DNA from: a virus
Reading direction: 5' to 3' (one strand)
Length of the DNA: 64,000 nucleotides
IMG/VR virus record: IMGVR_UViG_3300045955_000166
Location: 5,468 to 69,467 of that record
Below, piece by piece: positions 1 through 64,000 of the stretch; position 1 is the stretch's first letter, and each line of letters opens with the position of its first letter. The notes below the pieces were generated by a model. It did not search any database. It was not told the DNA's origin and saw only the letters and a program-made list of their open reading frames with translations. The position numbers and the translations under genes were made by a program.

Positions 1-291
1 TTGGCATTAACTGAGGAATACGGATATGATGTGTATTACACACTTGAGGAAGTCCAGATGCGGTATGAGGAGCCAAGATTAATTGTGTGGTCAAAAAATC
101 CTAGATATGAGGTAGCACGTAGTATTGCTCAAGATGTATACAAATTATTTGGTGCGATACATAATCAGACAATTAATGGAATAAGATATTTAAGTTGTAA
201 GCCTGAGCACCCACCCTACTTCAACGAAATAGACCCGCAAAGGAATGTTTTTATTATTTTTTATATGGAAGTGTGTAAAGATGTTGAATGA
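1..291 (+). CDS. Tail completion/terminator-like protein (5' partial)
   Basis: Position just upstream of tail tube gene; YEEPRLIVWSKNPRYEVARSIAQDVYKLF pattern resembles tail terminator proteins. Confidence 0.5.
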   Translation: MALTEEYGYDVYYTLEEVQMRYEEPRLIVWSKNPRYEVARSIAQDVYKLFGAIHNQTINGIRYLSCKPEHPPYFNEIDPQRNVFIIFYMEVCKDVE

Positions 292-439
292 AATGCGGTA
301 TAAAAGTCCATTAATTCAATCAATCTATGAGATAGCTACTGATTTACATAATGACAAAGGTATAAGTGATGCTACGTATGAAGAAATACGACAATTGTGT
401 ATTGACTCAATAGATACAGAATCTGATGAACAAGAATAA
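281..439 (+). CDS. Small protein resembling the N-terminal half of HigA/XRE antitoxins, no HTH
   Basis: RYKSPLIQSIYEIATDLHNDKGISDATYEEIRQLC resembles the YKS..L..IHE.A..LH..G.ID..T..EF..LC N-terminus of HigA-type antitoxins; start ATG at 281 or 293. Confidence 0.45.
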   Translation: MLNEMRYKSPLIQSIYEIATDLHNDKGISDATYEEIRQLCIDSIDTESDEQE

Positions 440-503
440 TTGGTAAAAGAGAAATAACTCTCTTTAATGTTTATTAAATTATTTAATTGAAAGGATCAAA
501 AGT

Positions 504-947
504 ATGGCAAGTGCAGGTTTACACGCATGGGGTACAATATTGAAAGTTGGAGATGGTCAAGTAGGAACAGAAGCGTTTACGGCGGTTGCAGAAATTAGTT
601 CTATTACATCATCTTTAACAGCAGATGAATTAGATGTAACAAGTCATGATAGTCTTGATGCATGGCGTGAATTTGTTCGTGGTTTGAAAAGTATGGAACT
701 TACGCTAGAAGGAAACTATATACCAGCAGCACCAACACAAGATACAACAATAAATACAGGTATGTTATGGCTTTTTGATGAAGGCACACAACGAAATTAT
801 CAATTAGTTTTCCCTGACACAGGTACTACAACATTTACTTTTAAAGCTATTACTGTGGAAGTGACACATACTGCTGATGTGGAAGATAAATTATCTTTTA
901 CTTCACGATTACGGGTAACAGGTGAACCAACATTTGGTACTCCATAA
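504..947 (+). CDS. Major tail tube protein
   Basis: 147 aa; VAEISSI...ELDVTSHDS...WREFVRGLK and terminal LRVTGEP motifs typical of lambda gpV/TP901-1-like tube proteins; position. Confidence 0.88.
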   Translation: MASAGLHAWGTILKVGDGQVGTEAFTAVAEISSITSSLTADELDVTSHDSLDAWREFVRGLKSMELTLEGNYIPAAPTQDTTINTGMLWLFDEGTQRNYQLVFPDTGTTTFTFKAITVEVTHTADVEDKLSFTSRLRVTGEPTFGTP

Positions 948-972
948 TTATATTTTTATGGAATAAAATTGT

Positions 973-1016
973 ATCTCCTTATGTTTTATAAAGAGAAAGA
1001 TTAGACATAAGGAGAT
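973..1016 (+). terminator. Intergenic stem-loop after the tail tube gene (terminator or processing/stabilising hairpin)
   Basis: Perfect 12-bp inverted repeat ATCTCCTTATGT (973-984) / ACATAAGGAGAT (1005-1016) followed by TTCT. Confidence 0.5.
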
Positions 1017-1056
1017 TTCTATATATATTTGAGAATTAATTTTTAAAGGAGATAAT

Positions 1057-1443
1057 ATGCCAGTTGTACAAACTATACCATTTATGTTAGAAAAAGAACG
1101 TCATTTACTTTATAATTGGAATGCTTTTATGAAAGCAGAATTAGAACTTACCAAAATAAAAGGAACACCCACCACAGCACTAGAAGTTTTTAAAAACATG
1201 GCTATGTTTGTTGATAATGAAACTGTAGATTTCACGCAAATTTCTCTTACAGATTTACTTATTTTAGTATGGTCAGGTCTTATTCATGAAGATCCAAAAT
1301 TAACATTAGATAGAGTTGGGGATAATTTGCTTTTTGCAGATCTTTCAAGGGTCATTATGGCTGTTAGTGAAGCTATTGCTGCATCTATTCCAAAAGATGA
1401 TGAGGTAGAAACCGTCCCTTTAGAAGTAGTGAAGGAGAGCTAA
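1057..1443 (+). CDS. Tail assembly chaperone (gpG-like)
   Basis: Between tube and tape measure genes; LVWSGLIHEDPKLT motif; slippery site near 3' end. Confidence 0.85.
   Translation: MPVVQTIPFMLEKERHLLYNWNAFMKAELELTKIKGTPTTALEVFKNMAMFVDNETVDFTQISLTDLLILVWSGLIHEDPKLTLDRVGDNLLFADLSRVIMAVSEAIAASIPKDDEVETVPLEVVKES
1416..1422 (+). promoter_or_regulatory. -1 programmed ribosomal frameshift site C CCT TTA
   Basis: X XXY YYZ heptamer in the gpG frame; the -1 frame is open from 1419 into the 1488..1772 ORF (FRSSEGELTENRDPRQFWLNLWAMAIF...). Confidence 0.85.
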
Positions 1444-1772
1444 CTGAAAACCGAGATCCACGCCAATTTTGGCTCAATCTTTGGGCAATGGCGATCTTTG
1501 ATCTTCATTTAACTGATGAATTTTTTTGGAAATTGACACCTATTGAATTTGATGCTATAATGAAAAGATATTTGGATGCAGAAGAAAGAACTGATAGACG
1601 ATATGCTCTTGGAGCATATGTGAGTGCGAATGTATGGGGTTCTACGAAAGGACCAAAGCCTACTTTAGATGATTTTATGCTCCATCAATACGGAACAAAA
1701 AAGGAGAAAAAGAAAAATTGGGAACAAAGTTTAGCTACTCTTAAACAACAAATTAGTAGTGTAAAAAAATAA
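1419..1772 (+). CDS. Tail assembly chaperone C-terminal extension (gpT-like, made as G-T fusion)
   Basis: FFWKLTPIEF motif typical of gpT-like chaperones; lies in -1 frame of upstream gene. Confidence 0.8.
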   Translation, partial: FRSSEGELTENRDPRQFWLNLWAMAIFDLHLTDEFFWKLTPIEFDAIMKRYLDAEERTDRRYALGAYVSANVWGSTKGPKPTLDDFMLHQYGTKKEKKKNWEQSLATLKQQISSVKK

Positions 1773-1780
1773 GGATAATT

Positions 1781-2584
1781 ATGTTTACGGAAGAAACAAA
1801 AAAACAAGTATTAGAAGAATATTATAATAATATAAATACGTCTATTATTTGTGAAAAATATAATTGTACAGATTCTAGTATTTATAATTGGATAAGACAA
1901 ACAAATAATAAACCAAAGGGTAAATGGTCTACAAAATATTTTAAGAATAATGAATTTTTTAATAATCCCAATACTATTAATTCGTATTGGGCTGGTTTTA
2001 TTGCCGCCGATGGTCATTTACATAAAACTAATAAAAGTGTGCAATTATTATTATCTATAATAGACTATAATCATTTAGAAAAATTTAAAGAAATAGTAGA
2101 ATATACTGGTTTAATAAAAACAAGAAAAAGAAGATACAAAGAAAATTCTTTTCAAAATGATATATGTTATTTATATATTAATAGTGCCCATCAATGGCAT
2201 AATGATTTATGGAATAATTTTTGTATTCCTTCAGGAAACAAAACATTTAATTTAATGTTCCCTGAACAATTATCGTATGAAAACAAACTATCCTATATCG
2301 CTGGTTATACAGATGGTGATGGTAGTTTATACCTTACAAAAAATAATGCTATTACATTAAGTTTTGTAAGTGGTAGTAAAGAAATATTGAACGGTATTAA
2401 AAATTTTTTTGATATAAACTACTATTCATTTGAATATAAAAATAAAGGATTGGCAAAATTATATAATTATGAAACTCATTTTAGGTATAAATTAAATGGA
2501 AAAAGAGTAGAGAAGATTGTACACGATATTAAATTATTAAATCTTCCTTTACTTGAAAGAAAGTGGGGTGGGTTATTGCTATAG
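1781..2584 (+). CDS. LAGLIDADG homing endonuclease (two-motif) with N-terminal HTH-like segment
   Basis: SYWAGFIAADG and SYIAGYTDGDG motifs; lower GC than neighbours; ends LERKW. Confidence 0.9.
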   Translation: MFTEETKKQVLEEYYNNINTSIICEKYNCTDSSIYNWIRQTNNKPKGKWSTKYFKNNEFFNNPNTINSYWAGFIAADGHLHKTNKSVQLLLSIIDYNHLEKFKEIVEYTGLIKTRKRRYKENSFQNDICYLYINSAHQWHNDLWNNFCIPSGNKTFNLMFPEQLSYENKLSYIAGYTDGDGSLYLTKNNAITLSFVSGSKEILNGIKNFFDINYYSFEYKNKGLAKLYNYETHFRYKLNGKRVEKIVHDIKLLNLPLLERKWGGLLL

Positions 2585-5500
2585 TTGGTCATGTCGCTGT
2601 GAAATTCACCGGAAATAGTTCTGGTTTTGTACAAGCAATAAAAGAGATGCTTACCGTACTTTCATCTTTACATACTGCTTTGCTTAATACAGGGAAAAAA
2701 GCACACGACTTTGCAGATATTGTAACAAAAATTGCAGCTCCTGTGAAAGATTTTACGGATGCAAATAAAAATTCTATTACTTCGCTCAATAATCAAGCCA
2801 CATCATTAAATAATACATCAAAATCATTTAATAATTTAGCAACATCTTTAACAAAAATAGGTGGCTCACAAATAGCAATATTAAACAATATTGCTACTGC
2901 ATTAAATCAATTAGGACAAGCATCAGGACATTTACCAAGTAAAGTTGTTCCAGCATTAAATGGTTTAAATACGGCTACAAATCAACTGAATAATTCCATG
3001 AAAGGATTTGCTGGAACAGCAACAGGTTTTAATAGTTCATTAAAAAGCATTGCAGGTGGGTTAGCAATAAAACAAGTGGCGCAAACTGCCATTGGTTCTA
3101 TGGCTGGTTTAGAACATTCATTAAATCAAGTGTTGAAAATAGCACAACCTAAAGATTTTGCTGTGATAACGAAGGCTTTTATGGATGTTGCTGCAACAAC
3201 ATCGGTGGCGCATGATAAAATATCAGAATTAGGCCAGGAATTATTGCGTGCTGGTGTTCAAGCAAAAGATATGGGTGACATGTTAGATTTTGCAGCAAAA
3301 ATGTATACTGTTTTTGGTGATGAAACTCAAGAAATTCTCTTAAAAACTTTACGATTTACAAATGTAATGGGTGGTACGACTAAAGAATTTAAAGATTTTG
3401 TTAATGTCGTTACAAGTGTTGCAGATGTTCTTGAAACAAATAACCAAGAAACAATCCAATTAGCATCCCGATGGGCAGCATTTGGAAAATCGGTTAAATT
3501 AACGAATGAACAAATTGCTGCATGGTCTGGTATTGCACGTTCTGCAAATGTTAATTCAGAAGCAGGAGCTACAGCTTTGCAAGAACTTTCAAAAGCTTTT
3601 GCAAAAGCAGGAACAGAAGGAGGAAAAGAACTTCAAGTGTTATCGGATATGTTGGGGATAACACAAGAGGCATTTGTTAAATTATTACAGACGAATCCTA
3701 ATGAATTATTTGTTAAATTTTTTACTGCAATTAAGCAAGGTGCTTCTGATCCAGCAGGTTTGATAGCTATTGATAAAATATTAGGAGAAATAGATCTTAG
3801 TTCACAACGTTTAGGTAGATCTTTATTTCAAATAGGTTCAAGGGCAGATGATTATGGTAAAGCCGTAACTGCTGCCATGCAAAAATCAAGTGATATTACA
3901 AAACAACATGAAGTAGCAGTACAAGGATTACAGTCCCAATGGGATAAAGCTAAAAATGCTTGGATAGTTACATCGAGTGTTTTATTAAAAGATGTAGGAG
4001 GAGCATTATTAGACGTTGTTAAAAAATTACAAGATATGGCAGATGCGTTAAGAAAAATTAATCCAGAAACAATGGCTGTAATTCAAAATATTATAAAAAT
4101 GGGTTTAGAATTTGTTACTGTAACTGGTTTAATATATGGGGCTACAACAGCAGCAAGAGCATTAATTGCTGTCTTTCTAGGATTTAATCCTGCTGCTTGG
4201 GCAGCAGCTATTGCTGGTGGTTTATATGTTGTTAATGAACAATTAAAAAATACAGAATCGTGGGCATATAAAGCTGCAAAAGCTGTAGGATTTATAGGTA
4301 CAGAAGCAGATAGAGCCCGTAAAGCACAAGTTGAATTAGAAAGATCACAAGCGAAAGGTCCAGATGCTGGTGCTGCACGTACTGCTTTACAAGAACTCCT
4401 TAGACAACGTGAAGCATTAAAAAAGACAGGTACTTTTGATGCAGAAATACAAATAGGATCTCTTGATAAAAGCATCAAAAAAATAGGGGACCAATTTAAA
4501 GATGATATAGAGATTCAAGTTTTAATAAAAGGATTAACAGATAAAGATGTCGCTAAAGCAAAAGCAAGTATAGATGAAATAGATAAAAAAATAGCCGATG
4601 TAGAAGCAAAACATAAAGCGAAAACTCCATTGCCTATATGGAGTGGAAGTGAAGCAGATCTTAGAATTAAAAAATATAAAGAAGAAAGAAAAGCACAAGA
4701 AGATATTATTGTAGCACGCCAAAAATTAGAAGGTGCTTTAATAAAACAAACACAACCGTCAACAACTGGTGGAATTACAGAACAAGTAGAACCTATTAGT
4801 ACAGTTAAACCTAAAGATACGAAAATTACTGTAACAACAGAAGCTCAAAAATCTTTGAAAGAATTAGAAGCTGCTCTTGATGCTATAGAAAAGAAATTTA
4901 AAGCAACAGGTGATGAAGAAGATAGATTTAGAGAACGAAGTAAAGTTCTTAATAAAACTTTAGATGATCTTTCTAAAATGACAGATCCTACAGCAAAAGA
5001 TGCTTTAGCAAAGGTTGGAAAACTATATAAAGAAAATGAAGCTGCATTAGATAAATATACAAATGTGACAAAAAAAGCTATAAAAGATAGTAATGATTTT
5101 AAAGCGACTACTGCTGCATTAACAAGAGAACAACAATTATTAGGTGTTACAACAGAATCAATACAAACTGAGTTAAATGCGTATGAGTCTCGATTACGAG
5201 AAGTTTTAAAAGCTGGTGGTGATAATAAAGCAGAAGTTGCAAGTTTGACAGCAAAAATAAAAGAATTACAAACGGCATTAGCAGATTCAAAAGCCGCTGA
5301 TGCACAAAAGAAAATAATGGAAACATTGAATGCATCATTTGATAATGCTGCTATTCATGGTGGAACATATGCAGACAAAGTGAATGCTATACAACAACGT
5401 ATAACAGCATTAAATACTGCACATAGGGCTTTGATTAAATTATTAGGTGAAACTTCGCCAGCAGTTAAAAGTTTAGCAGATAGAATAACTGCTGAAGAAG

Positions 5501-6399
5501 AAGCATTAGCTCAAGCAAAAGGAGAAGAAAAATATGCTGAATTAATGGATAAAATAAAATTAAAAACGGTCGAAGCAGAAGAAGAATTTGGTGCTTTAGG
5601 TGATACTCAGGCATATCTTAAATCCCAAGTAGATACTGCAACATTTGCTTTGTTAGGTATGTATAAGATATTCGGAGAAGGTTCACCACAAGTACAACAA
5701 GCGAGAGATGATTTAATTAGTGCAGCAAATGCTATGGATATTTGGACAACAGGCAAAACAAAATTAGATGCTGCAATGAAAGTGGCCGATAAAAATGCAA
5801 AAGAAGAAGAAAAAGTTTGGCAAAAATTAGCTGATACAATTAAAGGTGTTTCAGATCAAGTTGGTGAAGCATTAGCAAATATGGTTATTGGTGTTAAAAC
5901 TACAAAAGAAGAATATAAACAAACATTAAAAGAGTTGTTGAAGATTATCATTAAATTTGTTATACAAGCTGTAGCACAGTTCATTATCCTAAGTATTGTT
6001 GGTGGTGCAGGTGGTGGTAGTATAGGACAACGTATAGGAACATCTATTAGCACAGGTCTTACAGGAAATTTTGTGACACAAGTACCTGCAAAAGCCCAAG
6101 GTGGAGTGCTTACTAGACCAACAGTATCACGATTAGCAGAAAGAGGTCCAGAAGCAGTAATACCTCTCCAAAATGGTACTGTACCTGTATCAATATATGG
6201 TGGGATGAATACAGGTGGAGGAATAGGGACAGGTGATATTGATCATCCATTTGAAGTAACGATTATAAACGTTGTTGAAAGAAGTAAAGCAGCAACTATG
6301 ACACAAGATAAAAAAGCTATTATTAATACAATAAATGAAGATCTTGAAGCAAGGGGTGCTACATATCGTTCAATCAAAGGAATTTCTAAAGCACGATAA
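2563..6399 (+). CDS. Tape measure protein
   Basis: 1278 aa, Ala/Lys/Leu-rich helical; TP901-type core; C-terminal AQGGVLTRPT...AERGPEAVIPL motif; position. Confidence 0.95.
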   Translation: MGWVIAIVGHVAVKFTGNSSGFVQAIKEMLTVLSSLHTALLNTGKKAHDFADIVTKIAAPVKDFTDANKNSITSLNNQATSLNNTSKSFNNLATSLTKIGGSQIAILNNIATALNQLGQASGHLPSKVVPALNGLNTATNQLNNSMKGFAGTATGFNSSLKSIAGGLAIKQVAQTAIGSMAGLEHSLNQVLKIAQPKDFAVITKAFMDVAATTSVAHDKISELGQELLRAGVQAKDMGDMLDFAAKMYTVFGDETQEILLKTLRFTNVMGGTTKEFKDFVNVVTSVADVLETNNQETIQLASRWAAFGKSVKLTNEQIAAWSGIARSANVNSEAGATALQELSKAFAKAGTEGGKELQVLSDMLGITQEAFVKLLQTNPNELFVKFFTAIKQGASDPAGLIAIDKILGEIDLSSQRLGRSLFQIGSRADDYGKAVTAAMQKSSDITKQHEVAVQGLQSQWDKAKNAWIVTSSVLLKDVGGALLDVVKKLQDMADALRKINPETMAVIQNIIKMGLEFVTVTGLIYGATTAARALIAVFLGFNPAAWAAAIAGGLYVVNEQLKNTESWAYKAAKAVGFIGTEADRARKAQVELERSQAKGPDAGAARTALQELLRQREALKKTGTFDAEIQIGSLDKSIKKIGDQFKDDIEIQVLIKGLTDKDVAKAKASIDEIDKKIADVEAKHKAKTPLPIWSGSEADLRIKKYKEERKAQEDIIVARQKLEGALIKQTQPSTTGGITEQVEPISTVKPKDTKITVTTEAQKSLKELEAALDAIEKKFKATGDEEDRFRERSKVLNKTLDDLSKMTDPTAKDALAKVGKLYKENEAALDKYTNVTKKAIKDSNDFKATTAALTREQQLLGVTTESIQTELNAYESRLREVLKAGGDNKAEVASLTAKIKELQTALADSKAADAQKKIMETLNASFDNAAIHGGTYADKVNAIQQRITALNTAHRALIKLLGETSPAVKSLADRITAEEEALAQAKGEEKYAELMDKIKLKTVEAEEEFGALGDTQAYLKSQVDTATFALLGMYKIFGEGSPQVQQARDDLISAANAMDIWTTGKTKLDAAMKVADKNAKEEEKVWQKLADTIKGVSDQVGEALANMVIGVKTTKEEYKQTLKELLKIIIKFVIQAVAQFIILSIVGGAGGGSIGQRIGTSISTGLTGNFVTQVPAKAQGGVLTRPTVSRLAERGPEAVIPLQNGTVPVSIYGGMNTGGGIGTGDIDHPFEVTIINVVERSKAATMTQDKKAIINTINEDLEARGATYRSIKGISKAR

Positions 6400-6412
6400 G
6401 GAGATATTTTAC

Positions 6413-7015
6413 ATGGTAGCATGGCCTAGTAGTCCTTTACCATCAGCTATACATCCAGTTCAATTAGTAGAAGTGTTTAAAGAAATTGCATATGATAGTG
6501 GCTATACATATACAGAAAGCCAGTATTCAAGAGGATTACGTAAATGGGAATTAGATTATGTATATTTAACCGCCGCACAAAAGAACAAGTTTATTAAATT
6601 TCTTATGGATGTACGATTATCAGCAACAATAATAACCTGGACATATCCATATGGTTTTACAATAGTAAATGCACCACAAACAACACCTATTACTGTGACA
6701 ACAGCGTATACACATAACTTGTACAATGGTGATATGGTTGTTATAGCAGGTGTTACAGGTAATACTGCTGCGAATGGAACTTTTACAATAGGAAATGTAA
6801 CTGCAACTTCATTTCAATTAATAGGATCAAGTGGAATAGCTACCTATGATGGTGGTGGTACAGCAAAATTACATCTTCCAAATATTCGTGTTGATTCTGA
6901 TGAAGAATCTTTTAGTAGTTTTGGTAAAACTCTTGGGCCAGATATAGATAATAAAGGTGTGTATACTTTAACAGTAACACTTCAAGAAGTATTTAAAGTA
7001 GATGATTTATATTAA
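6413..7015 (+). CDS. Distal tail (Dit/gpM-like) protein, copy A, with inserted beta domain
   Basis: Follows tape measure; RKWELDY...FIKFL...ITWTYP; insert TPITVTTAYTHNL..GD.V.I.GV.GNTAANG (E1-FCCH-like); SD AGGAG before ATG 6413. Confidence 0.65.
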   Translation: MVAWPSSPLPSAIHPVQLVEVFKEIAYDSGYTYTESQYSRGLRKWELDYVYLTAAQKNKFIKFLMDVRLSATIITWTYPYGFTIVNAPQTTPITVTTAYTHNLYNGDMVVIAGVTGNTAANGTFTIGNVTATSFQLIGSSGIATYDGGGTAKLHLPNIRVDSDEESFSSFGKTLGPDIDNKGVYTLTVTLQEVFKVDDLY

Positions 7016-7046
7016 AAAGATTAAATAATTTAATGGAGGTGGTATT

Positions 7047-7697
7047 TTGTTCTCTCAATGGAATAAAAATGTATCAACAACATCTGCTACAGGATCTTTG
7101 GATTTAGTTACTCCTATTGCTGGAGTAGCTTCAGTAAGTTTAGATTCTATTGCTAGTACACAAGCAGTTTATGTAACACCTTCAGGAACAAGTGGTTTAG
7201 TAAAAGGTATAGAAAAAGGAAAATTACGTAGCTTAGTAAATATGAAAACTGGTACAGGTAATGGTTGTGGATTTGGTTTTGTTATTGTTGCAAGTGCAGA
7301 GACTATTGTTACTACTGCTGGTGCGTATTATCGTTATGAATTATTTTCTAGTGGAAGCTATAGTTTAGCACGTTCAAATAGTAGTATATTAACTACAGGA
7401 AGTCCTGGTACTACATTAAATTCTGGTTCAACTACTATTGTACAAAATACAACATATAGTATGGAAATAGAATGGATTGTTGATTCTGTAAATTTGGGCG
7501 GAAATCATTTAACAATACGAAAAGGAACAGCTATAGATTTTTCTAATATGGTTTTATTATCACAGTTTCTTGATCTTGGAGCACAAATTTTAACAGCAGG
7601 TAATTCTGAAGGTATATATTTAAGAGGATATACTTCTGTTGGACCTGTGAAAGTATTATTTGATAGTACACAATTATATGAGTTAGTGGAGGTATAA
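7047..7697 (+). CDS. Putative tail tip beta-sandwich protein, paralog 1 of 3
   Basis: TTG start with GGAGG; shares KG.E.G.LR.L, EWI.D..N.GG, T..FS and FD.T.L motifs with 7699 and 9526 ORFs. Confidence 0.6.
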   Translation: MFSQWNKNVSTTSATGSLDLVTPIAGVASVSLDSIASTQAVYVTPSGTSGLVKGIEKGKLRSLVNMKTGTGNGCGFGFVIVASAETIVTTAGAYYRYELFSSGSYSLARSNSSILTTGSPGTTLNSGSTTIVQNTTYSMEIEWIVDSVNLGGNHLTIRKGTAIDFSNMVLLSQFLDLGAQILTAGNSEGIYLRGYTSVGPVKVLFDSTQLYELVEV

Positions 7698-7698
7698 A

Positions 7699-8343
7699 TT
7701 GTCATTATCTCAATGGAATCAGAATATATCAGCTTCCATGACTGTTGCTATAGATAACACTACTCCGATTACTGGAATATCTTCATTAACTTTAACATCA
7801 CTTGTTTCAACACAAGTAGGTTATTTAACTCCGACAGGTGTTAGTGGTTTAACGAAGGGTGTAGAACAAGGACGATTACGTACACTTGTAAAACCACGAA
7901 GTTCTGTTGGAAATGGATATGGATTCGGTTTAGTATGTGTAGGAAGTGCTGATACATTAGGAACTGTAAATGGTAATTTTTATCGTTTTGAATTTTTTAG
8001 TACAGGATCTTATGGCCTTGTAAGAGCAAATGGAGGGATGTTAAGTGCTGGTTCTCCTGGTACAGTATTAGCTACTGCATCGACAACTATAACTATAAAT
8101 ACAGTTTATGGAATGCAAATAGAATGGATTGCTGATAATACAAATTTTGGTGGTGTGTATTTGTCTATAAAAAAAGGAACAGCAACGAATTTTTCTGATT
8201 TAGCACTTTTAACACATTTAACAGATGCATCTGCTTCACAATTAATAACAAGTGCTAGTGAAGGTGTATATTTACGTGGATTTACATCAGTTTCAGAAGC
8301 AAAAGTTTCTTTTGATCAAACTGAACTTTTCTTATTAGCATAG
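7699..8343 (+). CDS. Putative tail tip beta-sandwich protein, paralog 2 of 3
   Basis: Colinear with 7047..7697 throughout (SQWN...TPI.G..S...KG.E.G.LR..V...SEG.YLRG.TSV...FD.T.L). Confidence 0.6.
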   Translation: MSLSQWNQNISASMTVAIDNTTPITGISSLTLTSLVSTQVGYLTPTGVSGLTKGVEQGRLRTLVKPRSSVGNGYGFGLVCVGSADTLGTVNGNFYRFEFFSTGSYGLVRANGGMLSAGSPGTVLATASTTITINTVYGMQIEWIADNTNFGGVYLSIKKGTATNFSDLALLTHLTDASASQLITSASEGVYLRGFTSVSEAKVSFDQTELFLLA

Positions 8344-8357
8344 AGAGATATAAGATA

Positions 8358-8942
8358 ATGCCAACGTTTCCTAATATACCGTTATCCGAAGTAAGTCCAA
8401 TATCAATTAATGATCCATGGTTGCAATCAAGTCATCAGAAATATTTATATCAAGCCCGTACAAGACATATTAGACCAAAAAGAGCATATGAAGTAGAATG
8501 GAAAGGACTTCCAGCCGATAAAAAAAATGTTATAGAACGTTTTATACGTTCACAAAGAGGTCCAGTTTTATCATTTCAATGGACACATCCATTTCGACAA
8601 AGTATAGTGATGGCATCAAATACGACTCCTATAAGTATTGAAACAGCATTTGATCATAATGTATTAGATTTAGATACTGTTATTATTGATGGAGTATTAG
8701 GTAATACTGCTGCAAACGGAACACATCAAGCAAAATATATCAATGCAACAACATTTCATTTAATTGATGTTGTAGGGAATGGTAACTATATAGAAGGTGG
8801 TGGAGTACGTATATTTTTCCCATATATGGGATTTATTATAGATCCTGATGGATATGAAGGATCTGAAAAACTTGTAGGACGTGATATAGATAATTTGGGA
8901 TACTATAATTTAACATGTAGAATAATAGAACGATATTTTTAA
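8358..8942 (+). CDS. Distal tail (Dit/gpM-like) protein, copy B
   Basis: Paralog of 6413..7015: W.HP/YP, TTPI.I.TA..HN, GNTAANGT, K..G.DIDN.G.Y.LT. Confidence 0.65.
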   Translation: MPTFPNIPLSEVSPISINDPWLQSSHQKYLYQARTRHIRPKRAYEVEWKGLPADKKNVIERFIRSQRGPVLSFQWTHPFRQSIVMASNTTPISIETAFDHNVLDLDTVIIDGVLGNTAANGTHQAKYINATTFHLIDVVGNGNYIEGGGVRIFFPYMGFIIDPDGYEGSEKLVGRDIDNLGYYNLTCRIIERYF

Positions 8943-8969
8943 ATAATTTAATAGGTAGGAGGTTTACCA

Positions 8970-9494
8970 TTGATTACATGGCCTTTAGAATTAATACGAT
9001 TAAAGAATGAATTACACGTTACTACACCATGGGTACATTGTATATTGTTACAATATAGAACAGCAACAAATCCAGATATATTTGGATCTCGATCTGTAAC
9101 GGATCATAATGAATCTATTTTATTTAATAGTATTGAATTTTTCCCGTATCCCTTTAAATTAGGAAGTATTGAACATAATAGTGCATCTGAATTACGTCGA
9201 TTGACTCTTAGCACAGCAAATATAGATAGAGCAGTTATTGCATTGTTAGAAGAATTTTGGACTTCCGTATTAGATCCATTGTGGCAAATAACAGTATGGG
9301 TAGTAAATACATCAAATCCTGCATTAACACCTGTAAACAGTAATGATAAATTTGTGATACTCAATGCTCGTACTGATTTATTTAATGTAAGTTTTGAGTG
9401 CCAATGGGAAGGTTTATCATTGAAAAAAATTGTACCTAGTAGACGATATGTAAGAGCAGGTGGTTTTGCACATATACCGAGACGTGTAAGATAG
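8970..9494 (+). CDS. Tail tip protein, lambda gpL/DUF1833-like
   Basis: FFPYPFKL, LTLSTANIDR, P.RRY...GGF..IP motifs; position. Confidence 0.65.
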   Translation: MITWPLELIRLKNELHVTTPWVHCILLQYRTATNPDIFGSRSVTDHNESILFNSIEFFPYPFKLGSIEHNSASELRRLTLSTANIDRAVIALLEEFWTSVLDPLWQITVWVVNTSNPALTPVNSNDKFVILNARTDLFNVSFECQWEGLSLKKIVPSRRYVRAGGFAHIPRRVR

Positions 9495-9525
9495 ATTAAA
9501 TAATTTAATGTGTTAGGAGTTTTAT

Positions 9526-10176
9526 ATGGCTTTTTCAGATTGGCAATTTTATAGTGGTGCTGCACGAATAGATTGGTCATTAGATCTTATTGCTCCTATT
9601 ATGGGAACAAGTTCATTAAAAGCACTATTAAATAACTCTGCTGGTGATCAAGCAAATGGTGTTGTAAAGGCTGTAAGTGGACGAACAAAAGGCATTGAGC
9701 AAGGACGAATGCGTACACTTATTAAAACAGATACAAGTGGAAATGCAAATAGATATGGAATTATATGTTTACAAAGTACAGATAATGTCTCTACAGCAAC
9801 CCCAAATGGGTATTTTTTAGGGTATACACGAACAGTAACTGATTTAATTGTTGCACGATTTACAAGTCAATTGTGGAGTTCATCTGTAGCACTTGCTAGT
9901 ATTGATGCCGCAGCTTGGGTAATTCAAGGAACTACGTTTAGTTTATTAACTGAATGGATTGTTGATACAGCAAATTTAGGTGGAGTGTATTTTGCTATTT
10001 CTACAGGAGCAGCTACAGATTTTTCAGATTTAGCAGTACGATTAAAACATATAGATCCTACTGGATCTGCTCATATTGCCGGAGTAGCAGAAGGATTAGG
10101 AGCGAGTTTAATATCTTTTACTGGTGGTGTTCCTTATACACAATTTGATCAAACAGAATTATATAGTTTACAATAA
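9526..10176 (+). CDS. Putative tail tip beta-sandwich protein, paralog 3 of 3
   Basis: KGIEQGRMRTLIK, EWIVDTANLGGVY, ATDFSDLA, FDQTELY shared with 7047 and 7699 ORFs. Confidence 0.6.
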   Translation: MAFSDWQFYSGAARIDWSLDLIAPIMGTSSLKALLNNSAGDQANGVVKAVSGRTKGIEQGRMRTLIKTDTSGNANRYGIICLQSTDNVSTATPNGYFLGYTRTVTDLIVARFTSQLWSSSVALASIDAAAWVIQGTTFSLLTEWIVDTANLGGVYFAISTGAATDFSDLAVRLKHIDPTGSAHIAGVAEGLGASLISFTGGVPYTQFDQTELYSLQ

Positions 10177-10188
10177 GGACGGTAGTTT

Positions 10189-10986
10189 ATGAAAAAACGA
10201 TGTGGAAAATGTTTACGATATAAATTTTTTAATGAATATTGTAAAGATAAACATACTTCATCTGGACTACAATCATATTGTAAACAATGTAAAAATGAAT
10301 GGCGTACTGGAATGCCATATATTCCAAAAGTACGAGTAATTTCTGGTATATATGAATATGCTAATATGTATGAATATCATAAAAAGTATAGACAAATAAA
10401 TAAAGAAAAATGGATAGCATATCGAAAAAAATGGTATATAAAAAAAATGCAAGGACATATTTATCAAAGAAGGAGAGGAAAAATTATTCCTCCAAGTAAG
10501 GAAGGAATGAGGGTATGTACGATTTGCTATGAAGAAAAAACTCTTGATGAATTTTTTATTTCTCGTATAGAACCATTAAAATTAGAACATCAATGTAAAA
10601 TATGTCGCATGAAAATAATGATGGAACTTTATTGGAATACAACAGTATATAGAAAATATATATCTCCAACTTTGAATACACAAAAAATATGTAGTATGTG
10701 TAAAGAAATAAAAAATATAGATGAATTTTATTTAAGTAGTTTATGGGCAGATGAACATCAATATCAATGTAAAGAATGTCGGTCAGAATATCAACATAAA
10801 AAAAGATTTAAAGGAACAAAAAAAGGATTTCCTAAAAAACATTATACATGTTCAGTATGTTATAGTGAATTTACAAAAGAAAATATTGTTAAATTATTTA
10901 ATGATGATATAGTATGTTTATCTTGTACTTCTTTTGATTTAGAAGAATCATTAGAAAAGATAATTGGTAAACCTGTTCTTGTATAA
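10189..10986 (+). CDS. Multi zinc-finger protein (repeated CxxC...EF...CKxC modules)
   Basis: Eight CxxC pairs; three KxCxxC..K...E[FY]...CK.C repeats as in HNH-associated Zn fingers; no HNH core recognised. Confidence 0.6.
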   Translation: MKKRCGKCLRYKFFNEYCKDKHTSSGLQSYCKQCKNEWRTGMPYIPKVRVISGIYEYANMYEYHKKYRQINKEKWIAYRKKWYIKKMQGHIYQRRRGKIIPPSKEGMRVCTICYEEKTLDEFFISRIEPLKLEHQCKICRMKIMMELYWNTTVYRKYISPTLNTQKICSMCKEIKNIDEFYLSSLWADEHQYQCKECRSEYQHKKRFKGTKKGFPKKHYTCSVCYSEFTKENIVKLFNDDIVCLSCTSFDLEESLEKIIGKPVLV

Positions 10987-10994
10987 GGAAATTT

Positions 10995-11702
10995 ATGGGG
11001 AAATATAATGGTAATGGATATACGAAATTTGAATCACTTCGGGCTTTAACTCAAACTCAAAAGGAATATATCAAAGCCATACATTCTTCAGTTGTTACAA
11101 TTGCAGTAGGTGCTCCTGGTACTGGTAAAACCTTCTGTGCTGCTGCATTAGCAAGTCAATACTATTACAAAGGTGATGTAGAACGTATTACTATCATACG
11201 TCCTACAGTACCTGCAAGTAGACCAATTGGGTTTATTCCAGGTGATGCTCAAGAAAAAATGGAACCTTGGGCAACACCAATTTTAGAAGTGTTAGAAGAA
11301 AAATTAGGCGCAAAATATTATGATGGCAGGAATAATGGAACTATTTATACATATCCTATCATGTATTTACGTGGTTCTACACTTCGTAATTCTTTTATTA
11401 TTATAGATGATTCGCAAAATTTAACAAAAGAAGAACTTCATTTAATTCTCACGCGCATAGGTGAAGGAAGTAAAGTTGTTATTACAGGAGATTTATCACA
11501 AAGCGATTTGTTTATAGAAAATGGTTTGTCTTTTGTTATTAAAAAAATACAACAACTTGAATTATCTGTGCCAATTATAACTTTTACTGATGGTGATATT
11601 TGTCGAAGTCAAACATGTCAATTATGGCACACTATTTTTACATCTGTGGTATTGCAGGAGAGCATATATGAAGAATATAACAACAGTAATGGACTTAAAT
11701 AA
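10995..11702 (+). CDS. phoH: PhoH-like ATPase
   Basis: GAPGTGKT, IIRPTV, GFIPGD..EKMEPW, YLRGSTL, LTRIGEGSKVVITGDLSQSDL. Confidence 0.95.
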   Translation: MGKYNGNGYTKFESLRALTQTQKEYIKAIHSSVVTIAVGAPGTGKTFCAAALASQYYYKGDVERITIIRPTVPASRPIGFIPGDAQEKMEPWATPILEVLEEKLGAKYYDGRNNGTIYTYPIMYLRGSTLRNSFIIIDDSQNLTKEELHLILTRIGEGSKVVITGDLSQSDLFIENGLSFVIKKIQQLELSVPIITFTDGDICRSQTCQLWHTIFTSVVLQESIYEEYNNSNGLK

Positions 11703-12198
11703 TTTAATAGATAAGTACATTGGTACGCCTTATAGAGAACGTGGAAGTAATGATGGCATGGATTGTTATGAGATAGCACGTACATTATATAATGAAGGTC
11801 TTAACTTAAATATGTCAACATTTGCTCCTGATAATACAGATAAATTTTTTGAATATTATTGTAAAGATTATGGTTGGGAATTTCCTTGGGAAAAATTACA
11901 ACAATGGGACATGTTATTAATTCATTCTGTATTACATCCTGTAGATCATTGTGGCATAGTATTAAATACAACAGAATTTGTTCATAGTATTTTACCTCCT
12001 GGTGTATGTATAGGGAAAATACAACAATATAAACATAGAATCTATCAAATTGTTCGGCCAAGAATATTTGGAGAAGAATATGATGATGAAGCACGTGCAA
12101 TTATTGAAAAATCACGTTCAATAATTTTACGACAAGCTACATTTGATCAAGAAGATATATGGAAAGAAAATAATATGAAAGCGAGTGTGTATGAATAA
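11668..12198 (+). CDS. NlpC/P60 tail tip assembly protein (gpK-like, no MPN domain)
   Basis: YIGTPY...GMDC, HCGIV, FVHS catalytic motifs; SD AGGAG before ATG 11668; precedes TipJ. Confidence 0.85.
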   Translation: MKNITTVMDLNNLIDKYIGTPYRERGSNDGMDCYEIARTLYNEGLNLNMSTFAPDNTDKFFEYYCKDYGWEFPWEKLQQWDMLLIHSVLHPVDHCGIVLNTTEFVHSILPPGVCIGKIQQYKHRIYQIVRPRIFGEEYDDEARAIIEKSRSIILRQATFDQEDIWKENNMKASVYE

Positions 12199-15100
12199 AG
12201 TTAAAATAATTATGTCACCATTCAAAGGGATGAATGGTGAATATCATACACTCGAATATGAGGTAGAGGAAGGGAAATATCTTCATGAGATTTTTCAAGA
12301 TTGGGATTTAAATGCTGTTAATATTGCAGTTAATGGAACATCTATTGAAGAAAAAGCATTATATTTACCTTCTGCAAATTCAGAAATTATTGTATCTGGA
12401 CAAATAGGTATTCCTTTTCTTATTGTTATTGCTATTTCTATCATTATTTCTGTTGTATTAAGTGTTGTAATGATGTTGTTGTTTCCTGTTAAACCACCTA
12501 AATTTGAGCCACCAGAAAAAGAAGGATCAAGTTTTAGTTGGTCTGGTATACAAACAACACAGGGACCTGGAAATGTAGTACCAATTATTTATGGCCGACA
12601 TAGAGTAGGTGGACAATTATTAACAGCTTATGTTGAAGAACGAACAAATAATCAAGAGTTCACGATTCAAGATCCTGTTTTAAATATGTTGATATCTGTA
12701 GGAGAAGGTGAGATTGAAGAATTTGAAATGGATACCGTAGAAATTAATGATCAACCAATTAGTAACTATCAAGAAATTTCTTTGGATTCACGTTTAGGTA
12801 CACCAAATCAAACACCTATACCTTTTTTTACGCAATCAAAGAATACATTTGATCAAGGTAATATAGATTTTTCAGAAAATCCAGTTACGTATACAACATT
12901 AGCAGCAATAAATGGATTTATTATCCATGTAGATTTTGCTGCGGGATTATATCATATAGATGCTAAATCTGGTGTACGAGCAAATAATACATCGACATGG
13001 CAGTACAGATATAGACTTAATGTTGGTCCTGGTTCATGGTCTGCTCCTCAACGTATTTCGACATCAACAGATCAAAAGAAAACTGTCCATCGTCCTATTA
13101 AAGTTGAGAATCTTCCTCTTGCTGTATATGATATTGAAATTTCACATGTAAGTGCTACGTTTACTGATGATCAATCAGAATTTAAACCATATTTAACAAA
13201 AATATCTGAAATAGTTGATGTAACAGAAGCATTTCCGAATACGGCTTTATATGGTTTACGAGTTGTTGCAACAGAAAATTTACAAGGTTCATTACCTAAT
13301 GCTACAGTTATTATTAAAGGAACAAAAGTTAGAGTAGGATCTTTTTTAAATACCCCTATATATTCAGAAAATCCTTCATGGTGTTTAATGGATTTTATGA
13401 CAAATGTACGGTATGGTTTAGGTTTACCAGATGAAGAAATTGATTTGGCTTCTTTTATTGCTTTTGCAAGTTATTGTGATGAATTTGTAGATGTTGATGA
13501 AGATCATGATGGAATAGCTGATGCTCAAGAAAAACGTGCAATCATTAGTTATGTTATTGATACTGATGCTGATGCACCACAGGTTATTGATGAAATTCTT
13601 ATGCCGACAAGAGCAGTATTAGTAAAGACTGAGGGATTATGGAAAGTTAAGATAGCACAAGATAGTGTTCCTGTTCAATTAATTACGTGGGCATCAACAA
13701 TACGAGATTCTGTTATTTTGACATATATACGAGATTCTGAAGCTACGAATGTCTTAGAATGTCGTTTTTCAAATAGTAATGATGATTATGAGCAAGATGT
13801 TTTAGTATATCCGAGAGTTGAAGATTGGCCTTATCAAGTTAATAAAAGTTCATTAGAATTTCGTTCGGCAGCCCGACCAACACAAATAGAACGAGAAACA
13901 GCATTTAATTTAGTTTCAAGACGTTATCAAAAACAGGCCATAGAATTTGAAATGAATATTGCAGGAATGATCTTTGAGATTATGGATGTGATTCGTTTTT
14001 CACACCCATTGCCTGGATATGGATGGTCTGGTAGAGTAGTTGAAAATTATGGAGCAACAGTAACAAACACAAGAGAAATAGTCCTTGATTCAGAAGTTCC
14101 GTTTGCTCCTGGTGGTATTTATCATGTATTTCTTCAAAATAAAGATGATGTGCAAAATGTGAGATTGTTAGTAAATCCAGCATCAACACAAACAGTAAAT
14201 ACAAGAGTTCTTCAATTAGATGCAGCAGAACCAGATCTTACATTTGTACCATCTGAAGGTTATACCCAATGGGCATTTGGTAAAGCAGAACCATTTAATA
14301 CAGCTTATAAATTGTTTCGTATTACAAAAGTTGAACGTGCTGGTGATTTTATTATTTCAGTGACAGGGGTTGAACATAATCCAACTATTTTTGATCCATT
14401 TACAGCAGAATTATTGCCAAGTCCATCACATTTAATTAAGCCTGATGGACCACCACCACCTTTGATTCAGTTAGTTGGATTTGAAGAAATTTTCCGCGAT
14501 GCTACAGGAAACTTAAATAATTTTATTGTTCTTGAATGGGATGTTATGCAAGTTGAAGAAGCACGTAGAGTAAATCCACGTATAAAATATGGTGTATATG
14601 GTGGAGGATTGGTATATAGACGATATGTAGAAGGAAGTGCTGTAGCAGGATCATTATTAGTAGGTGAATTTCTTGCTGCTGAAGCTGGATCTCAAGATTT
14701 TGATAATTTGTCAGGTTTTAATTTAGTAGGATCTGTCACAGGACAATATGCTTTTCAATATAAAGAATTAGCTCCACCTGTAGGTACGATTATTCAATAT
14801 AGGGTTGTACCTATTTCGGTACGTGGTACTCCAAATTATGATGGACTTCTTCAAGTAGAAATTACTGTCACAAATATTGATGTGACTCCTCCTGCTGCTT
14901 CAGTAGGTTTAGTGGCTGAAGGTGGTATTAGAGCTATTGAACTTTCATGGTCTAATCCTACTGTGTTAGATTTTGATGGGGTAGAAATTTGGGCATCTAA
15001 AATAAATAATAGAGCAGCAGCAACAAAGGTTGGTTCAGTATTTAATGGTGGAGTAACGTTTTCACATACAGGTTTAGGAAATTTAGAAACATGGTACTAT

Positions 15101-15595
15101 TGGATACGTTCATTTGATTATGCAGGCAACTTTAGTCCGTTTCATCCTGAAAGCCCAACAGCAGGAGTATCAGCTACTACACTCGATGGTTTTGGAGATA
15201 ATTTACGTTTAAGTGGAAATTATTTGTATGCAAATAATGTTCCGTATAATGCATCAGGTGTTCATGTAGGTGAAATTTATATTGCTGATGCTATGGCTAT
15301 AGCAACAATTACTGCTGAATTTGCTGTGGCAAATGAACCAAACGAATTAGCAGTAACATATTTCTATGATGGTCAAGAACATTGGATTTATTTACTTGAT
15401 GAACCAGATGCCGAAGGTTCACGCTATGGCGCACAGGGTAATAATGCTGTTGTATATAATACAAAAACTCGAATGATGGGAGCCATAGCAGCAAATACAA
15501 CTATACCTATTAAACTTTATAATATTGAAGATAGTAATACATCAACTGTCACATGGGTACGTGTAATGATTTATGGTTTTTCAGCCGGAACATAA
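12185..15595 (+). CDS. Central tail tip / host specificity protein (gpI-like N-terminus fused to TipJ/gpJ, with FN3 domains)
   Basis: VPIIYGRHRVGG, ISVGEGEI, SENPSWCLMDFMTN.RYGLG, FN3 YYWIRSFDYAGNFS. Confidence 0.92.
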   Translation: MCMNKVKIIMSPFKGMNGEYHTLEYEVEEGKYLHEIFQDWDLNAVNIAVNGTSIEEKALYLPSANSEIIVSGQIGIPFLIVIAISIIISVVLSVVMMLLFPVKPPKFEPPEKEGSSFSWSGIQTTQGPGNVVPIIYGRHRVGGQLLTAYVEERTNNQEFTIQDPVLNMLISVGEGEIEEFEMDTVEINDQPISNYQEISLDSRLGTPNQTPIPFFTQSKNTFDQGNIDFSENPVTYTTLAAINGFIIHVDFAAGLYHIDAKSGVRANNTSTWQYRYRLNVGPGSWSAPQRISTSTDQKKTVHRPIKVENLPLAVYDIEISHVSATFTDDQSEFKPYLTKISEIVDVTEAFPNTALYGLRVVATENLQGSLPNATVIIKGTKVRVGSFLNTPIYSENPSWCLMDFMTNVRYGLGLPDEEIDLASFIAFASYCDEFVDVDEDHDGIADAQEKRAIISYVIDTDADAPQVIDEILMPTRAVLVKTEGLWKVKIAQDSVPVQLITWASTIRDSVILTYIRDSEATNVLECRFSNSNDDYEQDVLVYPRVEDWPYQVNKSSLEFRSAARPTQIERETAFNLVSRRYQKQAIEFEMNIAGMIFEIMDVIRFSHPLPGYGWSGRVVENYGATVTNTREIVLDSEVPFAPGGIYHVFLQNKDDVQNVRLLVNPASTQTVNTRVLQLDAAEPDLTFVPSEGYTQWAFGKAEPFNTAYKLFRITKVERAGDFIISVTGVEHNPTIFDPFTAELLPSPSHLIKPDGPPPPLIQLVGFEEIFRDATGNLNNFIVLEWDVMQVEEARRVNPRIKYGVYGGGLVYRRYVEGSAVAGSLLVGEFLAAEAGSQDFDNLSGFNLVGSVTGQYAFQYKELAPPVGTIIQYRVVPISVRGTPNYDGLLQVEITVTNIDVTPPAASVGLVAEGGIRAIELSWSNPTVLDFDGVEIWASKINNRAAATKVGSVFNGGVTFSHTGLGNLETWYYWIRSFDYAGNFSPFHPESPTAGVSATTLDGFGDNLRLSGNYLYANNVPYNASGVHVGEIYIADAMAIATITAEFAVANEPNELAVTYFYDGQEHWIYLLDEPDAEGSRYGAQGNNAVVYNTKTRMMGAIAANTTIPIKLYNIEDSNTSTVTWVRVMIYGFSAGT

Positions 15596-15703
15596 GATTA
15601 AATTATTTAATAGAGGAATAGAATGTATGAATACATTGTTATATACAGAATACAAATTAAATAATTTAATCTGTATGATTTTTATTATAAAGGAGAATTA
15701 AAT

Positions 15704-18700
15704 ATGGGTGCTATTGGTAGTGGGACATCTACATCTTATCCAGTGACGCTTGATACATTATTATATGTATCACCTGGAGGATTATCTGATTATACAAATG
15801 GTCCAAACCCTATTGCAGATAGTCAGTCAAGAGTAGATGCTGAGTTTATGAATGATGTGATAGATGCACTTATCGCTATTGAAACAGAATTAGGTACATC
15901 ACCTTCAGGTGTCTATGGTTCTGTAGCAGAACGATTTGATACTATAGGTGGTGCAGGTGGTGGTTTTCCTGGTGCATCTACAGATAATGCTATTGTGAGA
16001 TGGAATGGTTCAACAGGAACATCATTACAAGATAGTGTTATGATCGTTAGTGATACTGGTAATGTAGAAGGTATTGTTGATTTAACTATTACACGTAACC
16101 TTCTTATTGGTGGGACAGCAGCAGGTACATTGCTTGATAATGGCATAGTAATAGCATTAGGTGTTGGACCTAGTACACAACCTACGAATGCTGTACAATT
16201 ATGGGCAGCAGATAGAGCAGGATCACCAGGAAAAACATCATTACACGTCAGGGCAGAAGATGGTACACAACATGTTTTTGGAGATCGTGTTGGCATAGGT
16301 ACAGTAGCTCCTTCTGAAGCATTAGAAGTTGTTGGTGGAATTAAATTAGGAACTACGGCATTATTAGCAAATGGTACGATACGTTTTACAGGGGCAGATA
16401 TTGAAGGCCGCATTAATGATAGTTGGGTGTCTATGACAGCGGGTAGTGCAGGAGGAACAACGTCAGGTATTTGGACATGGACAACACAAACCGTAACCCC
16501 GCCACCAGGACAACGTATTGGTGTAAATAATTCAGTCTATGATTTAGCTACGCAAATGTATATTACAGAAGTAAGTGCAAATGGGACAGATTCAAGTATT
16601 CTTTTAGATGATTTGAATGTTGGTGATACTATATATATTCAAGATAAAATAGATTCATCAAAATATGTGCGTTATACAGTAGCGGGGGATCTTACAGATA
16701 GTGGAGATTATCGTACAATTCCTGTTACTTTTGTAAGTACAGGTGTTGCAAATATTTCTAATAATGCTGAAATTTATGTCCAATTTAATCTTTTAGGTAT
16801 TCATGGATCTGGAGCAACAAATGCTGTAACTATATGGACAGATCAGTACACGTTAAGTGCTGATGCACAATTACATTATGAATCTACTTCAAATAATTTT
16901 GGATTAAAAGCAACCACATTTGGGACAGGTGCTCAAGGTGTTTTGGCTCTTGCATTAGGGAATGCTCCTACAACATCCCCTGTAGATACTGTGCAATTGT
17001 GGGCAGCGGATAGAGGAGCAACAGGAGGAAAAACAGGACTCCATATACGAACAGAAGATGGAACTTCACATGTGTTTAGTGATTTTGTGGGATTAAATAA
17101 TTTAACTCCATTAGCTGAATTAGATGTTGTTGGTACACAACGAATTACACGTAATGCTACTTCTTCAAGTACACTGTGGAATGTCTTGAATGTTCGTGTA
17201 AAAGGAACAACAGATTCATTAAGTCCAGGTTTTGGTTCATATATAAGTTTTATTAATGAAAACTTTTCTGGAGCAAGTTTTGAAATAGCAAGAATTGCAG
17301 GCTCAAGAGGTCCAACAGATACTGATGGTATTCTTACTTTTTATGTTGCAAATGCTACTGTTTTTGCAAAAACAATTTCTATTGATAAAGATGCAAACCT
17401 TCGGATTAATATGTCATCAGTTGGAACAGGTTTAACACAAGGTATAGTAATAGGATCTGGTATTGCTCCTACTACATCACCTGCTGATGCTGTGCAATTG
17501 TGGTCTGCTGATCGTGCAGCTACAGTAGGAAAAGCCTCATTACACTTACGTACTGAAGATGGTACTTCGCATGTATTTGGGGATAGAGTAGGTATAGGAA
17601 CATTAACACCTGGTTTTTCTCTTGATGTTGTTGGTGCTATTAATGTAAGTGATCCAACAAATACACGTAGTAATTTAGGTTTAGGAACAGCAAGTACACC
17701 TGAATTTTTACGCATAGGTATAGGAACACCTTCTACTGCCTCTGCACCACTTATTTTTGCAACAGGTACAGTACAGAAAATATTGTTACAAGGTGATTCA
17801 ATATCTACACGATATGGTTTTGGACTTGCTTCTCTTGCATTGCAAATATTTAGTCCAACAACTGCTCGTATTGATTTAGGTGGGATGAGTACAGTAGATG
17901 GCACAACATTTACTTCAAATTTAAGTGTACATAATACAAGTGGGAACATAGGTATTGGCACAGGAACATTTGGTACAGGAGCAACAAAAACACTTGCATT
18001 GTTTAATGGTGTAGCTCCTACAACTTCTCCTGTAGATACGATTCAAATGTGGAGTGCAGATAGGAATGCTACAGCAGGCAAAGGTTCACTACATCTCCGT
18101 ACAGAAGATGGAACTTCACACGTATTTGGAGATAGGGTAGGAATAGGAACTACTAATCCTACAGTAGCATTAGATGTTATCGGCGCAATAAAAGTAAGTG
18201 ATATATCAACAACACAAACAAATCTAGGTATTGGTACAGGTTCAAGTACCCAATTTGATAGATTAGGATTAGGAACAGCAGCATCAGCAGATGCACGATT
18301 AACATTTCTTGCTGAATTAGGTCAGAAAGTTTTATTATATGGTGATAATATTGCAGTCCGATATGGTATGGGACTTGCTTCTGGTACTTATCAAATATTT
18401 TCTGCATCAAATGGTACTGTTGATATCGGAAGCATGTCTGCTGCTGATGGTATAACATTTACGAATAGACTTTCTATTCAAGGTTCTAATGGAAATATAG
18501 GTTTAGGAACAAAAACTTATGGGACAAGTGCAGTACGAAATTTTGTACTCTTTGCAGGAACTGCTCCTACGACTTCTCCTGTTGATGCTGTATCATTATG
18601 GACAGAAGATCAAGGTGCTGTTGCTGGAGAAGCAGCATTGACACTTCGTACTGAAACAGGAATAGTACATTCATTTGGAACAAATATAGGTTTTGGTACG

Positions 18701-21547
18701 ACTATTCCAATAACTCCAATTCATATTGTACGAGAAGGAGTACACACGTCTCTTACAGTTGATTCATATTATACTAATTCAGGGGCTTCTAATCTTGTTT
18801 TTCGCAAAGCCTATGGAACGCTTGCAGCACCAACACGTTTAGGAGTTAATGCAAGTCTAGGGAATATTTCAGGATATGCTTGGGCACGTGATGCAGCTAA
18901 TACGGTTGATCAATTTGTATTACTTTCCCGATTAGTACAATCAGTTGACTCTGTGGATGCACAAGGACGTATGGGTGGACGCCAAACACTTTCTTTATCA
19001 CCTGGAGTTTCTGCTGCAATAGTTGAAATGTTTCGTTGGGATCAAGGTGGGAATTATCATATTGGTTCAACAACAACAGGAACAGGTCTTACACGTGGGC
19101 TTGTAATGGCCTCTGGTACTGCTCCTGCAACAAGTATTGCCGACCAAATACAAATGTGGGTAGCAGATCAACATGGTGTAGCAGGTGATGCTGCATTACA
19201 CATTATGCCTGAAATAACTACATTATATACTTTTGGTAATACATTTACTATGGGTTCATTAGGAACACCACCAGCAGTAGCAGGAGGTAACGTTCATTTA
19301 TATGGTTCGTCAATGGTATTAACTATTGATAGAAATGATACATCAATTACATTCCCACAAATTCAAATGCGAAAATCAAGAGGAACAGCAGATGTTCCAT
19401 TAGTAACAATAGAAGGTGATCGTACATTAGGTTTGTATGGATTAGCATATGTAAGAAATGCAGCAGATACTGCTGATGCATATCAAGCAGGAAGTTTAAT
19501 GATGTATAGAGCATCAAATTTTGATGCCCAAGGTAGATCTGGTGGGGATATTAGTTGGTGGACATCATCAGGAGTATCAGCAAGTATAAGCGAAAAAATG
19601 TATTTAAATCCAGCAGGACAATTAGGTTTAGGTCCTGGTTTAACATACGCAACAGTTCTTCCTTCTGGATCATTATTAAATGTAAGTAATTTAGATGTAA
19701 CAACAGGTAGTTTAACATTAGTATCTCAACGTGCAGCTATTGTATCTGGTAATGTTCTTAACGGTATTGAATTTTGGTCTAATGATACAAGTTATACTAC
19801 TCAACCAGGATACATAAGTGCATATTTGAGAGTATATGCAACAGAAGCCCATGCATCAGGTGCGATAGGTAGTCGTATGGTTTTTGCTACATCACTTATT
19901 GGTGGTGCATCTCCTTCTCCAAGATTAACAATTGATCCATGGGGTACAGTAATTATAGGTGCAGCAGCATCACCAGCAAGTATGACAGGTGGATTAGTTA
20001 TATCTTCTGGTGCTGCTCCTACTGCTTCTGTTGCTGATGGTGTGTTATTGTGGTCAGCAGATAAAGAAGGTGCAGCAGGTGACGCAGCATTGCACATACG
20101 TACTGAAGATGGATTTGTTCATGTACTGGGTAGTGAAATAGGTTTTAATGTAAGTGATCCTATTGGGACACTTAATGTTAATGGTTATAATAATTATTTT
20201 GAACGCCATGATGCAAATGCAGTAGGCTATAATACTATAAATAGAAAATCACGTGGAACAAGAGAAGTCCCTGTACGGCTTATAGCAGGAGATATTGTGT
20301 CATATTGGAGTTCCCAAGGCTATGTACGAAATGCAGGTAATACGGCTGATGTATGGACGTATATGACTCGTATTGATTCAGTAGTTCAATCGGTAGATGT
20401 AGAAGGTAGGGCAGGTGGAGTAATGATTTTTTATACGTGTCCACCTGTAACTGGTTCTCTTACTGAACGAATGCGTATTACTGAAAGTGGTTTTGTTGGG
20501 ATAGGTATATCTGTACCAGCAACAACACTTCATGTTGGAAATAGTGATGTAACTGATGCTGGATTAGCATTGACATCTCAACGTGTAGCTATTGCAGTAG
20601 ATAATGTGTTGAATGGAGTGGATTTTCATAGTAATGATACAAATTTAAGTATAAGTACACTAACAGCATATATACGTGCATATGCGAGTGAAACACATAC
20701 AGCGACAACACTAGGATCACGTATAACATTTGCAACAACAGCTATAGGTGCTGCTGCTCCTACTTTGCGTATGACATTGATGGATACTGGTGTATTAAGT
20801 ATGGGAACATGGACAGGACAAAAAATTAATTTATATGACTCAACAGTAAATAAATATGGTTTAGGTATTGGTAGTTCACAATTGCAGATTTATTCTCCTA
20901 ATGCTGCAACTACAAGAACAGAAATTGGTGGAATGTCAAATACAGATGGTGTAACATTTATTCCTGTTTTGCGTGTATTACCATCTTCTACAAGTATGGT
21001 GCTTGGTCCTGTTGGAGCAACAGCAGTAGGTACATCTGGTACGTATGTATTTGGTATTTCTACAGGAACACGTGCTACAACTTCTCCTACTGCTATGGTG
21101 CAAATGTGGACAGAAGATCAAGATGGTGCAAATACAGCAGCTTTACATGTCCGAAGTGAAGGAAACTGGATTACAAAAATTGGACAAGGAATTATTACAC
21201 GTGCAGCATATTTAACTTTAACAACATATACAACTGCTGCACCATATTCTCCTGTAGCATTAGAAGAATCAAATAGAACTTTTCTTGCAAGTAACACAAG
21301 TGCAATGACACAAGTGAGTTTGCCTGCTGCTGCTGTAGGATATGTATTTAAATTTATTGTAACAGCAGCACAAGGACTTCGTATACGTGCTTTTACTGGC
21401 GATACAATACGAATTGGATCAACAGTAACTGCTGCTGCTGGATACATTCAATCAACTACTCTTGGTGATTATATAGAACTTTTTGCTACAAGTTCAGGAG
21501 GATGGTATGCACGTTCACCAATACAAGGTTGGACAATAGGTGTATAA
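15704..21547 (+). CDS. Long tail fibre / receptor-binding protein with internal repeats
   Basis: 1947 aa, Gly/Thr/Ser/Ala-rich; repeated VGIGT and APTTSPVD.VQLW..D...LH.RTEDG units; N-terminal DALIAIETELG anchor. Confidence 0.85.
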   Translation: MGAIGSGTSTSYPVTLDTLLYVSPGGLSDYTNGPNPIADSQSRVDAEFMNDVIDALIAIETELGTSPSGVYGSVAERFDTIGGAGGGFPGASTDNAIVRWNGSTGTSLQDSVMIVSDTGNVEGIVDLTITRNLLIGGTAAGTLLDNGIVIALGVGPSTQPTNAVQLWAADRAGSPGKTSLHVRAEDGTQHVFGDRVGIGTVAPSEALEVVGGIKLGTTALLANGTIRFTGADIEGRINDSWVSMTAGSAGGTTSGIWTWTTQTVTPPPGQRIGVNNSVYDLATQMYITEVSANGTDSSILLDDLNVGDTIYIQDKIDSSKYVRYTVAGDLTDSGDYRTIPVTFVSTGVANISNNAEIYVQFNLLGIHGSGATNAVTIWTDQYTLSADAQLHYESTSNNFGLKATTFGTGAQGVLALALGNAPTTSPVDTVQLWAADRGATGGKTGLHIRTEDGTSHVFSDFVGLNNLTPLAELDVVGTQRITRNATSSSTLWNVLNVRVKGTTDSLSPGFGSYISFINENFSGASFEIARIAGSRGPTDTDGILTFYVANATVFAKTISIDKDANLRINMSSVGTGLTQGIVIGSGIAPTTSPADAVQLWSADRAATVGKASLHLRTEDGTSHVFGDRVGIGTLTPGFSLDVVGAINVSDPTNTRSNLGLGTASTPEFLRIGIGTPSTASAPLIFATGTVQKILLQGDSISTRYGFGLASLALQIFSPTTARIDLGGMSTVDGTTFTSNLSVHNTSGNIGIGTGTFGTGATKTLALFNGVAPTTSPVDTIQMWSADRNATAGKGSLHLRTEDGTSHVFGDRVGIGTTNPTVALDVIGAIKVSDISTTQTNLGIGTGSSTQFDRLGLGTAASADARLTFLAELGQKVLLYGDNIAVRYGMGLASGTYQIFSASNGTVDIGSMSAADGITFTNRLSIQGSNGNIGLGTKTYGTSAVRNFVLFAGTAPTTSPVDAVSLWTEDQGAVAGEAALTLRTETGIVHSFGTNIGFGTTIPITPIHIVREGVHTSLTVDSYYTNSGASNLVFRKAYGTLAAPTRLGVNASLGNISGYAWARDAANTVDQFVLLSRLVQSVDSVDAQGRMGGRQTLSLSPGVSAAIVEMFRWDQGGNYHIGSTTTGTGLTRGLVMASGTAPATSIADQIQMWVADQHGVAGDAALHIMPEITTLYTFGNTFTMGSLGTPPAVAGGNVHLYGSSMVLTIDRNDTSITFPQIQMRKSRGTADVPLVTIEGDRTLGLYGLAYVRNAADTADAYQAGSLMMYRASNFDAQGRSGGDISWWTSSGVSASISEKMYLNPAGQLGLGPGLTYATVLPSGSLLNVSNLDVTTGSLTLVSQRAAIVSGNVLNGIEFWSNDTSYTTQPGYISAYLRVYATEAHASGAIGSRMVFATSLIGGASPSPRLTIDPWGTVIIGAAASPASMTGGLVISSGAAPTASVADGVLLWSADKEGAAGDAALHIRTEDGFVHVLGSEIGFNVSDPIGTLNVNGYNNYFERHDANAVGYNTINRKSRGTREVPVRLIAGDIVSYWSSQGYVRNAGNTADVWTYMTRIDSVVQSVDVEGRAGGVMIFYTCPPVTGSLTERMRITESGFVGIGISVPATTLHVGNSDVTDAGLALTSQRVAIAVDNVLNGVDFHSNDTNLSISTLTAYIRAYASETHTATTLGSRITFATTAIGAAAPTLRMTLMDTGVLSMGTWTGQKINLYDSTVNKYGLGIGSSQLQIYSPNAATTRTEIGGMSNTDGVTFIPVLRVLPSSTSMVLGPVGATAVGTSGTYVFGISTGTRATTSPTAMVQMWTEDQDGANTAALHVRSEGNWITKIGQGIITRAAYLTLTTYTTAAPYSPVALEESNRTFLASNTSAMTQVSLPAAAVGYVFKFIVTAAQGLRIRAFTGDTIRIGSTVTAAAGYIQSTTLGDYIELFATSSGGWYARSPIQGWTIGV

Positions 21548-21558
21548 TTAAATTATTT

Positions 21559-21597
21559 AATTTTATCTCTATAACTGCCTATTACAGAGATAAAATT
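21559..21597 (+). terminator. Hairpin ending the tail module
   Basis: AATTTTATCTCT / AGAGATAAAATT inverted repeat right after the fibre stop and a palindromic motif copy. Confidence 0.5.
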
Positions 21598-21699
21598 TTG
21601 AACAACCCTTATGAAATGAAAAGAGAGGAGGTATATTAGAGAGAGGAAAATAGGCACATGTGTTATTAAATTATTTAATCAATCAATGAAGGAGTTTTT

Positions 21700-22191
21700 A
21701 TGAAGAAATGGATTGTAGGTTGTTTAGTTGTTCTTTCATGTTTAGTATTTGCTCAAGTATCTCTGGCCGATGTTATTGCTACAAGAACAAATGCAAATCA
21801 ATTAACCGTAGGAGCAGGTTCTGCTTCATGTGTACCAGTAGTGAATGTTGGTGCATTACGATTTGTAACAACACGTGATTATCAACGTGTTGTGTTTCAA
21901 TATACTGCTGAATGTACAGTAAAAAGTCCAGATACATTTACATGGCTTAATGTAGATTTACTGGTTGATGGAGCACAGATTTCTCCAACACAAACCATTG
22001 ACAATGCCTTCTGTACATCTAGAGGTATTAATGATCTCAATGGTTGGGTAAGTCCAACAGTTGTTGGTGTTGTTGTTGTACCAGAAGCAGGTATACATAC
22101 AGCGCAAGTGAATGCAAATCTTGTCAACTGTAATAATGCAACTGATGATGTATGGCGATTAGATGACAGTACAATAGTGTTATCTAACTAA
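21700..22191 (+). CDS. Secreted beta-rich protein of unknown function
   Basis: Signal peptide MKKWIVGCLVVLSCLVFAQVSLA; four Cys in the mature part; SD AAGGAG. Confidence 0.7.
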   Translation: MKKWIVGCLVVLSCLVFAQVSLADVIATRTNANQLTVGAGSASCVPVVNVGALRFVTTRDYQRVVFQYTAECTVKSPDTFTWLNVDLLVDGAQISPTQTIDNAFCTSRGINDLNGWVSPTVVGVVVVPEAGIHTAQVNANLVNCNNATDDVWRLDDSTIVLSN

Positions 22192-22199
22192 GTAGAATG

Positions 22200-22221
22200 T
22201 GGGAGGTATAAATACCTCCCA
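22200..22221 (+). terminator. Stem-loop TGGGAGGTAT-AA-ATACCTCCCA
   Basis: Perfect GC-rich inverted repeat 9 nt after stop, abutting a palindromic motif copy. Confidence 0.6.
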
Positions 22222-22248
22222 TTAAATAATTTAATGCAAAGGTGAATT

Positions 22249-22803
22249 ATGAAAAAATTAAGTGCAATTGTTGCAGTATTTATTATGTGTGTAGGTTTTG
22301 CTTTAAGTGGATGTACAAGAACAGTCATTGCTACTCCTACTCCTTCTACTGCTCCTGTTGCTCAAGATGCTCCTACTGTTCAAAATGATGATCCTCCTCT
22401 TGTTGGTACACCACGTAGGATTTCTGTTGATCGTTTATTAGAGCATGTTGTTAAACAAACAACATCTCATTATTTAACAACACATATGGGATTTGCTCAT
22501 ATTTTATATGCTGAAGTACGTAGAGCACAACGGATTACTAATCCAACAGAAATAGGACAGGTTTCACAAATTAAAACTATTATGTGGAGAAAGATTGTTT
22601 GGAGTCGAATGGAAATGAGTAGAGAGAGACGTTTTAGTGAATTTTTCACGCTACTTCAAAATGAAATAGATGAAGAATTTGAAAGAGCTGAAAGACAAGA
22701 TAGAATAGAATCACGTGTAGTTTTTGTACCAGTAATAAATGTGCTTCAATCTATTGCAGATGCTACTGTACCATATTGTCCTACTGTGTGTCTACATTAT
22801 TAA
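22249..22803 (+). CDS. Lipoprotein of unknown function
   Basis: Lipobox FALSG-C after hydrophobic signal; Pro/Thr-rich linker then helical domain. Confidence 0.7.
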   Translation: MKKLSAIVAVFIMCVGFALSGCTRTVIATPTPSTAPVAQDAPTVQNDDPPLVGTPRRISVDRLLEHVVKQTTSHYLTTHMGFAHILYAEVRRAQRITNPTEIGQVSQIKTIMWRKIVWSRMEMSRERRFSEFFTLLQNEIDEEFERAERQDRIESRVVFVPVINVLQSIADATVPYCPTVCLHY

Positions 22804-22820
22804 ACTTTAAAATTTACCCC

Positions 22821-22849
22821 TTGTCTTATGTCAAGATGTAAATTATAAT
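22821..22849 (+). promoter_or_regulatory. sigma70-type promoter of the replication module
   Basis: TTGTCT-17 bp-TATAAT. Confidence 0.65.
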
Positions 22850-22929
22850 TAAACGTAGGGCATTCTGGAGCCAAATAAAGGTATTCCTGATGCCCTTCTC
22901 TACTATGAGATTTATGGAAAAGGTGATAT

Positions 22930-23337
22930 ATGATAGAAAATATTATAGATTATTTAGGATTACAAATAAATGCTAAAAAGAAAAATTACCATCCACTCAT
23001 GGCAACAGAATATCATGATTTAAGAGGATTAGATATACGTTGGAGAGTACCTACCTTTCTTGATGTACAAGATGAAGAATGGATGTTTTTATGTGCATGG
23101 GGGCAAAAAGTCCGTACAGCAGTATTGAATAAAACTGAAGTCTGTATGTTGACAAATAATGCACAGTATCTTCTTAAAAGTAAACTCCTACCTTTAGCAC
23201 AATATATGATGATGTGTTACTCAGAATATTGGATCTCAGATAAAAGTTCATATTTATTATTTTTTAATTTTGATATAGATTTATCTCCATTAAAAAAATA
23301 TGGATTTATTTTGGGTACAAAAATTAACTTGACTTAA
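22930..23337 (+). CDS. Hypothetical protein (first gene of replication module)
   Basis: 135-aa ORF with SD AAGGTG downstream of promoter. Confidence 0.6.
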   Translation: MIENIIDYLGLQINAKKKNYHPLMATEYHDLRGLDIRWRVPTFLDVQDEEWMFLCAWGQKVRTAVLNKTEVCMLTNNAQYLLKSKLLPLAQYMMMCYSEYWISDKSSYLLFFNFDIDLSPLKKYGFILGTKINLT

Positions 23338-23357
23338 ATAATTTAATATGATACAAT
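23329..23357 (+). promoter_or_regulatory. sigma70-type promoter with palindromic motif in its spacer
   Basis: TTGACT-17 bp-TACAAT with TGn extension; TTAAATAATTTAA at 23334-23346. Confidence 0.7.
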
Positions 23358-23377
23358 TTTCTGTACAGGAGGTTCAT

Positions 23378-23875
23378 ATGATACCATTGCAAATGAAGAT
23401 CATGCAGAATGTAGAAAAATATGCACGATTAGCGAATGTATCCTCATTTTATATTTTAAATTCGGCCAAAGATTATTGTACTGAAGAAGATTTTATATGG
23501 ATAACCCAATATCTGTATGGATGTCAAACACAATCTGAACGTTTGCCAGAAGGAAAAAGAGGTATACTTTATGATTTAGTAGATCCTATAGAACGTTTTT
23601 CTGCTATAATAGGATTGTTTATACGTTATTTGATTGATGCACGATTGTTGAATCCATACAATCTTATCGCACTTTTTGAAAATGATACGCAACCACATAT
23701 TATTTTTTTGTATGGATTAGAATATATAGATGCAAATATAAAATCACAGATCATTCAATTCCTATATAATCCTCCGTTTGATGCGGTTGTTACAATACAA
23801 GATAAAATGAGATTTCAACAAATTTATCCAAAAGACCTGTATAGTTACTTGTTAAACAACTATAAGATTATATAG
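23378..23875 (+). CDS. Hypothetical protein, possibly degenerate helicase loader
   Basis: SD AGGAGG before ATG 23378; immediately upstream of DnaB; no intact Walker A. Confidence 0.4.
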   Translation: MIPLQMKIMQNVEKYARLANVSSFYILNSAKDYCTEEDFIWITQYLYGCQTQSERLPEGKRGILYDLVDPIERFSAIIGLFIRYLIDARLLNPYNLIALFENDTQPHIIFLYGLEYIDANIKSQIIQFLYNPPFDAVVTIQDKMRFQQIYPKDLYSYLLNNYKII

Positions 23876-23885
23876 GAGATACCCA

Positions 23886-25106
23886 TTGAATACAGAATTA
23901 GCATGTTTGTCTGCATTTCTTATGCAAGCAAACAAGAAAGCCTTATTTGAGGAATTAACTCCTGTTTTATTCTCTAGTGATGTGTATTCATTCATTAGAG
24001 ATTATTATTTTAAGTATCATACGTTTCCTACTCATGAAGTTATAGAAGAAGAAAGTGGAGTATCATTACCATACGTTGATGGAGAATTTGAATATTATTT
24101 AACGAAAATTAAAAATCAACATATCCATGCACAATTGATGGATATTAATAATATTTGTTCTCCATATCTTCAACAAGGAAATTATGATCCTTCAATAGCA
24201 TTAGATAAGTTACTTGCACATATATTGGAAGTGAAGAAATCAAAACCTGATTCTTCTATTGATTTCGCGCATTCAAAAGACATACTCATAGAAACAATGA
24301 ATGCCGTAGCAACAGGAGAACAACAACTTTATAAATTTGGATATGACTGGTTAGATGAACTCACTAATGGGTTTTCTGGTGGGGATTTAGTATCCATTGT
24401 AGCACGATTAAATATTGGTAAAACATTTTTCATGCTACATGTAGCGAATTATCTATGGAACACCTATAAGATTCCTATATTATTTCTTTCATTAGAAATG
24501 CCTGCAAAACGAATAGCACAAAGATTAGTAGCATTGAATACAGATATTAACTTGAACAAGATCCTTCAAGGAGCATTAGATAAGAAAGACTGGAAACAAT
24601 TTAATGATTTAATGAAACGGTTATCAAATAAAACATGTCCATTCAAGATCCATCATGATTTTAGAGTACCAGTAGAATCTGTGTATGCTAAAGCACAATC
24701 CTTTGGAGCACAGATAGTTTTTGTAGATGGTGCATATTTGTTACGTATTAATAAATACCTAGCAAAAACTGAACGATATGCTTTAGTAGCAGAAGAATTG
24801 AAAGGATATTCATTAGGGTTAAATGTTCCTGTTATTACTTCATGGCAACTTAACAGAGAAGCAGATAAGAAAAAAGAAATATCTGCATCAAATATCTACT
24901 ACTCTGATGATATAGCACAGTTATCCTCTGTTGTTATTGCCCTAAGTCCTAATACAGATCTTGATAAAGATTTCAGGAGAAAAGTACAGGTTCTCAAAAG
25001 TAGAGATGGAAGATTAGGAGAAAATCTCATAAATTGGAGTATTAGTGATGGGATTGATTTTAGTACCTTTGATCAATCAGTTCTAAAATTAGGAGATTAT
25101 TTTTAA
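23886..25106 (+). CDS. dnaB: Replicative DNA helicase (DnaB family)
   Basis: ARLNIGKT, LFLSLEM, VFVDGAYLL, SWQLNR, SDDIAQ, LKSRDG. Confidence 0.95.
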   Translation: MNTELACLSAFLMQANKKALFEELTPVLFSSDVYSFIRDYYFKYHTFPTHEVIEEESGVSLPYVDGEFEYYLTKIKNQHIHAQLMDINNICSPYLQQGNYDPSIALDKLLAHILEVKKSKPDSSIDFAHSKDILIETMNAVATGEQQLYKFGYDWLDELTNGFSGGDLVSIVARLNIGKTFFMLHVANYLWNTYKIPILFLSLEMPAKRIAQRLVALNTDINLNKILQGALDKKDWKQFNDLMKRLSNKTCPFKIHHDFRVPVESVYAKAQSFGAQIVFVDGAYLLRINKYLAKTERYALVAEELKGYSLGLNVPVITSWQLNREADKKKEISASNIYYSDDIAQLSSVVIALSPNTDLDKDFRRKVQVLKSRDGRLGENLINWSISDGIDFSTFDQSVLKLGDYF

Positions 25107-25954
25107 TGGATGTTTCCACAATAATTGAATTGATCAAAGAAAAGAAATGGGGATCATATAAAATATCTGGTAAATGGATAAATCTTTCTTGCCCATGGGC
25201 AAAAGAAAAACATGTTCATGGCACAGATACTCATGCATCCTTTGGTATTAATATTGAAAAGTTATATTATAATTGTTTCACATGTAATACAAATGGTTCA
25301 TTAATTAAATTATTTAATGGTATTGTACAACCTAGTACCATACTATTGCAGTTGCCGATACAAGAAAAAGATGATATAATATATCCAGAATATTTTCTCA
25401 AAACATTAAAAAGGAATTATGTCCATCCATATTTAGATAAAAGAAAAGTTCATGCAGATGTACGTATTCTTTTTGATTTTCGTTATGATAGTTTGCATCA
25501 TCGTATAGGAGTTCCCATACGAAATTTTGATAAGAAACTTGTAGGGTTTGTAGGACGTTCTCTTATTTCTATGCCCAAGTATTTTATATATCCATGGTAT
25601 GGTGAATCTAATGGTCATATATGGTTAGGAGAACATTGGATAGATCTCAATGAACCAGTAGTGTTAGTAGAAGGATTATTTGATGCAGCAAGAGTATACG
25701 AAGTAAAATCGAATGTTTTGGCATCATTAGGATCACAACTTCCACAAAATAAGTTAAAACGTATACGAAATGCTCCATATGTGTTTACATTGTATGACAA
25801 TGATGTTGCAGGAGATAATGCTAGAAGGAAAGTCTCAAATTATTTTGGAAAAAATAATATACGACATTTACGTTTACCAGAGACAATAAAAGATCCAGGT
25901 GATGCAAGCATAGAAATATTACAGAAATTATTTCAAAAAGAATTGCTTTGGTAG
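25106..25954 (+). CDS. DNA primase (Zn-binding + TOPRIM)
   Basis: CPW...H...NCFTC; GFVGR; LVEGLFDA; LYDNDVAG; KDPGD. Confidence 0.92.
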   Translation: MDVSTIIELIKEKKWGSYKISGKWINLSCPWAKEKHVHGTDTHASFGINIEKLYYNCFTCNTNGSLIKLFNGIVQPSTILLQLPIQEKDDIIYPEYFLKTLKRNYVHPYLDKRKVHADVRILFDFRYDSLHHRIGVPIRNFDKKLVGFVGRSLISMPKYFIYPWYGESNGHIWLGEHWIDLNEPVVLVEGLFDAARVYEVKSNVLASLGSQLPQNKLKRIRNAPYVFTLYDNDVAGDNARRKVSNYFGKNNIRHLRLPETIKDPGDASIEILQKLFQKELLW

Positions 25955-25967
25955 GGAATATTTTCCC

Positions 25968-25996
25968 TTGACATAATTGTTATAAGGAGGTATACT
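25968..25996 (+). promoter_or_regulatory. sigma70-type promoter
   Basis: TTGACA-17 bp-TATACT. Confidence 0.8.
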
Positions 25997-26013
25997 TAAT
26001 AGATACAGCACGA

Positions 26014-26976
26014 ATGTTGTCTGATATACATAACGGATTGACAATATATGATCCTATAACATGTACGTACACATTGCCAAATGGGGTAATTGTATCCTCT
26101 GAGTTATTAAATTATTTAAAAAATAATACAAAGGAGTATATTGCTACTGGAAAGAAGTTTCGACAAGAACTAAAAGAAGAACCATCCATTAAAAGAGAGA
26201 AAATTCATATGGCATCTACAATTTCTGCAAAAGAAATGGCTCAAATTCAAAAAGCCCAAAAAGCAGCAGCAGAGAAAAAAGCAAATGGAGAAGCACCTGC
26301 TACTCAATTATGGCCTTTCTGGATTCCTGTTGGTGAAGAAAGAGATGTTACATTTTTAGATGGTGATGTTGTAACTGAAGATGGAGTTGAATTATTTGAT
26401 GTTCCTTTCTATCTTCAACATACAGTACAGACAGGAACAACATGGCTTTCCTTTCAATGTCCTAAACGAAAACATGGTGATTGTCCAGCATGTAATGCTG
26501 GTGTAAAAGGGACGTATGTTTGTGTGTTTACCATAATCAATCATACACCTATTATATCGAAAAAAGATCCCTCTGTTACCTATGAAAACCAAAAACAGTT
26601 ATTTATTGCGACTTCTGGAACACGTGAAGAATTATTCATGCGTGCTAAGAAATTTGGAGGTTCACTAAAAGGTCAGTTAGTGAATATTGGAAGGAGCAAG
26701 AAAGATAAAGCACCAAGAGTAGGTGATGTATTTACTTTCATGGGTAAACGTTCTTTGGCAGAACTAAAGAAAATCTGTGGGAAAGAATATAATTTTTCTC
26801 CTGCAAATTATGATGAAGATTTATTTGTGTATACTCCTGAACAACTCCTTGAATTAGGTGTAGGTTATAAAGGACATTCTAATAATACAAAACCACAAGG
26901 ACAAAAAAGTGGTAAGGTTGCTTCTCTACAACAAGAAGAAGTTGTAGATATGGAAGAAGAAACGTTAGAATGGTGA
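26014..26976 (+). CDS. Single-stranded DNA-binding protein (gp32-like; likely start 26209)
   Basis: FW...GEERDVTFLD, H...CP...DCPAC Zn site, acidic C-terminal tail; between primase and RecA. Confidence 0.7.
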   Translation: MLSDIHNGLTIYDPITCTYTLPNGVIVSSELLNYLKNNTKEYIATGKKFRQELKEEPSIKREKIHMASTISAKEMAQIQKAQKAAAEKKANGEAPATQLWPFWIPVGEERDVTFLDGDVVTEDGVELFDVPFYLQHTVQTGTTWLSFQCPKRKHGDCPACNAGVKGTYVCVFTIINHTPIISKKDPSVTYENQKQLFIATSGTREELFMRAKKFGGSLKGQLVNIGRSKKDKAPRVGDVFTFMGKRSLAELKKICGKEYNFSPANYDEDLFVYTPEQLLELGVGYKGHSNNTKPQGQKSGKVASLQQEEVVDMEEETLEW

Positions 26977-27099
26977 AATGTTCTTTTTCATTATAGGTAT
27001 GCAAATAATATACGTATAAAAGGATTAACATGTTTTTAATACGATCTCCACCTTTAGATCTGTTCCTTATTTTTAAACACTATTTTATAGGAGCATACA

Positions 27100-28131
27100 T
27101 TGGTATCTGATGATATTTTGAAATTTTTAAAAAAGCATCATGGAGAGAAGATTTATTCAATGGGTAGTGAATTAAAAGAAGGAGAGAAAGTATCAACAGG
27201 GATATTCCCTATTGATTTTATGTTAGGTGGTGGGATTCCATTAGGAAAAATAACACATATCTATGGCCCGAAAGATGCTGCAAAAACAACCTTAGCATTG
27301 TCGATAACAGGAGAATTACAACGAGCAGGAAAGAAATGTTTTTATGTTGATACTGAAAATACCTTTGATCCTAATTGGGCAGACACACTTGGTATCGACT
27401 TAAATAATTTAATGGTTTTTCAACCTGCTAATGGAGAGCAAATTGTAGATATTGTTGATGGTTTACTCAATTGTGATGATATTGACTTTGGTGTGATAGA
27501 TTCGTTAGGAGCTATTATTACAACAAATGAAATTGAATCCTATGGAGATAAGCAAATTGTTGCTGGTTCTTCAAGTATCATTACAAAGATACTACGAAAA
27601 GCTATACATGCACAATTAGAACAAAGTAAGAAAGAGTATTATCCTACATTACTTTGTGTGAATCAAGTACGACAAAAGATAGGTGTATTGTATGGGAATC
27701 CTGAATATGCTCCTGGTGGAGCAATGGTAGAACATGCACCATCATTAAACTTGCGGATAACAGGAAAACCAGTTATCTATAAAGAAGTAAATCCTAATGT
27801 CGCAATAAAACATCAATTGAATTTGACAGTGAAAAAAAGTAAAATGAAAACAGTGTTGAATCACATAGAATTTGAGATTGGTTTGCAAAACGTAGGATCT
27901 ATTAAAGCAGGGAAAAATGATGATGCAGATTTGATGCTCAAATATCTTAAATCATTTAATTTGTTAGGGAAATTAGGTACGACTATTATTTGTTTAGGAA
28001 GGGAATATACATCACAGAAAGCATTAAAAGAAGATATTGTAAATGATAATGAATGGAAAATGTATGTGCAACAACAGCTTATAGAAACAGGACAGGTACA
28101 ATTTGGTGAAGAACAAATGGTTGATGAATGA
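27100..28131 (+). CDS. recA: RecA/UvsX-like recombinase
   Basis: STGIFPIDFMLGGGIPLGKITHIYGP..AKTT, YVDTE, VIDSLGA, NQVRQKIGVLYGNPE.APGG. Confidence 0.93.
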   Translation: MVSDDILKFLKKHHGEKIYSMGSELKEGEKVSTGIFPIDFMLGGGIPLGKITHIYGPKDAAKTTLALSITGELQRAGKKCFYVDTENTFDPNWADTLGIDLNNLMVFQPANGEQIVDIVDGLLNCDDIDFGVIDSLGAIITTNEIESYGDKQIVAGSSSIITKILRKAIHAQLEQSKKEYYPTLLCVNQVRQKIGVLYGNPEYAPGGAMVEHAPSLNLRITGKPVIYKEVNPNVAIKHQLNLTVKKSKMKTVLNHIEFEIGLQNVGSIKAGKNDDADLMLKYLKSFNLLGKLGTTIICLGREYTSQKALKEDIVNDNEWKMYVQQQLIETGQVQFGEEQMVDE

Positions 28132-28447
28132 TACAGGTAAAGGAGGAAAAAACTACGAAAAAAAATCTGCTAAAAAATTACAAGGACAATTAACATCAGG
28201 TTCTGGAGCAAAAGATAAAAAAGGAGATTTATTATTTGGAAATCTCCTTTTAGAACTTAAATCAAGTACACATGAATCTATAACATTAAAGAAAGAGTAT
28301 CTACAAAAAATACGAAAAGCAGCCATTGAACAAAATAAACAACCTGGACTGCTTTTTTCATTTGTGACTATGAATGGTGTTGCAGAAGAAGAATGGTTAT
28401 GTATTCCATTGTATTTATGGAGATATATTAATGAAGATAAGACTTGA
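28124..28447 (+). CDS. PD-(D/E)XK Holliday junction resolvase-like nuclease
   Basis: E...SGSGA...KGD...ELKS. Confidence 0.7.
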   Translation: MNDTGKGGKNYEKKSAKKLQGQLTSGSGAKDKKGDLLFGNLLLELKSSTHESITLKKEYLQKIRKAAIEQNKQPGLLFSFVTMNGVAEEEWLCIPLYLWRYINEDKT

Positions 28448-28691
28448 TCATTTTATTGGCGTAGAAATTCCCGAAAGAAACAGAGAAGTATGGGCACAAA
28501 AAGTGTATGATGATTTAGTACATTCAAAAGATCCTATAGATTTTTCATATCGTTGTTCTGGTGATTCACTTGTTGTTGGTTTTAGGGATTCAGAAAATCA
28601 AATTGATATATATGATTGTCAAATAAAAAGAATATCTGATGTATGGCTTGATGAAAAAGAACAGATTCCAGGTGGACTTTTCAACTTTTAG
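28431..28691 (+). CDS. Hypothetical protein
   Basis: SD GGAG before ATG 28431; compact ORF in operon. Confidence 0.5.
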   Translation: MKIRLDHFIGVEIPERNREVWAQKVYDDLVHSKDPIDFSYRCSGDSLVVGFRDSENQIDIYDCQIKRISDVWLDEKEQIPGGLFNF

Positions 28692-28700
28692 GAGAGAATT

Positions 28701-29522
28701 TTGTTAGATCAAATTTTGCGGGAAAAAACAACAAAGGTTATTCAAACACGATCTAATGATATACTCCATGCATCAGATTTGGATAATCCTTATTGCCCAA
28801 GGCAACAATATTATAGACATAAAGAAGAACAAAAAAAGATAGTACAAGGATCTTTTTTAACCTATACATTTGACATAGGATACTCTATAGAAGATTTAAT
28901 ACGTGAACAATATTTAAAAGAATACATCTACGGTACATGGCAATGTATGTCACAATATTCTGATAATGTAATTTGCGGAAAATTAGAGAAAGGAGGATAT
29001 TGGGATAAAGAATGTGATGATTGTGGATGGGTACATTGGAAGTACAAGGAGTTTGAATTTATTAGTAGTGAATATTTGTTACATTGTTCATTAGATGGGA
29101 TTCTTTTGATAGGGGGTGATTTTTATTTATTAGAAATAAAGTCTATCAATGAAGAACTATTCAAGAAACTTTATAAACCATTAGAGCATCATGAATGGCG
29201 TACACAGGTGTACTTGAACTGTATGAATACACCTTCATTTATTAATTCTGAGATAGGAGAACTTATCGGACCTATTCAAAGAGGATATATTCTTTACTGT
29301 GCAAAAAGTTCAGGAGTGTTTGTAGAAGGATCTATATTTCCTTTTAAAGTATTTGAAGTGAAATATAGTGACATTTCTCATGAAATTAAACATCGTACAG
29401 ATCCATATTATGAGGCAAAAAGTACAGGTGTATATCCAATGAGAGTATGTACATCTATACAAGATAAGCAGGCAATTAATTGTCCATTTTTTTCACCGTG
29501 TATGGTGCCAAAATTATTATAA
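28701..29522 (+). CDS. Cas4-like PD-(D/E)XK exonuclease
   Basis: HASDL...CPR, LDG...EIKS, QVY, C-terminal C...CPFFSPC. Confidence 0.85.
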   Translation: MLDQILREKTTKVIQTRSNDILHASDLDNPYCPRQQYYRHKEEQKKIVQGSFLTYTFDIGYSIEDLIREQYLKEYIYGTWQCMSQYSDNVICGKLEKGGYWDKECDDCGWVHWKYKEFEFISSEYLLHCSLDGILLIGGDFYLLEIKSINEELFKKLYKPLEHHEWRTQVYLNCMNTPSFINSEIGELIGPIQRGYILYCAKSSGVFVEGSIFPFKVFEVKYSDISHEIKHRTDPYYEAKSTGVYPMRVCTSIQDKQAINCPFFSPCMVPKLL

Positions 29523-29538
29523 AAAAGGAGAACGATAT

Positions 29539-29823
29539 ATGGCAACTGAAATTACAACTTTGGTAGGGACGTTTGTACTTGGTTGGCTTACTGGTGCAGA
29601 ACGGAGAGAAGCAGTAGATCTTTGTGATGTGGTGTATTTATTCCTTGGTATTAAACATATCAGTGGTACACCATTGGTTGTAGCTCTACCAGAGAAAGCA
29701 GAGGATGTAATGCCATTGTTAGAGCATTTTAAATCAAAAAAAGAAGAAGCTATGACACAAAATGTGCAACCAGTAGTTGCACAAACTGCTCCAACACAAC
29801 CAACAGTGGAACTTGTAAATTAA
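29539..29823 (+). CDS. Hypothetical protein
   Basis: SD AAGGAG; 94-aa ORF. Confidence 0.6.
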   Translation: MATEITTLVGTFVLGWLTGAERREAVDLCDVVYLFLGIKHISGTPLVVALPEKAEDVMPLLEHFKSKKEEAMTQNVQPVVAQTAPTQPTVELVN

Positions 29824-29848
29824 ATAATTTAATTAAAGGATAAACACT

Positions 29849-30412
29849 ATGTCTTGTATTCTTGCTTTAAGAGAAGGTGATATTGTTCATTGTTTAGCTG
29901 ATACAGCTTGTACAGTAGGTGATAATCTTAAAGTAAAAATGACAAGTAAAATGTTTATCACAGAGACAAAGGAGTACATTATAGGGGGTTCAGGAGTAGG
30001 GAGATTTATAAATATCATTCAATATTTAGATCTCCCCTCCTATAAAGAATATAATTTTTGTCCACATAAATTCATGATATGTGAATTTATTCCCGTATTG
30101 ATGGAAGCGTTTGAGCCATTACGACAAGATGACAGTGATAATCATTGTGTGAATAGTTTTGGATTGGTTGTTGCGTTTACAAATAAGATATACACTATAT
30201 ATGCTGATTTTTCTGTATTAGAGCATGAGGACTATGCTGCAACAGGATCTCCATTTGAAGCAGCAATAGTTGGTTTAAACATTGTCACTAAAAATTTATC
30301 ATTGTATCCAGGTAAAATACAACTAGAAATAATTTTGGATTCAATTATAGAACATAACAACTATGTATCAAAACCTTATATTTATTTTAATACAGGAATG
30401 CTAGGAGGATAA
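29849..30412 (+). CDS. HslV/proteasome-like Ntn-hydrolase
   Basis: N-terminal (M)SCILAL...ADT, K, IGGSG, ATGS pattern. Confidence 0.65.
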   Translation: MSCILALREGDIVHCLADTACTVGDNLKVKMTSKMFITETKEYIIGGSGVGRFINIIQYLDLPSYKEYNFCPHKFMICEFIPVLMEAFEPLRQDDSDNHCVNSFGLVVAFTNKIYTIYADFSVLEHEDYAATGSPFEAAIVGLNIVTKNLSLYPGKIQLEIILDSIIEHNNYVSKPYIYFNTGMLGG

Positions 30413-30413
30413 A

Positions 30414-30701
30414 TTGACACCTTTTGTGAAGTATGTAATAGCACCATTACCTATGAGTCCTGAATTTGTATTTTTAACACAACAATATTTTAAAGGCCAT
30501 GCTATTATACAAGATCAAGAAATATGGATACTAAACTTACGAGAAGATATTGTGCATGGAATCATGCTTGAATTAAATAAAAAAATGCCTTATACAATTT
30601 TGACGGTAACTAAGACTATATGGCCTCAAGGTATAGAATTATGGCATCGTCAATATGTATATGGTAAATCAATAGAAAGACACGCAAGACGTGTGTATTA
30701 G
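30414..30701 (+). CDS. Hypothetical protein
   Basis: TTG start with AGGAGG SD. Confidence 0.5.
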   Translation: MTPFVKYVIAPLPMSPEFVFLTQQYFKGHAIIQDQEIWILNLREDIVHGIMLELNKKMPYTILTVTKTIWPQGIELWHRQYVYGKSIERHARRVY

Positions 30702-30709
30702 GAGAACAC

Positions 30710-31174
30710 ATGAAAATTTGTAGTGCAGAAGAATGTAATGAAAAACATTATGCTAAAGGATATTGTAAAAAGCATTATTTAAGAATCTGGAAGAATGGAA
30801 CATTAATTATAATAAAAAATCCTAAAAATCATAAAGAGTATAAAAATCCAAATTGGAAAAATGGTAAATCATCTCATTATTTATATAAAATTTATTATGA
30901 CATGATTGGTAGATGTACTCGTATTACACATGTGCGTTATAAAGATTATGGTGGTAGAGGGATTATAGTTTGTGAAAGATGGAAAGATAATTTTTGGAAT
31001 TTTGTAGAAGATATGGGAGAAAGGCCAGAAGGATATTTATTAGATAGAATGGATAATAATAAAGGATATTATCCTGAAAATTGTAGATGGGTAGATAAAT
31101 TTGTTTCAGCTAAAAATAAAAGAGGATATGGAATAGAATATAGACAAAGAAATAATAAAGGTCAATTTATATGA
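30710..31174 (+). CDS. HNH-family homing endonuclease-like protein
   Basis: C....C...AKGYC.KHY finger; YGGRGIIVCERW...FVEDMGERP...DRMDNNKGY.PENCRW. Confidence 0.8.
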   Translation: MKICSAEECNEKHYAKGYCKKHYLRIWKNGTLIIIKNPKNHKEYKNPNWKNGKSSHYLYKIYYDMIGRCTRITHVRYKDYGGRGIIVCERWKDNFWNFVEDMGERPEGYLLDRMDNNKGYYPENCRWVDKFVSAKNKRGYGIEYRQRNNKGQFI

Positions 31175-31773
31175 GATATTTGTCAGTGGATTTGGAAACG
31201 ACCGGATTAAATAAAGAAAAATGTCAGGTATTAGAAATAGCTGTTGTCTATGATGATACTGAACATGTACAGGATATTACTGCTTGTCCATATTTTCATT
31301 GTTATATCCAACATCCAATGTATTGTTGGGAACCTACAGCCTATAAAATGAATCAGAAATTGTTTGAAGAAATATTAAATGCAAAAACAAAAATAATGGA
31401 TACACTTGATTTACATCAGATTAATTTTTATAAACAATGGTTTGGTGTATTAGATTCAGAAAGTGTTGGGTATGCAGTATCACGATGGTTAAAAGCAATT
31501 AACTATGAAGCACCTTATATTGTAGCAGGAAAAAATTATGGATCTTTTGATTTAGGATTTTTAGAAAGACTTCCTCATTTTACAGAAAAAGTGAAACTTC
31601 CACATCGACATTTAGATCCTGGTTCATGGTTTGTAACTTTAGAAGATATCCGTATACCAGATCTGAAAGAATGTAAAAAACGAGCAAAGCTACCAGAAAA
31701 TATAGCGCATAGAGCATTAGATGATGCAAGAGACGTTATATTACTTACACGACACCATTATAATATTAAATAA
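31171..31773 (+). CDS. DEDDh 3'-5' exonuclease (oligoribonuclease/DnaQ-like)
   Basis: VDLETTGL, AGKN..SFD..FL, HRALDDARD. Confidence 0.88.
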   Translation: MRYLSVDLETTGLNKEKCQVLEIAVVYDDTEHVQDITACPYFHCYIQHPMYCWEPTAYKMNQKLFEEILNAKTKIMDTLDLHQINFYKQWFGVLDSESVGYAVSRWLKAINYEAPYIVAGKNYGSFDLGFLERLPHFTEKVKLPHRHLDPGSWFVTLEDIRIPDLKECKKRAKLPENIAHRALDDARDVILLTRHHYNIK

Positions 31774-31778
31774 AAACC

Positions 31779-32465
31779 TTGAATAAATGGAGAATTATGG
31801 ATATAATTGTATATGATGATTGTATAGACGTTATGGCGAAAATGTCAGATCTTAGTGTAGATATGATTTTGACTGATATACCCTATGGAATAGGAAACAA
31901 AAAATCTCATGGATTACGTATATTAGATAAAGGAAAAGCAGATATTGTTACATTTGATCTTGGGATATTTGTTGACGAATGTATACGATTGGCAAAAGGT
32001 AGTATTTATATTTTTTGTTGGATAACACAGTTAAGTTTTATCGCCCAAAAATTTATTGATAAAGGATTAATTATTCGACAAGGAATATGGGAAAAAACAA
32101 ATCCTTCTCCTATGAATGGTCAGCATCTTTGGTTGTCTGCTGTAGAGAATTGTATGTTTGCACGAAAAAAGAATGCAACATTTAATCAACATTGTAAAAG
32201 TGCCGTATGGAAATTTCCGACAAAACAAAGTAAATTACATCCAACAGAAAAACCACAGAAATTATTAGAGTATTTAATACAAAGTTCATCAAATGAAGGT
32301 GATAGAATTTTAGATCCTTGTGCTGGATCTGGTAGTACAGGTGTTGCATGTAGGAATCTTGGTAGACATTTTGTTCTTATTGAAAAAGAACAAGAATATT
32401 GTGAAGTAATAAGTAAACGATTGCAACAAGAATATATTGATGGAAAGGATCTACATGTCTTATAG
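31779..32465 (+). CDS. DNA N4-cytosine/N6-adenine methyltransferase (beta class)
   Basis: TDIPY catalytic motif before HPTEKP...LDPCAGSGSTG SAM motif. Confidence 0.9.
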   Translation: MNKWRIMDIIVYDDCIDVMAKMSDLSVDMILTDIPYGIGNKKSHGLRILDKGKADIVTFDLGIFVDECIRLAKGSIYIFCWITQLSFIAQKFIDKGLIIRQGIWEKTNPSPMNGQHLWLSAVENCMFARKKNATFNQHCKSAVWKFPTKQSKLHPTEKPQKLLEYLIQSSSNEGDRILDPCAGSGSTGVACRNLGRHFVLIEKEQEYCEVISKRLQQEYIDGKDLHVL

Positions 32466-35007
32466 TCGTGAAGAAGTCTATAATGAAACTATTAAATATT
32501 TTAATCAAGACATCCTTGCTTCTGAAGTATGGATGAATAAATATGCACTACGAAATAAAGAAGGTCAGTATTTAGAAAACTCTCCATTGATGATGCATCA
32601 GAGACTTGCACGTGAATTTGCTCGGATAGAACTTAAATATGATAATCCAATAAGTGAAGAATCTATTTTATCATTTTTTACAGATTGGAGTATTATTCCA
32701 CAAGGGAGTGTTATGTATGGTGCGGGTAATCCTTTTACGACTGTTTCTCTTAGTAATTGTACTGTGCTTGGCTCTGATACTGATTCCTATGCTGGTATAT
32801 TAGATCTTGATCAACAAGTCGTGCAATCGGCTAAACGTCGAATGGGATATGGATTAGATATTTCTTTTCTTCGGCCAAAAGGATCATCTGTAAATAATGC
32901 TGCACAAACATCTACAGGTGCAGTATCGTTCATGGAACGTTTTTCCAATAGCACACGTGAATGTGCTCAAGAAGGAAGGAGAGGAGCATGTCTTATTTCT
33001 TTAGATGTTCGTCATCCTGATATCTATGATTTTGTCACTATAAAAAATGACAGAACAAAAGTGACTGGTGCAAACATTAGTATAAAAATACGTGATGATT
33101 TTATTCATGCAGTACAACATGATACAGATTATATTTTACGTTATCCTAGTGACTACAATTTCTATGAACATGATATGAATGATGAAGGAGATAAGATACG
33201 AATTGCACCATATAATACTCTTGAACCTACTTCTTTTGGATATGTAAAGAAAATTAAGGCCAAGGAATTATGGGATTTAATAATTAAAAATGCAAGAGAA
33301 CATAGTGAACCAGGATTATTTTTATGGGATAGGATGTTAAATTATGATCCTGCTAGTGTGTATCCTTCTCTTACTCCTGTTAGCACTAATGCTTGTGGAG
33401 AAATCCCACAAGCAGTAGGTGATACATGTCGATTGATTGTATTGAATCTCCTAAAATGTGTTGATTATCCTTTTACAAAACAAGCAACATTTAATTTTAG
33501 TCGATTAGAACAATTAGCAGGTTTACAATTACGGTTAGGTGATGATTTAGTTGATTTAGAAATAGAAGCCGTAGACAAAATAATTGCAAAAGTTGCTGAT
33601 GATCCAGGTCCATATTATTTGAAGGAATGTGAATTACGTTTATGGAAACGTATAAAAGAACAAGCAATTAATGGTAGACGATGTGGTTGTGGTTTAACAG
33701 GTTTAGGTGATACTTTTGCAGCATTGAATATACCCTATGGATCTGTACAAGCATTAGATTTAGTAGAAAAAATTATGTATATGAAAATGCGAGTAGAGTT
33801 AGAAGAATCTATAACACTTGCAAAAGAACGTGGACCTTTTGCATTTTTTAATTTTGAATTAGAATTTGATGATAACCTTCAAGGACAAAATCCTTTTTAT
33901 GAAATGATACGTACTGAATATTCATGGTTGTTAAAACATCTACAAATGTATGGAAGGAGGAACGTAAACTGGAGTTGTGTAGCTCCTACAGGATCTGTGT
34001 CTATTTTGACAGGAACAACTTCTGGAATAGAACCATTATTTAAACCATATTATTTGCGCCGAAGAAAAGTAGAACATACAAATGAAGATTTTATAGATCA
34101 AAATGGCGATAAATGGCAAGAATATTTTGTGCTTCATCCACAGTTTAAAAAATGGATTGATGAAACACATGGTTATGTAGAGGAAAGTAATAAATTAACT
34201 CAAGACGAATTAAATTATTTATATACCCTTTCTCCATGGTATGGTTCAAATGCAGAAGAAATAAGTTCATATAATAGAATCCGTATACAATCTATAGTTC
34301 AACATTATACAACATCTGCAATTTCTTCTACATTGAATTTGCCTGAAGATGTTACAGAACAACAAGTATCAGATATTTACCTTCAGTCATGGGCATTAGG
34401 ATTAAAAGGAGTAACAATTTATAGGGCAAATTCTCGTACAGGAGTTCTTATAGATATGAATAAACACCAAAAATCTGTGACGTTTGAAAAACGTCCAGAA
34501 ATATTACAAGCAAAATTACTTACATTTTGGAATGAAGGAAAAAGATGGTTAGGTGTTATTGGATTAAAAAATGATCAACCATATGAATTGTTTGCAGGTG
34601 AATTTTCCGAATTGATCCCCATTGATACGGATAAACCTGCTACTATTAAAAAGGTAAAAGAACCAGATACGCATAATCAATATTGGCTTTCATATTATAC
34701 AGATACTACACAACGATCATTGCTTTTAAATAATCTTGGTGAGAATATTTACGGTAACTATGCACGTTTAATAAGTGGTTTGTTACGACATCAAATGCCC
34801 ATTAATTATGTTGTATCTGTTTTAGAAAAATTGCGATTAGAAGGAAACAGCATTCATACATGGAGAAATGGCGTTATACGATTGTTAAAATATTATGTAA
34901 CAGATGGAGTATCTACTGGATCTCTTTGTAAAGAATGTGGTGGACAAATGGTGTATCAAGAAGGATGCAAACGTTGTCTACAGTGTTTAACAACGTTATG
35001 TGGGTGA
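32455..35007 (+). CDS. nrdJ: Class II (adenosylcobalamin-dependent) ribonucleotide reductase
   Basis: SLSNC, QEGRRGA, TNACGE, APTGSVS..GTTSGIEP, LKGVTIYR, C-terminal Zn ribbon; no beta subunit in window. Confidence 0.85.
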   Translation: MSYSREEVYNETIKYFNQDILASEVWMNKYALRNKEGQYLENSPLMMHQRLAREFARIELKYDNPISEESILSFFTDWSIIPQGSVMYGAGNPFTTVSLSNCTVLGSDTDSYAGILDLDQQVVQSAKRRMGYGLDISFLRPKGSSVNNAAQTSTGAVSFMERFSNSTRECAQEGRRGACLISLDVRHPDIYDFVTIKNDRTKVTGANISIKIRDDFIHAVQHDTDYILRYPSDYNFYEHDMNDEGDKIRIAPYNTLEPTSFGYVKKIKAKELWDLIIKNAREHSEPGLFLWDRMLNYDPASVYPSLTPVSTNACGEIPQAVGDTCRLIVLNLLKCVDYPFTKQATFNFSRLEQLAGLQLRLGDDLVDLEIEAVDKIIAKVADDPGPYYLKECELRLWKRIKEQAINGRRCGCGLTGLGDTFAALNIPYGSVQALDLVEKIMYMKMRVELEESITLAKERGPFAFFNFELEFDDNLQGQNPFYEMIRTEYSWLLKHLQMYGRRNVNWSCVAPTGSVSILTGTTSGIEPLFKPYYLRRRKVEHTNEDFIDQNGDKWQEYFVLHPQFKKWIDETHGYVEESNKLTQDELNYLYTLSPWYGSNAEEISSYNRIRIQSIVQHYTTSAISSTLNLPEDVTEQQVSDIYLQSWALGLKGVTIYRANSRTGVLIDMNKHQKSVTFEKRPEILQAKLLTFWNEGKRWLGVIGLKNDQPYELFAGEFSELIPIDTDKPATIKKVKEPDTHNQYWLSYYTDTTQRSLLLNNLGENIYGNYARLISGLLRHQMPINYVVSVLEKLRLEGNSIHTWRNGVIRLLKYYVTDGVSTGSLCKECGGQMVYQEGCKRCLQCLTTLCG

Positions 35008-35093
35008 TATGTGGGTAACTGGTTCTTTTGACTGTGGTGTGTAATAACGTCAACATTTGTTGTATGGTTATTTATTTGGGGAGTTTTTATCTA

Positions 35094-35122
35094 TTGACAA
35101 AAAGGTTCTTTAGGTGTATACT
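35094..35122 (+). promoter_or_regulatory. sigma70-type promoter
   Basis: TTGACA-17 bp-TATACT; palindromic motif 35 bp downstream (35157). Confidence 0.8.
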
Positions 35123-35190
35123 TATATAATGGATAAAAAGAGCAAGGATGCTTCTATTAAATAATTTAATTACATGAGAATAAAATAAGT

Positions 35191-35739
35191 ATGCTCATTG
35201 AAGAAATCTGGCAAGACATACTTGGGTTTGTGGGATTCTACCAGATAAGTAATTATGGTAGAGCCAAGAGCTTAGAAAGATGTGATAGTAAAGGTAGGCA
35301 ATTAAAAGAAAAAATATTGAAGCCTAAAATAGATAGGAATGGGTATTTTTATGTTAGATTATCTAAAAATGGTAAATGGAAAAATTTTAGTATATCTCGT
35401 TTAGTGGCTTTACATTTTATTCCAAATCCAGAAAATAAAAAGGAAGTAAATCATTTTGATGGCAATAAATCTAATAACCATGAATTAAATTTACAATGGT
35501 GTACAAGATCTGAAAATTGTTTACATGCTTATAAATTCAGATTAAAAGATTATAAAGAAGAAAATAATCCAAATTCAAAATTAAATTGGGGTCAAGTAAA
35601 TATAATACGGGCAATGTTAAATGAAAAAAATGAAAAAGGTACAAAGAAATATACCCAAAAAAACATTGCTGACATTTTTAATGTATCGTCACATTTAATT
35701 CAGAAAATTAAATTAAATAAAATATGGAAATACACCTAA
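35191..35739 (+). CDS. NUMOD4-HNH homing endonuclease
   Basis: EIWQDI.G..G.YQISNYGR.KS; VALHFIPNP...VNHFDGNKSNN...NLQWCT.SEN..H. Confidence 0.92.
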   Translation: MLIEEIWQDILGFVGFYQISNYGRAKSLERCDSKGRQLKEKILKPKIDRNGYFYVRLSKNGKWKNFSISRLVALHFIPNPENKKEVNHFDGNKSNNHELNLQWCTRSENCLHAYKFRLKDYKEENNPNSKLNWGQVNIIRAMLNEKNEKGTKKYTQKNIADIFNVSSHLIQKIKLNKIWKYT

Positions 35740-35755
35740 GAATTATGAGGTAATT

Positions 35756-36070
35756 ATGAAAAAGCCAGAAGGGAGAGAAGTAATAATCTATAACGCAAAA
35801 CAAATACTCGATTATATAGAGGAAAAATATAAATTTAATTATTATGACTATGTATTCCATATCATAGTCAATGCAATGTTATTTCCTATACGTGGTGCAA
35901 TTACTCTTACACAAAAAGACATACCTATATTAGAAAAAAATATTGTAGAAACAGGAGATCCAGAAATAAAAACAAAGTTATTCATTGTTCGTGATTATAT
36001 GACAACTATTTTAGATGAGTTTAACATTAATGGGGAGGTATGGCTTAGTAATGATATCAACCCTGATTAA
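35756..36070 (+). CDS. Hypothetical protein (Y...ILDYIEEKY family)
   Basis: Motif shared with 42804..43097. Confidence 0.55.
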   Translation: MKKPEGREVIIYNAKQILDYIEEKYKFNYYDYVFHIIVNAMLFPIRGAITLTQKDIPILEKNIVETGDPEIKTKLFIVRDYMTTILDEFNINGEVWLSNDINPD

Positions 36071-36289
36071 AAAATTTATTGATAATGATGGCAAAGAAAT
36101 ACAACCTGAAGATTTTATTTTATATGTTACCGAAACAAAAGCCACAGTATATAAAGTTTTAAAGTTTGATTTGCCTTATGTACATTTGCTTTCTTTAACG
36201 TCAGGGAATTTAGTTATTCGACTTGATCATGAATTAGAACCATGTTATCTTATAACAGATAAAATTAATTTTCATTATAGAGGTACATA

Positions 36290-36535
36290 ATGCTCTGGAT
36301 ACTCCTTTTATTATGGTTGTTTATTATTATCCTTATATCTTCTACGTCATTGATCTCTGCTTTATTTAGAGAAGTAGAAGTAGATAAAACGAATCTTCAA
36401 GTTATTATTCAAAGATATAGAGATGAACAGGGTTTTCTATACTTACTTTGGATGTGGATAAGTATAGCTTGTTGGCTTGTACTTTTCACAATTGTTGATT
36501 TTGTTAAACTTATAATGCGTCTAATTAAATCATAG
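36290..36535 (+). CDS. Small membrane protein
   Basis: Two long hydrophobic segments. Confidence 0.55.
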   Translation: MLWILLLLWLFIIILISSTSLISALFREVEVDKTNLQVIIQRYRDEQGFLYLLWMWISIACWLVLFTIVDFVKLIMRLIKS

Positions 36536-36545
36536 GAGATATACA

Positions 36546-37925
36546 GTGTCAGGTGTCTGTACATTAGCACAGATAACAGAAATTGAAAAACACCCTAATG
36601 CTGATAGATTACAGGTTGCTACAGTATTAGGAGAGAAAGTTATTGTAGGACTTGATGCAAAGATAGGGAACTACGTATTATATTTTGATTGTGATTGTCA
36701 ACTCTCACAAGAATTTTGTGATGCAAATGATTTAATTGCGCGATATGACACTACAGGAATAAAAATAGGTGGTGGATATTTTGATACAAAAAGACGTGTA
36801 CGAGCACAAAGTTTTCGTGGTATAAAATCTAATGGATTTGTGTGTCCATTAAATTATTTAAGTTATTGCAAGGGTGATGAAATACTACAAACAGCACAAG
36901 TAGGATATCAGTTTATTTCCATTAATGGTTCTGAAATTTGTAGTCGATATATTGTACCAGTAAGACAACATTCTATATCCGGTAAACAAAAAGCTATACG
37001 TAAGGCACAAGTACCTACATTTTTAGAACATGTAGACACAGATCATATACGATATCATTTAAGTCAGATGCTTGTTCCAGGTGACAGGATCTACGTTACT
37101 GCAAAAGTCCATGGTACAAGTGGTAGACTCCATAGAGGCATCAATCGTACACCATATGCAAATAAATGGTTAAATCGTATCTCATGGATGTTTAAACCAC
37201 GATATGAACATTGGGTAGGTTCTCGGAGAGTCATTAAAGGAACCACAGAAGCCCATCAGAATAGGCGTTTTTTGGGTTACAAGTTGCCCTTCCTTGCATT
37301 ATTTTTCTCAGGTAGGGGTAACACAAGGGGTTACTATTCTGATGAATCTTTTCGTTTTGATGATGTGCAAAATATAAAACTTCATAAAGGAGAAACAATC
37401 TATTATGAACATGTAGGTTTTATAACTGCCTATCAACCTATTATGCCTGGAGTAGACTTAAAAAAATTGCCCAAGGATATACAAAAACAATATAAACCAA
37501 ATACTGATGAACCAGATAAGTTACATTTTAAATATGGTTGTTTTCCGTATCAACGTAAATTACTTGTGTATAGAATTACCTGGACAAATGAAGATGGTGA
37601 AGTGTATGAATTACCATGGTCTTTGATAAAGAAAAGATGTGGTGAACTCCAATTAGATCATGTTGTAGATATTGCATCCTTACATATGAGCGATTATATA
37701 CGAGTAGGAGATTTACCTTTTGTTCAATTATTAGCTACGTATACAGAACGTCCAGATCCTTTAGATAGTTCTCATTATATGGAAGGTGTAGTTTTTCGAG
37801 TAGAACGAGAAAACGGTTCTACATATTTCTGGAAGTATAAATCTCATACCTTTCTTGTTGGAGAAGGTTTAGTAAAAGATTCAGGACAAGTAGATATAGA
37901 AGAACAACAATCTCAAGGAACATAA
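36546..37925 (+). CDS. RNA ligase (DRB0094/Rnl5-like) with N-terminal OB fold
   Basis: IEKHPNADRLQV, FRGIKSNG, HVDT, motif I KVHGTS, YYE, EGVV, WKYKS. Confidence 0.88.
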   Translation: MSGVCTLAQITEIEKHPNADRLQVATVLGEKVIVGLDAKIGNYVLYFDCDCQLSQEFCDANDLIARYDTTGIKIGGGYFDTKRRVRAQSFRGIKSNGFVCPLNYLSYCKGDEILQTAQVGYQFISINGSEICSRYIVPVRQHSISGKQKAIRKAQVPTFLEHVDTDHIRYHLSQMLVPGDRIYVTAKVHGTSGRLHRGINRTPYANKWLNRISWMFKPRYEHWVGSRRVIKGTTEAHQNRRFLGYKLPFLALFFSGRGNTRGYYSDESFRFDDVQNIKLHKGETIYYEHVGFITAYQPIMPGVDLKKLPKDIQKQYKPNTDEPDKLHFKYGCFPYQRKLLVYRITWTNEDGEVYELPWSLIKKRCGELQLDHVVDIASLHMSDYIRVGDLPFVQLLATYTERPDPLDSSHYMEGVVFRVERENGSTYFWKYKSHTFLVGEGLVKDSGQVDIEEQQSQGT

Positions 37926-38004
37926 AAATGCTATGGGAGATAATGACTGCTATACAATATATGTGTTTAGGTTTTGTGATAGCATTGTTATATGTGTGGT
38001 ATAA

Positions 38005-38505
38005 ATGATAGTAGCAGGTATAGATCCATCTACACATACAGGAGTAGTTATTATAAATGAAAAATTAGAAATCCTGTATTCTAAACTTTATAATGTAGAA
38101 CAAAAAGGATTATTAGGAGCACAAGTGCTCGGAAATAAATGTAAACGTATTGTAAGAGATTATGAAGTGACTTCCGTATTTATAGAAGGAATTTCATGGG
38201 GATCACAAAATAAGAATGTCCTAGAAATGCTTGCTGTAATCAATATTTTATTGCGACATTATTTATTTAATGTCTGTTCAGTGTATGTAGTTCCACCATT
38301 GACTATGAAGAAATTTATCACGGGCAATGGAAAAGCTACAAAAAAAGATATAGCAATGGGACTAAAAACAACATGGAATTTGTTTTTATCTAATGAACAC
38401 CTACGAGATGCTTTGGGGTTAGCTATAACAGGAGTGTATTACTTGAATAATTTAAATAGTCCATGGGGTTATAAACTACAAAATAAAATACGGAGAGTAC
38501 AATGA
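38005..38505 (+). CDS. ruvC: RuvC-like Holliday junction resolvase
   Basis: GIDPSTHTG, FIEG, KKFITGNGKATK, DALGLA. Confidence 0.88.
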   Translation: MIVAGIDPSTHTGVVIINEKLEILYSKLYNVEQKGLLGAQVLGNKCKRIVRDYEVTSVFIEGISWGSQNKNVLEMLAVINILLRHYLFNVCSVYVVPPLTMKKFITGNGKATKKDIAMGLKTTWNLFLSNEHLRDALGLAITGVYYLNNLNSPWGYKLQNKIRRVQ

Positions 38506-38813
38506 TTCTTAATAATGAGAAAAATAATCATTTGCAATTAACATCTTATAATTATAAAATCTATGATTGGGTAGATATTGAAGAACTTTTAAATAAACAT
38601 GGGTTATCTTTTTGGATTGATGAAGGTGATTATTATTTTAATATTCGGGCATGGTTTCATGAAAATAATTATTGGAGTGACATTCTTTTAGTTAGTGATT
38701 GGAAAATTGAATATTACACATTTAATGAAACGAGAGAAGATCAGTATGTAAAAAAAGTATTAGAAAAAATATGTGAATTAATGGAAGAATGTTATATATT
38801 TATGGAAACATAA
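38502..38813 (+). CDS. Hypothetical protein
   Basis: Overlapping start/stop with ruvC; YDW.DIEE motif. Confidence 0.5.
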   Translation: MILNNEKNNHLQLTSYNYKIYDWVDIEELLNKHGLSFWIDEGDYYFNIRAWFHENNYWSDILLVSDWKIEYYTFNETREDQYVKKVLEKICELMEECYIFMET

Positions 38814-38814
38814 A

Positions 38815-39421
38815 TATGGAAGATATATCAACATTAGAAAACAAAATAAAATTAGGGGCATACTTATGGGATGTTAGAAGAAAAGGAAAATATAAAAATA
38901 ATTTTATAAATTTTCGGAAATATTTAAAACAAGAACATGCATATATTTCTCCAACAGAAGCTATACATTACATTGATTTATATGTAATGTGTGCTTATAA
39001 TAATATAACACTTCAAAATATACAAGGTATATCATGGAAACGTATTAAATTATTTTTGAAAAAAATAACAAAAGAGAATAAAGATGCTATGTTAAAAGCC
39101 GCTAAAGAAATGTCAGAGGAAGAATATGAAGATTATATTTTTCCTAATAGAAAAATTTTTATGGGTAAAAATATAATAATACATATTCCTGCACATAAAT
39201 ATGCCTTATTATATAAAAAATTTCATGATGTAAAAGATCTTCATAAATTTGCATATATGTATGAAGTATTAGAGTTTCTTTTAAAAGAGGATAAAGATGT
39301 ATATTATAAAAATGAAAAATTAACTAATTTATTAGATCAGATGTCATTAGATGATATATTAGAATATGTTACAAAAAAATATCCACATACATTAATTGAA
39401 GTGACTGAATTAGAAGGGTAA
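38815..39421 (+). CDS. Putative DNA-binding protein (DUF3102-like helical N-terminus)
   Basis: LG..L..VR....Y...F..Y...E......A..YI.LY then ISWKRIK; inference from motif shape. Confidence 0.4.
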
Positions 39422-39426
39422 GATAT

Positions 39427-39924
39427 ATGCCTGAGTATATCACAGGGGAAATGTTTACAGAACTTGGATATGCTGATTTGTTTTTAGTAACAGCAAATTC
39501 TTTCATTAAACAGAATGGATCATTAGTCATGGGAGCAGGAGCAGCAGGGAAGTTAACGAAGCTCTATCCTCATATTCCTTTTGAAGCAGGTCAATTAGTA
39601 CGTGAGGTATGTGGGCATTTGGGGGTATATGGTGTTTTAGTTCTTACAGAATTGAAAGGAAAACATGTAGGTATTTTCCAAACAAAGAAAAATTATATGC
39701 AACCATCAAGTGTAGCTCTTATTGCATATTCATGTGAACTTCTTTGTAAACTTGCTGCACATTATAATCGTGTTGTTGTGAATTTTCCTGGTATCGGATA
39801 CGGGTTACTGGAGAAAGATCTTGTACAAGTATATACAGATACATTACCAAATAATGTATATATTTATGAATCATTAAATGGTGTGAAAATGGTAAATGCT
39901 TTAAATAAAAGGAAAGTTTCATGA
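39427..39924 (+). CDS. Macrodomain ADP-ribose hydrolase (DarG-like)
   Basis: GEMF...VTANS...VMGAGAA, IFQTK, FPGIGYGLL. Confidence 0.85.
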   Translation: MPEYITGEMFTELGYADLFLVTANSFIKQNGSLVMGAGAAGKLTKLYPHIPFEAGQLVREVCGHLGVYGVLVLTELKGKHVGIFQTKKNYMQPSSVALIAYSCELLCKLAAHYNRVVVNFPGIGYGLLEKDLVQVYTDTLPNNVYIYESLNGVKMVNALNKRKVS

Positions 39925-40613
39925 GGAATAATGGACAAATATGTGTTGAATTACAGGAAGTTATGGGTTCAGACAGGGCGATTGCCGAAAGTGCATGGAC
40001 AAGTAGTACAACACTTCAAGGAAAAGAAAAACGAACAGATGAAGATGTGATACGGATTGTAAAAATGCTCATTGATCATAAACATCATTCTCCATTAGAA
40101 GCTGTTGTATTTCGATTTTGGATCAAAATGCCGATATTTACTGATAGACAACATATGACACATAGGATTGCATCTCATAATGGTATGAGTGGGAGATATC
40201 GTACCATGCCTGAAGAATGGTATCATGTACCTTCAGATGTGCAAGAGATTCTTTTGTCATGTTATGAAGATTTATTAATGGATGATTATGAGAACTTGTG
40301 TGAACAATCGCATAATGTATATAGAACGGCATTAAATAATTTAAAGGAACAAGAAAAATTAGGGCATATAACAAATGCCGAATATAAAAGAGTACGAGAA
40401 TTTTATAGAGGCATATTACCTCAGTCAAGTATGACTGAGAGAGTTACTATTATGAACCTACGATCATTTGCTAATTATCAAAAACTCCGAAATAGTGAAC
40501 ATGCACAACCAGAAATTAAGACAGTTGCTCAATTAATGTTAGCAGAAGTAGAAGATAAAAATATGTGTCCAGTGGCAATACACACTTTAAAAGAAAAACA
40601 TTGGGAACTATAA
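39921..40613 (+). CDS. thyX: Flavin-dependent thymidylate synthase
   Basis: HHSPLE, RQHMTHRIASHNGMSGRY, NLRSFANY..LR...HAQPEI. Confidence 0.93.
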   Translation: MRNNGQICVELQEVMGSDRAIAESAWTSSTTLQGKEKRTDEDVIRIVKMLIDHKHHSPLEAVVFRFWIKMPIFTDRQHMTHRIASHNGMSGRYRTMPEEWYHVPSDVQEILLSCYEDLLMDDYENLCEQSHNVYRTALNNLKEQEKLGHITNAEYKRVREFYRGILPQSSMTERVTIMNLRSFANYQKLRNSEHAQPEIKTVAQLMLAEVEDKNMCPVAIHTLKEKHWEL

Positions 40614-40807
40614 TGAGTAAAGTACAATGTTTAGAATGTGGTGAAATTTTAGAATCAAAATATCGACATGATTTTCAACAATGTTCATGTCCTAATCAGA
40701 CCTTTGTTGATGGAGGATCTGCCTATATACGTTGTGGTGGGGTTGATTTAAATAAAATTAAAGTATTAAGTGGGAATAATAAATATGATGACGATAATGG
40801 AGTTTAA
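40613..40807 (+). CDS. Small Zn-ribbon phage protein
   Basis: CLECG.ILES..RHDF..CSC....VDGG..Y. Confidence 0.7.
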   Translation: MSKVQCLECGEILESKYRHDFQQCSCPNQTFVDGGSAYIRCGGVDLNKIKVLSGNNKYDDDNGV

Positions 40808-41237
40808 AGGTAAGTATAAATTTTTATCAAATTTTTTTCTCTGTAAAGTTGAATATGAAGATAAAATATATAAATCAGCCGAACACGCATATCAAGCATC
40901 AAAAACAGATGATGAATATTGGAGCACTATAATTGCTGAAGCAGATACGCCAAATAAAGCAAAACAATGTGGAAAAAAATGTCCATATATTCGTGAAGAT
41001 TGGGATGAAGTAAAAATAAATATTATGAAAAAAATTGTGTATAACAAGTTCATGCATAATGATAAATTGAAACAACAGTTAATTGCAACATCTCCTTCAA
41101 AACTCATTGAAGGAAATTACTGGCATGATAATTGGTGGGGTAGTTGTTTTTGTCAAAAATGTAAAAATATACAGGGAAGTAATATGTTAGGGTTAATTCT
41201 TATGGATATTAGGGAACAAAGTATTACTAAAGGATAA
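40785..41237 (+). CDS. NADAR family protein
   Basis: FLSNF, SAEHAYQASK, REDWDEVK..IM...KF, LIEGNYWHD.WWG, N.LG.ILM.IR. Confidence 0.92.
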   Translation: MMTIMEFKGKYKFLSNFFLCKVEYEDKIYKSAEHAYQASKTDDEYWSTIIAEADTPNKAKQCGKKCPYIREDWDEVKINIMKKIVYNKFMHNDKLKQQLIATSPSKLIEGNYWHDNWWGSCFCQKCKNIQGSNMLGLILMDIREQSITKG

Positions 41238-41241
41238 GTAT

Positions 41242-41505
41242 ATGAAAAGAAATATGTGGTTTGTAGGTATTTTTATAGGTTTATTGTTAGGTGGATGTGT
41301 TGCTGCTGTAGATCCGTATGGAAATGTCTCTGTAACCCCTGCTCCTGTGACAATTACAACGCCACCTGTGTATATACAGCCATCTCCACCTGTCTATGTG
41401 ACACCACCTAGTTATCGTTATAGACGATGTTATTCGTATCGACAAAGACAATATGATAGATACGGTAATTGGTATGGTTATCGAACCTATAGGAGATGTA
41501 ACTAA
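41242..41505 (+). CDS. Small Pro/Tyr/Arg-rich lipoprotein
   Basis: Lipobox LLGG-C; PPVY repeats; RRC...RRC C-terminus. Confidence 0.7.
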   Translation: MKRNMWFVGIFIGLLLGGCVAAVDPYGNVSVTPAPVTITTPPVYIQPSPPVYVTPPSYRYRRCYSYRQRQYDRYGNWYGYRTYRRCN

Positions 41506-41777
41506 TGAGACTTTATGATGTATATGGAGAAAAAGGATGTCAAATAAAAGTTGGTGAACGTGCTATGTTATGTTATGTACCAGGAAATACAGTGCTTATT
41601 CCTGATGGAGTGTACGTATGTCATGAAGGATTAGTGGTAATCCATAATGGAATTTTTGTATGTGAATTAGATGATTTATATACGAAATGGGGTGATAAAT
41701 TAGATAAGTGTGTTATTTTGGATAGTATAAAACCTGATAATAAAAATGATGAAGAACCTTTTACTAATGGGGTATAA
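41505..41777 (+). CDS. Hypothetical protein
   Basis: Coupled TAATG start; 90 aa. Confidence 0.55.
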   Translation: MRLYDVYGEKGCQIKVGERAMLCYVPGNTVLIPDGVYVCHEGLVVIHNGIFVCELDDLYTKWGDKLDKCVILDSIKPDNKNDEEPFTNGV

Positions 41778-41778
41778 T

Positions 41779-41916
41779 ATGATGCTTACTGTTACAATGA
41801 TTTTAGCAATTCTTGCTTTAATATTAGCAGCTTTGGCTGGTGCTAATTGGGTTCCTTTATGGGTATCTGTAGTATTATTAGCGGTACTACAATTACTTCA
41901 ACATGTACCACGATAG
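41779..41916 (+). CDS. Small two-helix membrane protein (not in ORF track)
   Basis: MMLTVTMILAILALILAALAGANWVPLWVSVVLLAVLQLLQHVPR; SD GGGGT; followed by motif and hairpin. Confidence 0.55.
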   Translation: MMLTVTMILAILALILAALAGANWVPLWVSVVLLAVLQLLQHVPR

Positions 41917-41944
41917 GAAAAATTAAATTATTTAATGATGGAAT

Positions 41945-41966
41945 GAGCACCTTGAAAAAGGTGCTT
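41945..41966 (+). terminator. Hairpin GAGCACCTT-GAAA-AAGGTGCTT
   Basis: 9-bp stem (one G-U) with GNRA tetraloop, intergenic. Confidence 0.55.
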
Positions 41967-41978
41967 AAAGGGAATACA

Positions 41979-42299
41979 ATGATATTCAAATATTATGAAG
42001 CAATTGTAAGTGGTGGTGACGAACATCAACTTCAATTAAGTCCTACAAATTATGTTGTCTATGCTGTTGGTGAAGATTTAATGGAATGTACAGATAATGT
42101 TATTGTATATCTTCATACGTTGAACAGACATTTTCCAGATAGATATGCTTTTACACCATATAGTTATGAAGGTGGTGTATGTGCAAGATATTATCGTTTC
42201 CCACCAAAACCTAATGTTGATTTAACATTGGGATTTTATGCAGCAGAACCACATGGATCTACTGACAGCCATTGGATGCACCAATGTATGCAAAATTAA
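41979..42299 (+). CDS. Hypothetical protein
   Basis: SD AAGGGA before ATG 41979 (track start 41847 overlaps another ORF). Confidence 0.5.
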   Translation: MIFKYYEAIVSGGDEHQLQLSPTNYVVYAVGEDLMECTDNVIVYLHTLNRHFPDRYAFTPYSYEGGVCARYYRFPPKPNVDLTLGFYAAEPHGSTDSHWMHQCMQN

Positions 42300-42314
42300 G
42301 TAAAGGAGATACAC

Positions 42315-42521
42315 ATGTATATAGTTACTGTTCGAGAAACAATTGAAACAGCTTTTACATTGGATTGTGACTCAGAAGATCAAGCAAAAAGTGTAGTAAT
42401 GCAATATCTTGATGGACATTATATGGACAGTGGTCCTTTTATAGATAAGGAAGAAGTCTATACAAATGCCGTAGAAATACTTTCAGTAAAGGAAGAAGAA
42501 CATGAAAATGAATCTCCGTAA
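42315..42521 (+). CDS. Small acidic hypothetical protein
   Basis: SD AAGGAG; Y.VTVRE.......V/D.SED.A pattern. Confidence 0.55.
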   Translation: MYIVTVRETIETAFTLDCDSEDQAKSVVMQYLDGHYMDSGPFIDKEEVYTNAVEILSVKEEEHENESP

Positions 42522-42825
42522 AATTTTGTTATGTAGTATGTTAGGATTATTTTTATCCGTTGGTGTACCTTCTATAATTGATTCTGTGGAAGCCCATGGA
42601 GGTCATTCAGATTGGCGTGGACGTGAACATCATAGACGTGAACATCATCAACGTGAACATCGTAGACATCGTAATAAGCATCGTAGAGAAAGACAACGTA
42701 TATATCGTGGTGGACAATACATATATATACAACCACCTGTTGTATATACTCCAGCAAGACGTTGTGTAAATAGACAAGTACAATGGTGTCATCCACATTA
42801 TAGATGGGAAAGAAGGTGTTATTAA
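42502..42825 (+). CDS. Secreted His/Arg-rich small protein
   Basis: Signal peptide ending VEA; REHH repeats; YIQPPVVY...RRC...RRC tail. Confidence 0.65.
   Translation: MKMNLRKILLCSMLGLFLSVGVPSIIDSVEAHGGHSDWRGREHHRREHHQREHRRHRNKHRRERQRIYRGGQYIYIQPPVVYTPARRCVNRQVQWCHPHYRWERRCY
42621..42665 (+). repeat. Three tandem 15-bp repeats ACGTGAACATCRTNN
   Basis: acgtgaacatcatag / acgtgaacatcatca / acgtgaacatcgtag, encoding REH units. Confidence 0.85.
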
Positions 42826-43097
42826 TGTCTAAACCACAATTAAAGACTTTAAGCTATTATGATATAGATGAGGTTTTAGCTTATCTTGAAGAAAAATATG
42901 GTGCAGATACAATTGAATCAGTACAAGAGATACTTGATTATTTTGATTATGAATTGCCTACTGTCACATTTATTACGTATGAAGATAAACATAAACTCTA
43001 TTATATGGCTCCAATTTTTGTAGAGAAAAAAGAGAAAGAATTTGCTATACTTACAGAAGAATTTGGACCAGATTTTAATTTAAATATTGGAGATTGA
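42804..43097 (+). CDS. Hypothetical protein (YD..EV..YLEEKY family)
   Basis: Motif shared with 35756..36070. Confidence 0.55.
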   Translation: MGKKVLLMSKPQLKTLSYYDIDEVLAYLEEKYGADTIESVQEILDYFDYELPTVTFITYEDKHKLYYMAPIFVEKKEKEFAILTEEFGPDFNLNIGD

Positions 43098-43100
43098 TAT

Positions 43101-43631
43101 ATGTCTGTAAGTAAAAAAGAAATATGGAAAGATATTATTGGATATGAGAATTATTATCAAATAAGTAATTATGGAAATGTAAAAAGTTTAGAACGTTCTT
43201 TTCATTTAGGAGGAATAAGAAAAGAAAAAATTTTAAAATTCAGTATAAATACAAGTGGATATTTTCAGGTTACATTACAAAAAAATGGAGAAAAGAAAAA
43301 TTATCTTGTACACAAATTAGTAGCATTGCATTTTATACCTAATCCAGATAATAAATCTGAAATAAACCATAAAGACGGAAACAAATTAAATAATTTAATT
43401 AATAATTTAGAATGGTGTACAAGATCTGAAAATGCTTTACATGCTTTTCAATTAGGTTTAAGAAATAATAAAGAAGAAAAAAGTCCAAATAGGAAATTAA
43501 ATATTCAACAAGTTTTTGAAATACGAGAATTATTAAATAAAAAAATTCCACATAAAATAATTGCAGAAAAATATAAAGTTAGTCATCATTGTATAGCTAA
43601 TATAAATACAAAACGTACATGGAAATTTTAG
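43101..43631 (+). CDS. NUMOD4-HNH homing endonuclease
   Basis: EIWKDIIGYENYYQISNYGNVKS; VHKLVALHFIPNP; INHKDGNKLNN..NLEWCT. Confidence 0.92.
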   Translation: MSVSKKEIWKDIIGYENYYQISNYGNVKSLERSFHLGGIRKEKILKFSINTSGYFQVTLQKNGEKKNYLVHKLVALHFIPNPDNKSEINHKDGNKLNNLINNLEWCTRSENALHAFQLGLRNNKEEKSPNRKLNIQQVFEIRELLNKKIPHKIIAEKYKVSHHCIANINTKRTWKF

Positions 43632-43642
43632 GAGGAATTTTA

Positions 43643-44200
43643 ATGTTATTAAATGATAAAATGATTTGTGAGTATGTAAAAAACTATAATATGATTAATC
43701 CTTTTATTGATCATAAAGTAAAATCTGTCTTGAGTTATGGTCTTGATCCTGCTGGATATGTTATAACTTTACAGCCACATTTTTTGGTATTTTGCCCAAC
43801 AAAAGATTATATAATTGATTCATTACAACAAGATAATATGGATAATTATTATCTTATTGAAAATGATTATGTACATATTCCTCCATATGGACGTATATTA
43901 GGATTAGCTACAGAACGTTTGAAGTTACCTCTTAATGTGAGTGCTGAATGTTGGGGAAAATCATCTCTTGCTCGTATAGGAATAGTACCTCATATTACAC
44001 CTATTGAAGCAGGATATGAAGGGAATTTAACTATTGAAGTATCTAACTTTAACTCCTGTGGTGTAAAGTTATATGCTGGTGTTGGTATTGCTCAAGTACG
44101 TTTTCATTTACATGAGACTGTAGGAACAGCATATCAAGGAAAATATCAAGGCGCAAGTAACATAGAACTTAACAAATATCATGTTGAGGAGCATATATGA
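43643..44200 (+). CDS. dcd: dCTP deaminase
   Basis: LSYGL...GY, GKSSLARIGI, TPIEAGYEGNLTIE, GIAQV.F, YQGKYQ; SD AGGAGG. Confidence 0.92.
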   Translation: MLLNDKMICEYVKNYNMINPFIDHKVKSVLSYGLDPAGYVITLQPHFLVFCPTKDYIIDSLQQDNMDNYYLIENDYVHIPPYGRILGLATERLKLPLNVSAECWGKSSLARIGIVPHITPIEAGYEGNLTIEVSNFNSCGVKLYAGVGIAQVRFHLHETVGTAYQGKYQGASNIELNKYHVEEHI

Positions 44201-44550
44201 AATTATATATGAATCATAATAATTTAACATGTGCATATTATAATAAAACTCAAGAGGAATTAATGTTAGGGTTTTATGGAAATTTCCCCTACGTGCATTA
44301 TAATAATGATGCAGCTACTAATTTATTAGAGCGCACATTGATTGGTATTACGGAAATACCAGAAGAAGAAGAAAATCATATTATTTATCATCATCCATTA
44401 GAAGTGTTAATAATTAACCGAATTGATTTAGCTGCTGCTGATCAACTTGACAATACATTACGAATATGGTTTAATAGTGGAAACGATTTTCTTGAAATTC
44501 ATTCACCAAGAGCAGAAGAAATGTTTGAAAGGATCAAAACGTCAATATGA
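44197..44550 (+). CDS. Hypothetical protein
   Basis: ATGA overlap with dcd; SD GAGGAG. Confidence 0.55.
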   Translation: MKLYMNHNNLTCAYYNKTQEELMLGFYGNFPYVHYNNDAATNLLERTLIGITEIPEEEENHIIYHHPLEVLIINRIDLAAADQLDNTLRIWFNSGNDFLEIHSPRAEEMFERIKTSI

Positions 44551-44940
44551 AGAAATTTAGAAAAAACACAGATGAGGGTCATAAACAACTTAAAATGGAA
44601 CCCTTAAAGAAAGAAAAGTATAAATATCAACAATTTCTTTCTGAAGAAGAAAAACTTGACTTAAATCAACGAAATGGATATAATTTTTACAGAGATAAAT
44701 CTCTTATAAAGGATATAGAAGATGCCTAAATTTGAAGTAGTATTGCATACCAAGTCTATTTTTGTTGTTGAAGCTGCTACAAGGGGTGAAGCATTGCGTG
44801 TTTGTGTAGAAGGTGGTATTGTTCCGCGTAGACAAACAACAGAAAATTTTGAAGTATCACAAGCAGGTACATTTGCTTATGTTGATAATATGAAAGACAG
44901 TGATGATACTGTAGCTGTATGAGAATTAAATAATTTAATC

Positions 44941-44959
44941 GGGCTGTCAAGAGCAGCCC
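44941..44959 (+). terminator. Hairpin GGGCTG...CAGCCC
   Basis: GC-rich 6-bp stem directly after palindromic motif 44926. Confidence 0.45.
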
Positions 44960-45212
44960 ATGTAAAATTTTATCTGAAAGATAATCTATGGGTGATTATT
45001 ATTTCATTTTTCTTGTTTCTCTTGGTATATTTACTCTTTTAGGTACATTTATCTGTGCTATTGTTTTGTTAATAATTTTATTTTTTGGGCGTAATAAAAA
45101 TGAAAAGCATGATGGAAGTGTTTGTGATTAATTGTATTGTCTATGTAGTATTTGGTTGTATAGTTACTGGCATGATTTGTTTATTTATGTGGTATTATTT
45201 CAGGAGGAATAA

Positions 45213-45803
45213 ATGAGAATAGGGTTAATGGGTGTATCTGCATGTGGTAAAACAACATTAGCATTATATTTGACACACAATAAAATAGTTGATGTGTCAT
45301 TTTTACCAAGTTGTGCAAGAAAAATTGCAGCAGAACATGGTTTTCAATCAAATGAAGATTTTATGAATGCATCAGTGGGTGATGTATATGCATGTCAAGA
45401 TCGTATGTTTACGTATAGAATGGAGCAAGAACAATATTTAAAAGAATTTGTATCAGATCGAACTTTACTTGATATTTTTATTCACACAATATTTCGTTGT
45501 CCATCAATGGTATCAGAATTTATGTATAAAACATACCAACGACAAGTATATACATCATTAAAAACATATGATTATTTATTTTATTTAGAATCTCCACCTA
45601 TTATAAAAGATGATGATCCACTTCGTATTACAGATCAATCAATTATTTATGTACTGCAAATATTATATTATGACTATATAATTATGTTTAATAATAAAGC
45701 GGTACAAGGTAAAAACAAACCCATATATTATCTACCATGGGACACCTTAGAAAATCGTGTAGAAAAAGTACAAGCGATACTAGGAGATCAAGAGGAAAAG
45801 TAA
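45213..45803 (+). CDS. P-loop kinase (NadR/AAA_28 or dNMP kinase-like)
   Basis: GVSACGKTTLA, FVSDRTLLD, YDYLFY, DD..R. Confidence 0.8.
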   Translation: MRIGLMGVSACGKTTLALYLTHNKIVDVSFLPSCARKIAAEHGFQSNEDFMNASVGDVYACQDRMFTYRMEQEQYLKEFVSDRTLLDIFIHTIFRCPSMVSEFMYKTYQRQVYTSLKTYDYLFYLESPPIIKDDDPLRITDQSIIYVLQILYYDYIIMFNNKAVQGKNKPIYYLPWDTLENRVEKVQAILGDQEEK

Positions 45804-45804
45804 C

Positions 45805-47622
45805 ATGTTAAAAACTCGTTTTTTCTATAAAAGTACGGATGAAAAATATAAAGAATTACCAGAACAAATCCATAAAGAAGTCTATGGAAATAAGGCAACA
45901 AATCTTTTTGGATTAAAGTCTATAGAGGATATCAATGTTCCTTTCTTTGTTGTTTTGCCGACAAATTTTTGCCGACTCTATAGAAAAGATAAAGTACAAG
46001 CAGAATTAAGACTTGTTGATGTTATTAAACAAGTCTTAGTACCACAATTTGGAAAAAAATTAGTATCTGTCAGATCTGGTGCTCCGTATTCTATGCCTGG
46101 ACTTATGAGTACCATTCTTAATGTTGGATTAACAGTACAGAATTTTAAAGAATGGATGGAAAAATTAGGACAAGAAGCAGCATTTAATTCTCTTTTCCGT
46201 TTTCGGAAAATGTTTGGTGAGACAGTTTTAGGATTGACATTACATAGTACCTATGTATTTAATGATCCTGTACAATCATTAAAAAATATAAAAGCCGAAT
46301 ATGAAGCACTTCAACAAAAAACTCCAGAGATGTTAGATCTAGGGAGTCAATTATTTTATGCTATAAAAGCTATATGGGAAAGTTGGGATTCTCCAGAAGC
46401 AGAAGCCTATAGAAAATTTAATCATTTAAAAGATGTAGGTACAGGTGTAATTATTCAAGAAATGGTGTTTGGCAACACCTTCAGAGGTTCTACAGGTGTC
46501 ATGTTTTCTTCTAATCTTGAAACAGGTGCAGATAGAATACAAGGAGAGTACATTTTTAATGCTCAAGGAGAAGATATTGTTTCAGGCCATGAGACACCTT
46601 TAAATATTGATACACTTTTAGAAACAGGATTTGAAGCATTATATAAACTTCTTGAAAAAAATGCCAAAAAAATAGAAAACCATTACAAATATCCACAAGA
46701 TATTGAATGGACATTATATAATAAAAGATTGTATTTCTTACAAACACGTGATGCAAAAATTCCATCAAGTACAAAAATAACAATGTTGTATGAAAACCTT
46801 ATTCTCCAAAAGAATCATATTCCATTAAAGCATTTAACTCTCCAAGATTTTATGTTAGATGTAAACAAACTCAGTATATCAAAAGATACACCATTTTTTA
46901 ATGGTAAAAGTGCATGTAATGGTGTAGCTATTGGGACATTAACATTTGATATAGACAAATGTACAGAGAACTCTATCTACTGTACAGAATATACCACAAC
47001 AGAAATGATTCCTGCTCTCTTAAAATGTAAAGGAATTATTGCTCTTACAGGTGGTATAACATCTCATGCAGCAGTATTAGCAAGAAGTTTACAAAAGCCA
47101 TGTTTATTAAATTTAGAAGCAGAATATAATGCCGAAAAAAATACATTGAGTACAAATGATTTATGTTTACTTGAAGGTGACACAATTTCTTTAGATAGTA
47201 CCAATGGAAAATTATATAAAGGAAAAGGGAAAATTGTAAAAGATACTGTATTATTAAAAAAAATAGATTCAATATGGACATTTATTTTTTCGTATTTCAA
47301 AGATCCATTAGTAATAACAAATCCATATATACCATTAGAAATGATAGGGAAAAATGTTTTATTAGATCCTTCATGGTTTATGTTTCCTTATGAAGAATTT
47401 TGTAAAAAAATAAAACCATTACAAAAAACGATACGGACATATTATGTTCATAGATCAAATAATATTCATCCATATTATTTAAAATTTGTTAATGAAGAAA
47501 TTGTTGACAAACACTTAGAGAACTATTATAATTTATTAGGAGCACATGATATTACACATGTAGAAAAAGGAATATTTACTCATGAAGAATTATTACGGGC
47601 AATGATAGCAACAATAATTTAA
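45805..47622 (+). CDS. Pyruvate phosphate dikinase-like protein lacking the pyruvate-binding TIM barrel
   Basis: GNKA.NL, LVSVRSGAPYSMPGLMSTILNVGL, IQEMVFGN, GVMFS, NAQGEDIVSG, QDIEWT..LYFLQTR, phospho-His motif GGITSHAAVLAR; only about 130 unrelated aa follow. Confidence 0.88.
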   Translation: MLKTRFFYKSTDEKYKELPEQIHKEVYGNKATNLFGLKSIEDINVPFFVVLPTNFCRLYRKDKVQAELRLVDVIKQVLVPQFGKKLVSVRSGAPYSMPGLMSTILNVGLTVQNFKEWMEKLGQEAAFNSLFRFRKMFGETVLGLTLHSTYVFNDPVQSLKNIKAEYEALQQKTPEMLDLGSQLFYAIKAIWESWDSPEAEAYRKFNHLKDVGTGVIIQEMVFGNTFRGSTGVMFSSNLETGADRIQGEYIFNAQGEDIVSGHETPLNIDTLLETGFEALYKLLEKNAKKIENHYKYPQDIEWTLYNKRLYFLQTRDAKIPSSTKITMLYENLILQKNHIPLKHLTLQDFMLDVNKLSISKDTPFFNGKSACNGVAIGTLTFDIDKCTENSIYCTEYTTTEMIPALLKCKGIIALTGGITSHAAVLARSLQKPCLLNLEAEYNAEKNTLSTNDLCLLEGDTISLDSTNGKLYKGKGKIVKDTVLLKKIDSIWTFIFSYFKDPLVITNPYIPLEMIGKNVLLDPSWFMFPYEEFCKKIKPLQKTIRTYYVHRSNNIHPYYLKFVNEEIVDKHLENYYNLLGAHDITHVEKGIFTHEELLRAMIATII

Positions 47623-47636
47623 TAAAGGAATAATAT

Positions 47637-47948
47637 ATGTCTCATACATTTGGAACACTAGGTATCTGTTTACCTGTTAATGATTCTTTTTTCGTAGGAG
47701 ATGTAAAATTTACTGTAACAGAGATACGACATAATTGGGTGAAAAAGCACTATACATGTGCTTTAACATATGCTGCTCAAGAAAAAGAAGGAGTTATAAT
47801 ACTCAAACAAAATCATGAGTTACCATTTTATAGTGAGTTACTGTCACCTGTATTTATGTGGATAGGCAAAAGAACAACTTCTTCTATTGCACACGTGTTC
47901 ATTAGCGCATATAAGAACGTTCCCATTAGGAGAGAGAATTATGTTTAA
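47637..47948 (+). CDS. CsrA/RsmA-like protein (extended)
   Basis: N-term LGICLPVNDSFFVGDVKFTVTEI and C-term AHVFISAYKNVPIRRENY resemble the two ends of CsrA. Confidence 0.5.
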   Translation: MSHTFGTLGICLPVNDSFFVGDVKFTVTEIRHNWVKKHYTCALTYAAQEKEGVIILKQNHELPFYSELLSPVFMWIGKRTTSSIAHVFISAYKNVPIRRENYV

Positions 47949-48447
47949 CCTGATTAAATTCTTTAATGGTTTCTTTCATCGCCCAACACAAGAACCAATA
48001 TATACAGAAGAAATCAAATGTGTTCCTTCATTTGATAATCTTCATTTATTTTCATCGAAAGGGATTATTATTGATGCTCCAGATCCTTACGTTATTATTG
48101 CTGGACCTTTTTATAAAAAGCCGAGTAACATAAGAGGATTATGTTTAGATGAAGAATTTTATACAATAAATAATGCAACAAATGATTGGTTATTTCCTAT
48201 ACCAGATTTTCAAGTACCAAAAGATAAGAGTGCTTTTAGACAGATTTTGGTAGACGTGTATCGTCATGCCAAAAAAGAAAAGATTGTTTATATAGGATGT
48301 AAAGGAGGATTTGGAAGAACAGGTATGGCTATTGCGTGTTTACTCAAGATGCATGGCAGTAAAAATCCTGTAAAAGAAGTTAGATTATTATATGATAAAA
48401 GAGCGGTTGAAACACCAGAACAAGAATCGTTTGTAACGAGATTTTAA
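47941..48447 (+). CDS. Protein tyrosine/dual-specificity phosphatase (CX5R)
   Basis: PIPDFQVP, IGCKGGFGRTG, RAVETPEQ..FV; SD AGGAG before ATG 47941. Confidence 0.9.
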   Translation: MFNLIKFFNGFFHRPTQEPIYTEEIKCVPSFDNLHLFSSKGIIIDAPDPYVIIAGPFYKKPSNIRGLCLDEEFYTINNATNDWLFPIPDFQVPKDKSAFRQILVDVYRHAKKEKIVYIGCKGGFGRTGMAIACLLKMHGSKNPVKEVRLLYDKRAVETPEQESFVTRF

Positions 48448-48458
48448 GGAAACAAATC

Positions 48459-49397
48459 ATGCCAATTATAGACTTGTATGTATCACCTGTACGCAAACCC
48501 TTCATGTACCCTGTTCTGGCAGAACGTTTATATGATTGGTATGATTTGTATAGTAAACATAAACGTTCTCCAGAAGCAGATATGTTTGCTTTTTATTATC
48601 TCAATCAATCTGTAAATGCTCTTGAAGGGTTATATGGGTTATATGGAAATCTCCAAGAAAAACAAGTTATTGTAGATGACTATATTACAACGACACTTGA
48701 TGTAGCAGAGCATATTGTTGTGTATCTTCTTTTTATATGTTTACGAGAAACACGACATGCATATAATAAAAATCCTAATTTTAAACATTGGGCAAATTTA
48801 CCAGAAAATAAAGAGACAGCAGCAGTAGTAATGTCTTTACGAAATACGGGACCTTTAAAAAGTATAGAGCAAGCTGTAAAATTTCTCCAAAAATCACAGT
48901 TGTCATTATGTACAATGCTTGAATCAATTTCTAAGTTATTTGTGTCAGGATGTTTTGGAATGTCATGTGGTGGAAAAAATTGGAAAGTTATTACAGATTT
49001 TACCTTAGATTATTTCAAAGGAAAACTCACAACAGAAATGTTTGTTGATTTGTGTTTTAACTTAGAGCACAATACCTCTGATATTTTTAATAAAGGCATT
49101 GTATTTACTGATAGTAGACCGTTTTTTAAGGCATTATTGGACATACAACATGAAGGAAAATTACCTGTTCTTATAAAATATGCCGAGAACATATTTAAAA
49201 ATTTAAATCAAAAAAAGGTTTATGAAGCTCTTGTAGAATATGAAACAATATTTCCGTTAGCTTCAGAGAATGAAGAATATCATTTGTTGAAGTACAACAT
49301 ACTTAAAGAGTTTATTTCCATTAATACAAGTCATAAAACGGTATTTCTCAAATTTCCTATAGCAAACGAGGTTTTCATTGAGAAAAGAAAAATGTAA
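48459..49397 (+). CDS. Protein of unknown function in the dikinase cluster
   Basis: 312 aa; distinctive ICLRETRH, GGKNW..I, D..F.LEHN...IFNK motifs. Confidence 0.65.
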   Translation: MPIIDLYVSPVRKPFMYPVLAERLYDWYDLYSKHKRSPEADMFAFYYLNQSVNALEGLYGLYGNLQEKQVIVDDYITTTLDVAEHIVVYLLFICLRETRHAYNKNPNFKHWANLPENKETAAVVMSLRNTGPLKSIEQAVKFLQKSQLSLCTMLESISKLFVSGCFGMSCGGKNWKVITDFTLDYFKGKLTTEMFVDLCFNLEHNTSDIFNKGIVFTDSRPFFKALLDIQHEGKLPVLIKYAENIFKNLNQKKVYEALVEYETIFPLASENEEYHLLKYNILKEFISINTSHKTVFLKFPIANEVFIEKRKM

Positions 49398-49869
49398 ACA
49401 TCCAGTTCTTATGATAAATGATACTTCGGTATATGGTGGTTCTATTTTTGATATACCGAAAAATGTTGCAGATCATTATTTTCTTTTAGATGGAGGTATT
49501 AAAACCAGTAATACCTCCTATGTTACCGTACATCATATACCAAATTGGGGAGTACCAAAGGATATCCATTCATTCAATCAATGTTTAGAAAAAGCTGCAA
49601 TATTTGTCAATGAAGGATGTCCTATATTTGTTGGATGTTTAGGTGGACATGGGAGAACAGGATTATTTTTATCTATTCTTTTATTTCAGTTGACAAAAGA
49701 CAGGTTGAGTTTGTATAATTTAAGAGAACAATATTGCTACAAAGCCGTAGAGACAACTACACAATATAAATTTCTCATGGACTATGGTTTAGAAATTTAT
49801 GCATTAGATTATAAGCGAGTAAAAGAAAAAGAAGAACAACGGAGAACATATGGAAAAAAGCCCACATAA
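49378..49869 (+). CDS. Second CX5R phosphatase
   Basis: IPNWGVP, VGCLGGHGRTG, YCYKAVETTTQ. Confidence 0.88.
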   Translation: MRKEKCKHPVLMINDTSVYGGSIFDIPKNVADHYFLLDGGIKTSNTSYVTVHHIPNWGVPKDIHSFNQCLEKAAIFVNEGCPIFVGCLGGHGRTGLFLSILLFQLTKDRLSLYNLREQYCYKAVETTTQYKFLMDYGLEIYALDYKRVKEKEEQRRTYGKKPT

Positions 49870-50188
49870 AATGTATGATATTGTTTTAGGAAAGACTGGA
49901 TCAAAATATATACTTATCGCTCAAAGTGCAGAATTAGATATCACAGTACGTATAACACCTGTGAATGTTACTTTTCATGCATATATACATGATACAGAAA
50001 ATGAAAATATTAAAAAATATATAGAAAAATTGGGATTTAATTATAATATTCAATATTGGTCAGGACGATTTATGGTAGGAACAAAATTAAATAAATTAAT
50101 TGTTATCGGAGGTATTTTATATGCATTGACAGATGTTGTACAATGGACAACTCCTTGGCCTGATTCAAAGTTATTATTTAGTGTATAA
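49850..50188 (+). CDS. Hypothetical protein
   Basis: SD GGAG; overlaps phosphatase stop; last gene before polymerase. Confidence 0.55.
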   Translation: MEKSPHKMYDIVLGKTGSKYILIAQSAELDITVRITPVNVTFHAYIHDTENENIKKYIEKLGFNYNIQYWSGRFMVGTKLNKLIVIGGILYALTDVVQWTTPWPDSKLLFSV

Positions 50189-50198
50189 GGGTTAGATT

Positions 50199-52457
50199 AT
50201 GTTTACTATATGGGGTTCTTCATTAGAAGGGTATTTATCATTCTTTAAAGGATTTGATTATCAGTTATATGATAAAGGTTCAGTACCTACTGATGGTTTG
50301 ATATTGGCATTAGGAAATCCAGCTTTACAAGTCCTAAAAGATGAAGGATTGATTGCCAAGAATAGAACACTTGCATCATTACAAGATGATATTTATGCAT
50401 ATGAGAATGCCTTTATATTGCCTACATATCATCCAGAGGAAATAGAAGAAGATTATACAAAAAACTTCGATTTGATATGGCGACTAAAACAAATAGCTCG
50501 GTATGAAACAACAGGAACTTTTAATGTTGAATTACCGCCTATGTCATGGGTATCAGATCTTCAAGAATTATATAAACATGCTAGTCAAAACAAATGGGTA
50601 GCATTTGATATAGAGACACAAGGTTCAGATCCTTTTAATGCAAACAACTATATCATTTGTTTCACATTTTCCTCTGGAGAATATTCGTGTGGAGTGTACA
50701 TTAACGGTCAATTACCAAAGAAAATTCATGAACAATTAACGTTCATATTAAATAATTTACTTTGGAAAGTAGAAGGTGCAAATCTCAAGTATGATTTGTT
50801 ATGGTTAAAAGTAAAATATGGAATCACGTGTATAAATTTTGCATGTGATACGACACTTATAGGTTCATTACTTGATGAAAATAGATCGAATAGTCTCACA
50901 TTACATTCTCGTATTTTTACTCCATGGGGAGGATATGATAGTCAACTCAATAAAAAATATGATAAGAATAATATGGCAGAAGTGCCAATAGAGGAATTAG
51001 GTCCTTATGCTATAGGTGATGCCATAGCAGAATACAAAGTAGGTGAAATATTTCGGCAACAATTAAAAGAAGAAGAACTTAAAATACGTAAAGTTCATAG
51101 GAGAGTTGGTCCCATGAACTTTTATCAAAAGCTACTCCATCCTATTGCCCGTACTTTTGAAGATATAGAGTACAGAGGTATTCATGTTGATCTCGAATAT
51201 CTAAATGCTTTAGAAATGGAAGTTGCATATGAAATATCTGAAGTGTCACAGAAAGCATTACAATTAATACCAAAATCTCTCCAAAGAAAATATGCAGATA
51301 ACTTGAGTATTACACGTGCTTCTTTGTTACAAGATTATCTGTTTACTCCTGAAGGATTAAATTTAGAACCATTTGTTGTAACACCAAAATCAAATAAACC
51401 ATCTACGTCATATAAAGATCATTTATATCAATTTAAAACACATCCAAAAGCAGGTAAATTTATTGAGTATCTTAAACGATATAGTGAATTGAATAAGATA
51501 CTTAGTACCTATATTGTAGGATTCAAAACCCATATACGAGAAGATGGTAAATTCCATCCATCAGTCATATTACATAGGGGAAGTTTTGAAGATGGGAGTA
51601 GGGGAGGTACAGTTACAGGTAGGATAGGATGGAAAAATCCTCCATTAATGGTGCTACCTTCGCATACAATAGATGCAGAACGTATACGAAAAATGTTTGT
51701 TGCTCCACCTGGATATATGATTGTAGGAGCAGATTTGAGTCAAGCAGAGTTACGATTGGTAGCCCATTTATCGAAAGATCCAGTAATGATGCAAGCATTC
51801 AAAGAAGGAAAAGATCTCCATAAGGTTACAGCATATAATACACTCGGAATTACTGAACAACAATTTTTTAATTTACCAATAGATAAACAGAAACATTATA
51901 GACAAGTAGCGAAGTCACAAAATTTTGGCCTTGTTTATGTTATGGGGTTTAGGGGGTTGCAAGTTTATGCAGAGAAATCCTATGGAGTAGCATTCTCATT
52001 AGATGATGCTCAGAAATACTATAATTCGTTTCATGCAACATATAAGAATATTAAACCATGGCATAAGAAATGTATCTCCCATGCCTATGAACATGGGTAT
52101 ATGGTGTCATTATTAGGACGTATACGACATCTCCCACAGATCTATTCTTCTATTGATAAGATAAGACAACAAGCAGAAAGAAGATCAACGAATGCTCCTG
52201 TACAAGCAGATGCAAGTGATTTGAATTTGTTGGCAGTATTAGAAATCAGTAAAGATCCTAACGTTCAAGTATGGGGTACGATTCATGATAGTATTTATGC
52301 CTATGCACCAGAGCATATAGCTATTGAATGTGCTCAAAAATTAAAATGGACTATGGAGAATTTGCCAACAGAGCAATTTGGATGTTCGTTGAGTGTACCT
52401 CTTGTGGCCGATGTTAAAGTGGGTTACAATCTTTCTGAAATGGAAGAAATAAAATAA
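50199..52457 (+). CDS. polA: Family A DNA polymerase with N-terminal UDG-like remnant and 3'-5' exonuclease
   Basis: LALGNPAL...PTYHP (SPO1-type N-domain); FDIET, NLKYD, YAIGD; motif A DLSQAELR, motif B RQVAKSQNFGLVY, motif C IHDS. Confidence 0.95.
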   Translation: MFTIWGSSLEGYLSFFKGFDYQLYDKGSVPTDGLILALGNPALQVLKDEGLIAKNRTLASLQDDIYAYENAFILPTYHPEEIEEDYTKNFDLIWRLKQIARYETTGTFNVELPPMSWVSDLQELYKHASQNKWVAFDIETQGSDPFNANNYIICFTFSSGEYSCGVYINGQLPKKIHEQLTFILNNLLWKVEGANLKYDLLWLKVKYGITCINFACDTTLIGSLLDENRSNSLTLHSRIFTPWGGYDSQLNKKYDKNNMAEVPIEELGPYAIGDAIAEYKVGEIFRQQLKEEELKIRKVHRRVGPMNFYQKLLHPIARTFEDIEYRGIHVDLEYLNALEMEVAYEISEVSQKALQLIPKSLQRKYADNLSITRASLLQDYLFTPEGLNLEPFVVTPKSNKPSTSYKDHLYQFKTHPKAGKFIEYLKRYSELNKILSTYIVGFKTHIREDGKFHPSVILHRGSFEDGSRGGTVTGRIGWKNPPLMVLPSHTIDAERIRKMFVAPPGYMIVGADLSQAELRLVAHLSKDPVMMQAFKEGKDLHKVTAYNTLGITEQQFFNLPIDKQKHYRQVAKSQNFGLVYVMGFRGLQVYAEKSYGVAFSLDDAQKYYNSFHATYKNIKPWHKKCISHAYEHGYMVSLLGRIRHLPQIYSSIDKIRQQAERRSTNAPVQADASDLNLLAVLEISKDPNVQVWGTIHDSIYAYAPEHIAIECAQKLKWTMENLPTEQFGCSLSVPLVADVKVGYNLSEMEEIK

Positions 52458-52474
52458 TTTAATAGGAGGAACAA

Positions 52475-52780
52475 ATGGAAGAAAAAGAATATGTGTATAG
52501 ACAAATTAATGATGTGTATATTACAGGAGAAAGATTAATAGATCTTGTGAAAGAGTTTCAACGATATATAGAAAAATATGGTTCTACAATTCGATTAGAG
52601 TACAAGTATGATGGACATACATATTCTGGTTTTGAATTTTATTTTGAATATAAAGATTTAGAGACAGATGAGGAATATCAACAACGATTACATTCAAAAG
52701 AACTTGCACAGAAAATCGTGGAAGAAAAAGAAAAAGAAACATTAAAGAAACTTATGGAGAAGTATTTCCCTAATGTTTAA
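52475..52780 (+). CDS. Hypothetical protein
   Basis: ETDEEY..R...L.KL.EKY pattern common in phage ORFs; SD AGGAGG. Confidence 0.6.
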   Translation: MEEKEYVYRQINDVYITGERLIDLVKEFQRYIEKYGSTIRLEYKYDGHTYSGFEFYFEYKDLETDEEYQQRLHSKELAQKIVEEKEKETLKKLMEKYFPNV

Positions 52781-53204
52781 ACTTACATATACTGAATTGA
52801 AAAAATTTGATTTTGATTTGCTTATTAGTTTTACAGAAAAAGCAAACACTCTCATGTGGTACTATGAATCTGGTATGCTTGCACAAATAATACGATGTGA
52901 AACACAAGTAATTTATAACGTACCACTTATTTATTTAGAATTTGATTGTACTGCTTATGCAGACTATAATAAACAATATGAACGAATGATCTACTATACA
53001 AATGATATGTCACAACAACAAACAGCTACGGATATGGGATTACAAAAGACAAGAGATTATGCATACTTTGCATCGAATACAGATTTTAATGAATGGTTCA
53101 CAATATTGAACGGAAAATTTTGGGAGGAATATAAAGAAATACAAAGAGAAGAACCGTATTTATATTGGTTAGAAAACGAATTATATAAAGCAAGAAATCA
53201 TTGA
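52773..53204 (+). CDS. Hypothetical protein
   Basis: 143-aa ORF in operon. Confidence 0.55.
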   Translation: MFKLTYTELKKFDFDLLISFTEKANTLMWYYESGMLAQIIRCETQVIYNVPLIYLEFDCTAYADYNKQYERMIYYTNDMSQQQTATDMGLQKTRDYAYFASNTDFNEWFTILNGKFWEEYKEIQREEPYLYWLENELYKARNH

Positions 53205-53229
53205 AATAATTCTAAAGATATACTATAAT
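53201..53229 (+). promoter_or_regulatory. sigma70-type promoter for accessory region
   Basis: TTGAAA-17 bp-TATAAT. Confidence 0.65.
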
Positions 53230-53267
53230 TATAGTATCGAACACTTTTATACATAAAGGAAAAAAAC

Positions 53268-53510
53268 ATGGAAAATTTGACATTGAATGAATTACAAGTT
53301 ATGATAGGGAATCTTGCTCATGGTATGGCATTGTTATCAGAAGCATTTACGGATTATGCAAAATCAATAGGTGAATGTATGATGACAAGTAACACTATTA
53401 TTGAAGATAAATTCCAAGAAATTGATCAATCATTAGTAAAGATAAATGAGAAAATTGATACAGCAGGTTCATTGTTAGAACTTAGTTTATGTGGACCACA
53501 TAAAAATTAA
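53268..53510 (+). CDS. Hypothetical coiled-coil protein
   Basis: SD AAGGA, downstream of promoter. Confidence 0.55.
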   Translation: MENLTLNELQVMIGNLAHGMALLSEAFTDYAKSIGECMMTSNTIIEDKFQEIDQSLVKINEKIDTAGSLLELSLCGPHKN

Positions 53511-53531
53511 ATTATTTAAGGAGGGTTTTAT

Positions 53532-53684
53532 ATGGCTGGTCATAATGTTGATAGAAAAAAAGCCCAACGTAATTTGAATAAGCGTATTGAAGGATGGCAA
53601 AAAACTATTACTATGCCATCCAGTACAACCCCTAAACCCAATGATAAAAATTTTACAAAACCAGGATCTCATAAAAAAAGTTAA
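53532..53684 (+). CDS. Small basic protein (not in ORF track)
   Basis: SD AAGGAGG; MAGHNVDRKKAQRNLNKRIEGWQ...FTKPGSHKKS. Confidence 0.55.
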   Translation: MAGHNVDRKKAQRNLNKRIEGWQKTITMPSSTTPKPNDKNFTKPGSHKKS

Positions 53685-54895
53685 AAGGAGAAAGATGGAG
53701 ATGAAACAATATTGTCAAATTTGTGGATTTTTTAAAGAAGATGCCATACAAAGAAATTATCCACAACTAGAAGCAAAAGGTATTAAATGGCTTGTTGTAC
53801 TCTGTGATATATGTTATGAAGGTTTGCGAGCACGAAAAACCACTATGAAAGATTGGATGCAGCAGAAGGTTTGTGTACCTTATACATCAAATGGCCCTGA
53901 GCAACAATTAGAAGATACAATACATCTTCATATTACAACACTAGAAGGTGTTGAATTAGGTGATGTACAATTTGAATCAAAAACATTGAGAGGATATGTA
54001 TGGGGTAAACTTCGCGCATACGAGTATCAACACAGAGATAAATCATTAATTGGATGGCAACCAGTTTTATATGTAACAATACATAATGATTATCGTACAA
54101 CACATCATTTTGTAACACCTACTGGGCAAAAATTATATACGGCTACAAAATTTATGGTGTACAATAAAAAGGGGTATATGCAGTAAATGAGAACAAAATG
54201 GATAAATCATTGTAATCATGACTCACAGTTTTGTATTGGTTCAGTACAAGGTGAAGAACGAATTTATGATGTTTATGTTTATCCTGCACATGGAACACAT
54301 GAAGTGTGTGCAAGGTATGGTAATAATCCAAAAGATTGTTTAAGCACAGGTCTTATTGGAGATCTTTTCCGGTTAAGTACATTATCAGATGACTATATGA
54401 CTATATGTAACTTTTTATTACAACACGGTTCCCTTCAATATTGTCGTATATAGGAAAGAGCTATGGAACTTCCTAAAACAGCAATTCGATGTATGTGTCA
54501 ACATATGTTTTGTCAATTGTGTAAAGAAGATTGGAATGATTATCTTGTAACAGCAGAGTATTTATGGCATAAATTTCAGCCACTTTCTTATGAAAGTCCA
54601 TATACACATCGTACAGGTAAAGTTGGGCTAACAGATGATTTAGAGACAGTCATAAAGAAAGGAATAAAATCCCAAGAGCTAATAACATTGTTACAACCAT
54701 TAGTACAGGAGAAAAAATAATGACATTAGATGAAATAATCCAACGATTAAAGATTGTTGAAACAGAAATACAAGAACTTCATAATGCACTTATGACATTA
54801 AGTGTGTTAGTGCATAGATTAGAAGGACGAATAAATACAGTAGCTGCTGTAGGTTCTGTTATTACTCCTCCAAACATTAGGTACAAGGTACAATC

Positions 54896-55411
54896 ATGAA
54901 TCCAGTATGTGTGATGTTAATGGGTATTCCTGGTTCTGGTAAGACACGATTGGCATTAAACATACAAAAAAAATGGTCAGAGAAAAATTATCATATTTTA
55001 AGTACAGATGATATCTTTACAGAATTAGGAAAATCCCATGGATGGTCTTATAATGATGCATTCAATAGGATTCCATTTCAAACTGTTGAAGATATATTTT
55101 ATGATAGATATATAGAATATGTTGCCGATAGAAAAAACATCATTATTGATCAAACAAATGTTACACGATATGCACGACAGAAAAAATTAAATTATTTAAC
55201 TTCTGATTATATCAGAGTTGGTATCTATGTTGATACTCCTCTACAAGAGATTCGTAGACGATTAGAGTTACGTTTTGAAGAAACAGGAAAAGATATTCCC
55301 GAAGAAAATATAAAAAATATGATTTCAAAATTTCAAGTACCTACGTTGGCTGAATTTGATAATCTTTTTTTCACAAGTAAATTAACAAAGCTGAAAGATT
55401 TATTTGCATGA
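54896..55411 (+). CDS. P-loop kinase (AAA_33 / polynucleotide kinase-like)
   Basis: GIPGSGKT, LSTDD, IIDQTN...R, R...R..ETGK.IP. Confidence 0.85.
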   Translation: MNPVCVMLMGIPGSGKTRLALNIQKKWSEKNYHILSTDDIFTELGKSHGWSYNDAFNRIPFQTVEDIFYDRYIEYVADRKNIIIDQTNVTRYARQKKLNYLTSDYIRVGIYVDTPLQEIRRRLELRFEETGKDIPEENIKNMISKFQVPTLAEFDNLFFTSKLTKLKDLFA

Positions 55412-56017
55412 ATCAGATTATGGTGTGGACAATGTATAAAGAAGAATTAGATAATCTTATTAACAGAATTTATAAAAGAACATATTCTTCATATAAGTAT
55501 GAAGAAGATAAGATTATCTATGTACCATACATTGAACCACGTCCATTGTTATCCTATGAAAGAGTACAAACATTTAAGAGTGGAGCAATAGTCTATAATT
55601 TAAGTAAAGATGCTGTATGGGATTTTATGGAGAACGGATATCTTCCACAAGGAAACTATTTAATACTCTGAGGTATATTATGTTTAAATGGTTACATGAA
55701 TGTCTTTATAAACTGTATAATCTTCAAGAAACAGAAGTGACATATGTGTGTGATATGTGTCATAAAACTGTAACAGATACGATTTATATTCGTATGGATA
55801 TCCTTTCATATTGTTGTGATGAATGTTATACGTCAATGTTTTCTAATAAAGAAAGAGTCCATGAATAAAATAGGGATGAAATATGTATGTGGGACATGTG
55901 GGCAGATGACTCTTAGGTATTTCCCTGTATACGAATGGTTTCCAACATATACTATGTGTAGTTTTTGTAGTAAAGATGCTGAAGTTATACGAGAACAAAA
56001 AGAAAAGGTACGAATAA

Positions 56018-56248
56018 ATGATACGTATTACTTATCAAGAATCTCAAGATCTTCTTAGTAATTGTAATGTAGGTTATTATTGTCATAGTGAAGGTATTCC
56101 TGCAAAAAATGGAGCACCTTCTGTAGTAGGATTACAAAATGGAGAAATTTATTTATTTATGCCCGAAGAAATAGGTAATGAACAATGGAATGAATTAATG
56201 GAAAAACAAGTAGAAGAACTTATAGATTTTTTAGATAAGGAAACATAA
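56018..56248 (+). CDS. Hypothetical protein, paralog of 59439..59708
   Basis: Shared VG...G.PAK..A..V....NG....F...EI..EQW.E. Confidence 0.6.
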   Translation: MIRITYQESQDLLSNCNVGYYCHSEGIPAKNGAPSVVGLQNGEIYLFMPEEIGNEQWNELMEKQVEELIDFLDKET

Positions 56249-56822
56249 TGGAACTCAGTAATAATTTAAAGGACATATTAGAAGCCTTAGATAAAACAGG
56301 AATAGATTGTATATGTGAATGTAATCCTGATACCTATTTTGTAACGTGTGGTAACATAACTTTCAATTTTGATGTGAACGAAAAATTAGTTGGAATAGGT
56401 TTTGTAAAACCTGATATTACACAGTATGCATATGTGGGTTTATTAAATAATTAAAGGACAACATATGGCTACGAAAAAACCTGCAAAAACTGCCCAAAAA
56501 ACTTCTACAGCAAATGTAACAAGAGTCCCTAGTTATTGGGTATTTACTTCATTTGAGGGAAAAGGGAAAGCCAAATATCCAGTAAAGGGTTACACAGATC
56601 TATATGATGCTCAAATGCACGCAACAGATATAGATGGTTATGTAGTAGATATGTATGTAAGGGCAATAAAATGAACGAGCACACAGAAGAATATAACGAT
56701 GAAGAAGATGATATATTTGATTATGAACAATACATATATTATCAAGTATATTACACATATAAAGATAAATTTGAGAAACAACCTGATGAAAATATACTAC
56801 AAGAAATACAGAAATATATATC

Positions 56823-57350
56823 ATGAAAGTTATAAGTGGTGGACAGACAGGTGTTGACATTGGCGGTTTGCTTGCGGCAAGAGATGTAGGTTATAATACA
56901 GGTGGATATGCAGCTAAAGGATATCGTAATGAAAATGGATATAAAGACAAAAAATTACAACAAGAATTAGGATTAATAGATAACAAATTATCGTATAAGG
57001 AACGTACACAAGCAAATATCGAAGTGAGTGATGCAACAATTATTGTCGCTAAAAATTTAGCTAGTCCTGGTACAGCATTGACATTAAAATTCCTTACAGA
57101 GTTTTATCATAAACCTTATTTTGTTTTTCGTATGACGTATAAACAAGATGAATATAACATGCAGAAACATGCATTAATTTATTGGCTTTTATTACGTCAA
57201 TGTGATATACTTAATATAGGGGGCAATAGAGAGAGTGTAGCACCAGGCATACAAAAGTATATATACAATATGCTCACAAAAATATTTACTTTTTATGATG
57301 ATAAAATATGGGAAGAATTTATACATAAAAAATTAAGGAAAAAAGAATGA
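56823..57350 (+). CDS. SLOG family protein (cpYpsA / putative molybdenum carrier family)
   Basis: VISGGQTGVD.GGL.AA, RT..NI..SDAT, SPGT.LT, LNIGGNRES. Confidence 0.88.
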   Translation: MKVISGGQTGVDIGGLLAARDVGYNTGGYAAKGYRNENGYKDKKLQQELGLIDNKLSYKERTQANIEVSDATIIVAKNLASPGTALTLKFLTEFYHKPYFVFRMTYKQDEYNMQKHALIYWLLLRQCDILNIGGNRESVAPGIQKYIYNMLTKIFTFYDDKIWEEFIHKKLRKKE

Positions 57351-57813
57351 CAAAAACACAATTTAAGAAAGCATTGATTGCACTTGTGCCACAGATAGAA
57401 GATTGGATGACAGATGAGAATCTTACTGAAGCAGCAATATATGTAGCTGTTATTGGATGGTGTTTTCAATTTCCTGAGAATCATTTGACAATAGAAATTA
57501 AACCACATATTAAGGAGCTATATAACTCAGGTGATTTTAAATTTGATCTTGAATCTGAATCAACAGAAATAAATAATACAGATGGGAATGTTGGACAATA
57601 TCTCTAAAGGATATTATTATGGTACAATATGTTGAAAATGGTTTTGTGGATGAAGTAACAGGTGATTATCATATAGGAGGTATGTGGTATTTTTGGGATG
57701 AATCAATGTCACATATATATGGTCCTTATGAAACAAGAGAAGATGCAGAAGATGTCGAAGAATTTTATCATAAAGTGTATCTTGGTGATTAAATAATTTA
57801 ACAGGGGAATCAT

Positions 57814-58110
57814 ATGAAGGAAATCTATAGGTACTACAGAGATGTACATAGTATGCCAGTAGTAACAGAATGTGCCCTGTATAATGATCAACATGAATTA
57901 CTTGCACTTGGGTATGCAGTATGTTCGGCATGGGATCAATGTCAAAAAGCAATAGGACGAAACATTGCAAAAGAACGAGCACATTATGCATTAGAAATGG
58001 AAGATAGTGTAGCATTACCTATTTCACGAATTAAGGTACTACGAAAACTCACATCTCTTTCACAAGAGTTACCTGCATGGAAAGCTATTAAGGTACAACA
58101 AAATGATTGA
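57814..58110 (+). CDS. Phage protein of unknown function
   Basis: G.A.CS..DQ..K.IGR.IA..RA pattern. Confidence 0.55.
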   Translation: MKEIYRYYRDVHSMPVVTECALYNDQHELLALGYAVCSAWDQCQKAIGRNIAKERAHYALEMEDSVALPISRIKVLRKLTSLSQELPAWKAIKVQQND

Positions 58111-58415
58111 TGTTCTTATGTATCTATTTTATACGATACTTATTGTTGGGGTTATTGTAGGTATATCATATTTTATTATGTCTATGTTTGAGGATAAATT
58201 CTAATGACACTAACAGATCAAGCAATTTATGAACTTGAAAAATGTTTACAACGAATGAAGTTTTATAAGAAGTTCCCTGGATATGGAAACTATCATGCTC
58301 TCACATTACGTGCTTCAAGAGAAGTACGATATATACTAGGCCAATGGAACAATACTGCTGCACAATTAAAAAACAAAGCCGAAAAAGATGATAAAGAAAA
58401 ATTATGGGGGAGTAA

Positions 58416-58589
58416 ATGATATTTAAAGATTTATATATAGGTGATGTATTTTATTATCTTGGAGAAAAATTTGTGAAAATAATCGACTCAAATTATTTTG
58501 GTGATATTGATTTTAATAATGTTGTTTCATTACATGAACCATATTTGATGCATATTCACGAAGATGCAGAAGTTACCTTTATTAAATAA
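58416..58589 (+). CDS. Small protein (not in ORF track), paralog of 60021..60215
   Basis: MIFKDLYIGDVFYY...VK vs MTIKDLKQGNYFYY...LK. Confidence 0.5.
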   Translation: MIFKDLYIGDVFYYLGEKFVKIIDSNYFGDIDFNNVVSLHEPYLMHIHEDAEVTFIK

Positions 58590-58602
58590 AGGAAAAATAA
58601 AA

Positions 58603-59031
58603 ATGGATATGGAAAGCCAATTAGAAGATATGATTGGCTATACTATTAAAGTATGCCAAATGGATACCGCAAAAGAATATATTCGTTTTATAACGAATGA
58701 TGATCATATATTTCTTTATGAAGTATATGGTGACTGTTGTTCTTCAACATGGATTGAACATATAACAGGAATTGATTTTTTATTACAAGGAAAAATATCA
58801 AAAATAGATAATAAAAACATAGGCCAAAAATGGTTAGAGAAGAATATGCATAATGATGACAATGAAAATTTATATCGTCAATATTATATGACAACGATAT
58901 ATACACATAGAGGCCAATGTGATATTGAATATAGAAATGATAGTAATGGTTTTTATGGGGGTGATTTAGAATCAAAGAACATATCATATTATTCACATTT
59001 AGTATTTAATGATATAACCCAAGATTTTTAA
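58603..59031 (+). CDS. Phage protein of unknown function
   Basis: GDCCSSTWIE...T..G....YRN.SNGFYGG motif. Confidence 0.65.
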   Translation: MDMESQLEDMIGYTIKVCQMDTAKEYIRFITNDDHIFLYEVYGDCCSSTWIEHITGIDFLLQGKISKIDNKNIGQKWLEKNMHNDDNENLYRQYYMTTIYTHRGQCDIEYRNDSNGFYGGDLESKNISYYSHLVFNDITQDF

Positions 59032-59040
59032 ATAATTGAA

Positions 59041-59065
59041 AGAGTGTCTACAAAGTAGACACTCT
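59041..59065 (+). terminator. Perfect hairpin AGAGTGTCTAC-AAA-GTAGACACTCT
   Basis: 11-bp perfect stem, intergenic, just upstream of the next SD; no U-tract. Confidence 0.55.
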
Positions 59066-59077
59066 CTAGGAAAACAT

Positions 59078-59458
59078 ATGAGAATTTATTTTGCAGCACG
59101 TTTTGATCATAATGAAACAATGAGAGCCTATAAATATTTTCTAAGTTTATATGCTCCAGAAATAGAAATAACATCACGATGGATACAATCACATCATAAT
59201 GTAGGAGAACAATTAGCATGTCTTGAAGATATAGAAGATATACGAAAAGCAGATGCCATTTTGTTTTTTAGCGAGAAAGCCACAGAATATATGAAAGGTG
59301 GTAGACATGTAGAATTTGGTATTGCTCTTGCATTAAGTAAAACAATATGGGTAATAGGTGATAAAGAAAACGTATTTCATTATCATCCATTTGTTCAACA
59401 TTTTAATAGTTTTGTAGAATGGTTTTTTCATATAAAGGATGAAAATGAGAAAGATTAG
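59078..59458 (+). CDS. Nucleoside 2-deoxyribosyltransferase-like protein
   Basis: IYFAARF, ED..DI..AD.IL.F, GGRHVEFG.ALAL.K. Confidence 0.8.
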   Translation: MRIYFAARFDHNETMRAYKYFLSLYAPEIEITSRWIQSHHNVGEQLACLEDIEDIRKADAILFFSEKATEYMKGGRHVEFGIALALSKTIWVIGDKENVFHYHPFVQHFNSFVEWFFHIKDENEKD

Positions 59459-59708
59459 TTTTTCAGATTATTTAGATATGGTAGAAGAAATTCCCTATGT
59501 AGGATTTCTTACATGTTGGGGAGGTAAACCAGCAAAATTCGATGCTGGTACGGTACTCTCTTTTATGAATGGTACACTGATTTATTTTGAATCAGACGAA
59601 ATAAATGGAGAGCAATGGAAAGAAAAAGAACACTGTTTGAATGAAGAATTTTTTCGGCTCAAAGAACTTGATAAAATAGAAAGACAATTTACACTTTATT
59701 ATTACTAG
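59439..59708 (+). CDS. Hypothetical protein, paralog of 56018..56248
   Basis: Shared motifs as noted for 56018. Confidence 0.6.
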   Translation: MKMRKISFSDYLDMVEEIPYVGFLTCWGGKPAKFDAGTVLSFMNGTLIYFESDEINGEQWKEKEHCLNEEFFRLKELDKIERQFTLYYY

Positions 59709-60020
59709 GAACATATAATGACTGACTATGACCGTTATAATACTCTCACTACTACACCTTCGTATACAGAATTACTTCAACGATATTTACAGAAATGGTT
59801 TGGAAAGCCTATTGATGATATACATATACGATATATTAATGAATACGACAGAATACAAATTGAATTTTCATTAAAGGATGAACAATGAATAGATATGAAA
59901 AAATGTTAGCTATACTTAGTGAAATCCGAAGGTTATTAGAAGAACTTGAATACGAAATAGAATCAATGGGAAATATGGATGTTTACCCTTCAGATCTTAT
60001 TGTTGAAATAAAGGATAAAA

Positions 60021-60215
60021 ATGACTATTAAAGATTTAAAACAAGGAAACTATTTCTATTATAAGAATAGATTGTATCTTAAAATGGGAGATCTATATTG
60101 TGGTGATAACTTACGAACATATAATGCTATTGCTTTGAATGATCATGATGGACATGGGTATATACGATCATTTGAAGGACATGAGACAGTCATTCTTGCG
60201 GAGAATATCTTTTGA
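60021..60215 (+). CDS. Small hypothetical protein
   Basis: SD AAGGA; paralog of 58416..58589. Confidence 0.55.
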   Translation: MTIKDLKQGNYFYYKNRLYLKMGDLYCGDNLRTYNAIALNDHDGHGYIRSFEGHETVILAENIF

Positions 60216-60852
60216 TTTACGTGTATAATAAAAAGATCATGGCATATCCAAGTTATAAAGGATCTCCTATGTTTAACCATATGCCGGATATTATAAAATG
60301 GATTAATGTGGTACGTGTCTTTGATGAAATACCAGATGAAAAATTACACTTTGGCGCATGGTATAACATAAATACAGATAAAGGATGTATTGCAGGGTTT
60401 TGTGCAAGAGATGATTTCTTTATACGGAGAGGATTGTATCTGGATGGTTTTATGTTAATATATAAAAAATGGTATTGGTTACGAAAAATAACAAACAATG
60501 AAGCTCTTACGATGTTTTTTAAAAATAAGGGCGATAAAGATGATATTCATAAAAAATATTTTCAGAAAATTTTCTATCCAACACGAAAAGAATCTTCAAG
60601 AACACATATTAAAAAAGCTATGAGTGAATATGTAGAAAGAACAGCAGGTTATGTATTATTTTCTCCACCACAAGATGCAATTCAGTATTGGTGAATGGAT
60701 AGATAGTATCTATGGGTGTCAAGGGGCCTAAATATGGGTATGCTAGTAGCAGTAGGTATAGCATTCTTTGTAGGACTCTATGTAGGTGTAGCAATAACGT
60801 GTTACATTATTCTACATTTAGATGATAAACTTTTATCATATGAGATGGATGT

Positions 60853-61248
60853 ATGAAAAAAATTCTGTTAAATTATTTAATGATTTGTGTGTTGTTTGTT
60901 GGTGTATTCGCGCATGAAGAAGATAACATGAAATGGATACAAGATTATATCGCAGATGATCAAATGCAATGTTGTGGACGAAATGATTGCATACGTGTAG
61001 ATGTTCAAGTATTAGAAACAAATGGGAAACAATGGAAAGTACGAATAGGTGATAAAATACTTGAACTTAAATCATCTGCTATCTATCCAAGTGAAGATGA
61101 ACACAGTTATTATTGTTATCAGTTTTCATCCTATCGACTAGGAGATGATTGGTTTTCAAAGAAAGATGATACACCACCTACTTTATGTGGTCATGGAGAA
61201 ATTAGTACAAAATGCTTCAGGTGTTTATTCTATCCTGTTGGTAATTAA
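60853..61248 (+). CDS. Secreted Cys-rich protein
   Basis: Signal peptide ending VFA; CCG..DC, PSED...YYC, C...CF.CL..P. Confidence 0.65.
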   Translation: MKKILLNYLMICVLFVGVFAHEEDNMKWIQDYIADDQMQCCGRNDCIRVDVQVLETNGKQWKVRIGDKILELKSSAIYPSEDEHSYYCYQFSSYRLGDDWFSKKDDTPPTLCGHGEISTKCFRCLFYPVGN

Positions 61249-61279
61249 CATATTTTTGTGAAAGAAAAAAGGTGAGATA

Positions 61280-61486
61280 ATGGTTCTTGATGATGATGAA
61301 AACGATGATGTTCCTTTTAAACGAGAAAGAACTATTTGGGTGACAGTTTTTATGCTTGTTCTTTTTCTTGTGCTCAGTATGGCTCTAGGACTTTTTCTGA
61401 TATATTCCAAAACATCAGGAAAACAAATTTCTGAATCACCAATAATACATAAACCTATAGCAAGTTTGATAAGTGGAATGTTATAA
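61280..61486 (+). CDS. Small membrane protein
   Basis: Single long hydrophobic helix; SD AAGGTG. Confidence 0.5.
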   Translation: MVLDDDENDDVPFKRERTIWVTVFMLVLFLVLSMALGLFLIYSKTSGKQISESPIIHKPIASLISGML

Positions 61487-61780
61487 GGAGGAACAAATGA
61501 GTGTTGGTTTGTGGTTTATCTTCTTTTTTATGTGGTTGGTAGGATTTTTTATAGGTCTTTACGTTGGCGCAAATATTACATCATCATATCAAAGGAGAGA
61601 GGATACAAACGATTATGAAAGTTAAAGAACTCTTAGATTTATTAGAAAAAATTGTGGATAAAACAAAAGACATTTATTTAGTAAATCATCATAACAATGA
61701 ATATTTAGAAGAATATATTTGTGATGTTGAAGAATGTATGAATAAACAAGGCAAGATTTATTATAGGATAGTGTAATCTC

Positions 61781-62500
61781 ATGAAAAATCAGAATGGATT
61801 ACAGGCATTCTTTAGTTACTTCGGCTCAAAATATAGGTTAGCAAAATATTATCCTGAACCAAAGTATGAGACAATCATTGAACCTATGGCTGGTAGTGCA
61901 GCATATAGTTTACGCTATTATGATAGACAAATTATTCTTAATGATCTTGATCCAATAATAGCAAGACTTTGGCAGTATTTAATTCATGTATCAGAAGAAG
62001 AAATATTGTCTTTACCCTTAATTACAAAACATATAGATGAGGTAAGTTATTTATCACAAGAAGCACAGTTACTTATTCGTTATTGGCTAACTAAAGGAAC
62101 AGGTAGACCTCGTAAAACATTATCACGTTGGGCTAGAGATAATGAAGGTGGTTTATTTTGGAGTGAACGTGTAAAAGAACGTATAGCATCTCAACTCCAA
62201 TATATACGACATTGGAAAATACATAATATGTCGTATGAACAATTAAATGATTTAATAGGCAACCCAAAAGCTACATGGTTCATTGACAGTCCATATCAAC
62301 ATAGTATTAGTAGAGAATATACGCATAGTACAGTTGACTATAATCATTTAACAGAATGGATACATACAAGAAATGGGGAAGTTATCGTATGTGAAAAAGA
62401 AGGAGCAGATTGGCTACCATTTCAATATTTAGCAAGAGGATATACTTCTCATAATCATACTACGAGTCATGAAGTACACTATTATAAGGATCATAATTAA
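61781..62500 (+). CDS. DNA adenine methyltransferase (Dam/D12-like, alpha class)
   Basis: FSYFGSK, EPMAGSAAYS, LNDLD, FIDSPY. Confidence 0.85.
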   Translation: MKNQNGLQAFFSYFGSKYRLAKYYPEPKYETIIEPMAGSAAYSLRYYDRQIILNDLDPIIARLWQYLIHVSEEEILSLPLITKHIDEVSYLSQEAQLLIRYWLTKGTGRPRKTLSRWARDNEGGLFWSERVKERIASQLQYIRHWKIHNMSYEQLNDLIGNPKATWFIDSPYQHSISREYTHSTVDYNHLTEWIHTRNGEVIVCEKEGADWLPFQYLARGYTSHNHTTSHEVHYYKDHN

Positions 62501-63104
62501 TGTTGCAAAATTATATTCGCTCTGTTATAATTAGTTATGCACAAAAAGAAGTAACCCTTGAAAAATTTAAAGAACTCATATTAGTATATGTTCAACAAAA
62601 AATAGAAGAACAATACGGTATATTACAGAAAGAAGGTATAGTAGGGATTAAAGATAACAAATTAGTCTATCTCAAAGAGGATTAAGTATGAAAGGATATT
62701 TATGCGAACTATTGTTGATAGAGGAGAGTATTATACAGTAGAAGAAAATGGTAAAATGATTTTTAGTTGTAGAACACGTGAAGGTGCAAAGAGATTACTA
62801 TTTAAAAAACCACCTGAAGGAAAACAAAAAATATTTGCCATGCCTAAAAATGGATTAGCAGATTATACGGGAAATGAACCTGTTTTTTGGGAGAAAATTA
62901 GTAAAACCAAATATAAAAAAACAAAAGATTTGCCATAGATATTTCGGTGCTTTCTCAAATACATTGAAAACAATTAAGTATTTGAAAATAAACAAGTTAA
63001 GTACAGGGGTTAATTTTTTATTAAACAAATACTTAGTAAAAACATGGCACATTTAAGCCATTATTTTTTCGGGGTAGAGTGTTAGTACGTGGTTAAATAA
63101 TTTA

Positions 63105-63584
63105 ATGGAGAAAAGGATGCTCAAACGATTGGTTATGACTGCATGTTTTCTTATTACCCTAACATTTAATGTATATGCTGAATGTCTTGTACAGCGTATA
63201 CCTGTAACAGATGGAGAAGAATCATATATAACACCAGTATCTACATGTAAAACTATAGACTGTAACAAGAGATATTTTTTTGGGGCGATAACATACTCAC
63301 AAAAAACAAATACAGAATACTTTGGTGTGAAGTTTTATATAGGATCTACATCTCAGTGTCTACGAGTAAATATCCTTGATCCTTATAATTCCTTTGCGGG
63401 TTTATTAATGTGTGATGGATCTGAACCTGTATATCATGAAACAAATCCTTTAGTAATCCGTAACACAAAAGAAGGATGGTGTAGATTGATTGTCCATAAT
63501 ATAGGAGGAATAAAACAAATTAATTCTTTTCATTATAACGTTGGACGATATGCATTGCCTAATGCTAACTGTCAAGGAGAATAA
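63105..63584 (+). CDS. Secreted Cys-containing protein
   Basis: Signal peptide ending VYA; several Cys. Confidence 0.55.
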   Translation: MEKRMLKRLVMTACFLITLTFNVYAECLVQRIPVTDGEESYITPVSTCKTIDCNKRYFFGAITYSQKTNTEYFGVKFYIGSTSQCLRVNILDPYNSFAGLLMCDGSEPVYHETNPLVIRNTKEGWCRLIVHNIGGIKQINSFHYNVGRYALPNANCQGE

Positions 63585-63585
63585 A

Positions 63586-64000
63586 ATGAAAGATGCCGTA
63601 TATACAAATCAATTAAAACCCTTTCAGCATATCGTTAATTATGTTTTAGATATATATAAAACACCAGAAACATTCTGCCAAAAAGTAGAAGCAAGAGATA
63701 AAGAAGGAGAACCTGTTACATCATTAGACAGTGAAGCATGTTCATGGTGTTTAGGTGGTGCTCTATATAGAGCAGCAGTAACTCTTTATGGGAATCAAAC
63801 AATGACACTTTATTATTCAGATCTTTCAGATTGGTTTGATGAGAATCTTGAAGATCATTCTGTCTATACATTTGAAGGTAAAAATGTACCCTATATGCAT
63901 ATCTCTCTTAATGATGAATACGGCTACGATGCAGTAGTTGCTTTCTTAAAAGAAATGCAAAAGAAACTCAAGGATATGGAAGAACATTTACTAACTGTTA
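63586..64000 (+). CDS. Phage protein, 3' partial (DUF6197-like)
   Basis: SD AAGGAG; ARD..G.......ACSWCLGGAL and ND..G...V motifs; runs off window end. Confidence 0.55.
   Translation, partial: MKDAVYTNQLKPFQHIVNYVLDIYKTPETFCQKVEARDKEGEPVTSLDSEACSWCLGGALYRAAVTLYGNQTMTLYYSDLSDWFDENLEDHSVYTFEGKNVPYMHISLNDEYGYDAVVAFLKEMQKKLKDMEEHLLTV

Follow-up and report, generated by a model that had tools for sequence, protein, structure and literature searches.

What does a virus do with a PPDK-like protein encoded beside its DNA polymerase? The question is raised by a block of seven genes in the window, by which we mean the whole 64,000-nucleotide stretch analysed here (positions 5,468 to 69,467 of IMG/VR record IMGVR_UViG_3300045955_000166). 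Phage papers and GenBank label the dikinase of this block as PPDK, an enzyme of sugar metabolism. We put at roughly one half the probability that this is a conserved phage module with a two-subunit, ATP-dependent dikinase at its core, likely serving a nucleotide/DNA phosphorylation or activation step.

An ORF check recovered all seven genes of the first-pass annotation at 45213-50188, on the + strand and followed directly by the polymerase; they are separated by 1-14 nt or overlap by 8-62 nt. The block and its neighbors are, in order:

43619..44200, + strand: dCTP deaminase, upstream of the block (Pfam DCD 4.1e-23; TIGR02274 110.9 bits, above the cut-off of 92.8)
45213..45803, + strand: P-loop NMP/nucleoside-kinase-like protein, 196 aa (AAA_28 2.6e-6; phrog_2107 "thymidylate kinase" 1.9e-10)
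45805..47622, + strand: PPDK-derived dikinase core, 605 aa (PPDK_N 2.8e-32; PEP-utilizers 2.3e-14)
47065..47067, + strand: codon of the catalytic His421 in GGITSHAAV (from alignment and the predicted U312 interface)
47230..47619, + strand: C-terminal tail of the dikinase, residues 476-605 (predicted U312 docking region)
47637..47948, + strand: small protein, 103 aa, where relatives have their CsrA-like genes
47941..48447, + strand: PTP1, Cys-based phosphatase (PTP-SAK 3e-11; Tc-R-P 6e-7)
48459..49397, + strand: U312, predicted all-alpha protein, 312 aa (phrog_20946, unknown function, 3.4e-36)
49378..49869, + strand: PTP2, second Cys-based phosphatase, 163 aa (Y_phosphatase 3.1e-7)
49850..50188, + strand: short form of cl4, 112 aa (cl4 HMM; phrog_25950, unknown function)
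50199..52457, + strand: PolA, family A DNA polymerase with 3'-5' exonuclease (DNA_pol_A 6.5e-66; exonuclease 3.5e-11)

The PTP1 ORF is open from TTG 47887 (186 aa from there); ATG 47941 is the start used in the first-pass annotation. Other genes of the window code for NADAR, a cpYpsA SLOG protein, and a deoxyribosyltransferase-like protein.

The 605-aa protein descends from PPDK and has lost the PEP/pyruvate barrel. Domain mapping with Pfam finds the ATP-grasp domain (PPDK_N) and the swivelling phospho-His domain (the PEP-utilizers mobile domain, residues 388-468), both of which had been read from the sequence earlier, and no match to PEP-utilizers_C at E<=0.1. The barrel profile, PF02896, is missing from 15/15 family members (the window protein at E<=0.1, the 14 others at E<=1) and from all six frames of the 69,467-bp record, with a control that matched in 14/14 genomes. 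TIGR01828 aligns over profile positions 12-512 of 865 only (281.5 bits; cut-off 843), phrog_18609 matches at 7.7e-98 (positions 3-509 of 685), and full-length PPDKs share 33-38% identity across 64-80% of the query. After the swivel domain, the phage proteins have 115-232 aa vs about 360 in true PPDKs, and none of the barrel motifs of the latter aligns with them. The catalytic His is nonetheless invariant in 70/70 aligned phage and cellular sequences, and aligning the phage proteins with six true PPDKs shows no variation at the ATP-grasp and His residues. A missing barrel together with a retained catalytic His supports the earlier view that this is not a glycolytic gene but a dikinase for another acceptor. 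Several phage genome papers treat it as an auxiliary metabolic gene for a true PPDK, one that would raise glycolysis or gluconeogenesis in the host, a view backed by GenBank annotations and, in the available text of PMC12038007, by modelling and docking in favor of a PEP-binding barrel; given the absence of PF02896 from the 15 proteins and the record, the short post-swivel region, the unaligned barrel motifs, and a TIGR01828 score at one third of the cut-off, we find it scarcely credible.

Which protein, then, could take the place of the barrel? U312 has many relatives, 729 cluster representatives at E<=1e-3, in a family that carries no annotation; 14 positions are invariant, most of them polar. 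Pfam returned nothing convincing on 83 members (two single-member matches, best E 0.0035-0.0048), and a PDB sequence search returned no match. The AF2 model is confident and all-alpha (pLDDT 91.2); it matched no solved fold (Foldseek against the PDB, best E 0.83; VIA wide, best Z 4.7) and, in BFVD, its own family only. U312 is not markedly basic, with a family median pI of 8.1 and a value of 7.1 for the window protein.

Modelled together, the proteins encoded from 45805 and 48459 are predicted to dock through the dikinase tail and GGITSH loop, at ipSAE 0.83, 0.86, and 0.86 vs 0.06 for the best control; 116 of 157 solved complexes attain that ipSAE mark, as do 2 of 215 mismatched pairs. The runs have at least 92% of contacts in common, and partner pLDDT is at least 81. 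In the model, dikinase residues 506-508, 521-528, 555-570, and 594 contact U312 residues 4-20, 80, and 84, and invariant residues of U312 meet the GGITSH loop (416-421); of the 28 U312 positions that are invariant or nearly so, 8 fall in the predicted interface, vs 47 of all 312 residues. Sequence conservation of the tail is absent between dikinase subclades. Folded alone by AF2, the roughly 130-aa tail (476-605) reaches a pLDDT of 47; the dikinase chain reaches 85-87 with U312 vs 62-65 with unrelated partners. No similar complex has been solved because U312 has no PDB relative. It is the complex model (ipSAE 0.86 vs 0.06) that speaks for the earlier suggestion that the 312-aa ORF provides the acceptor in trans. 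U312 is accordingly named here the predicted acceptor subunit, and both its binding to the dikinase and the arrangement at the active site are predictions.

The gene neighborhood strongly supports the first-pass guess that the cluster is conserved but mis-annotated. Across 80 U312-anchored viral loci, counting only those with enough flank (for PolA, at least 5 kb downstream), the dikinase is present in 63/63, PTP2 in 78/78, cl4 in 77/77, PolA in 77/77, and PTP1 in 73/76; L062 and L063 are without PTP1, and phage J26 is without PTP2. The same core order recurs in 9 of 10 loci on bacterial genome contigs; seven of the 10 have the core complete as far as PolA, and another two break off at the contig edge. 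The flanks vary while PolA stays: most surveyed loci have terminase on one side of the block and portal on the other, and in the window phage it lies amid replication and nucleotide genes. Among phage matches sampled down the ranking rather than best-first, the closest to the window PolA is that of the module-bearing V-YDF132 (38.3%), followed by a match at 27.6%. The surveyed loci may represent one phage lineage, in which case the conserved order could reflect inheritance rather than functional coupling.

Membership of the cluster as first drawn holds for the dikinase, the phosphatases, and U312, but not for the P-loop kinase, whose gene occurs in 3/86 surveyed loci (L004-L006, all close relatives of the window). 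It is a lineage-specific addition outside the conserved core; its product weakly matches a PHROG annotated as NMN adenylyltransferase, and an informative PDB match was not found. The label "CsrA-like" for 47637-47948 is weakly supported and fits the relatives better than the window protein. Pfam CsrA matches 3 of 5 scanned small proteins of relatives (7e-7, 6e-5, and 1.5e-6), and GenBank annotates CsrA at the homologous position of phage J26; the 103-aa protein itself has no Pfam match at E<=0.1 and no PHROG match, and hhalign pairs it with its positional equivalents (the cl1 family) at a probability of 16% (E 0.0016). The 112-aa protein retains the C-terminal domain alone of cl4, which is about 283 aa elsewhere (cl4 HMM, whole-sequence E 1e-19; best domain E 4.6e-22, 65.4 bits, profile positions 161-263 of 271).

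Both proteins that flank U312 match PTP families and carry CX5R, as first annotated, with catalytic Cys codons at 48298-48300 (PTP1) and 49636-49638 (PTP2). Key residues of the PTP1 family are widely kept (Asp 70/75, Cys 72/75, Arg 72/75, Gln 73/75), as are those of the PTP2 family (Cys 77/77, Arg 76/77, Asp 74/77, and N-terminal Cys6 and His8 76/77), in which the general-acid Asp is replaced by Asn in the window (Asn56), L004, and L001. The solved chains nearest to PTP1 are PTPN4 (6.4e-6), SsoPTP (3.8e-5), and DUSP23 (3e-4); overall, the PTPs most resemble protein tyrosine/dual-specificity phosphatases, with a Q-loop-like Gln present. This resemblance counts against a DNA or nucleotide role, and the CsrA-like proteins suggest RNA regulation. 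The module could instead serve host takeover through protein phospho-signalling, with the truncated PPDK as an autophosphorylating histidine kinase, U312 as an adaptor or substrate-recruiting subunit, the PTPs as erasers of host or phage protein phosphorylation, and the CsrA-like proteins as reprogrammers of translation. Alongside the phosphatase relatives and CsrA matches, a precedent is VadK (Rv1127c), a barrel-less PPDK whose His is autophosphorylated and which associates with metabolic enzymes according to the available text of PMC13400623. We regard this as unlikely, because U312, with its 14 invariant, mostly polar residues, is predicted to meet the phospho-His loop in the manner of an active site and not of an adaptor; PolA linkage is strict (77/77); and the short-PPDK model NF004531 matches under its cut-off (219.8 vs 456 bits).

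The phosphatases bear on a second alternative, since they also match Pfam families from nucleotide-centred conflict systems (PTP-SAK 3e-11; PTP-NADK 0.0098). PPDK is known to form an E-His-PP intermediate, and the dikinase and U312 might phosphorylate or pyrophosphorylate a metabolite or defence signal outside DNA, such as an NAD/ADP-ribose-derived compound or a nucleotide second messenger, with the PTPs trimming products for counter-defence or pool restoration. The NADAR, SLOG, and deoxyribosyltransferase-like proteins fit such chemistry, as do the adjacent P-loop protein, with its AAA_28 and weak NMN adenylyltransferase matches, and the NMNAT that J26 encodes (PMC12038007, in the text available). 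These accessory genes are not shown to be universal, however, the P-loop kinase occurring in 3/86 loci, and the constant PolA neighbor is left without explanation; we rate this alternative slightly below signalling.

A further pointer to DNA comes from two carriers of the module published as having heavily modified DNA: in the available texts, DLP3 DNA resisted 15/15 restriction enzymes (PMC7326821) and DLP5 DNA was cut by only 4/36 (PMC5834331). The module may contribute to this resistance, a conjectural part given that sugar-nucleotide and glycosyltransferase genes are also present. Searches of 28 carrier genomes for TGT, ADDT, and PurZ-type enzymes each gave 0/28, the M6 positive control for ADDT matching at 2.3e-48. 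No nucleotide-precursor enzyme is universal among carriers (DCD, the family of the upstream dCTP deaminase, 8/25; ThyA-type hydroxymethylase 2/25; GT1 5/25), which weighs against the role in DNA or nucleotide metabolism. These counts bear on thymidine hypermodification as found in M6, ViI, and SP10, where a kinase places on 5-hydroxymethyl-dU in DNA a phosphate that an all-alpha transferase (ADDT/aGPT-Pplase) then replaces. The logic is alike, a kinase and an all-alpha enzyme of unsolved fold by the DNA polymerase, with M6 gp54 (HMUDK), gp55 (HMUDK_hel), and gp51 (ADDT) near polymerase gp62. Membership in such a pathway is nevertheless largely refuted, and we hold it very improbable: ADDT is absent from the carriers, the hydroxymethylase required for 5-hmdU is rare, the P-loop protein has no PF18748 match, and no U312 homology was detected (hhalign probabilities of 0.14 and 0.15 for the U312 profile against gp55 and gp51, single sequences that give low sensitivity).

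We therefore return to a trans-acceptor dikinase module whose acceptor most likely lies within DNA or nucleotide metabolism, a role favored because of the constant PolA neighbor, the replication and nucleotide gene setting, and the modified DNA of DLP3 and DLP5 together with the absence or rarity, among carriers, of the known hypermodification pathways searched for. In the PPDK family, ATP charges the catalytic His on the ATP-grasp domain, and His421 would be charged in the same way. In the model, U312 grips the divergent tail and offers an invariant polar pocket to the GGITSH loop; the swivel domain would deliver a phosphoryl (or pyrophosphoryl) group there, to be passed on to a non-pyruvate acceptor. 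The two catalytically intact Cys-phosphatases on either side of U312 may strip phosphate from the product or a pathway intermediate, with the CsrA-like small protein and the cl4 protein travelling along with these four. The module would be a step in an undescribed DNA modification or precursor pathway, and the block may underlie the corresponding DNA or nucleotide chemistry.

Finally, the module can be set beside known systems. With PPDK (TIGR01828) it shares the ATP-grasp and swivelling phospho-His domains and the invariant catalytic residues, but a short, divergent tail stands in for the TIM barrel and a separate protein is the predicted acceptor. Rifampin phosphotransferase, glucan water dikinase, and the prodigiosin ligase PigC/RedH use the same two-domain phosphoryl shuttle toward a non-pyruvate acceptor; their acceptor domain lies within one polypeptide, whereas U312 is separate, and the U312 model matched no solved structure of these families. 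NCBIfam models of such swapped-acceptor dikinases match the 605-aa protein weakly, across the shared domains, and far under their cut-offs (rifampin phosphotransferase, 35 vs 999 bits; PigC, 43 vs 1300). Phenylphosphate synthase and the PTS Enzyme I-HPr relay are superfamily members that pass phospho-His phosphate between separate polypeptides, with a different subunit split and unrelated partners. The M6 cluster (5-HMUDK, HMUDK_hel, and ADDT) likewise places a kinase and all-alpha enzymes of unsolved fold near a DNA polymerase, and there phosphorylation activates a group for substitution; no homology was detected, and its kinase is of P-loop type rather than dikinase type. VadK is another barrel-less PPDK derivative, with His autophosphorylation from ATP/Mg, and differs as a cellular regulator of the mycobacterial methylcitrate cycle for which the available text of PMC13400623 describes no dedicated partner gene. 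The phage dikinase has in addition an extra tail, the NF004531 score noted above, and co-conserved U312, PTPs, and PolA.

The window spans 64 kb of a 69,467-bp IMG/VR virus record (CheckV completeness 59%) and is phage sequence, with every ORF on the + strand and a G+C content of about 31%. Tail genes occupy its first 21 kb and are followed by replication and nucleotide genes: a DnaB-like helicase, primase, RecA, RNR, RuvC, ThyX, NADAR and dCTP deaminase. The seven tightly packed ORFs of the flagged block are present exactly as the first-pass annotation stated, and they are listed here with the adjacent polymerase, PolA.

45213-45803, + strand: P-loop protein (putative kinase), 196 aa; AAA_28 2.6e-6, phrog_2107 1.9e-10
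45805-47622, + strand: PPDK-derived protein (dikinase), 605 aa; PPDK_N 2.8e-32, PEP-utilizers mobile domain 2.3e-14
47637-47948, + strand: small protein, 103 aa; without family match in Pfam or PHROG
47941-48447, + strand: Cys-based phosphatase PTP1, 186 aa counted from TTG 47887; PTP-SAK 3e-11
48459-49397, + strand: U312, 312 aa; phrog_20946 (unknown function) 3.4e-36
49378-49869, + strand: Cys-based phosphatase PTP2, 163 aa; Y_phosphatase 3.1e-7
49850-50188, + strand: small protein, 112 aa; without family match in Pfam or PHROG, related to the conserved module protein cl4 by our own HMM
50199-52457, + strand: family A DNA polymerase (PolA), 752 aa; DNA_pol_A 6.5e-66

The block had zero DNA matches in a blastn search of 50,697 phage records. 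Neither the promoter scan (57 promoter-like sites, 64.9 expected) nor the terminator scan (4 terminator-like sites, 2.3 expected) gives an operon boundary, and a PDB search with the P-loop kinase returned nothing informative.

Elsewhere in the window, a PhoH-like ATPase (10995-11702; 5e-55) lies amid the tail-region genes. A 1,947-aa ORF without a Pfam match (15704-21547) coincides with the sole stretch of raised G+C (0.37-0.39 versus about 0.31) and probably encodes a tail fibre or a protein for host recognition. Three homing-endonuclease-type genes (1781-2584, 35191-35739 and 43101-43631) comprise one LAGLIDADG gene within the tail genes and two NUMOD4+HNH_3 genes; one HNH gene overlaps the start of the dCTP deaminase gene. 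NADAR (40770-41237; 9.4e-28), a circularly permuted YpsA SLOG protein (56823-57350; 6.3e-29) and a nucleoside 2-deoxyribosyltransferase-like protein with a weak match (59036-59458; 6.9e-5) form a nucleotide/ADP-ribose-related set with a possible role in counter-defence.

Judged by its domains, the 605-aa protein descends from PPDK but cannot itself be one. Over its first ~480 residues it shares 33-38% identity with genuine full-length PPDKs and has both the N-terminal nucleotide-binding ATP-grasp domain (PF01326, 2.8e-32) and the swivelling domain with the catalytic His in GGxTSHAA (PF00391, 2.3e-14). When 64 phage-type proteins and six true PPDKs are aligned jointly, the ATP-site residues R90, E301, Q313 and R315 are invariant, as is His421, and the T-[S/C/A]-H-A-A motif is present in 70/70 sequences. 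The PEP/pyruvate barrel (PF02896) is absent from the window protein at E<=0.1, from all 14 other family members at E<=1 and from six frames of the 69,467-bp record, in a search whose control was positive in 14/14 genomes; none of the true-PPDK barrel motifs aligns with the phage family. The whole-protein profile TIGR01828 scores 281.5 bits against a cut-off of 843.45 and covers only positions 12-512 of 865. Membership in PPDK (EC 2.7.9.1) thus fails on the barrel and on the score, and the earlier reading that this is not a glycolytic gene is supported. The short-PPDK/VadK-like profile NF004531 is also below its cut-off (219.8 bits versus 456). Rifampin phosphotransferase (NF041857) matches over 34 residues only, with 35.2 bits against a cut-off of 999.

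The region past the swivel domain is 115-232 residues long in the phage family versus about 360 in true PPDKs, and by BLAST these tails sort into mutually unrelated groups, with 31 members in one, 15 in another, 3 in a third and so forth. Modelled alone with AF2 from a five-sequence alignment, the window's C-terminal tail reached a pLDDT of 47, too poor for a fold search.

That the acceptor is supplied in trans by U312, as proposed earlier, is supported by complex prediction. Dikinase residues 340-605 and U312, each with its own alignment, gave ipSAE values of 0.83, 0.86 and 0.86, against 0.06 for the best control. Of the solved complexes, 116 of 157 attained this ipSAE mark, as did 2 of 215 mismatched pairs; both counts are only rough here given the use of own alignments. 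At least 92% of contacts were common to the runs, partner pLDDT was at least 81, and confidence in the dikinase fragment was 85-87 with U312 versus 62-65 with unrelated partners. The score is unlikely to reflect a structure already known to the predictor, as U312 lacks any solved relative. The prediction supports dikinase-U312 binding.

In the predicted complex, dikinase tail residues 506-508, 521-528 and 555-570 grip U312 residues 4-20, and both regions are variable. The GGITSH loop (416-421, including His421) and residues 424-430 oppose U312 residues 46, 188-205 and 230-235. The 47 interface residues of U312 include eight of its 28 invariant or near-invariant positions: Y46, G188, E193, D197, L202, N205, Q230 and G233. 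Such a predicted interface would be expected were U312 to provide, in trans, the acceptor site otherwise formed by the PPDK barrel.

U312 itself belongs to a large, enzyme-like family that lacks annotation and whose fold is unmatched. A phmmer search of 1.84 billion cluster representatives returned 729 relatives at E<=1e-3, 433 of them at E<=1e-10. An alignment of 83 members has 14 invariant and 14 near-invariant positions, and many conserved positions are polar (Y46, Y89, R96, E97, R99, H100, W175, E193, D197, H204, N205, K212, D228, Q230). Pfam yielded nothing convincing among the 83, with two single-member matches (SQAPI and TreT_GT1, E 0.0035-0.0048), and the family profile had no match among PDB sequences at E<=10. 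The AF2 model is confident (pLDDT 91.2, pTM 0.88) and consists of helices alone; its best Foldseek E against the PDB is 0.83, and a VIA-align wide search of 48,161 chains peaked at Z 4.7, with a few unconvincing ferritin-like rows at Z 3.6-4.3. BFVD returned four proteins only, all of the same family, and the ESM Atlas gave no usable lead for either U312 or cl4. Domain fusions were uninformative among 12 longer homologues, and the lack of any fused form of at least 761 aa is weak evidence.

Both phosphatases look active from their residues. Their CX5R loops (PTP1 GCKGGFGRTG, PTP2 GCLGGHGRTG) are those of Cys-based phosphatases, and among solved structures they come closest to small archaeal/dual-specificity phosphatases and to classical protein tyrosine phosphatases (E 6e-6 to 3e-4). 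Across relatives, the catalytic Cys is conserved in 72/75 PTP1 and 77/77 PTP2 sequences, the Arg in 72/75 and 76/77, the general-acid Asp (Asp107 in the window PTP1) in 70/75 and 74/77, and the C-terminal Gln in 73/75 and 76/77. An N-terminal Cys-x-His is a further feature of PTP2, present in 76/77. In three of the 77, namely the window (49378-49869), its close relative L004 and Vibrio phage V-YDF132 (L001), PTP2 has Asn (Asn56 in the window) instead of the general-acid Asp, a change that would slow hydrolysis or trap substrate.

CsrA (PF02599) has no match to the 103-aa protein at 47637-47948 at E<=0.1, and hhalign relates this protein to the CsrA-like family cl1 of other loci with a probability of 16%. 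When five small proteins of relatives (four cl1, one from locus L090) were scored with the CsrA profile (cut-off 27), three gave 29.5, 23.3 and 28.5 bits and two had no match. Overall, the first-pass observation and most of its interpretation hold. The 112-aa ORF corresponds to the C-terminal domain of cl4, a conserved ~283-aa module protein (whole-sequence E 1e-19; best domain 4.6e-22, profile positions 161-263 of 271). Scans of cl1 and four other conserved small-protein families (cl7, cl8, cl11, cl12) against PHROG and NCBIfam found nothing. In one cl4 protein (L086:9763-10737), the C-terminal domain of ribosomal L7/L12 (Pfam 3.9e-9; TIGR00855 8e-7) is inserted ahead of the conserved C-terminal domain.

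The module is widespread within one large siphophage group. By tblastn, the dikinase is found in 56 of 50,697 phage records (Vibrio 34, "Bacteriophage" 8, Listeria 4, Stenotrophomonas 4, Rhizobium 2, Bacillus 2, Enterococcus 1, Rhodobacter 1) and U312 in 40, exclusively phages of Vibrio, Stenotrophomonas, Rhizobium and Rhodobacter. An IMG/VR search from U312 alone gave 150 relatives, from which 80 loci with 73 distinct U312 sequences were retained. Among loci with enough flank to be counted, and with HMMs made from the same loci so that membership is partly circular, the dikinase is present in 63/63 (72/80 overall), cl1 in 70/73, PTP1 in 73/76 (absent from L035, L062 and L063), PTP2 in 78/78, cl4 in 77/77, PolA in 77/77, cl7 in 69/77 and cl8 in 63/77. 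The cluster is thus conserved, as had been suspected. Where the first phmmer survey had no dikinase match (11 loci), U312 is preceded by no more than 2,711 nt of sequence.

The typical order is terminase, cl12, dikinase, one or two CsrA-like genes, PTP1, U312, PTP2, cl4, cl8, cl7, PolA and portal. Genomes of 185,579 species contain ten module loci; the order from dikinase to U312 is the same in 9/10 and the full core through PolA in 7/10, with L089 and L095 reaching the contig end before the full core. The P-loop kinase occurs in 3/86 loci, the window's close relatives only. The window keeps the PolA adjacency though its flanks differ, with no terminase or portal HMM match in the window. Phage J26 (GenBank) has the dikinase, "CsrA", PTP1, U312, cl4 and PolA and lacks PTP2. 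All surveyed loci may represent one lineage with inherited gene order.

In the last polymerase motif of module-linked PolA, the residue after the conserved His-Asp is variable (Ser in the window); other family A polymerases typically have Glu there. In a Thalassobaculaceae MAG chromosome (L090:4609-8921), a module variant adjoins an integrase. Its 629-aa protein joins the phospho-His swivel domain (2.8e-22) to FAD_binding_3 (1.3e-37), which replaces the ATP-grasp; a CsrA-like protein, PTP1 and U312 come next, without PTP2, cl4 or module PolA. A real swap of domains, decay of a prophage or chimeric assembly could each account for this variant.

The module is also systematically mis-annotated, as the first-pass annotation had suggested. 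J26 lists cl4 (E 2.2e-24) as "pyruvate decarboxylase" and U312 (E 9e-77) as "putative membrane protein". The "thymidylate synthase" of module carrier DLP3 (DLP3_141, L002:11596-12372) and PHROG family phrog_17568 are PTP2, a PTP family, and the phrog_17568 label has spread into the GenBank records of DLP3 and a second carrier, DLP5. One paper likewise labels the PTP "thymidylate synthase", cl4 "pyruvate decarboxylase" and U312 "membrane protein". The present data show that the PPDK, thymidylate synthase, pyruvate decarboxylase and membrane protein labels are wrong. In the openly accessible literature searched, phage "PPDK" is treated solely as an auxiliary metabolic gene, and no paper joins dikinase, bacteriophage and hypermodified DNA. 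One paper argues that phage PPDK has the PEP-binding barrel (PMC12038007).

We propose that the module genes are one machine, in which a trans-acceptor dikinase of known catalytic type would act with an acceptor subunit of new fold and dedicated phosphatases. To the fuller statement, that this is a two-subunit trans-acceptor dikinase module whose acceptor lies in DNA/nucleotide metabolism, we assign a probability of roughly one half; the two-subunit part is more likely than this and the DNA/nucleotide acceptor less so. Towards such an acceptor, PolA is a constant neighbour of the module, kept in the window despite the different flanks, and the window block lies beside dCTP deaminase (TIGR02274, above cut-off) and other nucleotide genes. 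The restriction resistance of DLP3 and DLP5 DNA and the lack of the tested hypermodification toolkits in carriers, both detailed below, point the same way. Against it, no precursor enzyme is universal in carriers (DCD 8/25, GT1 5/25), the PTPs look like protein phosphatases, U312 lacks a basic character, and shared ancestry of the loci may account for their linkage.

A more specific and rather doubtful proposal takes the dikinase, U312 and the PTPs as the core biosynthetic genes of a phage hypermodification of DNA (or dNTPs) that has yet to be described. A canonical nucleotide (or base) would be activated on U312, as a new-fold enzyme, by the phospho-His dikinase; the phosphatases would complete the product, and the family A polymerase linked to the block would have co-evolved to handle it. 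DLP3 DNA is reported as resistant to 15/15 restriction enzymes (PMC7326821), and DLP5 DNA, cut by only 4/36, is termed "heavily modified" by its authors (PMC5834331). If true, the hypermodification proposal would explain this resistance to most restriction enzymes through the module, despite the absence of the tested toolkits. Among carriers, DpdA/TGT (PF01702) and PurZ-type adenylosuccinate synthetase (PF00709), which mark the 7-deazaguanine and 2-aminoadenine DNA systems, are found in 0/28 each, with controls positive in 14/14 genomes. Thymidine hypermodification (5-HMUDK + ADDT) is rejected on ADDT/aGPT-Pplase (PF18724; 0/28, positive control M6 2.3e-48) and on ThyA-type dUMP hydroxymethylase (PF00303, the source of 5-hmdU; only 2/25). 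The window carries ThyX rather than ThyA.

Sequenced phages that carry a gene labelled in papers as a glycolytic "PPDK" AMG number at least 56, and metagenomic relatives with the gene run into the hundreds. The acceptor, once found, would give the dikinase superfamily a new reaction, and could also reveal the heavy DNA modification of Delepquintavirus phages, which is relevant to restriction evasion, phage therapy candidates and enzyme tools.

Finally, the dikinase-U312 system shares its catalytic principle with the PEP-utilising/dikinase superfamily. Its nearest precedents include split systems such as phenylphosphate synthase and the PTS relay. Another is VadK, like the phage 605-aa protein a truncated PPDK, described as autophosphorylating its His in an ATP/Mg-dependent manner (PMC13400623); the phage protein may do likewise. 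Rifampin phosphotransferase, glucan water dikinase and PigC, further precedents, swap the acceptor domain and have weak, sub-threshold matches to the 605-aa protein. The phage protein is ordered ATP-grasp, His domain, tail, whereas in rifampin phosphotransferase the His domain is C-terminal and is separated from the ATP-grasp by a rifampin-binding domain. By hhalign, the U312 profile matches HMUDK_hel (gp55) and ADDT (gp51) of phage M6 with a probability of only 0.14 and 0.15, in low-sensitivity comparisons with single sequences; the M6 thymidine-hypermodification cluster is like the module in logic and unlike it in sequence.
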